A DNA stretch of 64,000 nucleotides from an uncultured virus (IMG/VR IMGVR_UViG_3300042880_001179) (lineage: Duplodnaviria; Heunggongvirae; Uroviricota; Caudoviricetes), in the IMG/VR virus record IMGVR_UViG_3300042880_001179; one strand, 5' to 3'. The first letter of the stretch is position 1, and the number at the start of each line of letters is the position of its first letter. A program made the position numbers and the translations under genes. The notes under the pieces were generated by a model that was not told where the DNA came from, did no database searches, and saw only the letters and a program-made list of their open reading frames with translations. Shown here in pieces: positions 1-64,000 of the stretch.

Positions 1-78
1 TGGGGATTGTGCTTTTAATTGAGGCTGTTGGGTTCGGATTTTTTTTTATTATGGCAGCAATTCGATAAGGAGACTAAC

Positions 79-342
79 ATGAGTTACAGCGTTGAAGAAC
101 TGAAGGTTATGTTGAAGAAGGCTTTGGCTACAGCTAAGGCTAATCGGCTTAATCTTGAAGAAGTTTTGGAAGAGAATTCCATTCTAAGGGCGCAAGTAGC
201 AGGTTTGCAAGCTAGAGTCAGCGACCAAGAGGATCTGTACGACAATATTGCAGCTATTAGAAGAAATAGTGCATTCTCGGCAGGGAAGCAAAATTCAATG
301 GAATACATGATGTCGAGTGAGTATAATAAGAGAAATAGATAA
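79..342 (+). CDS. hypothetical coiled-coil protein
   Basis: AAGGAG RBS before ATG 79; heptad-like LEEVLEENSILRAQVAGLQARV. Confidence 0.7.
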   Translation: MSYSVEELKVMLKKALATAKANRLNLEEVLEENSILRAQVAGLQARVSDQEDLYDNIAAIRRNSAFSAGKQNSMEYMMSSEYNKRNR

Positions 343-345
343 ATT

Positions 346-383
346 AAAAAAGCCCGCTAAGTATATGCTTGGCGGGCTTTTTT
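346..383 (+). terminator. intrinsic (probably bidirectional) terminator
   Basis: A6-GCCCGCTAAG-tatatg-CTTGGCGGGC-T6. Confidence 0.75.
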
Positions 384-407
384 GTGTCAAGTATAATAAA
401 TATCTTT

Positions 408-1079
408 ATGATAAGTTTTAAAGAGTATGTAATGTCGAAGCAGAAAGTTAATCTGACTGAAGCAAGTTTGTTTGATTCGCCATTTTTGTTTAAAGAGATG
501 GCGGTATTGAATCCAAATGCTTTGCAAAAAACACAATCTGCAATGCAGTTCATTAAAGATAACAATATTCCGGGTGTAATTATTGGTGGTATGGCTGTTA
601 GTCATTATACAGTAGATCGTACTTTGACACCCGATGTAGACTTTTTAACTCCAGACATAAACTATGTTAAATCTATTTTAACTAAAGAGGATATTGATTT
701 TGAACCATTGATGTCTGATAACGGTGCTTTTAGTGGAATTATGGTTAAGGTATATGATACAGACTTTTTGGATGCTTCTAAGGGAACTCCAATCTTAAAT
801 CAATTTATTCTTGATACTGCAACCACAGCAACTATTGGTGGTCAGCAGTTCCCTATTATCAATCCTCATGCTTTGACTATTATGAAGTTTGTAACAGGTA
901 GGGAAAAGGATACAACTGACGCTTTTAACTTACTTCCCATGTTACGAAAGAGCGAATTCCAAACTTTAATTAAGGAATTGTCAGGCCGGTATAAGGTTGC
1001 AGAAGCATTAACTGCACATGATAAAAAAGCTCGTAAAGAATTAAAAGATATATTCAGCTATGCCAGCATGGCAAAATAA
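408..1079 (+). CDS. nucleotidyltransferase-fold protein (pol-beta superfamily, AbiEii/DUF6036-like)
   Basis: IIGGMAVSHY...TPDVDF motif and C-terminal K...GREKD; start chosen at MISFKEY after TAAATA. Confidence 0.65.
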   Translation: MISFKEYVMSKQKVNLTEASLFDSPFLFKEMAVLNPNALQKTQSAMQFIKDNNIPGVIIGGMAVSHYTVDRTLTPDVDFLTPDINYVKSILTKEDIDFEPLMSDNGAFSGIMVKVYDTDFLDASKGTPILNQFILDTATTATIGGQQFPIINPHALTIMKFVTGREKDTTDAFNLLPMLRKSEFQTLIKELSGRYKVAEALTAHDKKARKELKDIFSYASMAK

Positions 1080-1130
1080 ATTTCATAAAATAGTTTTGGT
1101 GATTGTCCGTAAGGCATAAGGAGGTGAGCG

Positions 1131-1322
1131 ATGGCAAGGACTAAAACTTGTACTTGTGGTTCTGAAGCTGCATTCAACAATTATTGTGCAGCATATGTGT
1201 GTGGTAATTGTGACACTCATGTAGGATTAGCTAGGTGTTATTGTGGGTGGTCTGAATCGGGTGGTAATGGCAGACAAGAATTGGTTGATATGGGTGAGAC
1301 AATTGAGCCTGAGGATTATTAA
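1131..1322 (+). CDS. small Cys-rich (zinc-binding-like) protein
   Basis: AGGAGGTG RBS; CTCG, C..VCGNC..H, CYCG. Confidence 0.7.
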   Translation: MARTKTCTCGSEAAFNNYCAAYVCGNCDTHVGLARCYCGWSESGGNGRQELVDMGETIEPEDY

Positions 1323-1352
1323 GATATCACAATAATTTTGGTAAGTTTGTAA

Positions 1353-1535
1353 TAAGAATTGTCCGTAAGGTGTTCCAACTAACATAAGGAGTTTGAAATG
1401 GAAATGGGATTTTTTCTTGCTCTTGCTGGTTTTGTGATAATGTACTTTCACCACCAATGGCAACTAAAGAATCGGAAAGAAGAGAAGTAAGAATTGTCCG
1501 TAAGGTGTTCCAACTAACATAAGGAGTTTGAAATG
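1353..1535 (+). repeat. 48-bp perfect direct repeat (promoter -10 + RBS + ATG)
   Basis: TAAGAATTGTCCGTAAGGTGTTCCAACTAACATAAGGAGTTTGAAATG at 1353-1400 and 1488-1535. Confidence 0.95.
1398..1490 (+). CDS. 30-aa single-TM microprotein
   Basis: MEMGFFLALAGFVIMYFHHQWQLKNRKEEK; own promoter and AAGGAG RBS; below ORF-track cutoff. Confidence 0.7.
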   Translation: MEMGFFLALAGFVIMYFHHQWQLKNRKEEK

Positions 1536-1619
1536 AATAGTTTAACTTTTTTGGCAATTGCTGCTTTTGTTGGTATGTATTTCGCTCGGCAACATACTTT
1601 AAAAAATAGGGATGATTGA
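1533..1619 (+). CDS. 28-aa single-TM microprotein, paralogue of 1398-1490
   Basis: MNSLTFLAIAAFVGMYFARQHTLKNRDD; shares FLA.A.FV.MYF..Q..LKNR. Confidence 0.7.
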   Translation: MNSLTFLAIAAFVGMYFARQHTLKNRDD

Positions 1620-1624
1620 GCTAC

Positions 1625-1736
1625 ACTACGGGGGGCGAAAACAAAATCGCCTCTGCCCATCACGGTTAAATTATATCCGTTAAGGCGGGTATAGCAGGGC
1701 AATACAGGTGAAACTGTCGAATACCCCGTTTGTGGT
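1625..1736 (+). ncRNA. candidate structured RNA
   Basis: GC-rich intergenic segment with nested complementary pairs ACGGGG/CCCCGT, GGCGA/TCGCC, TGCCC/GGGCA, ACGG/CCGT, ACAG/CTGT. Confidence 0.35.
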
Positions 1737-1754
1737 ACTTAGAAGGAGAGACCT

Positions 1755-1991
1755 ATGGTAGCATTTAAGAATTGGGAACCTTCTGAGAGTGATATAGTCT
1801 GGGTGTCTAATCTTGTCAATATTCTTAAGGAAGGTGCTGTTTGGACTCTTCCCATGAATGGCCAACAGTATCAATTTTTCCACAGCAAGAAAGAAATTCA
1901 TTTTGTTAGTGGCCCGATGGATAATATGTTTACCAAAAACAAACTGGCGTTTTCTCAAATAGGATATACAGTTTTTGATAAACGAAGATAG
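1755..1991 (+). CDS. hypothetical protein
   Basis: AAGGAG RBS; 78 aa ORF ending at next promoter unit. Confidence 0.7.
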   Translation: MVAFKNWEPSESDIVWVSNLVNILKEGAVWTLPMNGQQYQFFHSKKEIHFVSGPMDNMFTKNKLAFSQIGYTVFDKRR

Positions 1992-2055
1992 CATTTATTT
2001 TTTGCTAAATCAACAATAAGTATTGTCCGTAGGGTGTAACCACTAATAAGGAGTT

Positions 2056-2451
2056 ATGGCCATGAGACAGCGCAAGACATTAAGTGGGTTTGTGTTTCGT
2101 AATCTGCACCAAGAAGGTGTAACTTACAGCGTAAGGGATTCTAAAGGCAAAACAATTTTACACACCTATGGTGTTGTTGTTAAGAACCCTAAGTTTGTGG
2201 TGCAGCCCGGAGGCAGGGCAAGAGTGTTACAAACCGGCAAAAAGACTGTTCATGCTGGTGTAAAAGGTGAAATTGTTTTAGATCCTCATGAAATCAGCGA
2301 TGTTATATTTCAATTCTCAAATAAGAATAAGGCTTATTACAATCCCTTAAAGTATGAAACATTTGTAACTGCTGAAGGTAATCCTATATTTTCCGCCGAA
2401 TATGCGTTTCTAACAAGCGAAGACGGTAAAGCTAAAGTAATGTATTGCTAG
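2056..2451 (+). CDS. conserved-looking phage hypothetical protein
   Basis: promoter 2025 + RBS; RNLH...F.VQPGGRARV...VHAGVKG. Confidence 0.75.
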   Translation: MAMRQRKTLSGFVFRNLHQEGVTYSVRDSKGKTILHTYGVVVKNPKFVVQPGGRARVLQTGKKTVHAGVKGEIVLDPHEISDVIFQFSNKNKAYYNPLKYETFVTAEGNPIFSAEYAFLTSEDGKAKVMYC

Positions 2452-2572
2452 CAGAATAATTTTGATAAGTAAGTAATAATTTTTGTCCGTAGGTTGTAAA
2501 TGGCACTTGAAAATATTTTTTAGGGTGCTATTGTGTATGTAGTATATTTTTCTTGATAGGGGGAGTTTATTT

Positions 2573-2737
2573 ATGAGCAGGGAATCGGCATTAAAAGCTT
2601 GGGAAACTCGGCGTTTTAACAAGCGTTCGGAAATAGCCCTCAAGGCTGTTGCTACTAGAAAGAGTAATATTTTGAAAAACAAGCGTTCTGTTGCTGCACA
2701 TAAGGCATGGGCTAAGAGACGGAGTAATATTTCCTGA
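2573..2737 (+). CDS. 54-aa basic repeat protein
   Basis: GGGGAG RBS; MSRESALKAWETRRFNKRSEIALKAVATRKSNILKNKRSVAAHKAWAKRRSNIS with three A.KA..(T/K)R(R/K) units. Confidence 0.65.
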   Translation: MSRESALKAWETRRFNKRSEIALKAVATRKSNILKNKRSVAAHKAWAKRRSNIS

Positions 2738-2795
2738 AAATGTATGGGAATGAATGGTTTCATTCTCAATTTTTAAATTTAAATGGAGTTTTTAC

Positions 2796-5528
2796 ATGTT
2801 AAATACTGTATATGCCAAGGGCAGTGATTTGGGTTTTCATGGTTCTGTAGTCAGTTCGCAAAAGAAAGCTGTTGACCGTTTTTTGCGTAGTCTCAAGCAG
2901 GCGGATGTTTGTTTTAAAAATGCCAAGAAAATCTTGTTGGAAAAGATAATTGATGAAAAAACTTATAATATTGAACCAATTATGGAGAAATTTGAATTTG
3001 ATTTTATTTCGGTGATTGCAAAAATTGAGAATGAGATTTCAAAGAATTCGGAAATGCAGAAGAAATTATGCAAGACTGAAGAAAAATATTATGATGCTAT
3101 GCGTTCTGTTTATAACAGAATTTATACGGATTACAATTTGGGTGATGCTAAGACTCTTGGTGATGAATCAGATTTGTGGAAGATGTGTTTTTGGGAAAAT
3201 GAAGTTGTTAGTTTCATGCTTCATTTTTCAAAATTTTATATGACTTGGGAAGGGCGTGATGAGGAATTGCGTTCTAGTCGCAAAGTGAATTGGAATTCCA
3301 TGCAAGTTGCCAAGAGCATGGAGAAGTGTTTGTATGCCAATCTTAGTCCTTTGATGATGAACATTATTAACGGTGAAGTTCATTGTGCCAAAATTTTGAT
3401 GTTGAATGATACGGGTCATGAGCAACAGATCCGGCGCAATGATCTTTTTGTTCAGCTTTTGTTTAATCATATTACTGTAAAGTATAATATTAGTGGCAAA
3501 GTAGATGATCCGTTTTGGAATGAAAAAGCGTTGAAATATTATAATGAGGAAGTTAACAATCATTTGAATACTGATGATCATATAGAAAGTTCTGATGAAA
3601 GTACTACTTTATCTGAAATTGAAAAAACAAGGATATTCCGTCGTGGTCGTGGTCCGTTGACTGATAAACTCCGTAATTTCATGCGTATTTGCATCCAAAA
3701 AGGATTATATTGCACATTGTTGCTTGATGAAAGTCAAAATGCAACCGGGCGAAATGGTGTTTATCACAAGTTTATGGCGGCAGTAATTGAGCCGGAGGCA
3801 TTTGAAAAAATGCTTCAGGATGAGAAAGAAAATGGTTTAATGTATTGTGAGGAAGATGCAGAAGCTAAAGAAAAAATTGGGGAAGTAGAGAAGGACAAAG
3901 TTTTGCTCAAATTGTTGCATAACAAATTTGTGCGTGCCGAGTATTGGACTGCAACACCGCCCCATCATTATGGAACCAAAGCAGAACAAAGCTACGGTGT
4001 TGTAGGCCTTGAGCATACCGGAATTCATTGCACTAATCAGATCTGGATTAAAAATATTGATGGTGTTTACATGAATGAAAAAGACGCAGATGGACTTAAG
4101 TCTAACATTGTAGACTTGGAAGAATGCTTTTTCAAAATTGATGGTGAAAAGCTCAATGTTCTATATTACAACCCTACTTTGTACAGTAATCCGGGCAAAT
4201 TTAGGGCACATAAAAAACGCAAAAAGCTACCTGCTACTTTTACTCATGATATGTATAGGGAAATTTGCCATAGGATTTTTGCAAGACTGATTGAACAACA
4301 AGCAAATAAGACAGAAAAAGTGCATTTAGATAAGTGCATTGATCCTGATGGAAAATCTTGGATTGCCATGCGTGTTACAAGACAAAACACCTTGACAGAA
4401 GATGTTCTTATTCCGGGTATTATTCGCCACTTAAGGAATCCTGATAATTTTGTATTACAGACATATAACAATAAAACCAAAAATCAGCCTGAATTTGAAG
4501 GCAAGAATTTCTTTTTGCGTAAATTCTGCCGTATTGTAATGAACAAACCAGAGAATACTGGCAAATCATTTGTGGTGTTTTTCACCGCCAAAGGAAGATG
4601 TGGCGACCAATTTCCCATTGACTTTAGGTCTTTTGTCGAAATACCCGGCTTGAATTGTTTTGACACTACGGTGCTGTTGCAAAGTTTTTATGGCAGAAGC
4701 AATGGTTATTTCAAAGGTGTGCCTAATGTTCTTATGCCAAAAGATCAAGCTGATTTAATTAGAGAGTATATCGAACTGCAAGGTGTTGTGCCACCTTCTG
4801 GCGATGCTAAAAATACAAAATGGCAAGGAGCATTAGCCATGACTCAGGATATTTCTGTATACCAGCCAAATATTGATTCTAAATTCGACGGAGAACATTA
4901 TCGTCCCGAAAAAAATGAATTCGAATGTGTTAATCCCAAATTAGCCGAAGCTTTGCATGAAATTGAAAAAAGCCTAATTTCTGCAACATCTCATATCGGT
5001 AATTCTACTAGAGGAATGCCTACGGAAATTCCGATTGATGTTATTGCCAAATTTGTTACCGCTGCAAAACAAGCAGGCATCAAAGCTGCAGATGTAAACA
5101 ATTTGCAATATCTGTATAAAAGACGTAACGGAGATTATATGCGTCATGTTTACTTTGACCCCCAAAAAAGCAAGCCAGCTGCCATTAAAGTTAAAAACCG
5201 TGGTGCAAGAAAGGGTGATAGGAGCATAGGCGGTAGCGTTTCAGGAAACTCTCAAAGTCTAGGAGGTTCCGAAATTTTCCAGCCAACTCTTACTTGGCAT
5301 CCAGTTTGGAAAAATGGAATACAAGTGGGCAAAAAGCTTATATCAGTTCAATTGCTTATGCACAGCTGCATGACTGTTCCAGACAGAACTCCATTACTTG
5401 GGTGCAACAAATATAATCGTTCTACAGTAAAAGTAACATCAGACAGGGTTGTTGACCCAAATAAGTCCGCAAGTGGCTTTGTAGATGGCTTTGTTAACCA
5501 TGAAAAAGAATCCGATGATGCCAAATAA
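2796..5528 (+). CDS. SF2 helicase-like protein, Z1-domain family-like
   Basis: LLLDESQ (Walker B-like), YWTATP (motif III), LLQSFYGRSNGY (motif VI like Z1 proteins), degenerate Walker A MQVAKS. Confidence 0.5.
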   Translation: MLNTVYAKGSDLGFHGSVVSSQKKAVDRFLRSLKQADVCFKNAKKILLEKIIDEKTYNIEPIMEKFEFDFISVIAKIENEISKNSEMQKKLCKTEEKYYDAMRSVYNRIYTDYNLGDAKTLGDESDLWKMCFWENEVVSFMLHFSKFYMTWEGRDEELRSSRKVNWNSMQVAKSMEKCLYANLSPLMMNIINGEVHCAKILMLNDTGHEQQIRRNDLFVQLLFNHITVKYNISGKVDDPFWNEKALKYYNEEVNNHLNTDDHIESSDESTTLSEIEKTRIFRRGRGPLTDKLRNFMRICIQKGLYCTLLLDESQNATGRNGVYHKFMAAVIEPEAFEKMLQDEKENGLMYCEEDAEAKEKIGEVEKDKVLLKLLHNKFVRAEYWTATPPHHYGTKAEQSYGVVGLEHTGIHCTNQIWIKNIDGVYMNEKDADGLKSNIVDLEECFFKIDGEKLNVLYYNPTLYSNPGKFRAHKKRKKLPATFTHDMYREICHRIFARLIEQQANKTEKVHLDKCIDPDGKSWIAMRVTRQNTLTEDVLIPGIIRHLRNPDNFVLQTYNNKTKNQPEFEGKNFFLRKFCRIVMNKPENTGKSFVVFFTAKGRCGDQFPIDFRSFVEIPGLNCFDTTVLLQSFYGRSNGYFKGVPNVLMPKDQADLIREYIELQGVVPPSGDAKNTKWQGALAMTQDISVYQPNIDSKFDGEHYRPEKNEFECVNPKLAEALHEIEKSLISATSHIGNSTRGMPTEIPIDVIAKFVTAAKQAGIKAADVNNLQYLYKRRNGDYMRHVYFDPQKSKPAAIKVKNRGARKGDRSIGGSVSGNSQSLGGSEIFQPTLTWHPVWKNGIQVGKKLISVQLLMHSCMTVPDRTPLLGCNKYNRSTVKVTSDRVVDPNKSASGFVDGFVNHEKESDDAK

Positions 5529-5550
5529 TAACCAAAAAAAGGAGATTGCC

Positions 5551-6495
5551 ATGAGTCATCATATCAATGGTTTTTGGAAATTGGCCAAACGCAAAAACAA
5601 ACTCAGAATGTACATTGCCAAAAGCTTTGAACAAACACAACCTAAAGTAAGTTTGTTTTTGCCGGGAATTGATATCGCCTGCATTAAAACAATTTGGGAA
5701 GGAGGGCATGTACATTCGAAAATGAAAATCATACTTGTAGAAAGAAATCCTAAAATAATGCAAGAAATAAAAGAAAAAGTTTTAAAATTGTCCAAACAAC
5801 TTCACCAACAATGCACTTTTCACACAGGAGAATTGCATGACCTTATATTGAATTACAAAATAGAATTTTCTTACATTGACCTTCTGGGAAATATAACACT
5901 TGATTTGTATCAATGGTTCACAGATCAATACCTAAAAAATGTTTCCCCCACATGCGTCACATTCCTGACGGTTCAAAAAGCATATAGAGGAAATACATTC
6001 ATGAGAGCATGGCGTAATTATATCTGGAATGTAGATGCCGAACTCAAGAAAATATTCTATTCCTACAGAGAGGATCAAAAAAGAAAACACCCAGAAATAA
6101 AACAATCATTTTATAATAGAAAAGTACCATATACACTTTGGCTGCTAGATGGGATGTTCAGACAAACCAGAAAACAACATGTGTACAAAAATATATTGCA
6201 ATATAAAGACATTAAAGATGGCACAATGGCTTGCACTATGCTTCTTATTAAAATAAAACTCAAAACCAAAGCCACTTCCGTTAATATACCTGATATGTCA
6301 AAAATAGACTTAGATCATATGATTAAATGCTTGGAATCACGACCAGTTGTTTCAATAAAAAGTTTAAAACGTAAGCTAGCAGGTCAAAAAGCTGCATATA
6401 CACGAGCTATCAGAAATGGCAATACCACCAAGTTGAAATTATATAAAATTAATATAAACAGATTACAGCGTTTCTTGGCCAAGTCTGCCAAGTGA
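5551..6495 (+). CDS. putative class I SAM-dependent methyltransferase-like protein
   Basis: LFLPG...IILVERN...FSYIDLLG pattern; basic C-terminal LAGQKAAYTR; GGAG RBS before 5551. Confidence 0.4.
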   Translation: MSHHINGFWKLAKRKNKLRMYIAKSFEQTQPKVSLFLPGIDIACIKTIWEGGHVHSKMKIILVERNPKIMQEIKEKVLKLSKQLHQQCTFHTGELHDLILNYKIEFSYIDLLGNITLDLYQWFTDQYLKNVSPTCVTFLTVQKAYRGNTFMRAWRNYIWNVDAELKKIFYSYREDQKRKHPEIKQSFYNRKVPYTLWLLDGMFRQTRKQHVYKNILQYKDIKDGTMACTMLLIKIKLKTKATSVNIPDMSKIDLDHMIKCLESRPVVSIKSLKRKLAGQKAAYTRAIRNGNTTKLKLYKININRLQRFLAKSAK

Positions 6496-7245
6496 ATAAT
6501 CTACATAGGATTTATCAATCTCAATACCACAGTAGGATCTGCCAAGCCTTTTTGCAGATGCTGCTGTGGTGCCACTACCACTAAAAGGATCTAAAACACA
6601 ACCACCAATAGGGCAAAATATCTGTATCAGTTGACTCGCAAGTTCCTCGGGAAATTGTGCAGGATGAGGATTGCCCTTTTTATTTTTAGATACACCTACA
6701 CTGAAAACATCTGTGCTTCTAACAATAATGTCTGGAATTGCCTCTTTATGCTGACAACATAAACCCATTTCAAAATAACGCTTGTTTGTAAAACCAACAT
6801 CACCTTTTCTGCCTAAACCCTTAGCATTTACATAAGGTTTATCTACCTTGCTAAACCAATACAAATCCTCAAAAGCTCTTCTCAACCTTTTCTTACTACC
6901 CAAAGGAGCAGCCGTAGGCTTATGCCATACAAACCTACCATTTAATTTCCAACCATTATCACATAAATGCAAAATAGTCCTCAAAACATACAAGTCCTGA
7001 CAACCATTCTTCTCATGTTCTCTTATATTTAAAATTATCGAACCATCAGATACCAAAGTCCGACTCACTAAATTAAACCACTTTAAAGTAAATTCAGCAT
7101 AAGTTTCAATGCCTATGCTAGGATAATATTTAGACCTCTGCAATGCATAAGGAGGACTTGTAAAACATAAATTTATAACACTTTCCGGCATATCTGGTAA
7201 TGTTTCAAATAAATCACCACAAATAATCTTGTTTAAATATTCCAT
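6463..7245 (-). CDS. site-specific DNA methyltransferase (N4-C/N6-A, beta class)
   Basis: FTSPPY catalytic motif, HPAQFPEEL, VLDPFSGSGTT SAM-binding motif. Confidence 0.92.
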   Translation of the reverse strand: MEYLNKIICGDLFETLPDMPESVINLCFTSPPYALQRSKYYPSIGIETYAEFTLKWFNLVSRTLVSDGSIILNIREHEKNGCQDLYVLRTILHLCDNGWKLNGRFVWHKPTAAPLGSKKRLRRAFEDLYWFSKVDKPYVNAKGLGRKGDVGFTNKRYFEMGLCCQHKEAIPDIIVRSTDVFSVGVSKNKKGNPHPAQFPEELASQLIQIFCPIGGCVLDPFSGSGTTAASAKRLGRSYCGIEIDKSYVDYSLGRLGQETL

Positions 7246-7337
7246 AAAATTAAGGGAGTATTATTTCAGCTTTTGCTAACACAATAATTTACATAAGTCT
7301 GCATATCCAGTTCTCCGTAATAATAAGGAGGTGCATA

Positions 7338-7553
7338 ATGAGTACACCAGCTGAAGTTAGGAAAGAACTTAAGAAACGGGGACTTCCCTACAATATTTAC
7401 AAGACCCATATGTGTTGGTATGTGATTGAAGGTGATGCAGATGCTTGGGAATCCACTTCCCTAAACACCTACACCTTTAATGGCAGACCAGCTAGTTGGT
7501 GGGTGGACATTATTTACGATATGCAAAAGGATTACATATCCAAACAAGCCTAA
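7338..7553 (+). CDS. hypothetical protein
   Basis: variant promoter 7313, AGGAGGTG RBS. Confidence 0.7.
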   Translation: MSTPAEVRKELKKRGLPYNIYKTHMCWYVIEGDADAWESTSLNTYTFNGRPASWWVDIIYDMQKDYISKQA

Positions 7554-7562
7554 CATATCCAC

Positions 7563-7603
7563 AAACACCTATCGGCAACAAACCCGATAGGTGTTTATCT
7601 TTT
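7563..7603 (+). terminator. intrinsic terminator
   Basis: AAACACCTATCGG...CCGATAGGTGTTT followed by T-rich tail. Confidence 0.7.
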
Positions 7604-7726
7604 GATATCACAATAAATTCGCTAAAAGGGAAATAAGAATTGTCCGTAGAGTGTTCTACTTACTTGAATTATTTTGGTAAGTGGCTAATGTGAGTGTTCC
7701 ATTACACTAATTAAGGGAATTGACCA

Positions 7727-8653
7727 ATGCGCCGAATTAACACCCGTTCTTCCCGCCCTGTTCGTAACATGGTTGAAGGTCTTGCCCGCTGGGAAGGCAA
7801 AACCCCCCTGCAATCTTTGGCAGAAATCCAAGCAGATTGGGAACCCCAAACTGTTGGACTGCAAACTATGGATGGGATTACGGTTGACGGCAAGAAAGCC
7901 GTTGTCAATCCCCTTACTAAAAAGGTCCTAGGAATTGTTTCAGATGGTTGGCGGCCTATGCACAATCGAGTGATTGCCGAAAGCATCACCGAATTGGGCG
8001 AAGCTATGGAAATGTCCATCAATCTCACCAATGCCTATAACCTAAACGGTGGTAATCTTGTCTGCCTTGAAGCACAAATTGGCAACTCTGTCGAAATTGT
8101 GCCGGGTGATGATGTAATGCCGATTGTTAAGTGCATCCAAGGTAATGGCGGTAACTCCCCACTTGCGTTCTCCTTTGAGATTATGCGATTGGTATGCTCC
8201 AATGGCATGAGAGCACCTGTTGAAGGTATGTCTGCAATATTCCGTTGCAAACACACTAAGAATATCGAAACTCGTTATTCTTGGAACTTCGATGGTGTTC
8301 TGAAAAACTTCTCAGTCATGCGTGATAACATGATTGAAAAGTTCAGGAAGTTGGCTGGAAGGTCTGCTTCCGATGCCGAAGCAAGAATGTTCTTCAATGA
8401 GATTGCGAAGAATGTAAGAGGAGATAAAGATGATAAGGCTGACCAAACCATCAGCGATATGATTGATGTTTGGAACCACCCCCGTCAGTTGAGTGCTGGC
8501 CGGAACTATTGGGGACTCCTCAATACCGCTACGGAATACCTGCAACATTACGGGTTTCGTAACGATGAACAAATGCATCTCCAGAATATCAATGGAAGTG
8601 CTGTCAGAATGAAGGACGAAGCTTTCAGGCTCGCCATATCTATGGCTGCCTAA
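7727..8653 (+). CDS. DUF932/DUF945 (LGT_TIGR03299-like) protein
   Basis: VLGIVSDGW.P.HN, RLVCSNG, RCKHT, WGLLNTATEY. Confidence 0.8.
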   Translation: MRRINTRSSRPVRNMVEGLARWEGKTPLQSLAEIQADWEPQTVGLQTMDGITVDGKKAVVNPLTKKVLGIVSDGWRPMHNRVIAESITELGEAMEMSINLTNAYNLNGGNLVCLEAQIGNSVEIVPGDDVMPIVKCIQGNGGNSPLAFSFEIMRLVCSNGMRAPVEGMSAIFRCKHTKNIETRYSWNFDGVLKNFSVMRDNMIEKFRKLAGRSASDAEARMFFNEIAKNVRGDKDDKADQTISDMIDVWNHPRQLSAGRNYWGLLNTATEYLQHYGFRNDEQMHLQNINGSAVRMKDEAFRLAISMAA

Positions 8654-8820
8654 TCGGCAAGGCCGGGGGGATGTCCCATTGCATCCCCCGTGGGGGTTGA
8701 GTCTGTGGAACAGACTAAATCGTGAACTGCGTTGACGCTCACTACTCCGATTGCCGAGCGGTTCAAACCAACGGAATTTGGACAGGACCGGTCCTAATGC
8801 CCCCACAACGGCCTCTCTTT
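8654..8820 (+). ncRNA. candidate multi-branched structured RNA
   Basis: nested stems AGGCCG/CGGCCT, GGGGGATG/CATCCCCC, GTGGGGG/CCCCCAC, AGTCTG/CAGACT, GTGA/TCAC, TCCG/CGGA in a GC-rich intergenic gap. Confidence 0.5.
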
Positions 8821-8916
8821 ATACAACTTACTGTAGTGTTACAAATTATTTTGCTAGCACAATAATTTCCATAAGTCTGCATATCCAGTTGTCCGTAATG
8901 GCAAGGAGGACGGACA

Positions 8917-9480
8917 ATGAACGAAGAATTTGGTACTGGCAAACAATGCAAACAAAATGACACACCTCAAAAGCAGGCTGCTAAATTGTGGTTGGAAAAA
9001 CAAGGCTTTACTAATGTTACCATCACAGCTAAAGGTAGCGATATTTATTTCAACGATAAAGGTGTAATCAAACGAGCAGAGGTTAAAGGCGCAAATTCTG
9101 TTAACAACGGTAAGAGAAGAGGCATTGATAACAATTATTTCGGTGCAGCTACACAAACCGAAATCGATTACGCACTACAAATGGGTGAAAATTATAACTG
9201 GCTATTTGCTTTCCGGGCTGATGACAATATCGAAAACGCTGCTGATATTGAAAAGGGTTGGAAGTTTGTAATGTATTCAACCGCTCAACTTGTTGACCAC
9301 CTTTATATTCCACCCATGAAATATTATATTGATTTGCCAGCTTTGAATGATCCAAAGCCTAAGCGAATATCCACCAAGGAAATGCTGGGAGTACGCAGAC
9401 TTACTATGGATACCCTACGCTTTGCACAACAAAAATGGCATGAAATGAAACTGGCATTAGATCAAATGATATCACAATAA
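8917..9480 (+). CDS. PD-(D/E)xK nuclease-like protein (DUF3883-like)
   Basis: WLEKQGF...GSDI...RAEVKG. Confidence 0.45.
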   Translation: MNEEFGTGKQCKQNDTPQKQAAKLWLEKQGFTNVTITAKGSDIYFNDKGVIKRAEVKGANSVNNGKRRGIDNNYFGAATQTEIDYALQMGENYNWLFAFRADDNIENAADIEKGWKFVMYSTAQLVDHLYIPPMKYYIDLPALNDPKPKRISTKEMLGVRRLTMDTLRFAQQKWHEMKLALDQMISQ

Positions 9481-9530
9481 TTTCCATAAGTTGGCATATC
9501 CATTTGTCCGTAATGGCAAGGAGGCCACAA

Positions 9531-9695
9531 ATGAAACACTTGACAATAACCGATGTCATCGACCTTTCCCCTGACCATCCCCTGATGATTGAATTCATGA
9601 AACAGGTGGAAGCAGAAGAAATACCCGCCATATCCATGTTGGATTGTGAAGAGTCACTGGCTTATTTCGACCGCTACATTGCAGGAGATAGATAA
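9531..9695 (+). CDS. small acidic hypothetical protein
   Basis: promoter 9506 and AGGAGG RBS precede ATG 9531. Confidence 0.65.
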   Translation: MKHLTITDVIDLSPDHPLMIEFMKQVEAEEIPAISMLDCEESLAYFDRYIAGDR

Positions 9696-10207
9696 TGTAC
9701 ACCATCAAGAATATGAATGAGCCCAAATGGTCACAACTTCTCTCCCCAGAAAAGGGACGCATTAAAGGTATCTTTATACCTGTACTTGGCCCAATTGTTG
9801 AAGTCTATATAAAAAGAAAAGATAGTTTGGATGAATTCCGAAAACTCGTAGACGGATATATCGAAGCTGTCAGCCTAGATTCCGCCGATATGTACTGCAA
9901 CGAAGAAGGAAGACTAATGAACCTCCCCCTCAACTTCAGGGCTACCAGACTAAACCTATCTAGGTTTAGTGAACATAAAGGCGAAGCATCTATCGGTATC
10001 GTTGGCGATGTGCTACTACTCGGTAGCGTTGATAGGTTTGGCTACAATACAAACCTAAATACCAATAAATTTTATAAGTGGCTCAAAAGCCAACCCGAAT
10101 ACAAACTCAAAGACTTTGCTATAGATCCCGGCTATGCAAGCATGGTACATATCCATGAACAAATGGAAGCCAGATTCCAAAAAGAAAATTGGTGGGATAT
10201 TTCCTGA
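9695..10207 (+). CDS. DUF3846 family protein
   Basis: LDEFRKLVDGYIEAV...YCNEEGRL.NLPLN.RAT...IVGDVLLLG. Confidence 0.75.
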   Translation: MYTIKNMNEPKWSQLLSPEKGRIKGIFIPVLGPIVEVYIKRKDSLDEFRKLVDGYIEAVSLDSADMYCNEEGRLMNLPLNFRATRLNLSRFSEHKGEASIGIVGDVLLLGSVDRFGYNTNLNTNKFYKWLKSQPEYKLKDFAIDPGYASMVHIHEQMEARFQKENWWDIS

Positions 10208-10279
10208 TAGCACAATAAATTCCATAAGTTTGCATATCCAGAAGTCCGTAGGGTGTCACCACTAACTAAGGAGACTACG

Positions 10280-10474
10280 ATGGAAAAGAACTTTGTTGTT
10301 AAATTTGAAGGTTTTGAATTTAATGTAGATGTTAGCCAATATGATACAGAATCTACCATTGAAATATTCTATAGCGGCAAAACTCCTGAAGCACAACAAA
10401 AGCTCTATGATGATGACTTTATGGAATCATTAGAGAATCATGTGAAATCTAAACTCAACGCTGGCACTCTTTGA
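10280..10474 (+). CDS. small acidic hypothetical protein
   Basis: promoter 10244 + AAGGAG RBS. Confidence 0.7.
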   Translation: MEKNFVVKFEGFEFNVDVSQYDTESTIEIFYSGKTPEAQQKLYDDDFMESLENHVKSKLNAGTL

Positions 10475-10548
10475 GATATCACAATAATTTCAATAAGTTA
10501 GTAATAAGTTTTGTCCGTAGGGTGTAACAACTAACTAAGGAGATTGAA

Positions 10549-10821
10549 ATGAGCAATCGATCATTTCTCGAATCTGTCACTATAAGCAATAATAAAACTA
10601 AAGAAGAAAGTTATGCAATAAAAATTTATGATGATTATGGAACAGCAATTTTATCAGTAGAAAATGCTATAGATGATGATTTTGATATTTTGAAAACAGC
10701 AATCTCATCAAAAGATGAGGTGGCCAATGGTATTCTTGACCACATTCGGGAAATGGAAAAAGGTTTATATATCTTTGAAACATGGTACGATTGGGATGAA
10801 ATTAAACATCTTTTCAATTGA
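10549..10821 (+). CDS. acidic hypothetical protein
   Basis: promoter 10513 + AAGGAG RBS. Confidence 0.75.
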   Translation: MSNRSFLESVTISNNKTKEESYAIKIYDDYGTAILSVENAIDDDFDILKTAISSKDEVANGILDHIREMEKGLYIFETWYDWDEIKHLFN

Positions 10822-10893
10822 TATCACAATAATTTCAATAAGTTTGCATATCCAGAAGTCCGTAGGGTGTCACCACTAACTAAGGAGATTGAA

Positions 10894-11268
10894 ATGGAAT
10901 CGATTCGCCAAATGGAACGCCATATCCAAGGCTATGTATCCGTAAACGGTAATCCTGAATGTACCCACCTCAAAGTGGTTGTAAGCTTCCGCCAAGGCGG
11001 ACTCAATATGTGGGATTATAAACAAGAGCAGAAAGGGTACTACCTATCTGTAAGCCCAGTTAAAAAAGAAGTTCGAGACGGCTTTACATGGGAGACTTCA
11101 ACCATTTTCACCGGCTACAAGTCCTTTATTCAAACTGCCAACAGGTTCAATAAAAAACAATTGGTGCAACTTTTCGAAAATGTTGCAAATGATTATAACA
11201 AAGGCGAAGGTGCAGTATGCCAAATTATGGATAGAGTTAAATTAGAACAAAATGTTGCAATAGTGTGA
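10894..11268 (+). CDS. hypothetical protein
   Basis: promoter 10858 + AAGGAG RBS; KGYYLSVSPV. Confidence 0.75.
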   Translation: MESIRQMERHIQGYVSVNGNPECTHLKVVVSFRQGGLNMWDYKQEQKGYYLSVSPVKKEVRDGFTWETSTIFTGYKSFIQTANRFNKKQLVQLFENVANDYNKGEGAVCQIMDRVKLEQNVAIV

Positions 11269-11312
11269 TATATTGTTATAAGTTTGATACATTACAACAA
11301 TAAGGAGTTATC

Positions 11313-11531
11313 ATGAGCGTTAAAGAGCCTAAAGAGTTTGATATGGTTGCCCGTCGCCCTTTCACCCTTAACGGGGAAGCATATAAAAAAGGTCAAGGCT
11401 TCAAAGCCTATCTGGTTGGAGCATTCGTTAAAGATGGCATTGAATTGGCAGAAGTACAAATTGGGGAACATAAACCCAATGCAGTACCTTGGGACTTTGT
11501 GGTGTTTGCCGAAATGTGGGGGAAGGTATGA
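11313..11531 (+). CDS. hypothetical protein
   Basis: AAGGAG RBS, 72 aa. Confidence 0.7.
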   Translation: MSVKEPKEFDMVARRPFTLNGEAYKKGQGFKAYLVGAFVKDGIELAEVQIGEHKPNAVPWDFVVFAEMWGKV

Positions 11532-11611
11532 TGATTATTCTTGTAGCCTTTTATGCAATAATGCTGTCTATTATGCTCATGCTTGTTGGTGTTAATTTTC
11601 CCAATAAGTAA
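11528..11611 (+). CDS. 27-aa hydrophobic microprotein
   Basis: ATGA overlap with upstream stop; MMIILVAFYAIMLSIMLMLVGVNFPNK. Confidence 0.45.
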   Translation: MMIILVAFYAIMLSIMLMLVGVNFPNK

Positions 11612-11624
11612 AACAGATAGCCAT

Positions 11625-11682
11625 ATACACGCACATGAGAGAGTATCCCGCCAATCCCAAATACTCTCTTGTGTGCGTGTAT
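11625..11682. repeat. 22-bp inverted repeat with 14-nt loop
   Basis: ATACACGCACATGAGAGAGTAT / ATACTCTCTTGTGTGCGTGTAT; the only two mismatches are G-U wobbles on the + strand. Confidence 0.85.
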
Positions 11683-11809
11683 TGTTTTATAAACACTCAC
11701 TTATCAAAAGATATAAGGATTTTTTCGATAAGTTAGGATTTTGTTTTGTCCGTAGGGTGTCCAAGGCACAACGCCTGAGACAAAAAACCGCCGAATGGAG
11801 TTTACTACA

Positions 11810-12274
11810 ATGGCTACCCCCAAATTTATCGACCGCATCTTGAACCTGAAAAAGGGATCGTTTGTGACTGTGGCCTTCAAACGGGCCGCAAAGGTAAGAA
11901 AAAACCAAACCCCCCTGTTCAAAGTCTGGAAAGGCGTAGTTCGCCCCGGCATAACTTATGATAATATTGGTGCAGTCCAAGAGGGAAGGGAAAACGGTAC
12001 TCTTCCCGGTGAAAATGCCGGACTCCCCTACGGGGTATGGCACACTTTCCCATATGTTATTGAACACAACGGGGAATTCCACTACCGCTGGACAATGACA
12101 GGTGGAAAAACGCTGGATTCCCACTATGAAGATGAAAATGGCAACATTATTTCAGCCGAAAATGCTAGGGAAATTTGCCTCGCCAGTGAATTTCCTACCA
12201 ACAAAGGGCCAGTTACCGTTATGAACACCAAAGAGGTGAACCTAACCGAAATAAACGGGGAAACACTTGAATAA
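11810..12274 (+). CDS. hypothetical protein
   Basis: promoter 11748, hairpin leader, GGAG RBS; LPYGVW..FPYVIEH. Confidence 0.75.
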   Translation: MATPKFIDRILNLKKGSFVTVAFKRAAKVRKNQTPLFKVWKGVVRPGITYDNIGAVQEGRENGTLPGENAGLPYGVWHTFPYVIEHNGEFHYRWTMTGGKTLDSHYEDENGNIISAENAREICLASEFPTNKGPVTVMNTKEVNLTEINGETLE

Positions 12275-12293
12275 TCATTAACTATTACTATCG

Positions 12294-12330
12294 GGCAGGG
12301 TTGATATTATTCAACCCTGCCTTGTTTTTT
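12294..12330 (+). terminator. intrinsic terminator
   Basis: GGCAGGGTTGA-tattat-TCAACCCTGCC + T-run. Confidence 0.8.
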
Positions 12331-12516
12331 ATAAAATTTTAAAGTCTTTAAACCTACTCAATATCAACTTACTGTAGTCATATACATTACTTGGCAAAAT
12401 TTTGATATCAAAAGACATACAAAAGTTTTTGATAAATTGCAAACAACCATTGTCCGTAGAGTGTCAGGGCAAGTGACCCTGACAAAAAGAAACCGCCCTA
12501 AAGGGAGTTGATGACG

Positions 12517-12981
12517 ATGGCTAACAACATTGCAAGCTCGAATGTGGTTAAGGTTGTAACCGGCGTTGAAGGGGCTCTTGATGGTAACCTACTGGGTTAC
12601 GAGGTGATGTTCGAAGAGGCCCACACAAGGGAACTGCAATTGGCCAAGGTAAAGGCCGATTATCGCAAGGAAATGGCAGCTATGGGGTTTGTAATCCCCA
12701 ATCCAACCAAGGTGACCAAGGCGAAAAAGAAGGTTCGCCAGCACACAAAATCCCGCCTCAAGCGGTTCAAGGCGGTTGCAGCTGAATTGCGCCGGGAAGA
12801 GCGCAAAGCTCGCCGAAAACTGCAAAAATCGGCCCTTGCAGCCCTTAAGCTGGACGAAAAGCATATTCGCCTCCGGCTCCAGTCCCCCGAAGTTAAGGGG
12901 ACACAATGGGAAATGGTGGTTATGGAAGACCTTGCCGAAAACATGGCCGAACAAGCCCGCCTGACCGCCCCCAAGGCATAA
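12517..12981 (+). CDS. basic helical hypothetical protein
   Basis: promoter 12452, GGGAG RBS; K/R-rich centre. Confidence 0.7.
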   Translation: MANNIASSNVVKVVTGVEGALDGNLLGYEVMFEEAHTRELQLAKVKADYRKEMAAMGFVIPNPTKVTKAKKKVRQHTKSRLKRFKAVAAELRREERKARRKLQKSALAALKLDEKHIRLRLQSPEVKGTQWEMVVMEDLAENMAEQARLTAPKA

Positions 12982-13002
12982 AATTGGCCCCTAGGGGGCA
13001 TG

Positions 13003-13039
13003 AAAACCCCGGCTAGGAATATCCTAGTCCGGGGTTTTT
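13003..13039 (+). terminator. intrinsic terminator
   Basis: AAAACCCCGGCTAGGA..ATCCTAGTCCGGGGTTTTT. Confidence 0.8.
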
Positions 13040-13303
13040 GCATATCTATAAGTCTATATCAGGTTGATATACTTTATCAACTTAATATAGATTTTTTTTT
13101 GAAACAAGGCGAAAATCCACAGTAAGTTGATTTAGTTCACTACCAATTATCAACTTACTGTAGTGATACACCTTGTTTGGCAGATATAAAGTAATAGCAA
13201 TTGATATCACTATAAATTCGATAAATCTTATTTAGGAATTGTCCGTAGGGTGTCTGAAGCAAAGTGCCGAAGACAAGAAAACAGCCTAAATGGAGTTAGT
13301 AAC

Positions 13304-14227
13304 ATGGCCGTTCGTCAACGCCCTTCCCGTCAAGTGGTTTCTATGGCCAATGGTATCGCCCGATGGGACGGGGCAGACGCCCTGACCGCCCTGAAAGAGA
13401 TCGGGGCAGACTGGGCACCCGTGATGGAGCCTATTCACCGCCCCAATGGGGAAGCTATCGCCGGAAAGTTGGCGGTGGTCAATCCAGTTGCCAATAAGGT
13501 GCTTGGTATCACCAGCGATAGCTACGGTGGTTTGCACAATCAAATGTTATCTGAAGGTATCGACCGGCTGGCAACCGCTATCGGTTTGCCCTATCGTATG
13601 TCAAGGGCTGAAATGTTCAACGATGGTGCTACCGTGCGCCTCGAGGCTATCCTAGGTGATAGCATTAAACTTGGGGACAGCGATACCGTATATAAAGTGG
13701 TATCTGCTTTTCAAGGGCATGGTGGAAACACGCCTTACACCTTCCTCGTGGAGTTCAAACGGTTAGTTTGCTCAAACGGTCTGATGATCAAGGTTCCCGG
13801 CCTTAATACGGCCTTCCGTTGCAAGCATACCCAAAACGGGGCTGCTAGGGTGGAATGGAATTTTGGTCTAATCCAGTCCAGTTTTGCCCAAGCAACGGGC
13901 GACACCGAGAAAGCTTTCCGGCTTTTCAGCGAAAAAAGATTGAACGGTGTAGGTGCTAGAGAATTCTTTCGCCAGTATGCTTCCAGCGTACTAAAGCAAA
14001 AAGATGATAAACTAGACCAAACTGTTAGTGACCTTTTGCTAACATGGGTAAACGGAAGGCAGCAAATGGCTGGTGATACAATGTGGAGAGCTTTCAACGC
14101 TCTCACCGAGTATAACCAACACTATGGTTTCCGCACTGATGAGGCCATGCTGCTATCAAACCTCGACGGTAGCGCAGCAAACGCCAAGGTAGATGCTTTC
14201 AACTTCACCTTGGCTATGGCGGCCTAA
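13304..14227 (+). CDS. DUF932/DUF945 family protein, paralogue of 7727-8653
   Basis: RLVCSNG, FRCKHT, WRAFNALTEY.QHYGFR; colinear with 7727-8653 and both end in MAA. Confidence 0.8.
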   Translation: MAVRQRPSRQVVSMANGIARWDGADALTALKEIGADWAPVMEPIHRPNGEAIAGKLAVVNPVANKVLGITSDSYGGLHNQMLSEGIDRLATAIGLPYRMSRAEMFNDGATVRLEAILGDSIKLGDSDTVYKVVSAFQGHGGNTPYTFLVEFKRLVCSNGLMIKVPGLNTAFRCKHTQNGAARVEWNFGLIQSSFAQATGDTEKAFRLFSEKRLNGVGAREFFRQYASSVLKQKDDKLDQTVSDLLLTWVNGRQQMAGDTMWRAFNALTEYNQHYGFRTDEAMLLSNLDGSAANAKVDAFNFTLAMAA

Positions 14228-14250
14228 CAGCCCTTAGGGATTGATATCGC

Positions 14251-14304
14251 TAACCCGCTAGAGATGATAAGTCTCTAGCGGGTTATATATTTTTATTTTT
14301 TTTT
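14251..14304 (+). terminator. intrinsic terminator
   Basis: TAACCCGCTAGAGA...TCTCTAGCGGGTTA + T-rich tail. Confidence 0.75.
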
Positions 14305-14503
14305 AACCTAACGGGGCACTACAGTAAGTTCATATTTTGTATTCTTCAATATCAACTTACTGTGGTCACATGCCTTACTTGGGGCTTCCCTAATAGCAAG
14401 TGATATATCCATAAATTCGATAAATCTTATTTAAGTTTTGTCCGTAGGGTGTCCAAAGCACTTCGCTAAGGACAAGTGAGACCACCGCTGAGGAGTGCTG
14501 ACC

Positions 14504-14851
14504 ATGGCCAACACCACCATCCTGCCTTTCGCCCAAAACATCATCAACCTGAGCTTTGGTGACGTTTTCGTCACCACGGGGGAGACCGTGCGGGACTTCA
14601 CCGACATGATTAGTATCTACCCGGGCGGGCTGGGGAGTGGCACTAGCTACTCTGCCCGTGTGCGGGATGGGGTCATCACCTATGTGACCCAGCTGGAAGA
14701 TTTCTGGTGCGAGGAAGAGAACCAGTACCTGCCCGAGGATGTATGGGGGTGGCCGGTGCGCCATGAGGGCGACACGGTCGCCAGCCTAGGGGGTCGCCTG
14801 CCCGATGAGGTAAGGGAAGGCCTTGAGGCCATCGGCCTTCAAGTGGCCTAA
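14504..14851 (+). CDS. acidic hypothetical protein (paralogue of 15484-15894)
   Basis: promoter 14440; shared VFVTTGET..D..D.ISI and GW.V.HEGD.V..L.G.LPD.V..GL.AIG. Confidence 0.75.
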   Translation: MANTTILPFAQNIINLSFGDVFVTTGETVRDFTDMISIYPGGLGSGTSYSARVRDGVITYVTQLEDFWCEEENQYLPEDVWGWPVRHEGDTVASLGGRLPDEVREGLEAIGLQVA

Positions 14852-14870
14852 ACGCCCGTCGCCCACCTGA

Positions 14871-14909
14871 AACCCCCGGCCTAACCCGCCGGGGGTTTTT
14901 TTATTTTTT
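14871..14909 (+). terminator. intrinsic terminator (CCCCCGG family)
   Basis: AACCCCCGGCCTAACCCGCCGGGGGTTTT; identical hairpins at 16727 and 17251. Confidence 0.85.
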
Positions 14910-14968
14910 GTGGAAAATATTCCATCCTCATGCGAATTACTGGTGAACCCCTAAAACAAAGGTGCTGC

Positions 14969-15328
14969 ATGAATCCTGAAAAGCTGAACAAGATTGCCCT
15001 CAAGAATTGCGCCAAACGGCTTTTTAAGTGCGTAAAGCTAGACGCACCAGCCGTAGTTCTATTCAATGAGGCTAGACGCCTTTTTGAACACGCCAAATTG
15101 CTCTCAGGAGGCAATTGCTACGCACATTGGCTCCAAGAGCAAGCTTTAGAAGAAGTGGCCTTAAAACGCAATTCTAAGGGGTATTGCGCCACACTAACCT
15201 GTAACCAAGAATCGTTCGAGGAAAACCAATTTGAAAATAAAATCTATTGCTGTGATTGCTACCATGCACACAAAGAACAAAAGCGCAAAGATGATGAATA
15301 CCTAGACAGCTTGGATAATGGCGACTAA
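14969..15328 (+). CDS. hypothetical protein with C-terminal Cys cluster
   Basis: YCATLTC...YCCDCYH. Confidence 0.6.
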   Translation: MNPEKLNKIALKNCAKRLFKCVKLDAPAVVLFNEARRLFEHAKLLSGGNCYAHWLQEQALEEVALKRNSKGYCATLTCNQESFEENQFENKIYCCDCYHAHKEQKRKDDEYLDSLDNGD

Positions 15329-15483
15329 TCCACGCTTACATATCAATTTACTGTAGTGCTTGGGGTCTCCATAATAGCAAGTGATATATCCATAAATTAC
15401 ATAAATCTTATTTGGGTTTTGTCCGTAGGGTGTCCAAAGCACTTCGCCTAGGACAAGTTAAACCGCCTGCGGGAGTTAGTAAC

Positions 15484-15894
15484 ATGGCCAGCACCACCTT
15501 CGCCCTCGAATCCATCCAAGACGCCCTGATGGGCGTTTTCACGCCCTTCCAAGTGGCTATTGAGACCCCGGAGGTTTTGCTGCCCTACAATCAAAATATG
15601 GTCGATTTTGATGGAGGCACCGTTTTCGTCACAACTGGCGAAACCACCAAAGATTACATCGACGATATTAGCATCGGGGAAGATTTCCAATGCCGGGTAG
15701 TCGATGGCAAGATTGTCAGAATCGACCAATTCGAATGGGACTATAGCGATAGTGATGGGAAGTGGGAATATGTTCCGTTTGAAGTGTGCGGGTGGGATGT
15801 TTCGCATGAGGGCGACGAGGTTCGCCCCCTCTGGGGTACTCTACCCGATACCGTTGCCAACGGGCTGTATGCGATAGGGATTCTGGTTCGCTAG
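15484..15894 (+). CDS. acidic hypothetical protein (paralogue of 14504-14851)
   Basis: promoter 15421; sequence similarity to 14504-14851. Confidence 0.75.
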   Translation: MASTTFALESIQDALMGVFTPFQVAIETPEVLLPYNQNMVDFDGGTVFVTTGETTKDYIDDISIGEDFQCRVVDGKIVRIDQFEWDYSDSDGKWEYVPFEVCGWDVSHEGDEVRPLWGTLPDTVANGLYAIGILVR

Positions 15895-15901
15895 CCCCCT
15901 C

Positions 15902-15930
15902 AACCCCCGGTCAAAAGCCGGGGGTTTTTT
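15902..15930 (+). terminator. intrinsic terminator
   Basis: AACCCCCGG-tcaaaag-CCGGGGGTTTTTT. Confidence 0.85.
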
Positions 15931-16157
15931 GTTTTCATATAGTTTGTATCCACAATTAGTTGAAATTAAATATCTTTAAAGTAACTTACTAATCCATTCT
16001 TAAATAACAACTTACTGTGGGCACATACTCTTTTCTGGGACAGCTGAATAGCAAAAGATATACTTAAGTTTTTACTAAATCTTATCTAAGTTTTGTCCGT
16101 AGGGTGTCGAGGCAAGTGACCTCGAAAAACAAAAACCGCCCTAAAGGGAGTTTGACC

Positions 16158-16715
16158 ATGTCCTACACCAACGCACCAGCAACCGTTCTTTTGGCCACCC
16201 AATGCTGTGCTTGCGGCAGGCCTTTGGTGGACGCCACCAGCGTTGAGCTTGGGATCGGGCCGGAATGCCGGGCCGGTTTCGACGGGGGCATCAGCGACGA
16301 TGTTCGCCAGCAGGCGAACAAGCTCACTCACAAGGCGGCGCTGGCCGCCCAAGAGGGCCGCATCCACGAAGTGCAGGCTATTGCGGGGGAATTGGTCGCC
16401 CTTGGGCTGGCGGGGCTGGCCGAAAAGGTGGCCAGCAGGTTCACTAACGCCGAGCGGTTGGCCAAAATCCACCTCACGGTGGTGGGCGACAGCCTAAAGG
16501 TGGTCACCCCCTATCGCCGGGGCGACAGCGAAGCTTTCATCTCTGCATGGCGGGCTGTGCCCGGTCGCCGGTATCGGGACAAGGCCAACTTTGTTCCCCT
16601 CACGAGTGAGGCCAGACGGGCCGTCTATGACCTGCTCACCCGGTTTTTCCCCGGCCAGTACGCCAAGGGGCCAAAAGGCGTGTTCCGCCTTCCCAAGGCC
16701 GAAAAAGCCGAATAA
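16158..16715 (+). CDS. DUF6011-like zinc-ribbon protein
   Basis: CCACGRPLVDATSVELGIGPEC. Confidence 0.7.
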   Translation: MSYTNAPATVLLATQCCACGRPLVDATSVELGIGPECRAGFDGGISDDVRQQANKLTHKAALAAQEGRIHEVQAIAGELVALGLAGLAEKVASRFTNAERLAKIHLTVVGDSLKVVTPYRRGDSEAFISAWRAVPGRRYRDKANFVPLTSEARRAVYDLLTRFFPGQYAKGPKGVFRLPKAEKAE

Positions 16716-16726
16716 TCGTCCCGTCC

Positions 16727-17330
16727 AACCCCCGGCCTAACCCGCCGGGGGTTTTATTTTGTACCCATAGCATACCAATCACCTCTTCAATATCAACTTA
16801 CTGTAGGCCTATGTTGGTCATCCTTGGTTTTTGATATCATAAAATATACAAAGGTTTTTGATAAATCGTTTATAACAAATGTCCGTAGAGTGTCGAGGCA
16901 ACGAAGCCCTGACAAAAACCAAAACCGCCTTTGGGAGTTTGAAAAATGGTCGAAGCCACTTGGGTCAACGTGAACGGGGTTTGGGGTGTTAAGGTTGTGG
17001 GCGCAGCCAAGGAAGGGGACCAAGTAATGGTGCGGAAGCGCACAGGGTCCGCCACCCTGCAAACGCTTGGCCAACAGCTGGCAGCTGGCGTGTTCGCCAA
17101 GGCTGGCAAGGTATCGCAGGTGCGTCGCCGCCCATGGCGGTCGCTGGCCGCCACCATCGAACGGGTGTACGGGGAGGACATTGAGGCGGGCGCAGCCGCC
17201 CACGCCCAAGACTGGGATGACTTCCGCAACTAATCTTCCCAGTCTACCCGAACCCCCGGCCTAACCCGCCGGGGGTTTTATTTTGCACCTATAGTATACC
17301 AATCACCTCTACAATATCAACTAACTGTAG
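16727..17330 (+). repeat. ~80-bp imperfect direct repeat (terminator + upstream box) flanking ORF 16946-17233
   Basis: 16727-16806 vs 17251-17330 differ at only a few positions. Confidence 0.9.
16946..17233 (+). CDS. hypothetical protein
   Basis: promoter 16881, hairpin leader, GGGAG RBS; WGVKV.G...GD.V.V.KR. Confidence 0.7.
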   Translation: MVEATWVNVNGVWGVKVVGAAKEGDQVMVRKRTGSATLQTLGQQLAAGVFAKAGKVSQVRRRPWRSLAATIERVYGEDIEAGAAAHAQDWDDFRN

Positions 17331-17398
17331 TGTATTTGAATTTCCCTAAAGGTTTGGCTATAGATGGTCGATAATACTTATGGCTAGGAGGGAATGCC

Positions 17399-17596
17399 AT
17401 GCATAGGATCGTGATTGCTTGCGTGTTACTTACAGGATGCTGCCATAGGTTTACCAGCTGTCCACCCAGCAACCCAGTCAAGTGGTGTGCCGAGTCTGGC
17501 CTGACCACCAGCGTATTCCCCAACGCACCATGCAATGGACATGAGTATGCTATCGATAAGGTAGACATTAGTCTCAAGCTTAGGAGGGAATGGTAA
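17399..17596 (+). CDS. putative small Cys-rich lipoprotein
   Basis: GGAGG RBS; signal peptide with lipobox VLLTGC. Confidence 0.5.
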   Translation: MHRIVIACVLLTGCCHRFTSCPPSNPVKWCAESGLTTSVFPNAPCNGHEYAIDKVDISLKLRREW

Positions 17597-17670
17597 TGAT
17601 AGGATACCTGATAGGAATGGGAGCTGGCTTGTATCTTATTGGTGCGCTTGGCAAGATACGAGTCAGGTAA
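17596..17670 (+). CDS. 24-aa hydrophobic microprotein
   Basis: AGGAGG RBS, TAATG coupling; MIGYLIGMGAGLYLIGALGKIRVR. Confidence 0.4.
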   Translation: MIGYLIGMGAGLYLIGALGKIRVR

Positions 17671-17909
17671 CATAAAGTATGTTACAAGTAGACTAATCAA
17701 CTAAGAGTAGTCTACTTTAAATATCTTACAAAGATATTAACTAATTGTGGTTTTTGCAAAAAGCTGGACATTGGGTATACGGTAGGGGGGAGATTCCCTA
17801 ATGGCTCCCTTCTTTACTTGAAGTCCTTTTTATTTTTACATAGTTGTTCATTAATTATATTTTTAGACCCCCCCCTGAAACTGTAAGTAAATAAAAAAAG
17901 CCGGACTTA

Positions 17910-18310
17910 AAAAAATCCGGCGGGGGTAATTTTTGTGTGGTAGGGGTTTGATTATTCGGGATTGGGGGCATATGCTGCCGCTTGAAGACGACTCACAATA
18001 TTCGAAGCAAATCCTAGCTGTTTTTTGATATTCTGAACAGTTTCTTGTGAAATCAGACCTTTATCTCTGATAGCCTTATATTTTCCATCTAAATCTGTTA
18101 GAAATGCAGAAAGTGTATCATAATCTTTTTTTGCATTTTCAAACCTAGTTCTATTGACATCAGTATTTGGAACGCCCTGCAATTCATAACCAGCATTTGG
18201 CAAGTCTGCCTCATTCATCTTAAATTTGACGTAATCGTAAAAACTTTTCATAATATACCTCTTTTGTATATATTTATCCTATTATAAAAAATCCGGCGGG
18301 GGTAATTTTT
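17910..18310. repeat. 25-bp direct repeat
   Basis: AAAAAATCCGGCGGGGGTAATTTTT at 17910-17934 and 18286-18310. Confidence 0.9.
17952..18251 (-). CDS. hypothetical protein with CTS-like N-terminus
   Basis: MKSFYDYVKFKMNE; ATAAATA upstream. Confidence 0.7.
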   Translation of the reverse strand: MKSFYDYVKFKMNEADLPNAGYELQGVPNTDVNRTRFENAKKDYDTLSAFLTDLDGKYKAIRDKGLISQETVQNIKKQLGFASNIVSRLQAAAYAPNPE

Positions 18311-18326
18311 ATGTGTGGGAGGGTTT

Positions 18327-18833
18327 TTAATCTCCCATCCATTTAGATTGGTATTTGATATTTTCTGGTGGGATTATGACTGCTGGAATTTCGGGGTATT
18401 TATTCCAGAGTTTATTTTCGTTTTCCAGTTCTTTATAAGCCCAGAATCTGTGGTGTCCGTCGATTACTTGGTATTTGAATGAATTGGGATTTGGGTTTTG
18501 TATACCTTGTAATTGTTTTCTTTTGATTATTTCTGGGGAGGGATTTCTGAGTTTGGGGTATTGATCTGTGTTAATTTGTCTGAGCAGTACTGGTGGTAAT
18601 TTTTGGTTATTTAGAATAGCGTTTTTTATATTTTCTTTATTTTGCATGCTTTTGGGGTTTAGCATTTTTGATTTTCGTTCGTAGTTGATAATTTGATTGA
18701 TATCAATAGGTTGTATATTTTCTTTATCCCAGTCATGGTTATCATCAGTTTCTATCGATGCGCCTTTGGAGGATGAGTGGGAGTAGAGTGTGGCGTTTAT
18801 GTTTTCATTGAGCCATTCTTTGAATGTTTTCAT
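18327..18833 (-). CDS. ParB/Srx N-terminal domain protein
   Basis: LPPVLLR...YQVIDGHHRFWAY; N-terminus MKTFKEWLNE. Confidence 0.7.
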   Translation of the reverse strand: MKTFKEWLNENINATLYSHSSSKGASIETDDNHDWDKENIQPIDINQIINYERKSKMLNPKSMQNKENIKNAILNNQKLPPVLLRQINTDQYPKLRNPSPEIIKRKQLQGIQNPNPNSFKYQVIDGHHRFWAYKELENENKLWNKYPEIPAVIIPPENIKYQSKWMGD

Positions 18834-18867
18834 AATATACTTTTTTTGAATATTGTAGTAATTGTTG

Positions 18868-19500
18868 TTAAATTACTTCGGCTAGTGGTTTGAATTTTTG
18901 GCATATAGTAATTCCGTGTCTGTATAGAAAATTTTCGTGGTGTTTATCTGGTGTTGTATGAAGTAGGAATATATCATAACCTATTTCTTTGAAGAGGTTT
19001 ACCATAGTTCTTTCGACGGGTTGGTGTGCCAAGCCGGGTTCATTTTTAACGGGCCATCCGTAAGTGCCATGAGGTGGGTATTGTAGGTTTGTATCGTGTA
19101 GTGCTAGTATGGTATTATCATTTATAATTCCTTTTTGCACTAAGAGGTGGTACATATCCATTTGTACCATATCGTGGCAGTCGAAGAATACAAATTCTAG
19201 TGGTAGGTTATCAACATCTTCTGTGGTTAGGTGTAGTACATTTTTTTGAATTACTTTATGATTATCTGCTAATTTTTTAACTGGATTTATATCGACTGTA
19301 TAGAGAGTCCCTTTAACTAGGTGCATAGCTTGTAGGAAATTATTTGCCGAGTATGCATTAAGTCCTCCTATTTCTAGGATTCTTGAAATTCTTTTGCCAA
19401 TGATTATGGAGTACATAAATAGTGCTTCATCATCTTGTATTGGTCCTGAGACGTTTTGGTTTTGTGGTTGTGTTAGGTGTTCTAGTGGATAAATTGCCAT
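18868..19500 (-). CDS. class I SAM-dependent methyltransferase (Methyltransf_24-like)
   Basis: ILEIGG, YTVDI, FVFFDCH, ILALHDT. Confidence 0.7.
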   Translation of the reverse strand: MAIYPLEHLTQPQNQNVSGPIQDDEALFMYSIIIGKRISRILEIGGLNAYSANNFLQAMHLVKGTLYTVDINPVKKLADNHKVIQKNVLHLTTEDVDNLPLEFVFFDCHDMVQMDMYHLLVQKGIINDNTILALHDTNLQYPPHGTYGWPVKNEPGLAHQPVERTMVNLFKEIGYDIFLLHTTPDKHHENFLYRHGITICQKFKPLAEVI

Positions 19501-19561
19501 ATTTTTTCCTATAAATATATTTTAATTATATATATTAAATTGCTGTTGGAATATTTTATTT

Positions 19562-19600
19562 AATTGACATCCTACTACGACTAAAGTCAGGGAGGTTTTC
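19562..19600 (-). mobile_element. degenerate IS200/IS605/IS607-type (TnpB-associated) end remnant
   Basis: minus strand GAAAACCTCCCTGACTTTAGTCGTAGTAGGATGTCAA resembles the C-rich/CTTTAG/G-rich GGATGTCA right-end hairpin; no transposase nearby. Confidence 0.4.
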
Positions 19601-19638
19601 TTGGCTCAAGGATCATAAAATTAATAAAAGAACGGTAA

Positions 19639-20274
19639 TTACTTTTTAAGTAGTGGAATTTCCCCGAAGGCAGCGACACTTACATTTGCTTTATTTTTTT
19701 GGTTGTTGAAAGATAAAGACGGTTTATTCCAAGATTCTGTGCCTTGGGTGGTGAATCTTGGTTTGTATGGTAAAGCACCTAGAACGGTTTGGTTTAAGTT
19801 ATTGAGTTCATTGACAGCTTTTCTGGCTATGATGACAGCTTGTTCTCTGGTGAGATTTTTGACATTATCTCCGTGGAATTCAACTTTGAAGTTCATTCTA
19901 TTGTGGAGGGTATTGGGATCATTTTCTTTTGGTTCGAATTGGGAAGGTTTTCCTCCGAATCCGCCTTTGTTGGAGTTACCGCTGCCTGTACTGATAGTGA
20001 CTTCATATCCATCTATATTTTTCGTACCTTTGAACAGGTTTAATCCTGTTGACAGTACTTCGTCTATATAATGATCAACATGAAGTGTATTTGTTTTGGC
20101 GTAGTCTGCTAATTTTTCTGTGTGTGTTATGTCTTTGGTTTGTGTAGGTTCTTGTGCTTGTGTTCCTTGGTTGGAGAGGGCCATAGCAGCGGCAGTTAGT
20201 CCGGTTTTGATATAATCTCTAACACCTTCATCGAGGTTTTCTTTTTCGTTTATATATTGTTGAAAAGTTTTCAT
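19639..20274 (-). CDS. hypothetical protein with CTS-like N-terminus
   Basis: MKTFQQYINE...LDEG then a hydrophobic Ala-rich stretch. Confidence 0.75.
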   Translation of the reverse strand: MKTFQQYINEKENLDEGVRDYIKTGLTAAAMALSNQGTQAQEPTQTKDITHTEKLADYAKTNTLHVDHYIDEVLSTGLNLFKGTKNIDGYEVTISTGSGNSNKGGFGGKPSQFEPKENDPNTLHNRMNFKVEFHGDNVKNLTREQAVIIARKAVNELNNLNQTVLGALPYKPRFTTQGTESWNKPSLSFNNQKNKANVSVAAFGEIPLLKK

Positions 20275-20296
20275 AATTATCTTTCTTGTGGTTTAT

Positions 20297-21604
20297 TTAA
20301 TTAAAGTTTACTTTAATTGGAACCTGACCTGATTTGCCTAAAGATATAGTATCGCCGTTATTGAGTATTGTTGGTTCTGTGAGTGGTTTGCCATTTATAT
20401 TAGTTATATTTTTGGCATCTGGTGATTGTGTTATGGTCCATGCGCCATTAACTTTTTTGAGTATGAATTGTTTTTGCGACATGAATCTTTGTGAGGTTGG
20501 TGTTTGTATGATACCGTTTCCTATGCTTGCGTCTATCTTAACTGGTAATGGTTTGTTGGTTTCTTTGGGTGTTAGTGTTAGGTTTCCGTTGCCTTGGTTT
20601 GTTATTGGTTGTTCATTTTTAGTTGTGGTTGGTTGGTTTTGGTTATTTAAATCAATATTAATTCCTTGATTTGATAGTATTTTTTTTAATTGTGGGTCAT
20701 TTTGTATGATTTGGTAAACTGGGTATATTTTTGTTTTTTTAAAGTTGGACATATCTTGTTTATTAAAGTTGAATGCATTTTTGATTTGATTTGCGAATTT
20801 TTCTAGTGTTATTTTTGGCACCAAATGAAGCAGAGCTTTAATATTAAGTTGAGATACTTCTATTTGATTGCCTGATTGTGTACCTAAATCTTTTTTCACT
20901 TTTGTGGTTGCTTGTAATTTTAGGTCATTTAAAATTTGGCTGACATCATTTTGTATTTTTTGTTCTTTTTGGTCGCCTATTTTACTGAGGTAAAAGATGA
21001 ATGATTCGGTGCGATCTGCGGAGATGGGGAATTTTGCTTGTCTGAAAAGTTCTGGATTTTCAGCGAAGTAGTTGGTCATAGCTTTTAAAGCTTGGATGGC
21101 ATTGGGATTTGCGTTATCGAAGCTGAAGTATATTTTTTTATCGCTGTCTCTGAAACCTCCTGTTTTGTCATTTTTAAAAAATTCTATTTGTTTATTCAGG
21201 GGTTGATTTTTAAGTTCATCTGGAATTATCTTTTGTTGCACTGCTGGGTTTCTGATATTTGCGTCGAAGTGAAACCAAGGGTCACCGGGCGATAGGGATA
21301 ACAGTTGTTTGCTTTGTAGATCATTTAAAAATGGTATAAATTCTGATTGTATTTGTTGCTTATATTTTTTTTCGTCATTGGGATCGACATTTTTTTTTGT
21401 TGCTTTTTCATATAATTTGAGTGGATCTTCAAGTAGATTCATTAGTGACATTGGGCTTTGGCTTGTTTTTATATCATTTATTAATTCTTGTCCTTTTGGA
21501 TCGGACATGAGCATTTGCATATATTTTTCGGGTGTGAGGTTGTCGAAGAAGTTTAGATCTTCATTTAGTAGCCAGTTTTTGAAGTTTATATTTGGAATTG
21601 GCAT
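20297..21604 (-). CDS. FHA domain-containing protein
   Basis: C-terminal MSQKQF...W...AKNITNING....LNNGDTISLG; N-terminus INFKNWLLNE. Confidence 0.65.
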   Translation of the reverse strand: MPIPNINFKNWLLNEDLNFFDNLTPEKYMQMLMSDPKGQELINDIKTSQSPMSLMNLLEDPLKLYEKATKKNVDPNDEKKYKQQIQSEFIPFLNDLQSKQLLSLSPGDPWFHFDANIRNPAVQQKIIPDELKNQPLNKQIEFFKNDKTGGFRDSDKKIYFSFDNANPNAIQALKAMTNYFAENPELFRQAKFPISADRTESFIFYLSKIGDQKEQKIQNDVSQILNDLKLQATTKVKKDLGTQSGNQIEVSQLNIKALLHLVPKITLEKFANQIKNAFNFNKQDMSNFKKTKIYPVYQIIQNDPQLKKILSNQGINIDLNNQNQPTTTKNEQPITNQGNGNLTLTPKETNKPLPVKIDASIGNGIIQTPTSQRFMSQKQFILKKVNGAWTITQSPDAKNITNINGKPLTEPTILNNGDTISLGKSGQVPIKVNFN

Positions 21605-21627
21605 TTGCGGTCCTATTTTTTGAATAA

Positions 21628-22059
21628 TTAGTTTAAGAAACTTTCTATATCTATAACGATGATAGCTGGAACTTCTTTTAGTCCTAGATCGACGCAAGCG
21701 GACATTCTGTGTGAGCCTTCTAGGACGTATGGGCCATTTTTTTCTTCGACTATGATAAGTGGGTTGAGTTCTTTGTTATATTTTATTTGTTCGATAAGTT
21801 CTTTGCATTTTTTCAAGCCACTGGAATAACGATAATTAGAGCAACCGGTAAAGTCGTAGATGGGGAAAACTCTTACTTTGGGTAATATTTCATAATCATC
21901 TAAAGAAGAGCCAATAGAGCTCATATTAGGTACTTGTTCCCTAACTTTCATGCCATCGACAATAGGACCAGCTACTGGATATTCATTATTAAATTTGGCT
22001 ATCAAGTCTTTAACTTGTTGGTCTACGTCTACGTCTTCTAGCCATAGTTTGAAGTTCAT
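21628..22059 (-). CDS. ParB/Srx-like protein
   Basis: LNPLIIV...YVLEGSHRMSA...LG..EVPAII; N-terminus MNFKLWLE. Confidence 0.7.
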   Translation of the reverse strand: MNFKLWLEDVDVDQQVKDLIAKFNNEYPVAGPIVDGMKVREQVPNMSSIGSSLDDYEILPKVRVFPIYDFTGCSNYRYSSGLKKCKELIEQIKYNKELNPLIIVEEKNGPYVLEGSHRMSACVDLGLKEVPAIIVIDIESFLN

Positions 22060-22079
22060 AATAATTATCTATATACTGT

Positions 22080-22904
22080 ATGTCAAAAACTGCGACGATA
22101 ATACCGATTCATCCTCCTAGGTTTGTATGTGGTGAGGGTGTGGTCAGGAGTTGGGAGAAATTTTGCACTAGTGATTTGTATTTTGTATTTAGTAATTTGG
22201 AGGATGCTGGTAATTTTGCGAATACGGTATCGGGTAATTATAAGACTTTGGTATTACCGGAAGATTTGAGGGAGTATAAGAATCCTATTACTGTCAAGAA
22301 GTTTTATGGTGTTTCTGAGGTAATAGACAGGTATGACTATGTGGGTGTGTTTGATGCTGAGATGAGGGTAGTGAGACCATTTGATACTGATGCTATTTAT
22401 TCGGAAGTTTGGAATAGAAGAGAATTAAAGTGTAATCAGTGTTGGCCGGATGTGAGTGGTGGTGCGGTAGTGCATAACAATTCGGTTCCGATGGGATGGA
22501 ATACAAATGAAAATTTATTAAGGGAAACTGAGAATTTCAAGTGGTATTGGTGGTTTAATGAGATATGTGTGTATGAAAAGGAGACTTTCAAGGAGTTTTT
22601 TGGTTTTTTGAATTGTAGTCCGTATTTGGAAACGATTTATAATGAGTATTGGTGTTTTGATTATTTAATATATGGAATGTGGTTGATATGTTTTGAGGGA
22701 TTCAAATGTAAGAAGTATTTCCCTGACAGGCAGTTTGGATTTGGTGCAATTGAGCACAATCAATTCAATATAGGTGGTGTTACGGAGGCTTTTAATTCGT
22801 ATATGGATTCAAACATGTATCCTGAGAAACATGAGAACATCAAGGTGCAATTTCATTATGACAGGTATATTCCCGAATCAGATAAACATAAATTTAGAGT
22901 TTAG
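22080..22904 (+). CDS. putative glycosyltransferase-like hypothetical protein
   Basis: IIPIHPP...ITVKKFYG....YDYVGVFDAE (GT-A-like DxE). Confidence 0.4.
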   Translation: MSKTATIIPIHPPRFVCGEGVVRSWEKFCTSDLYFVFSNLEDAGNFANTVSGNYKTLVLPEDLREYKNPITVKKFYGVSEVIDRYDYVGVFDAEMRVVRPFDTDAIYSEVWNRRELKCNQCWPDVSGGAVVHNNSVPMGWNTNENLLRETENFKWYWWFNEICVYEKETFKEFFGFLNCSPYLETIYNEYWCFDYLIYGMWLICFEGFKCKKYFPDRQFGFGAIEHNQFNIGGVTEAFNSYMDSNMYPEKHENIKVQFHYDRYIPESDKHKFRV

Positions 22905-23425
22905 CTATTGACTGGTTTGGGGGCGTTGGGATCAACTTGTGGGCCGGGGGCTTGTTGTTGTGCTCTGGGGTCTGGTTGTGCTCTTTGGCCTTGTGGGGTT
23001 GGGTTTTCAACTACGCCGCCTTTTTGTTTGAGCAATTTTTGTGCTTGGGGCTGAGAATAGTATTTGCCATATTTAAGCATTTCAAATTTGAATGGTGGCT
23101 TGAGTTGTTGTGCTACTTGCTCTAGTCCTTTTTCGCCTTGTAGTAATAGTTTTGCTTGTTCAGGCGTTAGTTGTTTGATGACATTATTCATTCCTTGTGC
23201 GATATTTTTCACATCGACGCTAATCATTTTATTGAATTCATCGACTGTTTTGGCTTTATTCATGGCATCTTGGTAATTTCTATTTTTTGATGCTGTCAAT
23301 AAATTTTGAGCAGTTTGCGTGGCTTTTTGTGGGTTTTGCGCAGCATTTTGAAGTATTCCGGCCATTTGCTGGACTTGTGCGGCTGTTACTTCATTCATGA
23401 AATTTTTGAAGCTGAGATTTATCAT
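22901..23425 (-). CDS. Gln/Pro-rich hypothetical protein with CTS-like N-terminus
   Basis: MINLSFKNFMNE. Confidence 0.7.
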   Translation of the reverse strand: MINLSFKNFMNEVTAAQVQQMAGILQNAAQNPQKATQTAQNLLTASKNRNYQDAMNKAKTVDEFNKMISVDVKNIAQGMNNVIKQLTPEQAKLLLQGEKGLEQVAQQLKPPFKFEMLKYGKYYSQPQAQKLLKQKGGVVENPTPQGQRAQPDPRAQQQAPGPQVDPNAPKPVNS

Positions 23426-23481
23426 AATATTTTCTTTCTGTGATATTTATGTATTTCATTTTAATTTTAATAGATATGTTT

Positions 23482-24096
23482 ATGCGTGGATTTAAGATAT
23501 TTATAGAATCTTCGGAAGAGGATTACAGGGGATCGCATAGAGCGCCCGGTAAGGGAGAGGGAGCGCCTTTGCATGATTTGACACAAGTATATCCTGATGA
23601 CATTTACACTTTACCATTGTCTACTGCTGCAAGGTATTATGGTCATGGTGAGCCATTGGACATGGAGGCATTATCAATCATGCAGAGGGCAAAAGGTCGT
23701 CCGATGATGCCTATAAAGGTATACAGAGCGGTACCTGATTTGAATAAGGTTATTGATAAAAAGATTAAGGAATATGGTAAGCTTATATGGTATGTAGACA
23801 AGTATGGTTTTCCGCCTATAGCAGATGAGGCAGCTAGGGATTTGTGGGCTGAGTTAGGCAGGAACAAAGAGGTTTTTAATAAGCGTTTATACGATGAAAT
23901 AGCGAAGTTGCAATCTGAGAGGGTGAAGCCTATATCATTAAATGTCGGTGACTGGGTTACTCCGGTGAGGGGTTATGCGGTGGATCATGGAAGAAGCGCA
24001 TTAAGGGGAGACTATAAGATTGTTTCAAAGACGGTGAAAGCCAAGGATTTGTACACTGATGGTAATTCGCCTTATGAATTTGGCTATGATCCTTAA
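23482..24096 (+). CDS. polyvalent-protein-type (ART-like) domain protein
   Basis: MRGFKIFIE; YRGSHRAP, KVYRAVP, GDWVT, TDGNS..EFGY. Confidence 0.45.
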   Translation: MRGFKIFIESSEEDYRGSHRAPGKGEGAPLHDLTQVYPDDIYTLPLSTAARYYGHGEPLDMEALSIMQRAKGRPMMPIKVYRAVPDLNKVIDKKIKEYGKLIWYVDKYGFPPIADEAARDLWAELGRNKEVFNKRLYDEIAKLQSERVKPISLNVGDWVTPVRGYAVDHGRSALRGDYKIVSKTVKAKDLYTDGNSPYEFGYDP

Positions 24097-24794
24097 ACAA
24101 CTTCTTTAGATTTAATTTTTATTTGTTTGGGGCTGAAGACGAATCCATCGAAACCATTTGTATCTGTTAGAATAGCTCCATCGAAGCCCATATAGTTTAA
24201 TTGGTCTAGAGAAAACTTGTCGTATTCATCCCATCCGGCTGGGTTTTTGATATCAACTTTAAGTGTATAGATTATTTTGCCACCTTGAGCGCCTTTTTCT
24301 TTTCTGAGTAGTGCGTCTTTATCTGAAGTAAACCAAATTATTTTTTGTGTAGCGTTTTTGAAATTAAATCTTTTGAAATCTTCATTACTGCTGTGGAAAA
24401 CTTCTTGTTGTATAACTGAAGGTTTATTTTCCGATTCGTTTAACCATTCGGTAAATTCTAATTTTGGTTTATAGTACATGGTTTTGGCGAATGGTTTGAC
24501 AAGGTCTTGGTCGAGATTTCTTCCTTTATTGTCAATGAATCCTAGATCTTTGTAGAATTTATTTAATTTTTTTTTATATCCTCTGTCTGGTGATGGTTCT
24601 AGAACTAGGGGTTTATTTTTTAATTTGGCATAATCTTTGAGGATATTGATTATATTTCTGCCGATTCCTTGTCCTCTTTTTTCTGGTGGGACTTGGAGGT
24701 TGTGTAGATATATTTTTTTAGCATCTTCGCTGACGTAGATTCTTACATCTGGGTAGAGTTCTTTTAATTGATTTAGGATAGATGAGGTGTTCAT
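24093..24794 (-). CDS. GNAT acetyltransferase fused to ART-like domain
   Basis: VPPEKRGQGIG and KFYKDLGF (GNAT); internal LEFTEWLNE; VFHSS...IIWFTSD...GFDG (ART-like). Confidence 0.6.
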   Translation of the reverse strand: MNTSSILNQLKELYPDVRIYVSEDAKKIYLHNLQVPPEKRGQGIGRNIINILKDYAKLKNKPLVLEPSPDRGYKKKLNKFYKDLGFIDNKGRNLDQDLVKPFAKTMYYKPKLEFTEWLNESENKPSVIQQEVFHSSNEDFKRFNFKNATQKIIWFTSDKDALLRKEKGAQGGKIIYTLKVDIKNPAGWDEYDKFSLDQLNYMGFDGAILTDTNGFDGFVFSPKQIKIKSKEVV

Positions 24795-24795
24795 T

Positions 24796-25236
24796 TTATT
24801 CTGGTGGCGGTGGCATTTTGGGAATGGATTGTTGCTGGATATTTTGTGCTGAATGTGCTCTGGCAGTTTGTCCATCTTGGCTGGAGAGTGGTGGAACTTG
24901 TTGTGGCATTGCGTTAGTGTTGTTTTGAATAGGCAATTCGCTTTTTCTTGTTGTAGGATTGGAGGGAGTTGCTTTTTGGGCTATTTTAGCAAGTTCAGCC
25001 GTATTGTTTGAAAGGTCGGTGATTTGTTTGATAGTCATGTCGCCGAGGCCATTTTTTTGAATGTAGGCGTATAGTTCTGGGTGTTGTTGTTGAAGTGGCA
25101 AAAAGTTTTTATTTGCACCGCTAAGAAAATTCTTCAGGGTTTGTTGTAATAAAATTCCTGCGTCTTGTCTATCTTTTTCTGGCTGGTGACTAAGACCTTT
25201 GGCATTTTGTTCAAACCATTTTTTAAAACCTTGCAT
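24796..25236 (-). CDS. hypothetical protein with CTS-like N-terminus
   Basis: MQGFKKWFE; Gln/Pro-rich tail. Confidence 0.65.
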   Translation of the reverse strand: MQGFKKWFEQNAKGLSHQPEKDRQDAGILLQQTLKNFLSGANKNFLPLQQQHPELYAYIQKNGLGDMTIKQITDLSNNTAELAKIAQKATPSNPTTRKSELPIQNNTNAMPQQVPPLSSQDGQTARAHSAQNIQQQSIPKMPPPPE

Positions 25237-25305
25237 AATTTTATATATTATTTTTTTGAAAAAAAATAATGGGCGTGCTAGTGTGTGTGAAAGAGAGGAT
25301 TTATC

Positions 25306-25623
25306 ATGGCAGACCAAACGAGTCAGTGCGAAGAGCTTTTGAATCATATTAAGAAGAACAAACTTCTTAAGGGTCATAGTTTTGCGATATATGAGTATAT
25401 CTGCATGAACCGTCGTGTTTCTGAAAGAGATTTGTTTAAGAAGATGTCTATTACGAATTGTTTTCCGTCGGATAGGATTAAGGAGTTGTTGGCATGGGGT
25501 TGCATCAAGGTAATTGGCGTGGCTTTGCACAAAGAGATTGGGGCGGCGAATCCGGTTTATTGCATTACCGGTAAAATGCCTCTTATTCCTGATCTTATCG
25601 CCGATTATGAGGATTTACACTAA
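25306..25623 (+). CDS. putative winged-helix DNA-binding protein
   Basis: GAGGA RBS; AIYEYI....VSERDL....RIKELL.WG.I pattern. Confidence 0.45.
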   Translation: MADQTSQCEELLNHIKKNKLLKGHSFAIYEYICMNRRVSERDLFKKMSITNCFPSDRIKELLAWGCIKVIGVALHKEIGAANPVYCITGKMPLIPDLIADYEDLH

Positions 25624-25844
25624 TGATTATTCGTCAGCATAGTGTTAGCGATGTGCGTTTGTTTAAGGGATTTCGTTCTTGGTCTAACTTTGGCAAAGGA
25701 GATAGGTGCTGGGGTGCTGCTTTTTCGATTAGGACCAGATTAACTCCTGCTTCTTTCTGGAATAATTGTTTTGTGGGTGGTGTTGTGAGCAAGTGCAGCA
25801 CTAAAAACAAAAGTAGAGCGCAGGTTTGGAAATTTGGACTTTAG
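25623..25844 (+). CDS. hypothetical protein
   Basis: TAATG coupling to upstream gene. Confidence 0.45.
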   Translation: MIIRQHSVSDVRLFKGFRSWSNFGKGDRCWGAAFSIRTRLTPASFWNNCFVGGVVSKCSTKNKSRAQVWKFGL

Positions 25845-26245
25845 TCTTGATAGGTATATACAAAAAAGTTCTTGTCATTTAAAAAATCGTCATTGTAAAA
25901 ATCTTTTATAAATGGCGTAAACCGGCTATATTCTTTTGCAGCAACTTTATAGTCTTCTGGTTTTAGGTTTGGTTGGTAACTTAGATTTTTGATTCTTTTG
26001 TCGTTAAAGTTATTGAGTATTTGTTTTATTTGTTTGCCAGTAAGCTCGAATTTATTAGGTTGAACTTTGCTGGCAGTTGGCATGACTATTGTAGCAATTT
26101 TATTAGGAATAGAATATTTCAAAAAGAATTGCTGTAATTCGGGGAAAGAAGTTTTCAAGTCTGTTGTTGCGTCTTCTGGTAGTGGAGACCAGTCGAAAGG
26201 GAATTTATATGTTTCCAGAAGCCATTGTTTGAATTTTTTAAACAT
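25841..26245 (-). CDS. hypothetical protein with CTS-like N-terminus
   Basis: MFKKFKQWLLE. Confidence 0.7.
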   Translation of the reverse strand: MFKKFKQWLLETYKFPFDWSPLPEDATTDLKTSFPELQQFFLKYSIPNKIATIVMPTASKVQPNKFELTGKQIKQILNNFNDKRIKNLSYQPNLKPEDYKVAAKEYSRFTPFIKDFYNDDFLNDKNFFVYTYQD

Positions 26246-27083
26246 GGAATAAATCCTTGAATTTAAAAAAGGCTTGTTTTAATTGTTTTGGCCAGAGGTA
26301 ATAACCAAATATTTTATTAAATTCCAAGCTTTTTTCTGGGTTTTTCATAGCGCCTTGAAATATTCTTCTTAAGTCTTCCATTTTTACATGGGGTCCAACC
26401 CTTTGTATAAAAGTGTTTATATCAAAATCATCATTTGGTTTAAAGACTTTGTTGGTTTTTGGAACTTGTTTATCTTTCAGGAATTCCTGTGGTGTCATGG
26501 TTTGATTATCAACAATAATTTCTTCAATATCTTCTGGATTCAAATGGCCTTTGAAGAGTGCTTGGAATTCTTTATGGGGAGCGGTTAGGTTGAGAGCTAA
26601 CCAAGGGTCGTCGCTTTGTGAAACATGTAGGGGCTGGTACTCATCTTTGGAAACAGATTGTTGTAATTTTTTCCGAGCATCTTCTCTTTCTTTTTTGCCT
26701 TCTTTTCCCATGGAAAAAGTGGGAACATAAGTTCCTTGAGAACCAAAAGTTCCTGATGGCCAAACAGGAGCTTCTAGGTCTTCTAATTTGGTTTTAAATT
26801 TGATAACCACACCATCGGGTCCTGCAAAACCTTTTGCGGTATCTCTGTCTAGAGTTACAAATAGTCCTTTAGGATTATTGGCAGCTTCATAAGAATATCT
26901 TCTTGAAACTCTTTGTGATCCTGTAAGACCATGTGACAGGGATTTTAGTGCATCTTCGGGATTGCTAAAACCATGGTAGACTGTTACGGTGTCGCCTTGT
27001 TTAAATGGTTGAAAAGCATCTATGCCACCTGACGGCTGATATTCGTGGTGAGCTTCCATCCATAGGCGAAAGTTCAATTTCAT
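26238..27083 (-). CDS. ADP-ribosyltransferase-like protein
   Basis: MKLNFRLWME; TVYHG...GL.G...PKGLFVT...A..F. Confidence 0.45.
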   Translation of the reverse strand: MKLNFRLWMEAHHEYQPSGGIDAFQPFKQGDTVTVYHGFSNPEDALKSLSHGLTGSQRVSRRYSYEAANNPKGLFVTLDRDTAKGFAGPDGVVIKFKTKLEDLEAPVWPSGTFGSQGTYVPTFSMGKEGKKEREDARKKLQQSVSKDEYQPLHVSQSDDPWLALNLTAPHKEFQALFKGHLNPEDIEEIIVDNQTMTPQEFLKDKQVPKTNKVFKPNDDFDINTFIQRVGPHVKMEDLRRIFQGAMKNPEKSLEFNKIFGYYLWPKQLKQAFFKFKDLFHV

Positions 27084-27481
27084 TTTTCCACCTTTTTGAG
27101 AAGCGTGTAATACTTCGGGTTTTCTCTTAAATGTGCCAAGGCTATTTTAAGAATATCAGACTCTTTTTTAATTACATTGATATCTGCATCTTTCATGTGT
27201 TCTTTTTCTACTTGAAAGCCCATTTTGAGTTCTTTTGGATCGAATTTGGAAATATCTACTTGTATTTCATCGGCAAGTTTTTGCAAGTTATCGAGATTGG
27301 TTGCTGCTTCGCCGATGAGTTTTTTGAATATTCTAGCCTTGATTTTGTCGATTGGTAACATTTCTACTGCTCTGGGTTTTGGTGCGGCAGTAGAAATAAG
27401 TTGTGGGAATGTTCTACGAACAATTCCACATTCTTTGTAGTATTCAGGGTCTCTATTTTTAAGGTAATTATTGAAGGTCAT
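27080..27481 (-). CDS. DUF5661-like phage protein
   Basis: ELKMG..VEKEH...KIALAHL.E.P.YYT.L. Confidence 0.6.
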   Translation of the reverse strand: MTFNNYLKNRDPEYYKECGIVRRTFPQLISTAAPKPRAVEMLPIDKIKARIFKKLIGEAATNLDNLQKLADEIQVDISKFDPKELKMGFQVEKEHMKDADINVIKKESDILKIALAHLRENPKYYTLLKKVEK

Positions 27482-27548
27482 AATAATTATTTAGAACTGA
27501 CGCAACTTTTTATGAATTAAGCGTATAGATTATAAAGAGAGGTGCATT

Positions 27549-28343
27549 ATGAATACATTTATCAGAGTGATATTAGGAACTATTTGTGTATCGGGATTAG
27601 CTTTGGCTCAATTTAGGCCTACGATGCCACCAAGGCCACCAATATCTGTCCCAATGCGACCTCCAGTGCAATCAGGCGGTATGATGGGTGTTGGTGGTCA
27701 GCAAGGTATGGGTGGTGGCATGATGGGGATGCAAGGAGGGAGCATCAATGGTGGTGCCATGGGTGTTGGTGGCGGCAATATTGGCAATGGTGGATTTGGA
27801 GGCGGTTTTGGTGGAATGCAAGGAATGGGAATGGGAGGCGGAATACAAGGAATAGGAATGGGTGGTGGAATGTCTATGGGTGGCGGAATGCAAGGAATGG
27901 GAATGGCTGGCATGGGCATGGGTGGTGGAATGTCTATGGGAGGCGTGGGTGGTGGGATGGGTGGGGGTAACAACAGCCCTTACGGTGCCTATATGCCCGG
28001 AAATGTTGTGCGTCCCACCGGCATGGGCGGCCCCTACAGTGTGATACCAATTCAAGGCGGCTACCAGCTTGGTATGGGCGGGATGGCAGGAATGGGTGGT
28101 GGAATGATGGGAATGGGCGGGATGGCAGGAATGGGCGGCGGTATGAGTGGAATAGGAGGAGGCTTTGGTGGTAACAACAATTTTAACGGTGGAGTTGGTG
28201 GCTTTAATGGTATTTCCGGTGGCAATGGTGGGCTTGGTGGTAATTTCGGCTTTTCTGGCGCTGTTGGTGGAGGACAATTTGGACTAGGTGGAGGCGGATT
28301 TGGCGGAGGAAAGATGGGCTTTAATGGAGGTTCAGGTATCTGA
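27549..28343 (+). CDS. secreted Gly/Met-rich low-complexity protein
   Basis: GAGGTG RBS; signal peptide ending ALA-Q; GGMGMGG repeats. Confidence 0.7.
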   Translation: MNTFIRVILGTICVSGLALAQFRPTMPPRPPISVPMRPPVQSGGMMGVGGQQGMGGGMMGMQGGSINGGAMGVGGGNIGNGGFGGGFGGMQGMGMGGGIQGIGMGGGMSMGGGMQGMGMAGMGMGGGMSMGGVGGGMGGGNNSPYGAYMPGNVVRPTGMGGPYSVIPIQGGYQLGMGGMAGMGGGMMGMGGMAGMGGGMSGIGGGFGGNNNFNGGVGGFNGISGGNGGLGGNFGFSGAVGGGQFGLGGGGFGGGKMGFNGGSGI

Positions 28344-28346
28344 TTT

Positions 28347-29258
28347 TTAGCTTAATGGTATAAGGGAAACTGTGCCATCGCCATTGTCTTTCATTCTGAA
28401 TCTCTTTTCAGCGGCAAACTTTTTAATGACATCCATTTTATTTTTAATGTTCTTTGGATTTGTACTTTTGATTTCGATTCTGCCTTCACCAGTTTCTTTG
28501 GCCATATCAGCAGCCATCTCAATATCGGTTTTCTGTAGGTTGGCCGGTCTGAGCGCAGGAATAGCCTGTGTAAATACAGGGGTTTGTGGTTTTTCACATG
28601 TTTCCAATTCGGAGGCGGAAACAGGTATTATCATGTTCGAAACTTTAGCAGCTGGAACATAAGCCAAAACACTGAATCCTTCTCTGCTTTTTGCTATTCT
28701 GATGGATACGCCATTTTTTGCATTATAAAAAGTTCTATTGGGTTTAAATTTACCAAGCATATATTGGTCAAATTTCATATCTTTTACCGCAGCCATAACG
28801 AAAGGCAATATATCGTCTATTTTTGCTAGGAACAATTTATCGTCATTCGCATTTAGCATGAGATGTATCTGTGCTTCTGCTGATAGTTTAGATGGATACA
28901 GTTCTATTAACTGTGATAGTGGTAAATCAAAGAAATCTTCATCACTAGGTTGTTTGCTTACAATTTGAATTGCGAAGTCATCTTTGGCTCTTTCGGCAAT
29001 TCTGCGAATAATTTGTACGCTGTCACCGCTATAGGGTCCATCTGTGAAGTAACCATCGATCTTGTCTTCTACGTCTTCTTTGCCGCCGATGGCAGTTAAT
29101 TTAATAGGCCATTCCTTAATATTTTTCATTAAACAAGCAATAACTTGATTGGCATTTCTGCCAATATCTCTGGCTACTGAATGGGATGACTGCATGGCTG
29201 TGCCGGTATCTCTTACTTCAACAAAACCAAGCCATTCTTTGAATCTCATGATGCTCAT
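28347..29258 (-). CDS. hypothetical protein (possible restriction-endonuclease-like fold)
   Basis: MSIMRFKEWLGFVE; ED..DKIDG...VQI. Confidence 0.55.
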   Translation of the reverse strand: MSIMRFKEWLGFVEVRDTGTAMQSSHSVARDIGRNANQVIACLMKNIKEWPIKLTAIGGKEDVEDKIDGYFTDGPYSGDSVQIIRRIAERAKDDFAIQIVSKQPSDEDFFDLPLSQLIELYPSKLSAEAQIHLMLNANDDKLFLAKIDDILPFVMAAVKDMKFDQYMLGKFKPNRTFYNAKNGVSIRIAKSREGFSVLAYVPAAKVSNMIIPVSASELETCEKPQTPVFTQAIPALRPANLQKTDIEMAADMAKETGEGRIEIKSTNPKNIKNKMDVIKKFAAEKRFRMKDNGDGTVSLIPLS

Positions 29259-29260
29259 AA

Positions 29261-29602
29261 TTAAATCTCTTTTATTAGTCTTATATAGCATTCTCCATAT
29301 ACTTCTATTCTACCAACTACTGCCTGATATTCTTTTTGTGGCATCTCTAAATCACATTCTTTCATTATTCTTTTGTATTCTTTTTTGCAGAGTTTAAGAG
29401 CCGAATCTAGTCCGGTGTTTTTAAAACTTCTGATAACTTCGGCGTAGGGTTTATCTTTGGCGGCGAAGTGATAATAGGAGAGCATGGCATCGCCACCTTT
29501 TTCCTTTGCCTTCTTGGCGCTTTCTTGAGCACCGGCTTTGCGGTTTTTCAGGAATTCCATGGGGTCTTCGCTGCCGGTATGAGAGCTTTCTATCAAGAAC
29601 AT
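29261..29602 (-). CDS. hypothetical protein
   Basis: AAGGAG RBS; 113 aa. Confidence 0.7.
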   Translation of the reverse strand: MFLIESSHTGSEDPMEFLKNRKAGAQESAKKAKEKGGDAMLSYYHFAAKDKPYAEVIRSFKNTGLDSALKLCKKEYKRIMKECDLEMPQKEYQAVVGRIEVYGECYIRLIKEI

Positions 29603-29710
29603 AATTTCTCCTTATCCTTATATAATAATACTGAATTCAAAAAATAATTTTGGTTATAGCTTGAAAAATAAAAACTATGGGCTAGTGTAAGTGCAACAGG
29701 AGGAATAAAC

Positions 29711-29971
29711 ATGATGGGTTTAGTTTTACTGGGTTTAGCATTTTGTTCAATTTTGGGGGTTGGAGCTTTTTTGACTTTCTGTGTAATGTTTGCTCGGCAG
29801 GATGATAAGGTTTTGCAACGCAAGAGTTGTTCTTGTGATAATGAATGGCAAGAAGGGGATTTACTTTTCGATCCAGAGCCTTCTAAAGTTACATGGCAAA
29901 AAAAAAAGCGGTATGATTGGTCGCACATTAAATCTGGTCAAACCGTAAAAATTGAAGATTGTTTCGAATGA
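29711..29971 (+). CDS. N-terminal TM membrane protein
   Basis: AGGAGG RBS; hydrophobic N-terminus. Confidence 0.7.
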   Translation: MMGLVLLGLAFCSILGVGAFLTFCVMFARQDDKVLQRKSCSCDNEWQEGDLLFDPEPSKVTWQKKKRYDWSHIKSGQTVKIEDCFE

Positions 29972-29981
29972 GAGGTGCAAC

Positions 29982-30233
29982 ATGAATTTGGGAATGACGT
30001 TTATTTATCTGGTGTGTGGAACATGTGCTTTAATCATGTTTTCTATTGCTTTTTTTGTAATTTCAGTCATCGTGATGTCTATTATTGATGGCAAGAAAGG
30101 TAATATTAAGAAAACTAATAATTTGGAACCGCAGATTGAGCGCAAAGTTGTTGGTGGCAATTCTCAACCAAAGAAATTTGCTGAAAAGGAACGGATTGAA
30201 AGTAGTGGCCTCAAAATTTATGCAGGAGAATGA
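29982..30233 (+). CDS. N-terminal TM membrane protein
   Basis: GAGGTG RBS; ~35-aa hydrophobic N-terminus. Confidence 0.7.
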   Translation: MNLGMTFIYLVCGTCALIMFSIAFFVISVIVMSIIDGKKGNIKKTNNLEPQIERKVVGGNSQPKKFAEKERIESSGLKIYAGE

Positions 30234-30562
30234 ACATGGACGGAATTAGCAATGGTTTCATGCTGGTTATTGTGGCGGTGATGGGTTTAATATTTTTGAC
30301 TGTGTTATTGGGAACAATATTTATTGTCTGCGTCGGATGTTCTGTCATTTATGAGAAAGCTTTTCCAAAGAGCAAGCCTGAAAGGAAATATAAAAGTCCG
30401 GCTGAGTTTGAAGAGGATATGGATCGCTTAAACAGAGAGCTCGAAGACATGGCTAGCAAATGGGAAAGAGATAGCGCAAAATTATCTTCGGCTATGAATA
30501 ATTCTGCCAAGGCCATAAGGAAAAGCAATCAAGATGTCTGCAATTTGTTAGACAATCTTTAA
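30230..30562 (+). CDS. N-terminal TM membrane protein with coiled coil
   Basis: ATGA overlap; hydrophobic N-terminus then heptads. Confidence 0.7.
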   Translation: MNMDGISNGFMLVIVAVMGLIFLTVLLGTIFIVCVGCSVIYEKAFPKSKPERKYKSPAEFEEDMDRLNRELEDMASKWERDSAKLSSAMNNSAKAIRKSNQDVCNLLDNL

Positions 30563-30568
30563 TTTCCA

Positions 30569-30603
30569 TAAAAAAAAGCAGAGGTTGCAACCTCTGCTTT
30601 TTT
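30569..30603. terminator. bidirectional terminator
   Basis: A-run GCAGAGGTTGCAACCTCTGC T-run between convergent genes. Confidence 0.85.
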
Positions 30604-30623
30604 AATTTTTAAAATATTCACTA

Positions 30624-31274
30624 TTATACGGCTGTTCTTTTGCCAATTCTTCTGGGGTCTAGTCTTGGCTGAGATGGCTGAACAATAGGTGTTTCTACTG
30701 GTTCGACTGCCTGAAGCTTGCCGAATAGTTTTTGAAGGTCCAATCCGCCAGCAATAGCTTTTAGAATTTCACCAAGCTTATTTCTTGTGTCTTCGGCTTT
30801 TCTTAACATCATATCCACAGCATCATCTGCCGATGACAGTGTTTGATCTATTCCGGCAATATCATTAGCCAAAATCTTGATTATGCCATTTAGGGCGCTT
30901 CTGGTGCGTGGCTCAATAAGACCCATGATTCTCTCATCTTTTAGAACCGCCTTAGCGTTTCGCATGCCACCCATAAGCTCTGCATGAGCCGACTTAAGAG
31001 AGGACTGTGCGCTGGTCATAGTTTTGGCAACAGTGTCTACTTTCTTCATTAAATTGGCTTCGATAGCTTTGGCTGCATTCTTTAAAGCGCCTTGTTTGCC
31101 TCTTAATTCATAATCGTGCTTTACATTGGCACTAACTTGCCCGACTTTATTTTTAATACCTTGCCAAGCATCTTTTGCCATGTCTTTTGCAACGCCGAAG
31201 GCATCTCCAATTCCTTCATTCAATTCAACTCCATCTCTAGCTGCAGCGTAATCTCCAAAACTTAACTTGCTCAT
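30624..31274 (-). CDS. helical hypothetical protein (possible internal virion protein)
   Basis: MSKLSFGDY...LNEG; Ala/Lys-rich helices. Confidence 0.7.
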   Translation of the reverse strand: MSKLSFGDYAAARDGVELNEGIGDAFGVAKDMAKDAWQGIKNKVGQVSANVKHDYELRGKQGALKNAAKAIEANLMKKVDTVAKTMTSAQSSLKSAHAELMGGMRNAKAVLKDERIMGLIEPRTRSALNGIIKILANDIAGIDQTLSSADDAVDMMLRKAEDTRNKLGEILKAIAGGLDLQKLFGKLQAVEPVETPIVQPSQPRLDPRRIGKRTAV

Positions 31275-31359
31275 TTTATCTCCTTGTAGAAAATATATTT
31301 TATATATACAGTAAAAAAATAAAAAAATATTTTATATAATATTATTTTCAAATGGAGAA

Positions 31360-31776
31360 ATGATGGAAAAGAATCACAAGCACTTGATTTTGAATGCAAA
31401 CGTAAGAAGTCCTCTGGAAACGGAAGAAGACGTCAGTTGCTGGTTGGCAGAGTTAGTCAACATAGTGGACATGGAAATCCTGATCCCACCAGTATCAAAA
31501 TATTGTGATATTGAAGGTAATGAAGGTGTAACTGGAACTGTAGTCATTACTACCAGTCACATGAGCATTCATATCTGGCCTAAGGCAGAAGTACCTTATA
31601 TTCGCTTAGATGTTTATAGTTGCAAAGACTTTTGTGCTAAAGAAGTGCTAGATTTTGTTGACAAAACTATGGGTATAATCGAAGAAGGACATATTGTTAT
31701 TGACAGAAATGGCCTTAAACCAGTTGTTAAGACTTGTCTGACTGGTTCAGCCCAGTGTGCGGTAAAAGAGGCTTAA
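31360..31776 (+). CDS. speD: S-adenosylmethionine decarboxylase family proenzyme (pyruvoyl-dependent)
   Basis: HLIL...GVTGTVVITTSHMSIHIWP...LDVYSCK.F. Confidence 0.8.
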   Translation: MMEKNHKHLILNANVRSPLETEEDVSCWLAELVNIVDMEILIPPVSKYCDIEGNEGVTGTVVITTSHMSIHIWPKAEVPYIRLDVYSCKDFCAKEVLDFVDKTMGIIEEGHIVIDRNGLKPVVKTCLTGSAQCAVKEA

Positions 31777-32239
31777 TCTTAGATAACAATTCATTTATTA
31801 CTGGATTTTCCACGCCTTTATCAGCTAGAGCAGTTAAGTAAAAATAAGTGGAGCTTAATACTTTTAGCGTTCCCAAAACGATTGCTTGATTTGAAGGGGA
31901 TAGACTTGCTATTGCGGGAGTTATTGCGGGAAATAACACTAATGGATTGGCAAGAGTAAGTTTGCCGCTGTTAGCAATTGAACCAGCTAATTTCTTCCAA
32001 TATTTTGATTTTTTGGGATGTCTAAGGGCTTGTCCTAGATTTTCCAAAATATCTAAATTAGTTTTGAGTGTTGGCTTTAGCATCAAAATCATTTTGCTTG
32101 CGCCCAATATTAAATCAATTATTTTTATAGTTTTATTAACGTCGAAAACGTCCTGAATGGCCTCTAATGCACTTGGGCCATCTGGGTCCTGCGACATATG
32201 GAAAGCCATATCGGAGAAAAATTCTTTAAAACCTTGCAT
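31727..32239 (-). CDS. hypothetical protein with CTS-like N-terminus
   Basis: MQGFKEFFSD. Confidence 0.65.
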   Translation of the reverse strand: MQGFKEFFSDMAFHMSQDPDGPSALEAIQDVFDVNKTIKIIDLILGASKMILMLKPTLKTNLDILENLGQALRHPKKSKYWKKLAGSIANSGKLTLANPLVLFPAITPAIASLSPSNQAIVLGTLKVLSSTYFYLTALADKGVENPVINELLSKIKPLLPHTGLNQSDKS

Positions 32240-32354
32240 ATAATTATGTATAATTGAGGTTCAAAATGAATAGCGAATATATTTTATTTGGTTTTTTAAT
32301 TCTTTTAATTTTCATAACGCCTTTGTGCGAATACATAATTAAAAAAAATTCAGA

Positions 32355-32633
32355 TTAATCATAAAATTCTTGTCCATCGATGAAATAATGTAAAACTAAT
32401 TTTCCTGATATAGATGGGTATTGACCTTCTATTATTATTTTGCCATCATGTACTAATTGGTGGCATTTGCGGCAGCATACTACTGTGTTTTGATCAGTAT
32501 ATTTGCCGCCATTCTCACCTTCTTGAATTCGATGAACATCTAGAAATTCGTAAATATTGCATGGACAAAACTTGCATTTGCCAGCCAAATGTTTTTTTGC
32601 TTTTTTATTAATTAATTTTTTAATTCTCTTCAT
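32355..32633 (-). CDS. HNH endonuclease
   Basis: CKFC...LDVHRI....GGKY...N....CRKCH..VH. Confidence 0.75.
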   Translation of the reverse strand: MKRIKKLINKKAKKHLAGKCKFCPCNIYEFLDVHRIQEGENGGKYTDQNTVVCCRKCHQLVHDGKIIIEGQYPSISGKLVLHYFIDGQEFYD

Positions 32634-33303
32634 CGGATAATGTGTAAATGTAATCAACTACATTATTATACATAAATTCATCATTTTCTTCTGGATAAAA
32701 CCTTAGAAATAAGTCTTCTGTTATATAATCTTCTGTCTTTAGTATGCAAACTTTGGTATAGTATCTTTTATGGTAAGCAGCAGGCGCAAAAATGCTTGTA
32801 TCTAGACCAATGTAACCTGCAGCATGTTGTATCATTCCCCATTTTTGAAGTAATGAGTAGCGTTTTTTATCAATAATAACGTTGGGTATAACTTGGCAGA
32901 AAGAATGGTTTGCAAAAAGGATGTAGCCGTATTCTTTTGCCTTATCTGCAAGTGTTGCTAAGTTTTTATCGCCTTTAAAGTCTTCGACATAAATATATTT
33001 TTCATTTTTGAGTTTATCCAAGGTATTTTCGGCTTGATGACTTATTTTGCAGTTTGAATAAGTTGGTTGTCTTTTTCTGAAGTAAGTGAGAACTTCATCA
33101 TCGTCTATTAGATTAATAGACACATCGGGGTCGATGGTCAGTTTTATTTTTTTGAATGCGGTAAATTCGTTTATGAATGATTCCATGTCTTTTTGAATAG
33201 ACGGATGTGCAATGACTTCTAGCTTCATAAGTTCATTTTCATTAATGAACATTTGAACTTGTGTGAAGAAATTTATATCTTTGCAGTGTAAAACGTGTAT
33301 CAT
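32620..33303 (-). CDS. glycosyltransferase family 9-like protein
   Basis: SL.Q....IQHAAGYIGLDTS...AA resembles the GT9 C-terminal motif. Confidence 0.45.
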   Translation of the reverse strand: MIHVLHCKDINFFTQVQMFINENELMKLEVIAHPSIQKDMESFINEFTAFKKIKLTIDPDVSINLIDDDEVLTYFRKRQPTYSNCKISHQAENTLDKLKNEKYIYVEDFKGDKNLATLADKAKEYGYILFANHSFCQVIPNVIIDKKRYSLLQKWGMIQHAAGYIGLDTSIFAPAAYHKRYYTKVCILKTEDYITEDLFLRFYPEENDEFMYNNVVDYIYTLSDEEN

Positions 33304-33339
33304 TGCATCCTTTTTAAGTAGAGCAATCTATATATTTAT

Positions 33340-34032
33340 ATGTATATGCAGAGACTGAAATTCGCCCATTGGTTGGCTGAATTTAACATGGGAACCTTGG
33401 AGACTGAAATAGTTGACAGCAAGCCTATTGAAAGTTTGTATGCCAAGTCAAAGAACGCAGTGGATTTGGTTAGAAAATATGACATGGCCGAAGGCGAGCA
33501 TAATTGGATTAAAACTCGTCTTGGGTGGCAAGGTCCAAGAAATGACTTTGGTTATCTTTTGAATATAGGACTGATTGCGCCGTTGTCAGGAACTGTTTAT
33601 GGCCTTTTTAATAGTAAGGAAAACCAAAGAATATTAGACAAGGATGTCAGGAAAAAAGGCATAGCATTTAGTGCTAATCGTCCTTTGACTAATGATGATT
33701 ATGGCAATCAGGACGTTCTTAAGAATTTAAGTTTTAATGTTATGAAGCAAAGATTTCCTGATATTGATCCTAATAAGATTCATGATAGTGCAGTAATACA
33801 TGTGAATGTTCCGAGTATTATTAATAATTTGCAAAGAAGTGGGTTGCAAGGTAAAGAGCTTGAAAAAGCTATAATAAAAGAGATAGCTAAGACAATAGTT
33901 CATGAGTCAACACATCAGTTGGAAAGAACTTGGTTAGGTCATACGGAAGAGGGAGGTCCTCAGGAATCCGAAAAAAGATTTGAGGACTGGTTAAATAGAA
34001 ATGAAGCTTTATTAAATCAGGCAGCGCAATAG
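33340..34032 (+). CDS. putative zincin metallopeptidase
   Basis: TIVHESTHQLE...E (HExxH); N-terminus RLKFAHWLAE. Confidence 0.55.
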   Translation: MYMQRLKFAHWLAEFNMGTLETEIVDSKPIESLYAKSKNAVDLVRKYDMAEGEHNWIKTRLGWQGPRNDFGYLLNIGLIAPLSGTVYGLFNSKENQRILDKDVRKKGIAFSANRPLTNDDYGNQDVLKNLSFNVMKQRFPDIDPNKIHDSAVIHVNVPSIINNLQRSGLQGKELEKAIIKEIAKTIVHESTHQLERTWLGHTEEGGPQESEKRFEDWLNRNEALLNQAAQ

Positions 34033-34042
34033 AGGTGTAGTC

Positions 34043-34597
34043 ATGGAAAGTTTAGGATATTATGAAATGATGGAAGGATCAAGACCTGTTAAGGTTTTAA
34101 CAGAAAATGTGCAGTTTTCTGAGAATATGCAGTATCATCTTGGTAACAACTTGAGTTTAAGCAATACTGTCTTCAGAATGGGTAGTGAATCTTGGATGGA
34201 TTTAATAAATGAAGCTAGGTCTTTGTGGGAGAAGGGACTTATAGAAGTCAATGAAAATGATGAATACATTTTGATGACAGAAGCTGGAAGGGCAGGTGTT
34301 TATCAAGGCAAAAGTGTGCCTTTAGACAGTCCCAGAAGAGCTACTGGCGGCAATAAGAAATATGTAGTATACGTCAATTCTGGGCGTAAAAATGCAGAAG
34401 GCAGAGTTGTTGCAAAAAAAATAGGCTTTGGCGATCCCAATCTAAAAGTAAAGAACAATGACCCTAAAAGAGCCAAGAGCTTTCGTGCCAGACACAAGTG
34501 TCATTTGAAAAAAGACAAGATGACTCCGGGTTACTGGGCTTGCAAAATTGGTAGATATGCCAAGCAAGTTGGCCTTAGTAGCAGTGCATCTTGGTAA
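34043..34597 (+). CDS. conserved phage protein (DUF6321-like)
   Basis: KKIGFGDPNLKVK..DPKR.KSFRARHKC...GYWAC. Confidence 0.6.
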   Translation: MESLGYYEMMEGSRPVKVLTENVQFSENMQYHLGNNLSLSNTVFRMGSESWMDLINEARSLWEKGLIEVNENDEYILMTEAGRAGVYQGKSVPLDSPRRATGGNKKYVVYVNSGRKNAEGRVVAKKIGFGDPNLKVKNNDPKRAKSFRARHKCHLKKDKMTPGYWACKIGRYAKQVGLSSSASW

Positions 34598-34606
34598 GGA
34601 GAAAAC

Positions 34607-34996
34607 ATGAAGAGTTTTAGAGAATACATGCAAGGAAAGTTGAATGAATCATCGCAAGGAGCCCCTGTCCTTGAATTTCAAAATGTTCAGTTCAGATTTC
34701 CTTTTACACAAGACAGGGATGTAGAATTTAATGGCAACATAACTGCTCCTCTCACAAACAAAGCGGTTATGGATGTTAAGATGGCTAACGGAGGAAATAT
34801 TGGTAAAGAATCTATTATGTCTTTTGTTGTTGAAAACGGCACTAAAACTTTAGACTTGTTGGATGCAGATTTTGCTGGTTCTTTCCGACCTAACATTGAT
34901 GATCTAGAAAGCTATCCTGATTCGTTATATCAAGAGCTAGCTGTAGTTCTGGCTGATAAAATTGACAGTGAAAATTTTGAGGTGAAAAATGTTTGA
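34607..34996 (+). CDS. hypothetical protein with CTS-like N-terminus
   Basis: AAGGAG RBS; MKSFREYMQGKLNE. Confidence 0.75.
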   Translation: MKSFREYMQGKLNESSQGAPVLEFQNVQFRFPFTQDRDVEFNGNITAPLTNKAVMDVKMANGGNIGKESIMSFVVENGTKTLDLLDADFAGSFRPNIDDLESYPDSLYQELAVVLADKIDSENFEVKNV

Positions 34997-35129
34997 TAAT
35001 TTAGTATTCTTTTTAGTTGGTTTGGTTGTTGGCTGGAATATTTTTCCTCAGCCTGCTTGGGTAAAAGCTTTATATGATTTGATTGTATCCAAGATTAAGT
35101 CGTGGGCTTCGCCAAAAAATGAAAGATAA
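34989..35129 (+). CDS. 46-aa membrane protein
   Basis: GAGGTG RBS; MFDNLVFFLVGLVVGWNIFPQPAWVKALYD...; below ORF-track cutoff. Confidence 0.6.
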   Translation: MFDNLVFFLVGLVVGWNIFPQPAWVKALYDLIVSKIKSWASPKNER

Positions 35130-35388
35130 TAAGCCTTATAAGGAGCTACGATTGGGAGAATTCTTTATAAGAGAATTTTCTCCAGACGTAGATTCTGAAG
35201 AATTAAAGTGGCACAGGGATTATGAGGACAGACTGATAGTCCCTGTGGAGGAAAATGATTGGATGTATCAAGAAGATAATTGCCTTCCAGTCCCTATAAA
35301 AGGCGAAATAAATATTAAAAAAGGTGTGTGGCACAGAGTCATAAAAGGAACCACACCGTTAATAATAAAACTTAAGAAGTTTTCTTAA
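35119..35388 (+). CDS. cupin-like phage protein
   Basis: ELKWHRD.EDR...W..Q....P...IKKGVWHRVIKG. Confidence 0.6.
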   Translation: MKDNKPYKELRLGEFFIREFSPDVDSEELKWHRDYEDRLIVPVEENDWMYQEDNCLPVPIKGEINIKKGVWHRVIKGTTPLIIKLKKFS

Positions 35389-36271
35389 ACACCAATAGTG
35401 ATTGTTTAAACCATGAGCATTCTTCTGTGATGATATTTCTGGCCTCTATTGTCAAATGAGGCAGAAATTCAAATCCATAATTTGCCATGGTTTGAATGGC
35501 TTCATCGTTATTTTTGCAGTTTACATGCCCGATGCCCATTTGTCCTCTAACTGCCCAAGACATAACTAAAAGACCATCACAATTTTCTTTAATATTGTTT
35601 AGAAACTGACTAGAAAATGTGCTTGGAATGTGTTCGGCAACTTCTAGACATATAATATTGGATTGTGTAATTTTGAATGGCTTGGTTAAATCTTGTTGTA
35701 TGATGTTTTCAAAGTATTTATTTTCAGGGATTGCGCCTTCATATCCTATTAGATTTTTAAATTTTGCTTCTTTTAATTTGTTTAAGTAGAAACCTCTACC
35801 ACAACCAAAGTCGGCGATGACGTCGTTTTTGTTGAATTTTTTTATAAGCCATTCAGCTAAATTTTGGCTATGGAGATGATGGCTGTGATCGGTCCAAAAT
35901 CCTGTTTCTTGGATATGTTTGTTTTCTCTGTGTCTTTTTTCGACTTCCTTACGGATTTCAACATAAGCTGTTGTTTTTGGTAATTTGTCAAGGCACTGCA
36001 GTGCATTTTCAGTATCCATTTTATCAGCATAGGCCATGGCTAGTTTAAATAAGGCATTGTTATACAATTCATAATCTTTTTTTTGTTCTACGCATAATTT
36101 GAGATATTTAATAGCAGAATCATATTGTGCAACTTTGTAATAGCAATGCCCCAGAACAAAATACTGTTCCGGGGCATTAACAAATTCAGAAGCTTCGTCA
36201 AGAATTTTTATAGCAAAGCTTGTTTTGCCGTTTTCAAAGAATATTGAAATTACTTGTTCTAGTGGATTCAT
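35372..36271 (-). CDS. TPR + class I SAM-dependent methyltransferase
   Basis: N-terminal TPR-like YFVLGHCYY...A; IADFGCGRG; CLEVAEHIP. Confidence 0.75.
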   Translation of the reverse strand: MNPLEQVISIFFENGKTSFAIKILDEASEFVNAPEQYFVLGHCYYKVAQYDSAIKYLKLCVEQKKDYELYNNALFKLAMAYADKMDTENALQCLDKLPKTTAYVEIRKEVEKRHRENKHIQETGFWTDHSHHLHSQNLAEWLIKKFNKNDVIADFGCGRGFYLNKLKEAKFKNLIGYEGAIPENKYFENIIQQDLTKPFKITQSNIICLEVAEHIPSTFSSQFLNNIKENCDGLLVMSWAVRGQMGIGHVNCKNNDEAIQTMANYGFEFLPHLTIEARNIITEECSWFKQSLLVFKKTS

Positions 36272-36309
36272 TTTATGCCTCTTAAATAATTATAAGAGGC
36301 ATAGAGAAA

Positions 36310-36948
36310 TTATTTTGTCTTTTTAATTTTAATGCCGTAGTCTTCACATCTGAGCATTTCGAGTTCTGCTCCGAAATGAGGCACGTATTCGTATTCATTG
36401 CCAGCCTTGGTTTTTACACGAATACGGTTTCCAGCTTTTTTCATGGATTCAACAATAATTTTCTTTTTGCTATTATTGGCTACAAGTTGACGATTTTCAT
36501 TGATTGCGCCACTGCCAAGGAAATATTTGTTTTCGTTGTTGGCACCCATAGCACCGAAAATCTTAGATAGTCCGAATTGATCCATAGGTTTAGCGCCGGG
36601 TTCAAGGACTTCGATTTCAACGTCGCCTTCGACTGGTTGCTCTTCATCAACTTCTACTTCAACAGCTTCGCCGTCTTCGCCACCACAACCACAGTTGCCA
36701 CCACAACCACAAGCGCAATCATGATCGGCATCGTACGTTAAAGCGTCTCTGACACTACTGATGGCATCTTTTGCTACACTAATCTTGTGTTCAATCCAAC
36801 TTTCGATTTCGTCATGCTCATCGACAAGTGGCATAATTTCATCTAAAGCGTGTTTAATCGCATGTAAGTTTCGGGCAACCATATAGCTGCCTTCCTTTTG
36901 ACCTTCCATGTCTGCATGACGGTTTCCACATTCTTTAAATTTCTTCAT
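36310..36948 (-). CDS. acidic phage hypothetical protein
   Basis: MKKFKE; EGSYM...IESWIEHKIS.A; Cys/Gly and acidic linker. Confidence 0.7.
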   Translation of the reverse strand: MKKFKECGNRHADMEGQKEGSYMVARNLHAIKHALDEIMPLVDEHDEIESWIEHKISVAKDAISSVRDALTYDADHDCACGCGGNCGCGGEDGEAVEVEVDEEQPVEGDVEIEVLEPGAKPMDQFGLSKIFGAMGANNENKYFLGSGAINENRQLVANNSKKKIIVESMKKAGNRIRVKTKAGNEYEYVPHFGAELEMLRCEDYGIKIKKTK

Positions 36949-36990
36949 GGTATTTCAGGTTTCCCCGCCTCATAGGTTTAAACCTATATA

Positions 36991-37632
36991 TTACTTAGGC
37001 ACGGTAATTTCTTTACCGTTCAAAGTGAAGTTCTGTGTAACCTGAACTTTAGTAATAAGTTGGGGCACCCCAATATGATTACAAATATTATGTTTTTTAG
37101 CCTCTTTTGCTGTCATGAAAATGTCTGCGTGGTTGTGTTTGTGCAACAATTCCATGAAATAATCTTCTTTCTTTCCTAGGTTTTTTGCTGCTAATTTGAA
37201 TATCAAATTGTTGAGACGCTCAGTTTCGTGTGCATCTGTTTTGATTTCTTCGACTTTTCCAAAACTGAATGCACTTACTTCATGTATCATGAGTGTCGCA
37301 TGTTCAGACATGAATCTTAAACCTTCAGAACCAAACATGAACAGCATGGCCCCGCAACTCATGGCTTTACCGTTACAAATAGTAGCAATCGGAATTGGAC
37401 TGCTTTGAAATAGAGAAATTAGTTCTAGCAAGCAATAAACTTCACCGCCATAACTATCAATTACTATGGGTATTACTTTGGGACAAAGGCTTAGGGCTTT
37501 ATTGAATTCCTCACTAAAATGCTCAACCATTTCATAATCAAAAACTTTACTCAGTCTTATAAGTGGTGTTTCAACTCCCAGATCCGATAATTTGCAACGA
37601 ATGTTCTTGTCGATATCAACATAATTTTGCAT
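36991..37632 (-). CDS. clpP: ClpP-family serine protease
   Basis: IDSYGGEV, GKAMSCGAML, LMIHE, DIFMTAKEA. Confidence 0.8.
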   Translation of the reverse strand: MQNYVDIDKNIRCKLSDLGVETPLIRLSKVFDYEMVEHFSEEFNKALSLCPKVIPIVIDSYGGEVYCLLELISLFQSSPIPIATICNGKAMSCGAMLFMFGSEGLRFMSEHATLMIHEVSAFSFGKVEEIKTDAHETERLNNLIFKLAAKNLGKKEDYFMELLHKHNHADIFMTAKEAKKHNICNHIGVPQLITKVQVTQNFTLNGKEITVPK

Positions 37633-37656
37633 GTTTCATTCCTTGGGATTACAAAA

Positions 37657-38364
37657 TTATAGCGAATTTTTAATTTTGTAATTTTCTGTGAAACCAACAT
37701 TTTTAACTTTTGTTTGATTTTCAAATTCGTATCCGAAAAAATCGATATCTTGTTTGAACATCCCATAAACTTTTGATTTTAAATTTTCGTTATAATATTT
37801 TTTGTATAAGTGATGATTTGTTTTGTTAACATGATATTTGGCTGCAAATTTAATAGAATCAAATTTGTAATTATTTTTAGCATTAAGATATTCACAAAGG
37901 GCAGCCATATCCTTTTTTAAGTTGCAAAAATATAGTATGTAATCTGCTTTTAGCTTAATGTTTGGACATGAAATAATTTTATATTGTTGCATATGCTTTA
38001 AATCGGCATGGAATGCTTCTTCGTAATACATTTTATTAATGTACATGTCGAATGAAGTTTCTTCTTTAAATAAGCCTCTTTTTTGGTTGTAGTGGTAGTG
38101 AGAAACAATTTGGTCGTATGTATTTCTAACACAACTGACAACAAAAGCACTGTCTTTAATTTTCAATTTTTTATTTTCTAATGAATCGGTATCTGTAACT
38201 TCCCAGAGAATGTAGTCTTTTTTTAGTTTTGGTTCACCTTTTGATATGTGTGGGTGGGCCGCTTCATTAGGAACAATATTGTTAAAAAATTGTTCGATAC
38301 TTGTACCAGCACATTTCGCTATGTGGAAAAAAATAATATCATTTTTATAAGCTACAACGCCCAC
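37657..38364 (-). CDS. sulfotransferase family 2 protein
   Basis: IFFHIAKCAGTSI (5'-PSB), VRNTYDQIVSHYHY (3'-PB), DIDFFGY. Confidence 0.8.
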   Translation of the reverse strand: MGVVAYKNDIIFFHIAKCAGTSIEQFFNNIVPNEAAHPHISKGEPKLKKDYILWEVTDTDSLENKKLKIKDSAFVVSCVRNTYDQIVSHYHYNQKRGLFKEETSFDMYINKMYYEEAFHADLKHMQQYKIISCPNIKLKADYILYFCNLKKDMAALCEYLNAKNNYKFDSIKFAAKYHVNKTNHHLYKKYYNENLKSKVYGMFKQDIDFFGYEFENQTKVKNVGFTENYKIKNSL

Positions 38365-38365
38365 A

Positions 38366-39658
38366 TTAAACCAGCTTTAAATCGACAATTTTTACTAATT
38401 GGTCGGGTGTGCCAATAAGGTGCATAAAGTGCTTTATCATGTTTTTGCTTAAGTTTACTGGTCTGTCAAACAATTGTTGCATGGTTTGGGGATTTAAATG
38501 CCCGGAATCCAAGAGGCGATGTAGTCTTACCAAGAAGGCTACATTCTCAGCATCTAGTGCGGAAAATCCTCTGGATTTAAGAATGTCTTGAACTTGATTA
38601 GGATCATTTCCAAGCAAGGTGAGGGCTAGTGCTATTACTTTATTATTTGGAATTAAGGTGCAATCCATGACTCCACAAGGGTCGATAAATTTTAGTCTTG
38701 GGAAGATTTTTCCAAGCAATTGAGTTTCTTTAAGATTTTTTAGATACTTGGAAATTGGCACATCGGAATTTTCGATTGCCGAATTAAAAAGTCTTCTGAG
38801 AACGGACGAATCATAATCATCAAATTTAAATTCCAGAATGTCATCAATAAGGTCTTTTGACAATTTACCTTCATTGCCGAATCTGGCACCCATATTGCAA
38901 AGAATAAAAGGCAGGTATGGGTTTTTTTGAAACAGAAGCGATGGTTTCCTGACAAGTCTAACAACCCCAGCCCTTAGGTCATGCATTCCACCTTGGGGAT
39001 CTATCAGTTCACCATTCTCTCCATCGCTTTCTTTAAGCTTAATATACATGCTATTGATACTTACGTCTCTAGCCATGCTGTCTAGTTCTACGCTGGTCGT
39101 AAATCTTGCTTTGACTGGTAATATCAATCTATTTTTTTCGTGTAGTGAAAAAGGTGAAATATGAACTTTTTGTCCATTAACAACAGCAGTTATTTCTACC
39201 TCTTGCATATCGTGATCCCAGCGACTGGGATAAAAACAATATTTGTGATCTTCAGAAGAAGGAAATTCTTTGTATTTTGATAGGATTTGTGGATCGCTAA
39301 CGTTCGGTCTCACTTCCTTAAATTTACCTTGTGGTGATTTGAGGATTTTCTTTATTTCATCTGGTGAAGCATTTGTGACGCACTGGTAGTGTTCCACTCC
39401 TTGATTTGCCAAGTGGTCTCTGACAGATTCACCACAAAGATAAAGGTCTTTTCTTTTCATTGTTGGTTCAACAATGCCTTTGCCTTTTTGAATAGTGGCA
39501 TATCCCAAGGACACTTCCCCGCTATTGTCGAAGGCTTCTATAATTCTTACCAAGGCGGGATGAGATTTATTTGAAACAAGAAGCGGCCCGAATTTACCAT
39601 CGGGGTTTCTTTCTTTCAATCTGTACTTTGCCACTATTGGCGTGTTCTTCTCTTTCAT
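38366..39658 (-). CDS. CCA-adding enzyme/poly(A) polymerase-like protein with degenerate active site
   Basis: LYLCGESVRDHL, TNASPDEI, D...RDVSINSM, LIDPQGGMHDL.AG.VR; DxD replaced by HYQ. Confidence 0.7.
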   Translation of the reverse strand: MKEKNTPIVAKYRLKERNPDGKFGPLLVSNKSHPALVRIIEAFDNSGEVSLGYATIQKGKGIVEPTMKRKDLYLCGESVRDHLANQGVEHYQCVTNASPDEIKKILKSPQGKFKEVRPNVSDPQILSKYKEFPSSEDHKYCFYPSRWDHDMQEVEITAVVNGQKVHISPFSLHEKNRLILPVKARFTTSVELDSMARDVSINSMYIKLKESDGENGELIDPQGGMHDLRAGVVRLVRKPSLLFQKNPYLPFILCNMGARFGNEGKLSKDLIDDILEFKFDDYDSSVLRRLFNSAIENSDVPISKYLKNLKETQLLGKIFPRLKFIDPCGVMDCTLIPNNKVIALALTLLGNDPNQVQDILKSRGFSALDAENVAFLVRLHRLLDSGHLNPQTMQQLFDRPVNLSKNMIKHFMHLIGTPDQLVKIVDLKLV

Positions 39659-39665
39659 TTATCCT

Positions 39666-40106
39666 CTATGGTGCTGCAGGTCCAGCAAAAACAACTTTTG
39701 AAAGCCAAGTTACAAACAAAGGCATAACAACTGACACTATTACAAATGCCACTATATTTATATACAAATGAAATCTTTCTATTTTTGATTCCAATTTTTC
39801 CATTTTTTCTTTGGTTATTTCAATTCTTTCCTCTAAGTGGTCAATTTTCTCTCCTGATTTTTCATTCAGTTTTTCCAAAAGAAGTAATTTGTGGGTGCTT
39901 TCTTGTATTCTGGTTACAGTAGTTTCAAAATCTTTTGCCTCTATGTTGACAAGTCTTGTGGCAAGATTTGTGTAAGCATCAGAAAGATCATCAACTTTAT
40001 CAGACAAGGTTCCTTGTCCCTTGCTGATAGAGTCCAGATGACCATCAAGCCTTTCTACTAGCTTTTCTAGCAAGGCATTTGTAGTTGTAGGTTGTTTAGG
40101 TGCCAT
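39666..40106 (-). CDS. coiled-coil protein with C-terminal TM helix (XhlA/holin-like architecture)
   Basis: heptad repeats then IVAFVIVSVVMPLFVTWL. Confidence 0.55.
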   Translation of the reverse strand: MAPKQPTTTNALLEKLVERLDGHLDSISKGQGTLSDKVDDLSDAYTNLATRLVNIEAKDFETTVTRIQESTHKLLLLEKLNEKSGEKIDHLEERIEITKEKMEKLESKIERFHLYINIVAFVIVSVVMPLFVTWLSKVVFAGPAAP

Positions 40107-40172
40107 CTTTTTATTTATAGCTTTTTGGCGGTTTTTAAAACTATATTTGGATGATTTAAACTAAATAATAAT

Positions 40173-40601
40173 ATGAAAGATGATTCGCTTATACCAGTGC
40201 CAGCAATGAATGTTGCAGTGCCCACGCAAATGCCGTCTTCGAACATTACTGAAAACGATTTGCAAAACATATATTCCGAAATCATGGATGATTTAAGAAG
40301 CGATAGAAAAGAAATAGATGTTTTGCTTAGCAACTTTGTCGAAATGGTCATGAATGAAGGAGATAGCTCTTCTTCAAGTAAAGAAGCAGTTGTCAATTTG
40401 GTGAAGATTAAGAACGATGTGGCTGATAAGAAGGCCAAAATAGCAGATCTTATGACTTCTTTAGTTTTAAAAGACAAAAACATATCTAAATTACAGGCAA
40501 CGCAAAACAATCACATACATATTACTGATAGACGAGCAATATTGGAAACTTTGAAAAACGCAAAAAAGGTGGAAAATGAGCAAGTGGGCAACAATAAATG
40601 A
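40173..40601 (+). CDS. hypothetical protein
   Basis: TAAATA 6-11 nt before ATG; 142 aa helical. Confidence 0.75.
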   Translation: MKDDSLIPVPAMNVAVPTQMPSSNITENDLQNIYSEIMDDLRSDRKEIDVLLSNFVEMVMNEGDSSSSSKEAVVNLVKIKNDVADKKAKIADLMTSLVLKDKNISKLQATQNNHIHITDRRAILETLKNAKKVENEQVGNNK

Positions 40602-41919
40602 TTGGCTAGTAAGCGAAGAAGCAACTGGTGGTTTCGATGTCCTTTCTTCCCCTTTAGATCCATCTGCAGGCGGCGGTTCCGGCATTCCTCCCACTAATTC
40701 CCAACCACCCGGCACGGAAGGAGGTGGCATACCTAGCACTCCTATCCAGAATCCAAATCAGCCCAACCCGATGGAAGCCCCCAAGCCTGTAGGAGCAACT
40801 GGGCCAAAAATGGCCGCTCCTATTGCGCCTGATATGCCGGAAAAAGAATCTGATGAACAACAAGATGCAAGTTTCCAAATGTGGAAAAGCAAGTTTTTCA
40901 GAGAAAGCGTTAAGGGCGATGTCAATGCACTATTAGATAGCTGCATGGCCATGAGAAACAAAGACTTAGACACCTATCCTCGCAAGTTTATTGAAGACAA
41001 TATCCAAATTCTATTTTTGCGACAAAATGCCAATATTGACAAAGCGTCTCAGGCAATCAGAAAGGCAGTCAGGGAACAACTTGACCACAACAATCCCTGT
41101 GTGACTTTGATTCAAAGTGTGGTCCAAACAGTGCAGCCGATGCCTGAATTGTCAAATATATTCATCAAGATGCTGGGCCTTTACAGCACCAAGGCAGATT
41201 ATCACAGAAAATATGTTGCTTCTCTCTTGGGCGCAGTACAAGTAGGCAGCGGCGGAAATAATGAGGATTTGATTTTCAATCAAAGAGATTACAGCATTAG
41301 AATCTCCACAAGAATGAACGGCAAGTTCGGCATGTTGGAACTTGGAAACTGGTATATGGATTCTAATGACCCTTCCAAGTTCTTATCCGAATCCGAACTG
41401 GAAATGATGGAAAACGGCAGTCCTGATGAAAAGAACATGCTACGTAAAAGAGTGATTTTAGAGAGTATCGCCGACAATTTCCAAATGCGCTCTTTCTTTA
41501 TGAATGTTGTAGAACAAAATGGAACCAACTATTTTGTTGGTGCAGACTTTGCCAACGCTTTGAGAGACGGCTATAACGAAGGCAAACTAGTTGTTAAAAA
41601 TATAATTAATGATTATTCAGAAAGCTTTTTTGACAGCGAAGGCCAAATGGTTACATTACCGGATATTAAGATTATGTATAATACCAACACTGGCAAAATT
41701 AACAATGAAGGCGAGCCAGTTGTAATAGAAAATGAATTTATAACCAGAAGGGATGGCGTGCTATTCCTGACAGCAAGCTTGGATACTATTAAGGAAGCTT
41801 CATCAGCATTTCAAGGCATAGTTGTCAAAGAAATACCCTATGTTGGCAATCCTAGTGACATCAATACTTTGATTCGCTGTGTTCCGTCAGCGCCTGAAAT
41901 TATTTTGCGTTCTTGCTGA
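40576..41919 (+). CDS. hypothetical protein with Pro-rich N-terminal region
   Basis: 447 aa ORF; MSKWATINDWLVSE. Confidence 0.8.
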   Translation: MSKWATINDWLVSEEATGGFDVLSSPLDPSAGGGSGIPPTNSQPPGTEGGGIPSTPIQNPNQPNPMEAPKPVGATGPKMAAPIAPDMPEKESDEQQDASFQMWKSKFFRESVKGDVNALLDSCMAMRNKDLDTYPRKFIEDNIQILFLRQNANIDKASQAIRKAVREQLDHNNPCVTLIQSVVQTVQPMPELSNIFIKMLGLYSTKADYHRKYVASLLGAVQVGSGGNNEDLIFNQRDYSIRISTRMNGKFGMLELGNWYMDSNDPSKFLSESELEMMENGSPDEKNMLRKRVILESIADNFQMRSFFMNVVEQNGTNYFVGADFANALRDGYNEGKLVVKNIINDYSESFFDSEGQMVTLPDIKIMYNTNTGKINNEGEPVVIENEFITRRDGVLFLTASLDTIKEASSAFQGIVVKEIPYVGNPSDINTLIRCVPSAPEIILRSC

Positions 41920-41975
41920 CCATAATATATGATGTATTTTATGAAAATAAGTTACAAAAACCATAAATAATAAAT

Positions 41976-42497
41976 ATGAAGACATTTTTGGAATATCAAT
42001 TGCACCGAGTCAAAGATTATGAGCCTAAAAGGCTCCATAATCTTTTTCAAGCTCTTCAAAAGGGAGGATTGGTTGCTGTTGATTTGACAAATGAACCAAA
42101 TGACCCACACATTTGGGTTCAGGCTCATCCAAAACCAGAAGAATATGATGGCATAAGAGTTTATCTTTTGGGCAATATTTGTGCCTTCAGGGTGCAGAAA
42201 ATGAAAAACACTCAACCATATGGCAAGTCATATTCATTAGATTTACAACAAATGTTTGATGATATTCTGGACGATATGGGCGAAGAAGCAAGTGATGACA
42301 TGAATAAAGCTGTCGAAAAACTTATCGAAGAAGTTGGCGACAGAATCAGGAAATTCTACATAGATTCTATCAGAGATGAAGAAGACTTCATTCAGAATCA
42401 GCTGGATGGCGTTGATAGAGATGATGTTGGCGGTGCAGCTTTGGTTCCCAACAGCGGCGTAGATTACTCAAGCACGGTTTACAGCACTAAGAATTAA
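41976..42497 (+). CDS. hypothetical protein with CTS-like N-terminus
   Basis: MKTFLEYQL; TAAATA upstream. Confidence 0.75.
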   Translation: MKTFLEYQLHRVKDYEPKRLHNLFQALQKGGLVAVDLTNEPNDPHIWVQAHPKPEEYDGIRVYLLGNICAFRVQKMKNTQPYGKSYSLDLQQMFDDILDDMGEEASDDMNKAVEKLIEEVGDRIRKFYIDSIRDEEDFIQNQLDGVDRDDVGGAALVPNSGVDYSSTVYSTKN

Positions 42498-42521
42498 TAT
42501 TCTGATGCCCATAAATAATAT

Positions 42522-43043
42522 ATGGCAGCAGATTTAGCTCAATTATTTCTAGAAATTGCTTTGAATAGCCCTCAAAGTGTCAAAAACATCACTGGTTTGC
42601 AGACTGTAAACTCCTTGATGAAGGGCAGTATTGTTCAATTTCAATATGCTTTTTCCAGACATGATCCTAAACCTTTAGTTTTATTGACCAACAATCCTAA
42701 TGACACCAATGACTTTCCCAATTATTTAAGGGGCCTGAATCTTCATTATATAGGCTCATCTCAAATAATGAATCTTATTTCAGTCAATCGAATGAATGCC
42801 TGTGGAGACAGGTCTTTTTCTTGGGATAAAGTAAAAACAAATAATTACATAAAAGGCTCTTTTAGAATATATAAAAAAGCGGGTGTGAGGAATTTAAGAA
42901 TATTGGACTGTAATTATTTGAAAAGAATTTTGGCAGCATCCAAGAAGCTAAACCTGCAAGACTTGACGGCATTACGCTCGAATATTGAAGAGCAGATAAA
43001 TACCGCAATTAATCAAACGGCAGAAAGTATGATAGGAACGTAA
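42522..43043 (+). CDS. T4 gp2-like DNA end protector protein
   Basis: FQY...HDPKPLVL...LRGLNLHY...FRIY. Confidence 0.5.
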   Translation: MAADLAQLFLEIALNSPQSVKNITGLQTVNSLMKGSIVQFQYAFSRHDPKPLVLLTNNPNDTNDFPNYLRGLNLHYIGSSQIMNLISVNRMNACGDRSFSWDKVKTNNYIKGSFRIYKKAGVRNLRILDCNYLKRILAASKKLNLQDLTALRSNIEEQINTAINQTAESMIGT

Positions 43044-43046
43044 AGT

Positions 43047-46000
43047 ATGGCATTTTCCGATAGTATGGGTCGCAATTTTGGTGGTGGTTCAGATGACCTT
43101 GCCAAGGCTCTTTTGGGCAACGTCGGCAACCTCAACAATCTAGCCCAAGCAGCCGCCGATGTAAAAGACCGATATAAAGACATGGCTAAGGCTCTCAATA
43201 GACTTAATAATAACTTTCTCCCAGAGTTTGAAAATACCATAAAAGACTTGAATCAAGCCGTAAGAAAGCTCAATAAAAGCGGCGGCAAATCAAAGGATGA
43301 TAGAAGCGAAGAATATTTATTCGACATAAAAACCACGATGGAAAAGCTTTATGAATGCCTTTGCCTTTCAACAAATCTCAGCAAACACGACAAGACTGTG
43401 TTTAAAGAAGAAAAAAAGATGGCAAAGGAAATGGAAAAACAGAAGCAAAAAGCGGCTGGTGTTTCCGGGGCAGCAGGTGGTGGTGGCGGTAAAAAAGGTG
43501 GAGGTGGAGGGGACACTGGCGGCAGTGGCAGTGGTGGTGGTGGTGGTGGTGGTGGTGGTGGTGGTAGAAAAGGCAGTCGTGGCAAAAAAGGTTATGATGA
43601 AGATGAAAACAAGTATATAGACAATGTTCTCACTGCCATGAATAATTTTCGATCTGGTGTCGAGGAAACCATGTTTGGTTTTCAAGAGAAAACCAGTCTG
43701 GCCATGATGGCCATAGATGGCAATCTATGGAACATGATTAAAAATGAAAATAATTTTGCCGTCGCAGCCAAAGAAGCTGCTTATGAAGTAGGAGGCATAA
43801 CTGCTGAAACAAGAGGTTTGCAGCAAGAATACATGAATATCGGCAAGCAAGTTGCCGAAACAGGCATGAGCAGAGTCAAATACCAAGAAGAATATGTAAA
43901 AAATCTTCGTGCAGGTATTAAAGATGCAAAAATTGCACAGGCTATAAGCAAACAAAGTCTTTTCGCAGAAAAACAATTAGGTCTCAAAGCTGGAGAGTTA
44001 AGTGAACACTTCAGGGACATGAACCTGAGTGGTAAAACAAACGTGGCTCAAACCGGTGAAATGGCTAGAGGCATGTTGCAAACTGCCAGAAATACTGGGC
44101 TAACTGGGGAAAGTCTTAAAAAAGCAGTTTCTGAGAGCGGCAATTTCGTAAATAACCTGAAAAATGCTGCAACTTTGACTGCTTCAGCTGCAAATAACGT
44201 ACTTGAAATAGTTGCCAATGCACAAAAATTAGGAGTTTCTAAGGCTGTAACACCTTTATTAGAAGCTGCCACCAGTAGTGCGAATTTGATTATGAACAGT
44301 TCCCAACAAACTCAAGCGTTATTGTATAACGCTGCTGGGTCTATGGGAAGAATAGCCGAATTACAACAAGGGACTTTATTAAGAAGCAAACAAGGAATTA
44401 AGGATTTGGGACAGGGCATGGAAAATGTCCTCAAACAATTCGGCGTAGATTCACTTGAGGCAGTAGACCATCTTCCCGATGAAATGAAGATGAAGCTCAA
44501 CATTCAATTGAAAGCAGCTTTTGGTGTTGAATTAGGCGAATTGACAAGAACTATAGAAGCAACTAGAGAAGCCGGTAAAGGCCTATCAGAACGACTTACC
44601 GAATTAAACAAAAAAAGAGAATTAAATCTCAACCTTGAAGAAAAAACAGCATTGTTGCAGCAAGAGACTTCCCTAAAGACTAATGCCGCACTCAGCGCTT
44701 TGACAGGCCTTAGCGAAGCCGCCAAAGGCGCTAAGAGCATGGATGAAGCTCTTTCAAGGTTCGATAAGAGATCGGGAGAATTCGCTGCCGATGTCGCCGC
44801 ATTTGGTGGAGATGCAGGAAGTAGCAAAAAAATAGCCGAATCATCCATGAGGGAGGCTGTCAAGAATATGGACAAAGAATTGGCCAAGATGGGCAAACAA
44901 ACATCTGGCGTTTCTGAAGCTGATATCACAGCAGCTTTGCAAGAAGGTCCCGAAAAGTTCCAGTTGGTAATGGACAGAATTAACAAGGCAAATCAGACTT
45001 TGGCTACTGCACAAAAAGCAAATGTCGATCCTGTGACAAGTACTGCCCAAACTTTGGAAGAGTACAACGAGTATTTTAAAGATGATTATGCCGGACCCAT
45101 GCTTGAATATACGAAAGGTATATTAGGTGCAACTGGAACTATGGCTATAGCCATGACTCTATTGGGTTCACAGTTCTTTTTATGGGGAAGTAAACTTACA
45201 AACAGCTTGGGCCTAGGGAAGAAAGCCGCAGATACGGCTGGTGCGGCAGCAAGTGCCTCAGGCGCAGCAGGTGCTGCAGGTAAAGCAGCAGGCAGTGCTG
45301 CAGGAGCAGCAGGAGGAGCAGCAGGGGCAGTTGCATCTGGCGCTATGCCAGTGCCGCCCGCTCCTAACACTAAAGCAATTTCCATGGACTGGAAGTCCAT
45401 GATGGGCCATCTAAAAACTTTAGCAGTAGGTTTAGTAGGAGTTGTCACCGCTGTTGCAGCAATAGGTTTGGCGATTATAGCAATAGGAGTAATAGTACAA
45501 ACGGTTGATGCAGCACTTAATATGGACCCATTGGAATTGGCGCTGAAAGTAACGAAGATAATTGTGGCAGCAACAATAATTGCCTTAGAAGTTATGTTGG
45601 TTTTCAAGGGATTGGAATTAGCAGCAAAGGCATTTGAAAAAACCATCACTCCAGCCAGCCTAATTTCGATAGGTAAATTTGCGTTAATTCTGGTAGCGGT
45701 TACTGCCGCAGTAGTCGGTCTTGCATCTGCAATATTATATATCGCCAAATTTATGACCTTTGGAATCGATGCTGCGATGGCAGAGGAGATTGCAACAAGA
45801 GTTACAACAATAGTAGCTGCGGCAGCTATTGTTGTTATGGCGTGTGCGGCAGCAGCAGCCATAATGATAGGAATAGCAATAGGATTAGCAAAATTAATAG
45901 CGCTTGCGGGCACACTTGCTCCATGGCTGGGACTTTTACCTGTTGTGGTGCCATTCTTTGTAGGTTTAGTAGTTGGCGTGGCTGCAGCTATATTTTTGGT

Positions 46001-49000
46001 TGCTGATAAAATTATGAAAGCAGCCGGACTAACAGATACTGCCTACATAGAAGATTTAATTTACAGACTAAACCTTATTACATGGGGAGTTACTGCTTTT
46101 ATAGGCGGCCTAGCAGCTGCAGCTTTGGTTATAGTTGGAGCTGGAGCACTAGTTGCAATAATAGCCAAATCTGTGGGTGGCTGGCTGGCATTAGCTGCAG
46201 GTATAGGAACAATCATGGTGATTGGATATGCTATATCGAAAATAGTAAGAGGCATTATAACGTTCATGGATTCTTTGAAAGATGTATCCGCCGATAGTAT
46301 AAAACAAAACACTGACAAGGCACTTTTGGTTCTGGATTCTGTATACAAAGTACTTTTAAGACTAGCACCGTTAATGATTTTAATGGCGGCGGCTGGTGCT
46401 GCTGCTGCAGTTGCTTGGCATTATGGCAAAGCTGCCCTGCCATATATTGGATTCTTTTTGCTGGGAGCAGGGTTGTTCATGATATTGGCCCCCTATTTGG
46501 CAAGAGACTTAGTCCTATTGATGATGGAAATAAACAATGCTGTAACTGGTGTTCTACAAAATATAAAAGTTGACCCTGAAAAACTCAAGAAGGATGTTGA
46601 AAAACTTGACGCTATTTCAAATGCCACAAAAAGCATATTAATGGGTTTATTGCCAGTTTTAATAGCCCTAGCTGTTATTGGTTTTTTGGCAATGAAATTA
46701 TTACCATTTGGCTATGCTGCTTTGATTGGAATTGGCGCTGCTTTAGCTATAGCATTCATTTTACCTGCCATAGCCGCTGGATTAGCACAGCTTAGTATCA
46801 GCATAGTACAGATGGTCAGTGATGTTGTTGCTGGAACATCACTTGATAAAGCTCAAATGGATGCTATGACCGAAAAACTTAAGGCAATCGCCAATGCTAT
46901 TTGGAGTATGACTAAAACCTTTGGATATATGGCGTTAATTGGTGCATTAGCTGTAATAAATTTCGCTTTAGCAAAGCTTGTATTAAAAGGTGTCAATTCT
47001 ACTCTTGGGGCATTGATACCTCAAATTCAGATCCTCGGACAGCACATGGTCGGCTTGCAACAAGCTTTTGCAGGTATAAGCGCTGCTGGAATGCAGGATT
47101 TAGCAATAAAACTACAATACTTGGCAGATGCCATAGGTGCTTTTTCTACCGCCATGTGGAATCTATTCAAGTTATCTTGGACAATGCCCAAGCCTGAAAA
47201 AGTCACAGCAATGGCTACTGAAATAAATGGCATAAAAGAGCCCTTAAAAGAATTTTTAGGCGGCTTGACAGGCGTGGCGATTTTAGTATATACAATGTCT
47301 TTGATGTTTAGTTTGGATAGAGTGAGGAAAGCCTTCGATGACATAGCAGCCATGACGGTATCCATCAAAGATTTTATGGTTAAAATAAAAGATATGGCAC
47401 CCGGAAAAGAAATTAAAAGCGCCGCCAAGGAGATGTTAAAGAAGAATCAATTAAGCAAGCCTTTGGGAATGATGTTAATAGAGATTAAAAACGTCATTGC
47501 GGTAATAAAGGCAGCCAAATTAAATCGCAAAGATATAGTTATGACAAATGAAGTTTTAAGTGTATTAGGTGAATTCTCTAAAAACTTATCTACAAGTATG
47601 GAAGGCATGAAAAAATCTGCTGAAATATTGAGTCCTAAAGGATTTTTCGGACAAAACATCGAATTAGTTGATTCAAAAGTAGTTACAGAAAACTTGAAAA
47701 AATTCTTTGGCATATATGAAGACGTTTTGAAAATGCTCGGCGAAAAAGCCGACACATTAGATTTAGAACAAGCATATTCGGCAGCAGCTTACTTGGAAAA
47801 AATGGCTGGAATTATGACTTTGGTACAAAGTGCTTTGGAGAAATTTAGTGCCGTTGTTAAAATCATGATTGAACAAACTGATAGCGGTTGGTTTTGGTGG
47901 TCTTCAAGTAATATAGACAAACTTGAAAAGCCTGCTAAAGAAGGCGGCGAAAAGATAAATCAATTTGGCAGGGTGATTGGAGTCATGACAGACGCTTTCA
48001 AGACTACAGTGACCGAAATGATGAAGCATGGTGACACTGCAAACAAAGCTACTGCTGCGCAAGTTATTTTGGTCAAACTAGATGAAACTTTGAGTTCTTT
48101 TTTTAAGACAGCAGAAAATATAGGAAAAACCTTAATATCATTCTTTCAAAAAGGCTGGTTTACTGATGGCGTTGGAAAACAACTGGCTGATACCGCTGTA
48201 AGCATAGCTTATGGAATGAGACAGTTCTTTTTGGCTTTAAATGCTGTTAGAGATACAACTGGATCTGCTGATGTTGGTAGTTATGTGAAGACTGCTCAAG
48301 ACCTGACCAACATGGCTGGAGCTTTGACACAAATGGCTGTAGGCTTGAATCAATTTACAGATATTGCAGCCAAAATGGTTGACAATTTCAAAAAAGCTCC
48401 TGCTTATAAATTTATGAGTGATGATGCAGTTTACAACGAATACATCGATCAGTTTAAAAAATTAAAATACGTCGGCATTATGGCTGGTCATATTGTTGGC
48501 AATTTACAGAATGGTTTTGATCAAGGATTTGGCGGCGATGCAGGAGCAATTGTATCCAAGGTAAATACTTCACTCCAACAAGTGGCAACTGTTCCGCCGA
48601 TGATTAATAAAGCATTAGATGAAATCAACAAATTATTTTCAGTGGCTTTGCCGACAGAAGAGCAGACAGAACAAATCAAGAAAATGGCTGAAGGCATGAA
48701 AAGATTGCTTACAGCCGTAGGCGGTATAGCCACAGCCGTTGCAACACATGAAGTGTTTGCCAGCGCAGACTTTACGGGAGCGGCAGACAAACTCAAACTT
48801 GTCACTTCGGTTTTAGACCCCATAACGGAATCCATTAGCAAATTTAGCGAATACGCTGTGTTTCAGAGCACAATGAGTTATGGTGTGCTCAGCGAAAAGA
48901 ATACCAAGCCGCTAGAAATGGCAGCTAAAGGCGTTGGACTATTCATGAATGCCATGGGCAAAATAGTAGAAGAAGTAAAGAATAGCGGCGCTGGGGATGC

Positions 49001-51059
49001 CAGTGATTTCTCCGATACAATCAAACGTTTGAATGGCATGAATCAGATAGTAGTGCCTATTGCAAATATTTTGGAGTTGTTCAGCAAACAACTAGGACCA
49101 CTTACCAAGGCTGCCACAAGTGGTGATTGGTCAGTTGCTGAGCAGGTAAAACAAAGTGCAGGAAAAGTAAGTGAAGCTATTGGCGCTGTTGGCACCATGA
49201 TAAGTGGCATTAAAGATGCTTCTGCATTGGTTCCTGATGCACAAGGCAGCGAAGATATGATGAAAAGAATAAAAGCCATAGGCGACATGGCTGGTGCTGT
49301 TAAAAATGTGCTGGAAAGCCTGCACGGCATTATGACTGTCATATCTGACAATAAAACTTTGGGCGATAAAAGCCTAATCGAATCAGTCAATGAAATGGCC
49401 AAACAAATGGAACTTGGAGAAAAAGACAATCCTATTGTTAGCATCTTCAAGTTTTTAAACAGTGGCATATTCAAGCCCTTGTTGACACAAAAATTTGACA
49501 GCAAGAGCACATGGTCTCCCGAAGATTATGAAGAAGCCGGTGCTATGTTAAAGGGCATGGCTGGTGCCATGAAGGGCCTAAAAGATATGTTGCAATCCAT
49601 GAACGGATCTTTGGTAGCTATAGCAAGAGTTGGTTACAAGGCGGGCGAAACTAAAGACAATATACAAAACGCAGAAAAAATTGATTTAGCCAATACCAAG
49701 ACAGAACTAGGTTTGGCAGTAAAATATTTAGAAGCATCCTTACCTCAAATTAAACAAATATTTGGATTCTTAGGTGAAATAATTAAAGCAATGTACGGGA
49801 AAGAAGGAGCCTTTAAGAACATAACTGTTGATCGAGTATTGGATGCAGCAGACACACTAGTTGGTATGGGTGAAATATTTAAGGTATTGGGCGGAGATGG
49901 AACCAATAAAGGCCTGATGCATTCGATTAATATGGCCAGCATGGAATTAGCAGGAACAGTTGCACAAGGAGAAGGAAAAACCGCTCCTGTTGACACAGGC
50001 AAAACTGAAAAAGCTTTGTCAAATCTTGCAAACATAAAAGGCTTAAAATCTGTGTTTGAAAAGATGGCACCACTACTTGCAGATATTGTTGGCGTGAGAA
50101 AACTTATTCCATATTCAACTGATGATATATTAGATGCTGCTGATACTATTAAAGGCATCGGCACCATGATTGAATATCTTCCAAAGATTATGTCTGGTGT
50201 TAAAGATGCACTACCAAAAATGATTGAATCCAACAAGGGAATTAATGCATCTTTAGCCGCAAAAACCAAAAACCTACCAGAACAAAGAGATACAATATCT
50301 ACTATTTTTGCTAATACTGGTTTGTTTTTAGGCGGTATTGTTGATGCTGTTTTAGCCAATTTTGATAACGCCGAAGATGTACAAGTTGCTGCACAAATTG
50401 TACCAGCCATGATATCAATGGCTGATACTATAGCGAAAAATGGGCCTTTGCTAGTTGAAGCAGCTTCTAAGATTATGGCTATGCCTCCTATCGGCGAAAT
50501 AGATCCTAATAAGGCATTTGGTTATGTGCGATTATTCCGAGTAATTGGCATGTTTGCTAATGCCATGTTGCAATCAGGACTTGAGACTGTTACGGATAAT
50601 TTAACACAAGCAACTGAACAAATATCTGGAGTAGACCAAGCACTACAAGGCCTAATAAACGCTCTGTCTAGCCTAGGCGGAAGCATGGTCAACTTGGGCA
50701 ACATGGGAGCAGCATTGCAGGGTGGTGTAAGTGTTACCGCCAATGTGCAGGCAGCTACTACTTCGAATGTGTCTAATGAAGCGAGACAAATGGCCAATAC
50801 TGTTCAAATGGCCGGTGTAAGCTCGAATAGTATGTCTGCCGCTTCTGAAAGCGCTATAAATTTGATAGCTAAACACACAGAAGATTCTGCTCTATATCTT
50901 TCTGAAATTAGGGATTTAATAAAACAACAGCAAACTGAACCAAAAGAAAGGATTAGGCCACGTATTTTTGACGGAAATACCTATGTTGCATCAGCATTAG
51001 ATGCAACTTCTCTTCCCGATAGCGATTCAACCTTTACACCTAATTTCGGAATCACATAA
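43047..51059 (+). CDS. tail tape measure protein
   Basis: 2670 aa, Ala/Lys-rich helical, central hydrophobic segments, directly upstream of the baseplate genes. Confidence 0.8.
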   Translation: MAFSDSMGRNFGGGSDDLAKALLGNVGNLNNLAQAAADVKDRYKDMAKALNRLNNNFLPEFENTIKDLNQAVRKLNKSGGKSKDDRSEEYLFDIKTTMEKLYECLCLSTNLSKHDKTVFKEEKKMAKEMEKQKQKAAGVSGAAGGGGGKKGGGGGDTGGSGSGGGGGGGGGGGRKGSRGKKGYDEDENKYIDNVLTAMNNFRSGVEETMFGFQEKTSLAMMAIDGNLWNMIKNENNFAVAAKEAAYEVGGITAETRGLQQEYMNIGKQVAETGMSRVKYQEEYVKNLRAGIKDAKIAQAISKQSLFAEKQLGLKAGELSEHFRDMNLSGKTNVAQTGEMARGMLQTARNTGLTGESLKKAVSESGNFVNNLKNAATLTASAANNVLEIVANAQKLGVSKAVTPLLEAATSSANLIMNSSQQTQALLYNAAGSMGRIAELQQGTLLRSKQGIKDLGQGMENVLKQFGVDSLEAVDHLPDEMKMKLNIQLKAAFGVELGELTRTIEATREAGKGLSERLTELNKKRELNLNLEEKTALLQQETSLKTNAALSALTGLSEAAKGAKSMDEALSRFDKRSGEFAADVAAFGGDAGSSKKIAESSMREAVKNMDKELAKMGKQTSGVSEADITAALQEGPEKFQLVMDRINKANQTLATAQKANVDPVTSTAQTLEEYNEYFKDDYAGPMLEYTKGILGATGTMAIAMTLLGSQFFLWGSKLTNSLGLGKKAADTAGAAASASGAAGAAGKAAGSAAGAAGGAAGAVASGAMPVPPAPNTKAISMDWKSMMGHLKTLAVGLVGVVTAVAAIGLAIIAIGVIVQTVDAALNMDPLELALKVTKIIVAATIIALEVMLVFKGLELAAKAFEKTITPASLISIGKFALILVAVTAAVVGLASAILYIAKFMTFGIDAAMAEEIATRVTTIVAAAAIVVMACAAAAAIMIGIAIGLAKLIALAGTLAPWLGLLPVVVPFFVGLVVGVAAAIFLVADKIMKAAGLTDTAYIEDLIYRLNLITWGVTAFIGGLAAAALVIVGAGALVAIIAKSVGGWLALAAGIGTIMVIGYAISKIVRGIITFMDSLKDVSADSIKQNTDKALLVLDSVYKVLLRLAPLMILMAAAGAAAAVAWHYGKAALPYIGFFLLGAGLFMILAPYLARDLVLLMMEINNAVTGVLQNIKVDPEKLKKDVEKLDAISNATKSILMGLLPVLIALAVIGFLAMKLLPFGYAALIGIGAALAIAFILPAIAAGLAQLSISIVQMVSDVVAGTSLDKAQMDAMTEKLKAIANAIWSMTKTFGYMALIGALAVINFALAKLVLKGVNSTLGALIPQIQILGQHMVGLQQAFAGISAAGMQDLAIKLQYLADAIGAFSTAMWNLFKLSWTMPKPEKVTAMATEINGIKEPLKEFLGGLTGVAILVYTMSLMFSLDRVRKAFDDIAAMTVSIKDFMVKIKDMAPGKEIKSAAKEMLKKNQLSKPLGMMLIEIKNVIAVIKAAKLNRKDIVMTNEVLSVLGEFSKNLSTSMEGMKKSAEILSPKGFFGQNIELVDSKVVTENLKKFFGIYEDVLKMLGEKADTLDLEQAYSAAAYLEKMAGIMTLVQSALEKFSAVVKIMIEQTDSGWFWWSSSNIDKLEKPAKEGGEKINQFGRVIGVMTDAFKTTVTEMMKHGDTANKATAAQVILVKLDETLSSFFKTAENIGKTLISFFQKGWFTDGVGKQLADTAVSIAYGMRQFFLALNAVRDTTGSADVGSYVKTAQDLTNMAGALTQMAVGLNQFTDIAAKMVDNFKKAPAYKFMSDDAVYNEYIDQFKKLKYVGIMAGHIVGNLQNGFDQGFGGDAGAIVSKVNTSLQQVATVPPMINKALDEINKLFSVALPTEEQTEQIKKMAEGMKRLLTAVGGIATAVATHEVFASADFTGAADKLKLVTSVLDPITESISKFSEYAVFQSTMSYGVLSEKNTKPLEMAAKGVGLFMNAMGKIVEEVKNSGAGDASDFSDTIKRLNGMNQIVVPIANILELFSKQLGPLTKAATSGDWSVAEQVKQSAGKVSEAIGAVGTMISGIKDASALVPDAQGSEDMMKRIKAIGDMAGAVKNVLESLHGIMTVISDNKTLGDKSLIESVNEMAKQMELGEKDNPIVSIFKFLNSGIFKPLLTQKFDSKSTWSPEDYEEAGAMLKGMAGAMKGLKDMLQSMNGSLVAIARVGYKAGETKDNIQNAEKIDLANTKTELGLAVKYLEASLPQIKQIFGFLGEIIKAMYGKEGAFKNITVDRVLDAADTLVGMGEIFKVLGGDGTNKGLMHSINMASMELAGTVAQGEGKTAPVDTGKTEKALSNLANIKGLKSVFEKMAPLLADIVGVRKLIPYSTDDILDAADTIKGIGTMIEYLPKIMSGVKDALPKMIESNKGINASLAAKTKNLPEQRDTISTIFANTGLFLGGIVDAVLANFDNAEDVQVAAQIVPAMISMADTIAKNGPLLVEAASKIMAMPPIGEIDPNKAFGYVRLFRVIGMFANAMLQSGLETVTDNLTQATEQISGVDQALQGLINALSSLGGSMVNLGNMGAALQGGVSVTANVQAATTSNVSNEARQMANTVQMAGVSSNSMSAASESAINLIAKHTEDSALYLSEIRDLIKQQQTEPKERIRPRIFDGNTYVASALDATSLPDSDSTFTPNFGIT
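43533..43565 (+). repeat. (GGT)11 in-frame poly-Gly microsatellite
   Basis: 11 consecutive GGT codons. Confidence 0.9.
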
Positions 51060-51085
51060 AAATAAACATATTGGAGTATAGTTAA

Positions 51086-51652
51086 ATGTTAGCAACGACA
51101 CAGACAGGACAGCTTAATAACATAGATGACTGTTACATAAAAGTAGGCAGCCTACAGCCTATTTACATGTATATTATGCCGGATATTGGCGATGGCCATG
51201 CCGCTACGTATGCTCAACAGAATGGCATTGGCCGAAGCATGCCTGCATATACTTTTTCTTATGGTGGTCCACGACAAATAAGTTGGACTATTCACTTATA
51301 CGCAGACACATATCAAAGACTTCTTACCAATTTACAGACATTAAGAATTATAGAATCCTGTACATACCCAAGAAATGGTGCTGGCAATTTACCTTTTGTT
51401 CCCCCATCAATTTGCAAGTTAAAATGTGGCCCTATGCTTGGTGATTATGAAATAAATGTTGTTCTCATGAGTTACAGTGTTAAGTATCCAGTAGATGTAC
51501 AATGGTCAGATAAAATTGGCATACCATATAATGGTAATATTATATCAGTTGGTCCAATACCTTATAAATTTGATATAGATTGCACATTTGAAGTTGTATA
51601 TGATGCCAGTCAATTACCGGGTGCAGAAAGAATACTTTCGCTTGGAAACTAA
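51086..51652 (+). CDS. tail tube initiator / CIS tube-like baseplate protein
   Basis: Y....IGRSMP.YTF..GGPR.IS.T...YP......PP.CKL..G; position after TMP. Confidence 0.6.
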   Translation: MLATTQTGQLNNIDDCYIKVGSLQPIYMYIMPDIGDGHAATYAQQNGIGRSMPAYTFSYGGPRQISWTIHLYADTYQRLLTNLQTLRIIESCTYPRNGAGNLPFVPPSICKLKCGPMLGDYEINVVLMSYSVKYPVDVQWSDKIGIPYNGNIISVGPIPYKFDIDCTFEVVYDASQLPGAERILSLGN

Positions 51653-51677
51653 TTTATGATATATAAGGGGTTTTAAA

Positions 51678-52013
51678 ATGGCCAACGTTATAGAATATAG
51701 CACATCTTTGCTTCCCAACGATTATGTTGTTACAACAAGTAGATACATAAATTCTCAAGTAGTATTTTACGGTAGCCAAAAGAAAATAACATTCAATATT
51801 TATCAAAGAAGAACTATCCCAGTAAGTGCCGATGACAGATATGTTTATATTAACGCTGGCTATGAATATAGGCCAGATTTGGTAAGTTATAAAGCTTATG
51901 GAATACCAGACTATTGGTGGTTAATTTTACAAGCAAACAATATAAATGATGTTTTTTATTTTAAAAATGGAATTACAGTAAGAATACCTAGTATATTAAA
52001 TCCATCTAATTAA
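51678..52013 (+). CDS. LysM-like baseplate wedge protein (T4 gp53/P2 gpX-like)
   Basis: YRPDLVSYKAYG.PDYWWLILQANNI...G..VRIP. Confidence 0.8.
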   Translation: MANVIEYSTSLLPNDYVVTTSRYINSQVVFYGSQKKITFNIYQRRTIPVSADDRYVYINAGYEYRPDLVSYKAYGIPDYWWLILQANNINDVFYFKNGITVRIPSILNPSN

Positions 52014-52021
52014 GGGAAATT

Positions 52022-53641
52022 ATGGCTTTACCCGGAAGAACATGTTTATTGCCCGGTGCAGCGGAAACTTATGCGTGCGGCGTAATAGCAAAACCGCTTA
52101 TCAATAACTTTTCTCAAGCAGTTAAAACTGGCTTTATAACGGTAGTGATGAGAAGCAAGCTGGCAGGCAAACTAATTACTGTCGGTAATAGGTCATCTCC
52201 TTGGTATCAAAATAAAACTTTTATCAAGAGTTTTGAATTTGGTGGCACCAATGACGTTGCTGCCAAATTTACCATTTACGATGCATCTGGCAATGATCTT
52301 AGTGTGTTTTTAGATTCTTTATATCAAGACTCTTGTAATGCACAACATAATACTGTTTTATTAGAATTCGGTTGGATTTTGACTAACTCGTCGAACACTG
52401 CCACCAAATTTAGTTCGGCTGATTTTACTTATGCTCCGTATCAAAAAATCAATCCGAAAGCAAAGCCTAATCCCGGTGGGGCATTGGGATTTTTGGTAAA
52501 AAACATCAAGGTTACCGCTGATTCTAGTGGTGCATGGGTTTATGATGTTGAGCTTGCAACATTATTAAATAGAAAAAATGGCAGGGTACGCAGCGCAGAT
52601 CCGGTGGGTAGCAACCGTCACCCTGCTAGTATAAAAGTGGCATCGTCTAGGACTCTTGAGAGAACATGCGCTCAGCGGGGCGTAGTAAATAACACGGCTG
52701 TTTTGTTTGCTAGAGATGATGGAGGGGGTTTATTAACAGAATTTGGTTTTCCAAATAGCGAGGGGGGCTTTAACGGTCCAAAAAGCGTATGGGATCCAAA
52801 TCGTTTGAGTTCTGTTGGTGCTATAAGAGGCTGGTTGAACGGTTTAAGAAGCGACAGAGGTCTCGGCATGACAGTATTCACAGACCCCAGTGTAGACGCT
52901 GCAAATATTGTGGTTCTTGAGGGAAATCCAGAATGGTGTCAGAATCCCAGAGTAAGGTATTGTCCTCAAAAAGATAGTCCTAAATACATCTACATTGTTA
53001 ATGGTGGCGATTGTTCTCCTGTTATTGATTTCAAACCAAGTGTCACATATTATATTGCAGCTAAAGCTCAGGGCGGTGGAACGGGCGCTCAATCAAGCAA
53101 ACAAGTACAAGCATCAGCTAGAAAGGTTCAGGCGTGTCCTGAATTTGTTGAAAATTCGCTTGCCAATCCAGAGGAAAGCGCAGAAGGCTTGCAGACAAGT
53201 GTCACTGTTCCCGGTGCATCTATGAATTACAGGTTCCCAACGGATGCAGTTGAAAAGCAGGCTGGAGCAATTAACGCCAATTTAGTTGCAAACGCTGGCA
53301 GAATTCAGTCTTCAAACATAGAAGGTGAACTCGTTATTCAGGGAAATCCAGAATTTGTAAATATAGCAAGGTGCCAAGGTATGAAACTAGGCATTATTTA
53401 TTTCAACACAGGTATGCCAAGTGTGCTGCAGCAACCCGGAGTGCAAGGAATTAATGCACAATCTGCACCGATGGAATGGCTTGCAAATCCATATGTAAAT
53501 AATGTTTTTAGTAGGCTAGATTATCAGATACAAGGCGTTAGTCATTCCATCAGTGAAAATGGTGATTTTGTAACTAAATTGAAAGTATTTGCTGTTCCAG
53601 ACTCTGCTAAACCAAGAAGAAGCAGAAGAGGAGCACAATAA
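52022..53641 (+). CDS. baseplate hub-like protein (gp27/late control D-like)
   Basis: VLLEFGW; C-terminal ELVIQGNP...Y.I.GVSHSI...F.T.LK; synteny. Confidence 0.55.
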   Translation: MALPGRTCLLPGAAETYACGVIAKPLINNFSQAVKTGFITVVMRSKLAGKLITVGNRSSPWYQNKTFIKSFEFGGTNDVAAKFTIYDASGNDLSVFLDSLYQDSCNAQHNTVLLEFGWILTNSSNTATKFSSADFTYAPYQKINPKAKPNPGGALGFLVKNIKVTADSSGAWVYDVELATLLNRKNGRVRSADPVGSNRHPASIKVASSRTLERTCAQRGVVNNTAVLFARDDGGGLLTEFGFPNSEGGFNGPKSVWDPNRLSSVGAIRGWLNGLRSDRGLGMTVFTDPSVDAANIVVLEGNPEWCQNPRVRYCPQKDSPKYIYIVNGGDCSPVIDFKPSVTYYIAAKAQGGGTGAQSSKQVQASARKVQACPEFVENSLANPEESAEGLQTSVTVPGASMNYRFPTDAVEKQAGAINANLVANAGRIQSSNIEGELVIQGNPEFVNIARCQGMKLGIIYFNTGMPSVLQQPGVQGINAQSAPMEWLANPYVNNVFSRLDYQIQGVSHSISENGDFVTKLKVFAVPDSAKPRRSRRGAQ

Positions 53642-55842
53642 TGGCAGCAGCTAGACCACCAATGACTGAATTACAGTCGCTACAACAAGAAGTACAAAAG
53701 TCCAACTTTGCCGCCGAATCGAGAACAAAAGGCGGCGAAGGTTCCTTTGGTCTATATTTAGGCTATTGTGTCGATACCTTAGATGTGTACAAGCAAAACA
53801 GAATTAGATTTTTCTGTCCATTCATGCACCAACCACGAACTGTCGTTTCTTCCTTGCCTTTTGCGATGCCCATTTCGCCTATGGGCGGCATTGACGATAG
53901 TGGATCAAATTGGATTCCTCCTGCAGGCAGTACTGTTGCTTTGTTATTTGAAGGTGGTGATAGACTGTCGCCATTTTACATTGGAACCACTTGGACTCGG
54001 CTGAATGGAAATCCAATAGGCGGTGTAGGTCAACAAGGTGGTTTTTATGGCGTTCCGATGCAAGAATATTTTAACTTGTATCAGGGAAGAAGAGGTGGTT
54101 ATCTTTGTGGACCGAACAACGGTACGCAGTTGCTGCCGCCGTGGAACACAGAAAGTTATAATGGCTTTGATATTACTTCTATTGAAGATATTAATAAAAA
54201 CCCATTTCTTCTTGAGTCAATGACTTTCCCGAACATTTACGGATTCAAAACACCAGAAAAACACATGATAAAAATGGTGGACGGAGACGCAAAGTGTAAT
54301 AGAAAGTGGAAGAGAATTGAAATCATGTCCGGTTGTGGCAACTGGATGATTATGAAGGACGATCATCTTCATTATTGCGGACAATGGGCTCATCCTGTAT
54401 GTGGTGCCAGAAGTGGAGATACATCTTGTCAAATTGGAAGTCCAAATCCGCCGCCTCAGACCGTTATTGGAGCAGATGGTCAAATACAAGCTATAGCACC
54501 AGTATTTACAACTTATGATATTCAAAATACGCCAAATCCAAACCTAATTGATGCTGCCTATAACGATTTAGAAAATAATCCAAACAAGTTGGAAAATCCC
54601 CAGTGTAATGGAAGAATTTTGGGAGGACCTGCTGGAAATCAGACTGGTTCAAGCCAAGTTGGCGCAAATCCGTTTTTCAAACAACAAAGCGAATGCCGTC
54701 CTTATAAAGGCCCACAAACTCCTCAGAACAATTCATGTAATTTGCCTCAAAGTGGCATACAATTTCTATCCATCAGTGGTCATACTTTTGTTATGGATGA
54801 TTCCGTTGAGGTTCCCCAAGGAGGCATGGAATGGGAACGAAGCACAAAGCCATTTGATTTCGGCTGTACTAACAAATATATGGGCAGAAGCTATTGGAAA
54901 AGCGCAACTGGTCATTCCATCACACTCAATGATATAGAAAAGTTAGGGGCTAATAATCAAGTAAGAGGGCAGAACAATGGCATACAAATGCTGACTGCTT
55001 TAGGCAATCAAATCCTAATGAGTGATGAATCTGTAGGCCCAGACTGTCCATCCTTGGCTGCAGAGCAGCAAGGAATTAGTATGGTCAGTACTTCTGGGCA
55101 TACTTTGGTATTTTCTGATAACCAAAATGATCGCAACATTCCCTGCAGAAAAGAAATAGGTTCTGCTCAGCCTCAGCCAAACGCAAAAAATGCATATGTT
55201 CTTATGAGAAGTGGTTATGGATTTGCAATCAGAATGTATGATGGTACTAATCAAACTGAAGCAACTGATGATAAATTCCTAGAAATTTTTGCACCTCAGA
55301 AAGGCAATATTAGAGGTGGCACTTTCATTCTCATGCGTGAAAGAAAAGAGCAAAACGGATATTTACAACTAAGAGCCGGTGGCGATTATCGACTTGAAAC
55401 CTATGGATCAGCAGTTGAAATTATTGGATTTGAAAATGAAGAAAAGAGTGCTGGCAGTAAAATAACCCTTATAAAAAATAACAGCATAGAAATAACAAAG
55501 GAAATAAAATATACAAAGAATAAAAGTGCTCTTTCGGTAAGCGACACCAGAAGCTTAATTCTTGCTGGCAAGGATTACGATTCAGAACCCACAGAAGAAC
55601 AGAAAAAAGCTGAAGAGGAGTTGAAAGCTGCAGGACTTCCTGTGCCACCTAGAGAAAAAGTGCCAAATGTTTGTCCTGTTTTGGTTTTTGATGGCAAAAG
55701 AGGAACTATAGTTCTGAGTGACAGGCTTTTTGCGAGTGCGAGCCCTACAGCTACGGCTGCAAGCATATTCAATATGGCACCTCTCAGACCTACCAAAACC
55801 GATACTATTCAGGAATTAAAGAATCAAATTAATAAGGGATAA
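53641..55842 (+). CDS. baseplate central spike protein (T4 gp5/VgrG OB-fold)
   Basis: D....NRIRF.CP...WIPPAGSTVALLFEGGD...PFYIG; repeated S.SGH...D beta-helix units. Confidence 0.75.
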   Translation: MAAARPPMTELQSLQQEVQKSNFAAESRTKGGEGSFGLYLGYCVDTLDVYKQNRIRFFCPFMHQPRTVVSSLPFAMPISPMGGIDDSGSNWIPPAGSTVALLFEGGDRLSPFYIGTTWTRLNGNPIGGVGQQGGFYGVPMQEYFNLYQGRRGGYLCGPNNGTQLLPPWNTESYNGFDITSIEDINKNPFLLESMTFPNIYGFKTPEKHMIKMVDGDAKCNRKWKRIEIMSGCGNWMIMKDDHLHYCGQWAHPVCGARSGDTSCQIGSPNPPPQTVIGADGQIQAIAPVFTTYDIQNTPNPNLIDAAYNDLENNPNKLENPQCNGRILGGPAGNQTGSSQVGANPFFKQQSECRPYKGPQTPQNNSCNLPQSGIQFLSISGHTFVMDDSVEVPQGGMEWERSTKPFDFGCTNKYMGRSYWKSATGHSITLNDIEKLGANNQVRGQNNGIQMLTALGNQILMSDESVGPDCPSLAAEQQGISMVSTSGHTLVFSDNQNDRNIPCRKEIGSAQPQPNAKNAYVLMRSGYGFAIRMYDGTNQTEATDDKFLEIFAPQKGNIRGGTFILMRERKEQNGYLQLRAGGDYRLETYGSAVEIIGFENEEKSAGSKITLIKNNSIEITKEIKYTKNKSALSVSDTRSLILAGKDYDSEPTEEQKKAEEELKAAGLPVPPREKVPNVCPVLVFDGKRGTIVLSDRLFASASPTATAASIFNMAPLRPTKTDTIQELKNQINKG

Positions 55843-55914
55843 TTCAAAAGGAATATAAAAGCGACTATATACAAATATTACCTGAAAACTATAATATTTT
55901 AGGAGTATGTATAA

Positions 55915-56331
55915 ATGAATTTGCTTGGTTGTCCGTATCCTATAGTTAATACCCCTCAGGGTTTATTGCCTACAATTTATGACACAAATGTCATAAAAGC
56001 GGATTTGCTACAGCTAATCCTTACAAATCCGGGTGAAAGAGTCATGATGCCGGAATACGGCACCTCTTTAAGAAATTTGATTTTCGAACCCAATGATCCT
56101 CTTATTTACGACAGAGTAAAAGCTGCAATAAACAGCGCAATAGCGATCTGGGAACCTAGGATAGTAGTTCAAGAAGTAACAGTCACAGATTCTTATGGCT
56201 CTACAAACCAAGATATAGCCATAGCTGCAAATCTAAATAGCAATACAATTTATATAGCAATAAGATTTTTTGTTCCCAACAAAATAAATGCTGTTGAAAA
56301 TCTAGTGATACAGATACCTACAGGAGTATGA
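55915..56331 (+). CDS. baseplate wedge subunit gp25/GPW-like
   Basis: IK.DL..LILTNPGERVM.PEYGT.L..LIFEP...AI..WEPRI. Confidence 0.9.
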   Translation: MNLLGCPYPIVNTPQGLLPTIYDTNVIKADLLQLILTNPGERVMMPEYGTSLRNLIFEPNDPLIYDRVKAAINSAIAIWEPRIVVQEVTVTDSYGSTNQDIAIAANLNSNTIYIAIRFFVPNKINAVENLVIQIPTGV

Positions 56332-56332
56332 A

Positions 56333-57889
56333 ATGGCTGAATTGTGTCCTTTTGAAGTTGTTCCTTATAAAATCACAACAAATCCTAATCGTCCAACTCC
56401 TGTAAGCTTAAATTACACAAACCAAGATTTTTGGAGTTTGAAAAATAGGCTAATTACTTATTGTAGAGACAATTTTGGCACAGAGTTTACAGACTTTATC
56501 GAATCTAGTTTGGCAATAATGCTTATAGAAAACTGGGCATTTGTTGGCGACACGCTTTCTTTTAAAATTGACCAAGTAGCTAATGAGCTATTCATCAACA
56601 CGGTAACAGAATTAGACAGCGCTTTTCGCTTAGCTAAATTGGTAGGATTTCAGCCAACTCCACCGATTGCTGCCAAGAGTCAATGGACAGCAAGAATAAG
56701 CACTCCCCAGCAAATAAATTTGGAAATTCCTACACCACTTGATGTAAATCTGGTCAGCAACGAAGTCCCTTTGGTAATCGAATTGTTTCCTGCCGATCAA
56801 TATATGAGACCTATTTTTGACCAACCAATTATTATTCAAGCCGGTAGCTTGAGTAATAGCAACATAGTTGGTTTGGAAGGCCAAACGTTTACGCAAAACT
56901 TTGTGGGAACTGGTCAAATAAATCAGGTATTAACTCTTGAATTTGCTCCAGTTCTTTTGGATAGTGTTCGAGTCTATGTTGATGGTCAAAAATGGCGACA
57001 GGTTGCTTTTTTCACTGCTAGTCAGCCTTTGGCCGAGTATATGATAGAATACAACAGCAATTATCAAGTGTACGTTAGTTTTGGAAATAACAGGGCAGGA
57101 ATATCTCCATCTTTAGGAAGCAATATTACCATTGTATACAGAGTGGGCGGCGGCACTGTAGGCAATATAGTTAGCAACTTTGTCAGCCAAGATATACTTA
57201 TTCCATTAGAAGTTTTAGGATACAGTGTACCAGTCAATCTTTCCAACTATACAAGAGGGCAATTTGGATATGATGGTGATACAGTTGAAGATATCCGAAG
57301 AAAATTACCAGCATACGCAAATGTACAAAATAGAGCAGTAACAGGAAGTGATTACAAGAATTTGGTTGACCTATTTGTCAGTCCTTATAACGGACAAACA
57401 GGCAAAGGAATTGCCGCACTGAGACACAGCGGATGCTCTGCCAATCTTATTGTAATATATGTTCTAGTAAAAAGCGGCACAGATGGGTTGCAACTGCCCA
57501 CTTCTCAGTTCAAGTTGGAACTATATGAATACCTAGAAACAAAAAAGATGCTGACAGATTCCATCACTGTGCAGGATGGCACTATAGTTTTAGTCAGTCT
57601 AAATATAGATGTCTTCCTGACACCTCAATTTATACCTTTTGAAGAGGAAATTGGCGCATCGATTTATAGGGATTTGGCAATATTTTTCAACTTGCAGAAT
57701 TGGGAATACGGTCAAGCTTTGAGAAACATTGATGTTCTAAAGGCTCTCAGCGCCATTCCACAACCATACAGGTATGACATACAGTTTACAATAGATAACG
57801 ATACTAATAGAAATCCAAATGAAGTGATTGTCAATTTCTATGAAATTATTCGACCAGACCAGATTACTTTGAGATTCCATTATGAATAA
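56333..57889 (+). CDS. baseplate wedge subunit gp6/baseplate J-like
   Basis: LNYTNQDF..LK, FGN...G, YRVGGG..GN, QNRAVT..DY. Confidence 0.85.
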   Translation: MAELCPFEVVPYKITTNPNRPTPVSLNYTNQDFWSLKNRLITYCRDNFGTEFTDFIESSLAIMLIENWAFVGDTLSFKIDQVANELFINTVTELDSAFRLAKLVGFQPTPPIAAKSQWTARISTPQQINLEIPTPLDVNLVSNEVPLVIELFPADQYMRPIFDQPIIIQAGSLSNSNIVGLEGQTFTQNFVGTGQINQVLTLEFAPVLLDSVRVYVDGQKWRQVAFFTASQPLAEYMIEYNSNYQVYVSFGNNRAGISPSLGSNITIVYRVGGGTVGNIVSNFVSQDILIPLEVLGYSVPVNLSNYTRGQFGYDGDTVEDIRRKLPAYANVQNRAVTGSDYKNLVDLFVSPYNGQTGKGIAALRHSGCSANLIVIYVLVKSGTDGLQLPTSQFKLELYEYLETKKMLTDSITVQDGTIVLVSLNIDVFLTPQFIPFEEEIGASIYRDLAIFFNLQNWEYGQALRNIDVLKALSAIPQPYRYDIQFTIDNDTNRNPNEVIVNFYEIIRPDQITLRFHYE

Positions 57890-57898
57890 CGGTGCAAA

Positions 57899-60800
57899 AT
57901 GGCTTTAGTACCATACACAAATAGTCCAAAAGTAACAGACAAAATACTTTTTGATTTGTATACACCCGGTCCAGATGATTGCTTCACGCAAGTACCGGAA
58001 AGTTTTGATACTATAAAAATATTTTTTATATCCAGAAGTCAATCTAATACCAAAGACTTTTCTACTTCACAAACAGATGTGTTGCCAATTTTAGAAAGGC
58101 AACTATTTGTAACTGAGCAAGATTATTGCACAAGCACCAGTCAGTTGCAAAAACAAGAATTGCTTTTAAGAAAAGAAAGGATAGAATCTGAAATTAGAGC
58201 ATTAACTCTTTATCCAAATAGAACTAACACAACAGATATTAATACAACTGTTCCAAATAATTCGATATCTAATAATGTGCAATTGCCTACATTTGGCGGA
58301 AATACAACTTTTTATTCAGAAGCCAATACTGTATATTGTGCTGGAGAAACTTGTGCTCCGGGCAATTTGCCAATGTGGATATATGGTGAAGATAATTCGG
58401 CATCTCTAATACAGCAAGTGATTGATGACCCGGTTTTATCTAATGGACACTTTAGATTCATTTGGGAACCGGGATCTATAAAAGAGGGTGATTATTATAT
58501 TTGTTTTAGTTGGACTATGAGGCTTTCGGCTTATAAAAGCCAAGCGTATACAAGGTTTTTGCATTTTTACATAGAACCAAATATAAAAAACGAAGTGGCT
58601 ATTCCTTCCCATGGATGTCCCCCAGAGAAGTACATGACCTTGCTGACAAACTACATGCCAAGGATGTATGACTCCAACTACGCCAAACAAGACAAAAGTG
58701 TTTTTACACTTACTGCTTTGAATAAATCAGTTGCCAGTTCATTCACTGGACTTGATGACCAAGCCAGCAGACTTATAGATATATTGAATGCAAATTGCAC
58801 TCCAGAGCCTTATTTAAATTTCCTTGCACAGTATTTTGCCCTTAAACTTAGAGGAACCGACATTTCTCGATGGAGAGGACAGATAATAACTGCCATACCA
58901 CAATTTAAAAGAAAAGGCACTTTAGAGGCCCTTGTGCAGGCCTTTGACCAAGCTGGTATTGCGCTTACTGACTTTTATCAATATTGGCAAGTTACGCTGC
59001 CACAGATTTATACTCAAAGTTTTGTCTTTTCAGACACTTATGAATTTACTCTAGATAAATTCACAAGTAACACCCTGATGGCAGACTATAACGGGGATGG
59101 CTTATTTATTTTACAACTAGCTGAAGTTACAGCCATACCTCGGGAATTTGTTGACCAGTCTACAATATTAATAAATTTTGTACAAAATGCAGATGGCAGT
59201 ACCAGCATGATATGGGATGGCGCAAGCAAGCCCCTACAGACTGGCGACAGCATTAAAATAACTTATGTCACAGAAACCATGACTTCTCAGCAGGTTTCAC
59301 TGTGTCAATATTTCCTACAGTATTTGATACTGCAAGATGATAGGGATTATTTCCTCATCACTTCACATATGCCATCAAAGAACTGGAACGTTCGCTTGAT
59401 AACAACACAAGACCCATATTTTAGCTCCTTTGTTCCAATTATAAATCCTTTTTATAATCCGGTTGTTTTTGGACAAATTAGAACGGAATTTCCTTACTCG
59501 GAAAACGTTTACAACATGGATGAATATAACGGCAGTCTAAGAAACAGCACTAATCCTTCAGATATGGCAACTGATTTCCAAGAACCATGTAGTGGTGGAA
59601 TAAGTGCCGATTATGGTATAAATGTAATTATACAAAACCTAAGCGATTGGCGTTTGGATGAAGTAAGAGGAATCCTTCGTGATTATACTCCCTTTCACGC
59701 AAATTGTCGTACTTTAAATTTTGTTGGCGGTGTAGTTGAATACATGTTGCCACCAGTAGAAAATATCCAATGGTTAATGAAATATAATTACTCGGAATAT
59801 CTTATTGCTGGCGATGCGCAATTTGCATTTAATCGCAAAACCCTGTGGTATGATTTCAGCGGTGATCCTTACGCCAGCACCGATCCTGCCACATTAGGCA
59901 GAGTCAATTATATTAGAACTGATTTTGCCGATGAAGTTTTAACTCCTATATCTACTGGCACAATTACTCTATACAATGACAGTTTAGTATTGGCTCCAGT
60001 TACTCAAGTAGTTAATTACGAAAGTTTGCTTGTTGATTTAGGCAATTGTTTTCTTGAGATCCTTGATGGTCCAGAAATAGGCTCATATACTAATCCATTT
60101 TTATCAGTAGAGCCTTATAAATTAATATTTAATGGTGCAACAGCTGCCGCCATAGATCCTATAGTTGGCGATAGTTTCACATACAGAATTTCTAATAAAC
60201 TAATTAACGGTAATTTTTCCATAAACAATTCATATCAATTTTCAATTGCAGATATAAATGTCGATTATCTTATTTATGATATAAAAACGGTTTATCAAAA
60301 TGGCTCTATAGAGGCTTGGAGTGTACGCATAGGATCATCTGACTATCAAATTCTTTATGTAAACAATAATACAATATTTATAGAAAATAGCATTTCTAAT
60401 CCGCTCAGCACAACATCGGTTCAAGACTTATCTTATTCGATAGTTAAACCGGGAATTTATAGTCCTGACATTGTGACCACTTCCACAACTGGAGTGTATA
60501 ATGTATGTAAAATCGCCAAGGTGACTAGCGCAAGCCTGCCACAACAAAGTCTTGCTAATGTATGTGTACCAGTTCCTAGTCCTGAAATGTACTTTACTGT
60601 CAATGGAACTGATTTTTATAAGATTTATAGTTTAGACCAAACTGATTCTTTCTCATTTTACATATTAAATTACACCATAGGGTTAACGCCAACTTCGGTT
60701 GCTGGCACCGTGTACAATAGACTCACGGAAGCTTTGGGAACATTTGAATTTTCTGGATTAAAGGGACAGGCTTCTTGGCCTACTTTCTACAATCCTGAAC

Positions 60801-61246
60801 AGGTGGTTTTACGGACAGAATTAATCCCAGAACAATGTTTGCTGGAAGTTAATTATGGCAGTTCAATTTACATTTATACTATTCAGGTTGATTTCGGAGG
60901 ATTGCCCAGCGTTGCTCCCACATATGTTGGAATGTTGGGATATTTTGCCGACGTAGGCACAATTAATACCAACCCTGCAGGAACTTCATACTCTTATTCA
61001 CTATACCGTTACAATCCGATAGGCGCACCTCCAGTTGTTCCTGCTTTGTCTGGCCAGAATTTATATTATGTTACCAGAGCAGGACAAGAAGTTTGGAGCC
61101 AGACATTTAATTACAGCATGTCTTTTTACATGATGCCACAATCTAACTCTAATAAATCACCTGTAGATTTTGTCAAGAACAATGAGAAGGTTAAAATTAG
61201 CATAGAATTTAAAGATGGCCAAAAAGCCGAAGGGGATTTAACATGA
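57899..61246 (+). CDS. baseplate wedge gp7/P2 gpI-like protein with large beta-rich extension
   Basis: PEPYLNFLAQYF...RWR..I..AIP.FKRKGT..AL. Confidence 0.6.
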   Translation: MALVPYTNSPKVTDKILFDLYTPGPDDCFTQVPESFDTIKIFFISRSQSNTKDFSTSQTDVLPILERQLFVTEQDYCTSTSQLQKQELLLRKERIESEIRALTLYPNRTNTTDINTTVPNNSISNNVQLPTFGGNTTFYSEANTVYCAGETCAPGNLPMWIYGEDNSASLIQQVIDDPVLSNGHFRFIWEPGSIKEGDYYICFSWTMRLSAYKSQAYTRFLHFYIEPNIKNEVAIPSHGCPPEKYMTLLTNYMPRMYDSNYAKQDKSVFTLTALNKSVASSFTGLDDQASRLIDILNANCTPEPYLNFLAQYFALKLRGTDISRWRGQIITAIPQFKRKGTLEALVQAFDQAGIALTDFYQYWQVTLPQIYTQSFVFSDTYEFTLDKFTSNTLMADYNGDGLFILQLAEVTAIPREFVDQSTILINFVQNADGSTSMIWDGASKPLQTGDSIKITYVTETMTSQQVSLCQYFLQYLILQDDRDYFLITSHMPSKNWNVRLITTQDPYFSSFVPIINPFYNPVVFGQIRTEFPYSENVYNMDEYNGSLRNSTNPSDMATDFQEPCSGGISADYGINVIIQNLSDWRLDEVRGILRDYTPFHANCRTLNFVGGVVEYMLPPVENIQWLMKYNYSEYLIAGDAQFAFNRKTLWYDFSGDPYASTDPATLGRVNYIRTDFADEVLTPISTGTITLYNDSLVLAPVTQVVNYESLLVDLGNCFLEILDGPEIGSYTNPFLSVEPYKLIFNGATAAAIDPIVGDSFTYRISNKLINGNFSINNSYQFSIADINVDYLIYDIKTVYQNGSIEAWSVRIGSSDYQILYVNNNTIFIENSISNPLSTTSVQDLSYSIVKPGIYSPDIVTTSTTGVYNVCKIAKVTSASLPQQSLANVCVPVPSPEMYFTVNGTDFYKIYSLDQTDSFSFYILNYTIGLTPTSVAGTVYNRLTEALGTFEFSGLKGQASWPTFYNPEQVVLRTELIPEQCLLEVNYGSSIYIYTIQVDFGGLPSVAPTYVGMLGYFADVGTINTNPAGTSYSYSLYRYNPIGAPPVVPALSGQNLYYVTRAGQEVWSQTFNYSMSFYMMPQSNSNKSPVDFVKNNEKVKISIEFKDGQKAEGDLT

Positions 61247-61758
61247 AAAGCACAGACTCATTAAAAGCCAAGGGAAGCATCAAAGTCGATATCATTTATG
61301 GAAATGGAAAGAAATACATTCATGAATTTGACAATACTGTTCTCATAACTGGTAGAGAAGCTTTGGCAAAAGCACTCACGAATACCTTGGGCACTTGCCC
61401 TGCGGCCACCACAACATCAACGGGCGAATTGGTCCCATCTTTGTACATTAACGCCATGGTTTTTGGCAGTCAAGGTGTCGATGGAAGTGGCACACCAAAA
61501 GTAGTAAGTCCCGCAAGAACTGCACTTTATGGTCCTGCAGTGGTGAGTAAAGGCGTTAATAGCTATGTGGATGGAACTGTTACCACTAACGCCGTTTTTG
61601 TCGCCACTCTTCTTTTTGGTGATGCTGTTGGATATTCTATAAATGAAATGGCATTGCAACTCAGCGACAACTCTTTGTATAGCATGGTAACTTATCCTAG
61701 TTTGGTTAAATCGGCAGACATGCAAGTGACATTTACTTGGACCTTATCATTTGTCTAA
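61243..61758 (+). CDS. putative baseplate/tail structural protein
   Basis: NTVL.TGRE.LA...FG..G...INEMAL...K......TW.L.F; synteny. Confidence 0.55.
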   Translation: MKSTDSLKAKGSIKVDIIYGNGKKYIHEFDNTVLITGREALAKALTNTLGTCPAATTTSTGELVPSLYINAMVFGSQGVDGSGTPKVVSPARTALYGPAVVSKGVNSYVDGTVTTNAVFVATLLFGDAVGYSINEMALQLSDNSLYSMVTYPSLVKSADMQVTFTWTLSFV

Positions 61759-61792
61759 TCTAAAATTTCTTTTTAATCGATAAATAGTTATT

Positions 61793-62596
61793 ATGCCTAA
61801 TCTGCCAAATAACGTTCCGGTTTACGAACCAAATCAGCCATATTATTATACCTTTGATAATATGCCTATAGATTCTCTTATACAAAGAGATAATATTATA
61901 AATTCTCAGGTTGATATCAACACGCAAGTGTTGGAGGATGCCGGAGGATCGGCTGGAAGTCTTCCGGTTAGGCTTAACCAAAGCATGGATGAATATGGTA
62001 ATTTGACTCCATTAGCTGTCAACATAGCTATGCATAACATAGGATATCATGAAGATGGCGTTGGGCCTGACTATGTTTCGTATGTAAGAATGACGAGTGA
62101 AGAAAGAGCCAAACTCTCTTCAGTAGATGAGAATGCTACAAATGTTACTGTTGGAGTTCAAGTTGGCCCATCATTTGCGTCTTCTGCAGTGTATCCCAAT
62201 GTACAATTTGATAACGGGCAAGTAACTTTTGTGCCTTCTGCAACAGTCAACTGGTCTATACAAAATGGTCAAGAAATAATTGCAAATGTGGTTGCTCAAC
62301 CAGATGGCCATGTACACTATGACAATGTTACTCCAGTTAGTGCTAACACAACTCCAAACTACATTAATTATTTAACAGGAATTTCGGCTCCTTTTGAAAC
62401 AAATAGTTTGAAAGTTTTTATTAACGGCGTAAGAATTTTTCCAAGCAATTTAGTTTATGTGCCAACATCCGATCCTACTGATCCATGGGTACAAAACAGA
62501 TTTACGCCAACTACCGCCAAAACAGGATTTGCTTTAAATACTGCAATTACAGCGGCAGATGTAATCATTATTGATTTTATTGTAAGCGCCGGTTGA
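61793..62596 (+). CDS. putative virion structural protein
   Basis: TAAATA before ATG; SLKVFINGVRI beta-rich C-terminus. Confidence 0.6.
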   Translation: MPNLPNNVPVYEPNQPYYYTFDNMPIDSLIQRDNIINSQVDINTQVLEDAGGSAGSLPVRLNQSMDEYGNLTPLAVNIAMHNIGYHEDGVGPDYVSYVRMTSEERAKLSSVDENATNVTVGVQVGPSFASSAVYPNVQFDNGQVTFVPSATVNWSIQNGQEIIANVVAQPDGHVHYDNVTPVSANTTPNYINYLTGISAPFETNSLKVFINGVRIFPSNLVYVPTSDPTDPWVQNRFTPTTAKTGFALNTAITAADVIIIDFIVSAG

Positions 62597-62634
62597 AAAA
62601 AAACAGCTAATAGCTTCTAATTGAACATCTTCAA

Positions 62635-63174
62635 ATGGAGCGCAACATGCTATTTCAAAGCAAAAAATTAGATATGACCGTTGGTGTTCTGGCGCATGAA
62701 AAAGGATTGAATGAAATCAAAAAAACAATTGATTCTTTAAAAAATTTACAATACTCATACGAAAAAATTGTTGCAGTATTGCCAACTTCAGAAATTTGCA
62801 CTCTTCCTTTTGATAACACAAAGTTAATTAAAAAAGGCGATTGCCTAACAACCGCCATCGACTCTATTTGTGAAGTCGCACAAACAGAATGGGTTTATTT
62901 TATATTTGCAGGCATTACTGTGCCCAAAAATATTGATGATAAAAATTCAAAATATATTCAAAGCTATAAAGATATTTTATTCCCTGTAGTAAACAGAAAT
63001 TGGAATTTTGTAGAAGCAACTTTAAATGGCTTACTTTTGAGTAAGAAAGTACATGAGGAAGTGGGTGCATTTGGAACTAGCAATCACTTGGAACTTACTA
63101 AGTTAATGTGGGCAGACAAGGCTCTGCAAAAGGGTTGTAATTTCAAAGCTATAGTTGGGGCTAAATTAACATGA
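62635..63174 (+). CDS. hypothetical protein (truncated GT-A-like fold possible)
   Basis: IKKTIDSL...AQTEWVYFI...GLLL.K...EEVG.F. Confidence 0.55.
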   Translation: MERNMLFQSKKLDMTVGVLAHEKGLNEIKKTIDSLKNLQYSYEKIVAVLPTSEICTLPFDNTKLIKKGDCLTTAIDSICEVAQTEWVYFIFAGITVPKNIDDKNSKYIQSYKDILFPVVNRNWNFVEATLNGLLLSKKVHEEVGAFGTSNHLELTKLMWADKALQKGCNFKAIVGAKLT

Positions 63175-63812
63175 CACTAGAAAAATGTACAAAAATTTTA
63201 GATAAGCACAAGATTCCAAGCTGCCATTCTAATTTCCAAATAAGGAACTTTATTTTAGGCAAAGAGAGCAGTGATATAGGAAAATTTTGGCAGTGTGTCA
63301 GAGAACTTCAGGCCAGACAAGAAACTTTGCAAGCTTTAGAGACAGATTATCAAGATTTGCTAGATAATATCGAAATAGCTAAACTAGATTTGGAAGAAAT
63401 TCAACTTAAAAATATAGTAGCAAAAAATCCTGCTCTTAAAGAAATACGACAGAAAAAAACATTGATACAAGTAAGCAAACAAAAAAGAAATATTGATAGA
63501 CTTTACAAAACTAAACAATCTTTAGACTCTCAAAGAGAAAATATTCTTAAGGAAATGCAAGTTTTGGTGGAAGAATTTGAAAAATTATCAGAATTAGTTG
63601 CTTATAAGGATTTTGATGACGAGTCTGCCCAGCTTCAATATTGGACTCAAAAGTTTGAAAAAGAGTTAGTTTTAACGCAAACTTTAGGCTTACCGCCTAA
63701 TCCTGAGCTATTAAAAAGCTGTCTGGCTCTTCCTTCGGACAGTGCTTTGAAAAAAAACATTGAAGAAGCACTCTTAAACGCCAATAAAAAACTACTAAAA
63801 GAAAATAACTAA
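63171..63812 (+). CDS. coiled-coil hypothetical protein
   Basis: HSNFQIRNFI...WQCVREL then heptads. Confidence 0.7.
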   Translation: MTLEKCTKILDKHKIPSCHSNFQIRNFILGKESSDIGKFWQCVRELQARQETLQALETDYQDLLDNIEIAKLDLEEIQLKNIVAKNPALKEIRQKKTLIQVSKQKRNIDRLYKTKQSLDSQRENILKEMQVLVEEFEKLSELVAYKDFDDESAQLQYWTQKFEKELVLTQTLGLPPNPELLKSCLALPSDSALKKNIEEALLNANKKLLKENN

Positions 63813-63815
63813 TGT

Positions 63816-64000
63816 ATGGCCCTAGTAAAACTTAGCAGTAATATCGCCGGTTATCAAGACGGAGACTTATCTTTATACCCGGCAGCCCTTGATAGCTTCA
63901 ATAACTTATACGAGGTTTATAACAACAGCGTAACAGTTACTAAAGGTGCTACATCGATAACTGCCGATGTAATCATAGTCGATACAACCGATAATTTTCC
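63816..64000 (+). CDS. partial structural protein (runs off window)
   Basis: MALVKLSSNIAGYQDGDLSLYPAALDSFNNLYEV... open to window end. Confidence 0.6.
   Translation, partial: MALVKLSSNIAGYQDGDLSLYPAALDSFNNLYEVYNNSVTVTKGATSITADVIIVDTTDNF

Follow-up and report, generated by a model that had tools for sequence, protein, structure and literature searches.

What is the structured stretch that follows the stop codon of a DUF932 gene in an uncultured tailed phage, and does it belong to that gene or stand on its own? A sequence-only reading of the window (the whole stretch of DNA analysed, 64,000 nucleotides) had described positions 8654 to 8820 as a multi-branched RNA with far more structure than a terminator needs, and had proposed an unclassified ncRNA or ribozyme carried as cargo of a gene array. 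All of the motifs that it listed are present where it placed them, and "unclassified" proved apt: no Rfam family reaches its gathering score anywhere in the 64 kb, and the one local match to Rfam 15 at E ≤ 10, a snoRNA model at E 4.7 inside coding sequence, is a chance match. The analysis below identifies the element as a real, lineage-restricted RNA fold, absent from Rfam, at the end of a phage early gene.

The DUF932 cassette ends in the element

The window is part of the genome of a large tailed phage, with a 2670-aa tape-measure-like gene and baseplate-like genes (named by eye from their sequences). The stretch 7300–9500 was found in 20 of the 22 runs listed, 17 of which contain at least half of its words; five of these 17 are possible sources of the window, and nearly all of the other 12 are metagenomes from lakes or fresh water. 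The source is a freshwater jumbo phage, a large phage of lakes. Small genes, each preceded by a repeated promoter-like motif, form an array at about 7250–17300 and 1070–2510.

One of these genes (7727–8653, + strand) encodes a 308-aa DUF932 protein (PF06067, E 1.3e-20; phrog_1221). Its stop codon, 8651–8653, abuts the RNA, which begins at the very next base. Upstream lies a cassette repeat of family D2 with putative promoter activity (7587–7663, +; profile match E 1.4e-14). Between 7663 and 8818 neither a sigma-70 scan nor the cassette-promoter profile finds anything; around the element the profile matches only 7587–7663 and 8818–8914. With no cassette promoter of its own, and occupying the terminator slot of DUF932, the element is not the separate array cargo that had been proposed but forms the 3′ end of DUF932's own cassette.

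The stem and tail of an intrinsic terminator are present at this site: after the stop codon, a 6-bp closing stem (5 G–C) on an 8-bp hairpin is followed by a U-rich tail (8815–8823, +; 5 T in 8 nt), the probable 3′ end of the transcript. A terminator scan did not call the site because that scan requires a loop of 3–8 nt and the stem here encloses 143 nt. The tail is followed at 8824 by the spacer motif of the cassettes, which in most of the others comes after a terminator hairpin.

The next cassette (8818–9480, +) lies outside the RNA and comprises its own promoter repeat and a gene for a 187-aa NOV_C-like (PD-(D/E)XK-type) putative nuclease, whose Atlas features score 0.95 to NOV_C clusters with a TM of about 0.55. 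In part of the lake population this cassette is deleted, as seen in run X16 from a joint of 8847 to 9470 at depth 9. The variant X16 contig that lacks the cassette has changes at 8815 and 8817 that make the tail more U-rich. Since the 3′ end of the RNA remains where the nuclease cassette has been lost, the RNA is independent of the nuclease. The loss of 8847–9470 between two promoter repeats is itself a direct example of repeat-mediated cassette loss.

The DUF932 protein gives little away about its role. Its structure model (pLDDT 81) has a best VIA-align Z of 8.5, on a helical bundle, and no Foldseek match at E ≤ 0.001, so that structure comparison offers no clue to function; the literature searched holds no paper that ties DUF932 to an RNA motif. 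The DUF932 messages are more folded than their synonymous shuffles (z −3.0 and −3.9, against +0.5 to −3.0 for 14 genes outside the array), and the coding stretch 8190–8400 (+) is strongly folded (z −5.3). The middle of the gene is also structured across the related loci L003, L005, L006 and L007–L010 and in the paralogue; a consensus of four sequences has 59 pairs, three of them with two-sided change. Such folded messages fit selection for protected early messages. In contigs from three RNA runs, pieces of DUF932 (7679–7941, 7910–8172, 8310–8471 and 8476–8681) appear at low depth and none spans the core of the RNA, although contigs of this kind cannot show absence. On the minus strand an ORF at 8312–8806 shadows DUF932.

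A predicted double-pseudoknotted fold around a four-way junction

The + strand of 8640–8830 folds better than its dinucleotide shuffles (z −4.16, with 0 of 200 as good), and the − strand beats 199 of 200 (z −3.04). The element, with a GC content of 57%, gives z −3.7 over 8654–8820; the 119-nt inner domain (8690–8808, +) gives −3.2 and the core without its closing stem (8698–8798) only −1.4. As single-stranded DNA the element scores about equally on both strands (−3.5 and −3.9). None of these values is exceptional in this genome. In a scan of 180 windows over 1–18000 (+ strand, 20 shuffles each) plain terminators reached −7 to −9, and the window nearest the element ranked 16th; part of the DUF932 coding sequence scored −5.3 to −7.5.

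The nested stems that had been drawn for the element held up in their outer part and failed in their inner part. The outer stem (8660–8665/8809–8814) and the hairpin stacked on it (8666–8673/8682–8689), which together span 8660–8814 (+), have pair probabilities of about 1; the closing stem of the inner domain (8690–8697/8799–8806) and the AGTCTG/CAGACT hairpin, here hairpin A (8700–8716, +; 6 bp, 8700–8705/8711–8716), lie at about 0.9–1.0. The inner stems as drawn jointly reach −60.0 kcal/mol against a minimum of −71.7 kcal/mol. In the nested ensemble TCCG/CGGA does not exceed a pair probability of 0.1 and the hairpin of the 12-nt palindrome has one of only about 0.15, and all four pairs of the GTGA/TCAC stem are broken or wobbled in a second natural allele (three wobbles and one mismatch, counted by hand).

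In our revised model, which has 53 pairs and is valid on the window sequence, the closing stem surrounds a four-way junction. Beyond hairpin A, the core contains helix Y (8723–8765, +; 8723–8730/8758–8765), the sole 8-bp helix that lies wholly inside it, and hairpin D (8776–8798, +; 8776–8783/8791–8798), with seven pairs, one U–U mismatch and a 7-nt loop; hairpin D is also present in the minimum fold computed with DNA parameters. The 27-nt loop of helix Y holds one strand of each of two predicted pseudoknots. In PK1 the six nucleotides that directly follow the stop codon (8654–8659, +) form six Watson–Crick pairs with 8752–8757, and in PK2 (8746–8775, +) 8746–8749 form four pairs with 8772–8775, the weakest element of the model. 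That both pseudoknots share a single loop is a predicted arrangement. The minimum-energy fold prefers a different inner helix, 8756–8764/8785–8793; a fold constrained to contain helix Y reaches −70.2 kcal/mol, a cost of 1.5. The suggestion of a pseudoknot between TCGGCAA and TTGCCGA is supported: the complement is real, would arise by chance in 0.8% of cases for that 7-mer (1.5% for any leader 7-mer, 3–8% for 6-mers), and the partner strand of PK1 (8752–8757) is unchanged in the second allele.

A second natural allele respects the model

Contigs of four runs were compared over 7200–9600, and one contig from the DNA run X16, a lake metagenome, carries a second allele of the element at a depth of 16.4 of 29. 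This natural variant is a built-in control for a fold that is missing from Rfam. From distances to contig ends its extent is estimated at about 8673–8810, and among the differences listed 16 lie within 8703–8779. In the core the two alleles diverge by 21%, whereas the DUF932 gene has only 3 changes in 541 nt.

All 53 model pairs are kept by the second allele. Five of the 16 changes fall in helices and all of these still pair, one repairs a mismatch, and ten are at positions unpaired in the model. Three one-sided changes leave all 8 pairs of helix Y intact. Hairpin A retains six pairs by way of two G–U changes, while its innermost, seventh pair breaks and its loop changes freely; in hairpin D the U–U mismatch becomes G–U. 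The 3′ strand of PK1 (8752–8757) and the 5′ strand of PK2 (8746–8749) are unchanged although the adjacent positions 8750–8751 have both changed, and PK2 pairing is unaltered. The competing helix of the minimum-energy fold (8756–8764/8785–8793) acquires a mismatch, as does a stem at 8768–8771/8778–8781. The allele changes, then, avoid or respect the helices and both pseudoknots.

When 16 like changes are placed at random, 5.1 pairs are broken on average and the probability of breaking none is 0.0008, a value that is optimistic since the model was picked after the allele had been seen and the broken seventh pair of hairpin A was left out. The corresponding probability is 0.013 when the pseudoknots are omitted, and 0.045–0.11 for helix Y alone. 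Between the two alleles there is no two-sided compensatory change, and together with the post hoc choice of model this makes the support from the allele moderate and not decisive. Four of the five helix changes create G–U pairs; these would be A–C mismatches on the other strand, which favors an RNA read from the + strand.

The domain is absent from related loci

Relatives were drawn from seven homologous protein clusters, six of which were aligned with both copies from the window, giving eight orthologous metagenome loci (L003–L010) with DUF932 protein identities of 41–76%. Near-identical members of the DUF932 cluster number 38. A plain hairpin and a U-rich run end all eight loci, and likewise the paralogous DUF932 gene of the window (13304–14227), whose simple terminator had been correctly recognized in the sequence-only reading. 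Neither nhmmer nor a covariance model matches the RNA in any of the eight loci, and the 119-nt domain is absent from every one. The plain hairpins of the eight loci and the paralogue indicate that the element is lineage-restricted.

Without 8690–8808 the outer part becomes a perfect 14-bp hairpin that resembles the terminators of L008 and L010. L010 is identical to the outer hairpin arms at 10 of 10 positions in the 5′ arm and 10 of 11 in the 3′ arm, with L008 nearly as good, and the phage's own terminator family (repeat D11) has the same C-run/G-run stem. These matches suggest that the 119-nt domain was set into an old terminator. Alignment support from the 3′ ends is weak, with 12–56 of 500 shuffles as good for seven related loci (p 0.02–0.11) and 206 of 500 for the paralogue, and a MAFFT alignment of the 3′ ends placed no clean 119-nt gap. 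The closest orthologue, L003, resembles the 3′ part of the RNA, similarly weakly (18 of 500 shuffles), and therefore loss of the domain in the relatives is also possible.

The call for homologues was answered only by the second lake allele; elsewhere in the collections searched no homologue came to light. In IMG/VR the DUF932 protein, a DUF932 alignment and an array protein gave no loci. One pattern scan returned 2 matches, in coding DNA of one unrelated phage type; another returned 80, none at nhmmer E < 2; a third returned 0; and a fourth returned 87, 80 of which were scored by covariance model with none at E ≤ 10. None of the 37 matches of a promoter-motif scan fits the promoter profile. 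In GTDB genomes there were three matches in Lachnospiraceae, and the one of the three examined is coding DNA; blastn against phages and plasmids gave no match at E 10. The covariance model (R1) had the window sequence as its only input, which makes it weak for distant relatives: over the window and L003–L010 it found only itself, and unfiltered over 1–32000 the next score was 7.9 bits. No such RNA is described in the literature searched; the supplement of PMC5737381 might list a related motif, although the families of that study should be in Rfam.

Comparison with known RNA classes

HDV-like ribozymes carry a C-N-R-A motif in their J4/2 junction, and their 3-bp P3 closes the conserved L3 loop directly before the 3′ strand of P1. 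Here L3 has no match on the + strand and one 6-mer on the − strand, which lacks a P3 stem. The hammerhead core CUGAnGA is absent from both strands. Group I and lariat-capping ribozymes possess a P7 guanosine-binding helix with a conserved R sequence, and a P4–P6 domain; in the element the R motif is absent and only 15 nt of loop are left for P4–P6. Twister, twister-sister, pistol, hatchet and glmS have no Rfam model match, their permuted forms outside Rfam having been compared by eye only. Missing core motifs or a wrong strand order also spoke against resemblances to twister, pistol, hatchet, glmS, SRP, HEARO/omega RNA, group II domain V and tRNA.

In the lariat-capping ribozyme GIR1 the closing stem, a side hairpin and an inner stem meet in an outer three-way junction; next come a long helix and a pseudoknot strand, and one last hairpin precedes the closing strands. 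The element shares this order of three-way junction, long helix, pseudoknot strand and last hairpin, but it has neither room for P4–P6 nor the P7/R motif, its first pseudoknot strand lies outside the long helix, and GIR1 is known only from eukaryotic nucleolar introns. The two are also alike in length, at about 160–190 nt (PMC4167309). The delta-like and theta forms of HDV-like ribozymes occur in phages (PMC10879173), and the element may resemble them in a nested double-pseudoknot layout, with the 5′-most strand paired inside, and in a hairpin that precedes a short C-starting junction and the closing strand. The element differs from them in that it lacks an L3/P3 module, its 5′ helix does not start with G1, and it has no Rfam match and no adjacent tRNA, and in the 54 nt that separate its closing 5′ strand from the 3′ strand of PK1.

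What the element may do

In its likenesses the element stands nearest to intrinsic (Rho-independent) terminators and 3′ stabilizing hairpins, with which it shares a position after the stop codon and a G+C stem followed by a U-rich tail. It differs from them in what its stem encloses: where they have a loop of 3–8 nt, it has a hairpin and a four-way junction of 119 nt with two predicted pseudoknots. It probably works most like such a terminator or 3′ stabilizer, even though it failed the test for a simple hairpin. The best explanation, to which we give roughly an even chance, is that the element is a 3′-UTR terminator or end-protector and that selection maintains the 119-nt folded domain within its stem. 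The early DUF932 message would start at the cassette repeat near 7640 and stop near 8820. The outer stem would be the family's ordinary terminator hairpin, in whose 3′ arm the four-way-junction domain would sit in this lineage, clamped by two pseudoknots, one of them onto the six nucleotides after the stop codon. Ending the transcript and shielding it from 3′ exonucleases would be the most likely job of such a compact fold. A terminating ribosome covers the bases just 3′ of the stop codon, so PK1 lies inside its footprint and the fold would be expected to open during translation and to close otherwise; this could tie the end or the lifetime of the message to translation. So much structure is more than termination requires, and the inner domain may therefore serve a separate function.

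The same nested double pseudoknot, with its 5′ end paired to an inner strand, could instead belong to an undescribed self-cleaving class, in which PK1 would dock the 5′ strand into the core and a cut there would free the RNA from its message, much as HDV-like ribozymes cleave at the 5′ end of their nested double pseudoknot. We consider this improbable. C8794 does occupy a J4/2-like position, in a C-N-R-A just before the closing 3′ strand, but the motif occurs nine times on the + strand of the region and its presence at 8794 therefore means little. Both alleles can form the two pseudoknots, yet their strand order differs from that of HDV. Patchy presence among relatives would suit a ribozyme; as a small one, however, it would be unusually long at 160 nt and unusually variable in its core, and the element has no Rfam ribozyme match and, on the + strand, lacks the HDV-like L3 and P3, the hammerhead core, the group I R motif and group II domain V. 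Self-cleaving ribozymes do occur near phage genes (PMC6765202, PMC10879173), the catalytic C comes first in HDV-like J4/2 (PMC10879173), and the hammerhead core is retained in rearranged forms too (PMC10085705). A bolder version, in which phage terminator stems house a new class of catalytic RNAs of about 160 nt with two pseudoknots, this element being its first example and PK1 recognizing the few bases after the stop, seems to us slightly less probable again. On such a catalytic model the RNA would cut after the stop codon when no ribosome is present, giving translation-dependent processing of the end of the early message, and if it were true a new ribozyme class would have been found.

Three further readings start from what surrounds or composes the fold. 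Its 5′ and 3′ ends are paired, it is self-contained, and a putative strong early-type promoter lies upstream, so that host nucleases might cut from the 3′ UTR a stand-alone ncRNA acting in trans, for example as a decoy for a host RNA-binding defence protein or as a tRNA-like mimic, a group that includes tmRNA and bacterial Y RNA. A four-way junction, a 7-bp Watson–Crick closing stem, a cloverleaf-like order of arms and a T-loop-like GGTTCAAACC at 8760 would fit such a mimic. However, ARAGORN finds no tRNA or tmRNA gene in the window, conserved D- and T-loops are missing from the right places, the second allele has lost both the T-loop-like stem and the GG of the loop that resembles a D-loop, there is no promoter for the RNA itself, and relatives with 76% identical DUF932 lack it; we think it unlikely. 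The domain could also be a small non-autonomous mobile insert (MITE- or REP-like) or a relic, tolerated in the terminator stem and decaying there without function. As in such inserts, about 120 nt with a short terminal inverted repeat (7 bp, at 8690/8806) appear to have been inserted in a terminator stem, and their removal restores the perfect 14-bp hairpin; the similar folding of both strands as single-stranded DNA, the poor score of the core alone and the strong divergence of the alleles beside a near-constant gene point the same way. The element is nevertheless branched and not rod-like, is present in one copy in the 64-kb window with no second match in the eight related loci or the searched collections, and has no target-site duplication at 8689/8809. 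Its allele changes follow RNA pairing, and PK1 pairs the insert with sequence outside it. This history, too, is improbable. Least likely of all is a regulatory switch, whether an attenuator or a ligand- or protein-binding RNA that governs read-through into the nuclease gene, or a type III-like RNA antitoxin. Two inner folds do lie within 1.5 kcal/mol, and since type III toxin–antitoxin loci have the order pseudoknotted RNA, terminator, nuclease, the sequence of RNA, terminator and NOV_C-like protein recalls them. Against this, a separate promoter repeat precedes the nuclease gene, some members of the population have lost that gene yet retain the 3′ end of the RNA, the RNA has no tandem repeats, and no riboswitch or antitoxin family matches.

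Should the terminator or end-protector reading be right and the element merely end or protect its message, it would mean that complex domains with pseudoknots can be accommodated in phage terminators, and that closely related phages gain and lose them. The reach of this is, for now, one phage lineage and two alleles.

Other features of the array

The promoter-like repeat of the array occurs in at least 19 copies in 1070–2510 and 7250–17300, with variants in L003–L006 and L009. It does not fit the sigma-70 consensus and may be read by an alternative sigma factor of phage or host. The array resembles the PeSL cassettes of T4-like phages, small genes between repeated promoter-like elements (PMC4122927), and the loss of a neighboring cassette between two repeats in the lake population is like the PeSL-mediated deletion described for them; the array differs from them in that its repeat is not a sigma-70 consensus. 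At 7358–7541 run X16 has a divergent allele of a 71-aa gene, with 19 changes in 184 nt between near-identical flanks, which indicates that the array is mosaic. The terminator at 7563–7596, before the DUF932 promoter, contains the 8-mer of the junction between stop codon and PK1 (8652–8659), probably by chance.

Elsewhere in the window, which has no tRNA genes by ARAGORN, there are a DUF2204 nucleotidyltransferase gene (369–1079, +) and a CCA-adding/poly(A)-polymerase-like gene (38366–39658, −; motifs read by eye). An ORF of 924 aa (2754–5528, +) has helicase-like motifs by eye and no Pfam or PHROG match. Finally, 1620–1735 (+) forms a second uncatalogued structured element (z −3.28), which directly follows a stop codon and precedes the ribosome-binding site of the next gene; it has no Rfam match, no real phage match and no copy in L003–L010. 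Its outer stem, inner stem and three arms, one with a GUGAAA loop, give it a layout like that of the DUF932 3′ RNA, although the two sequences are not alike.
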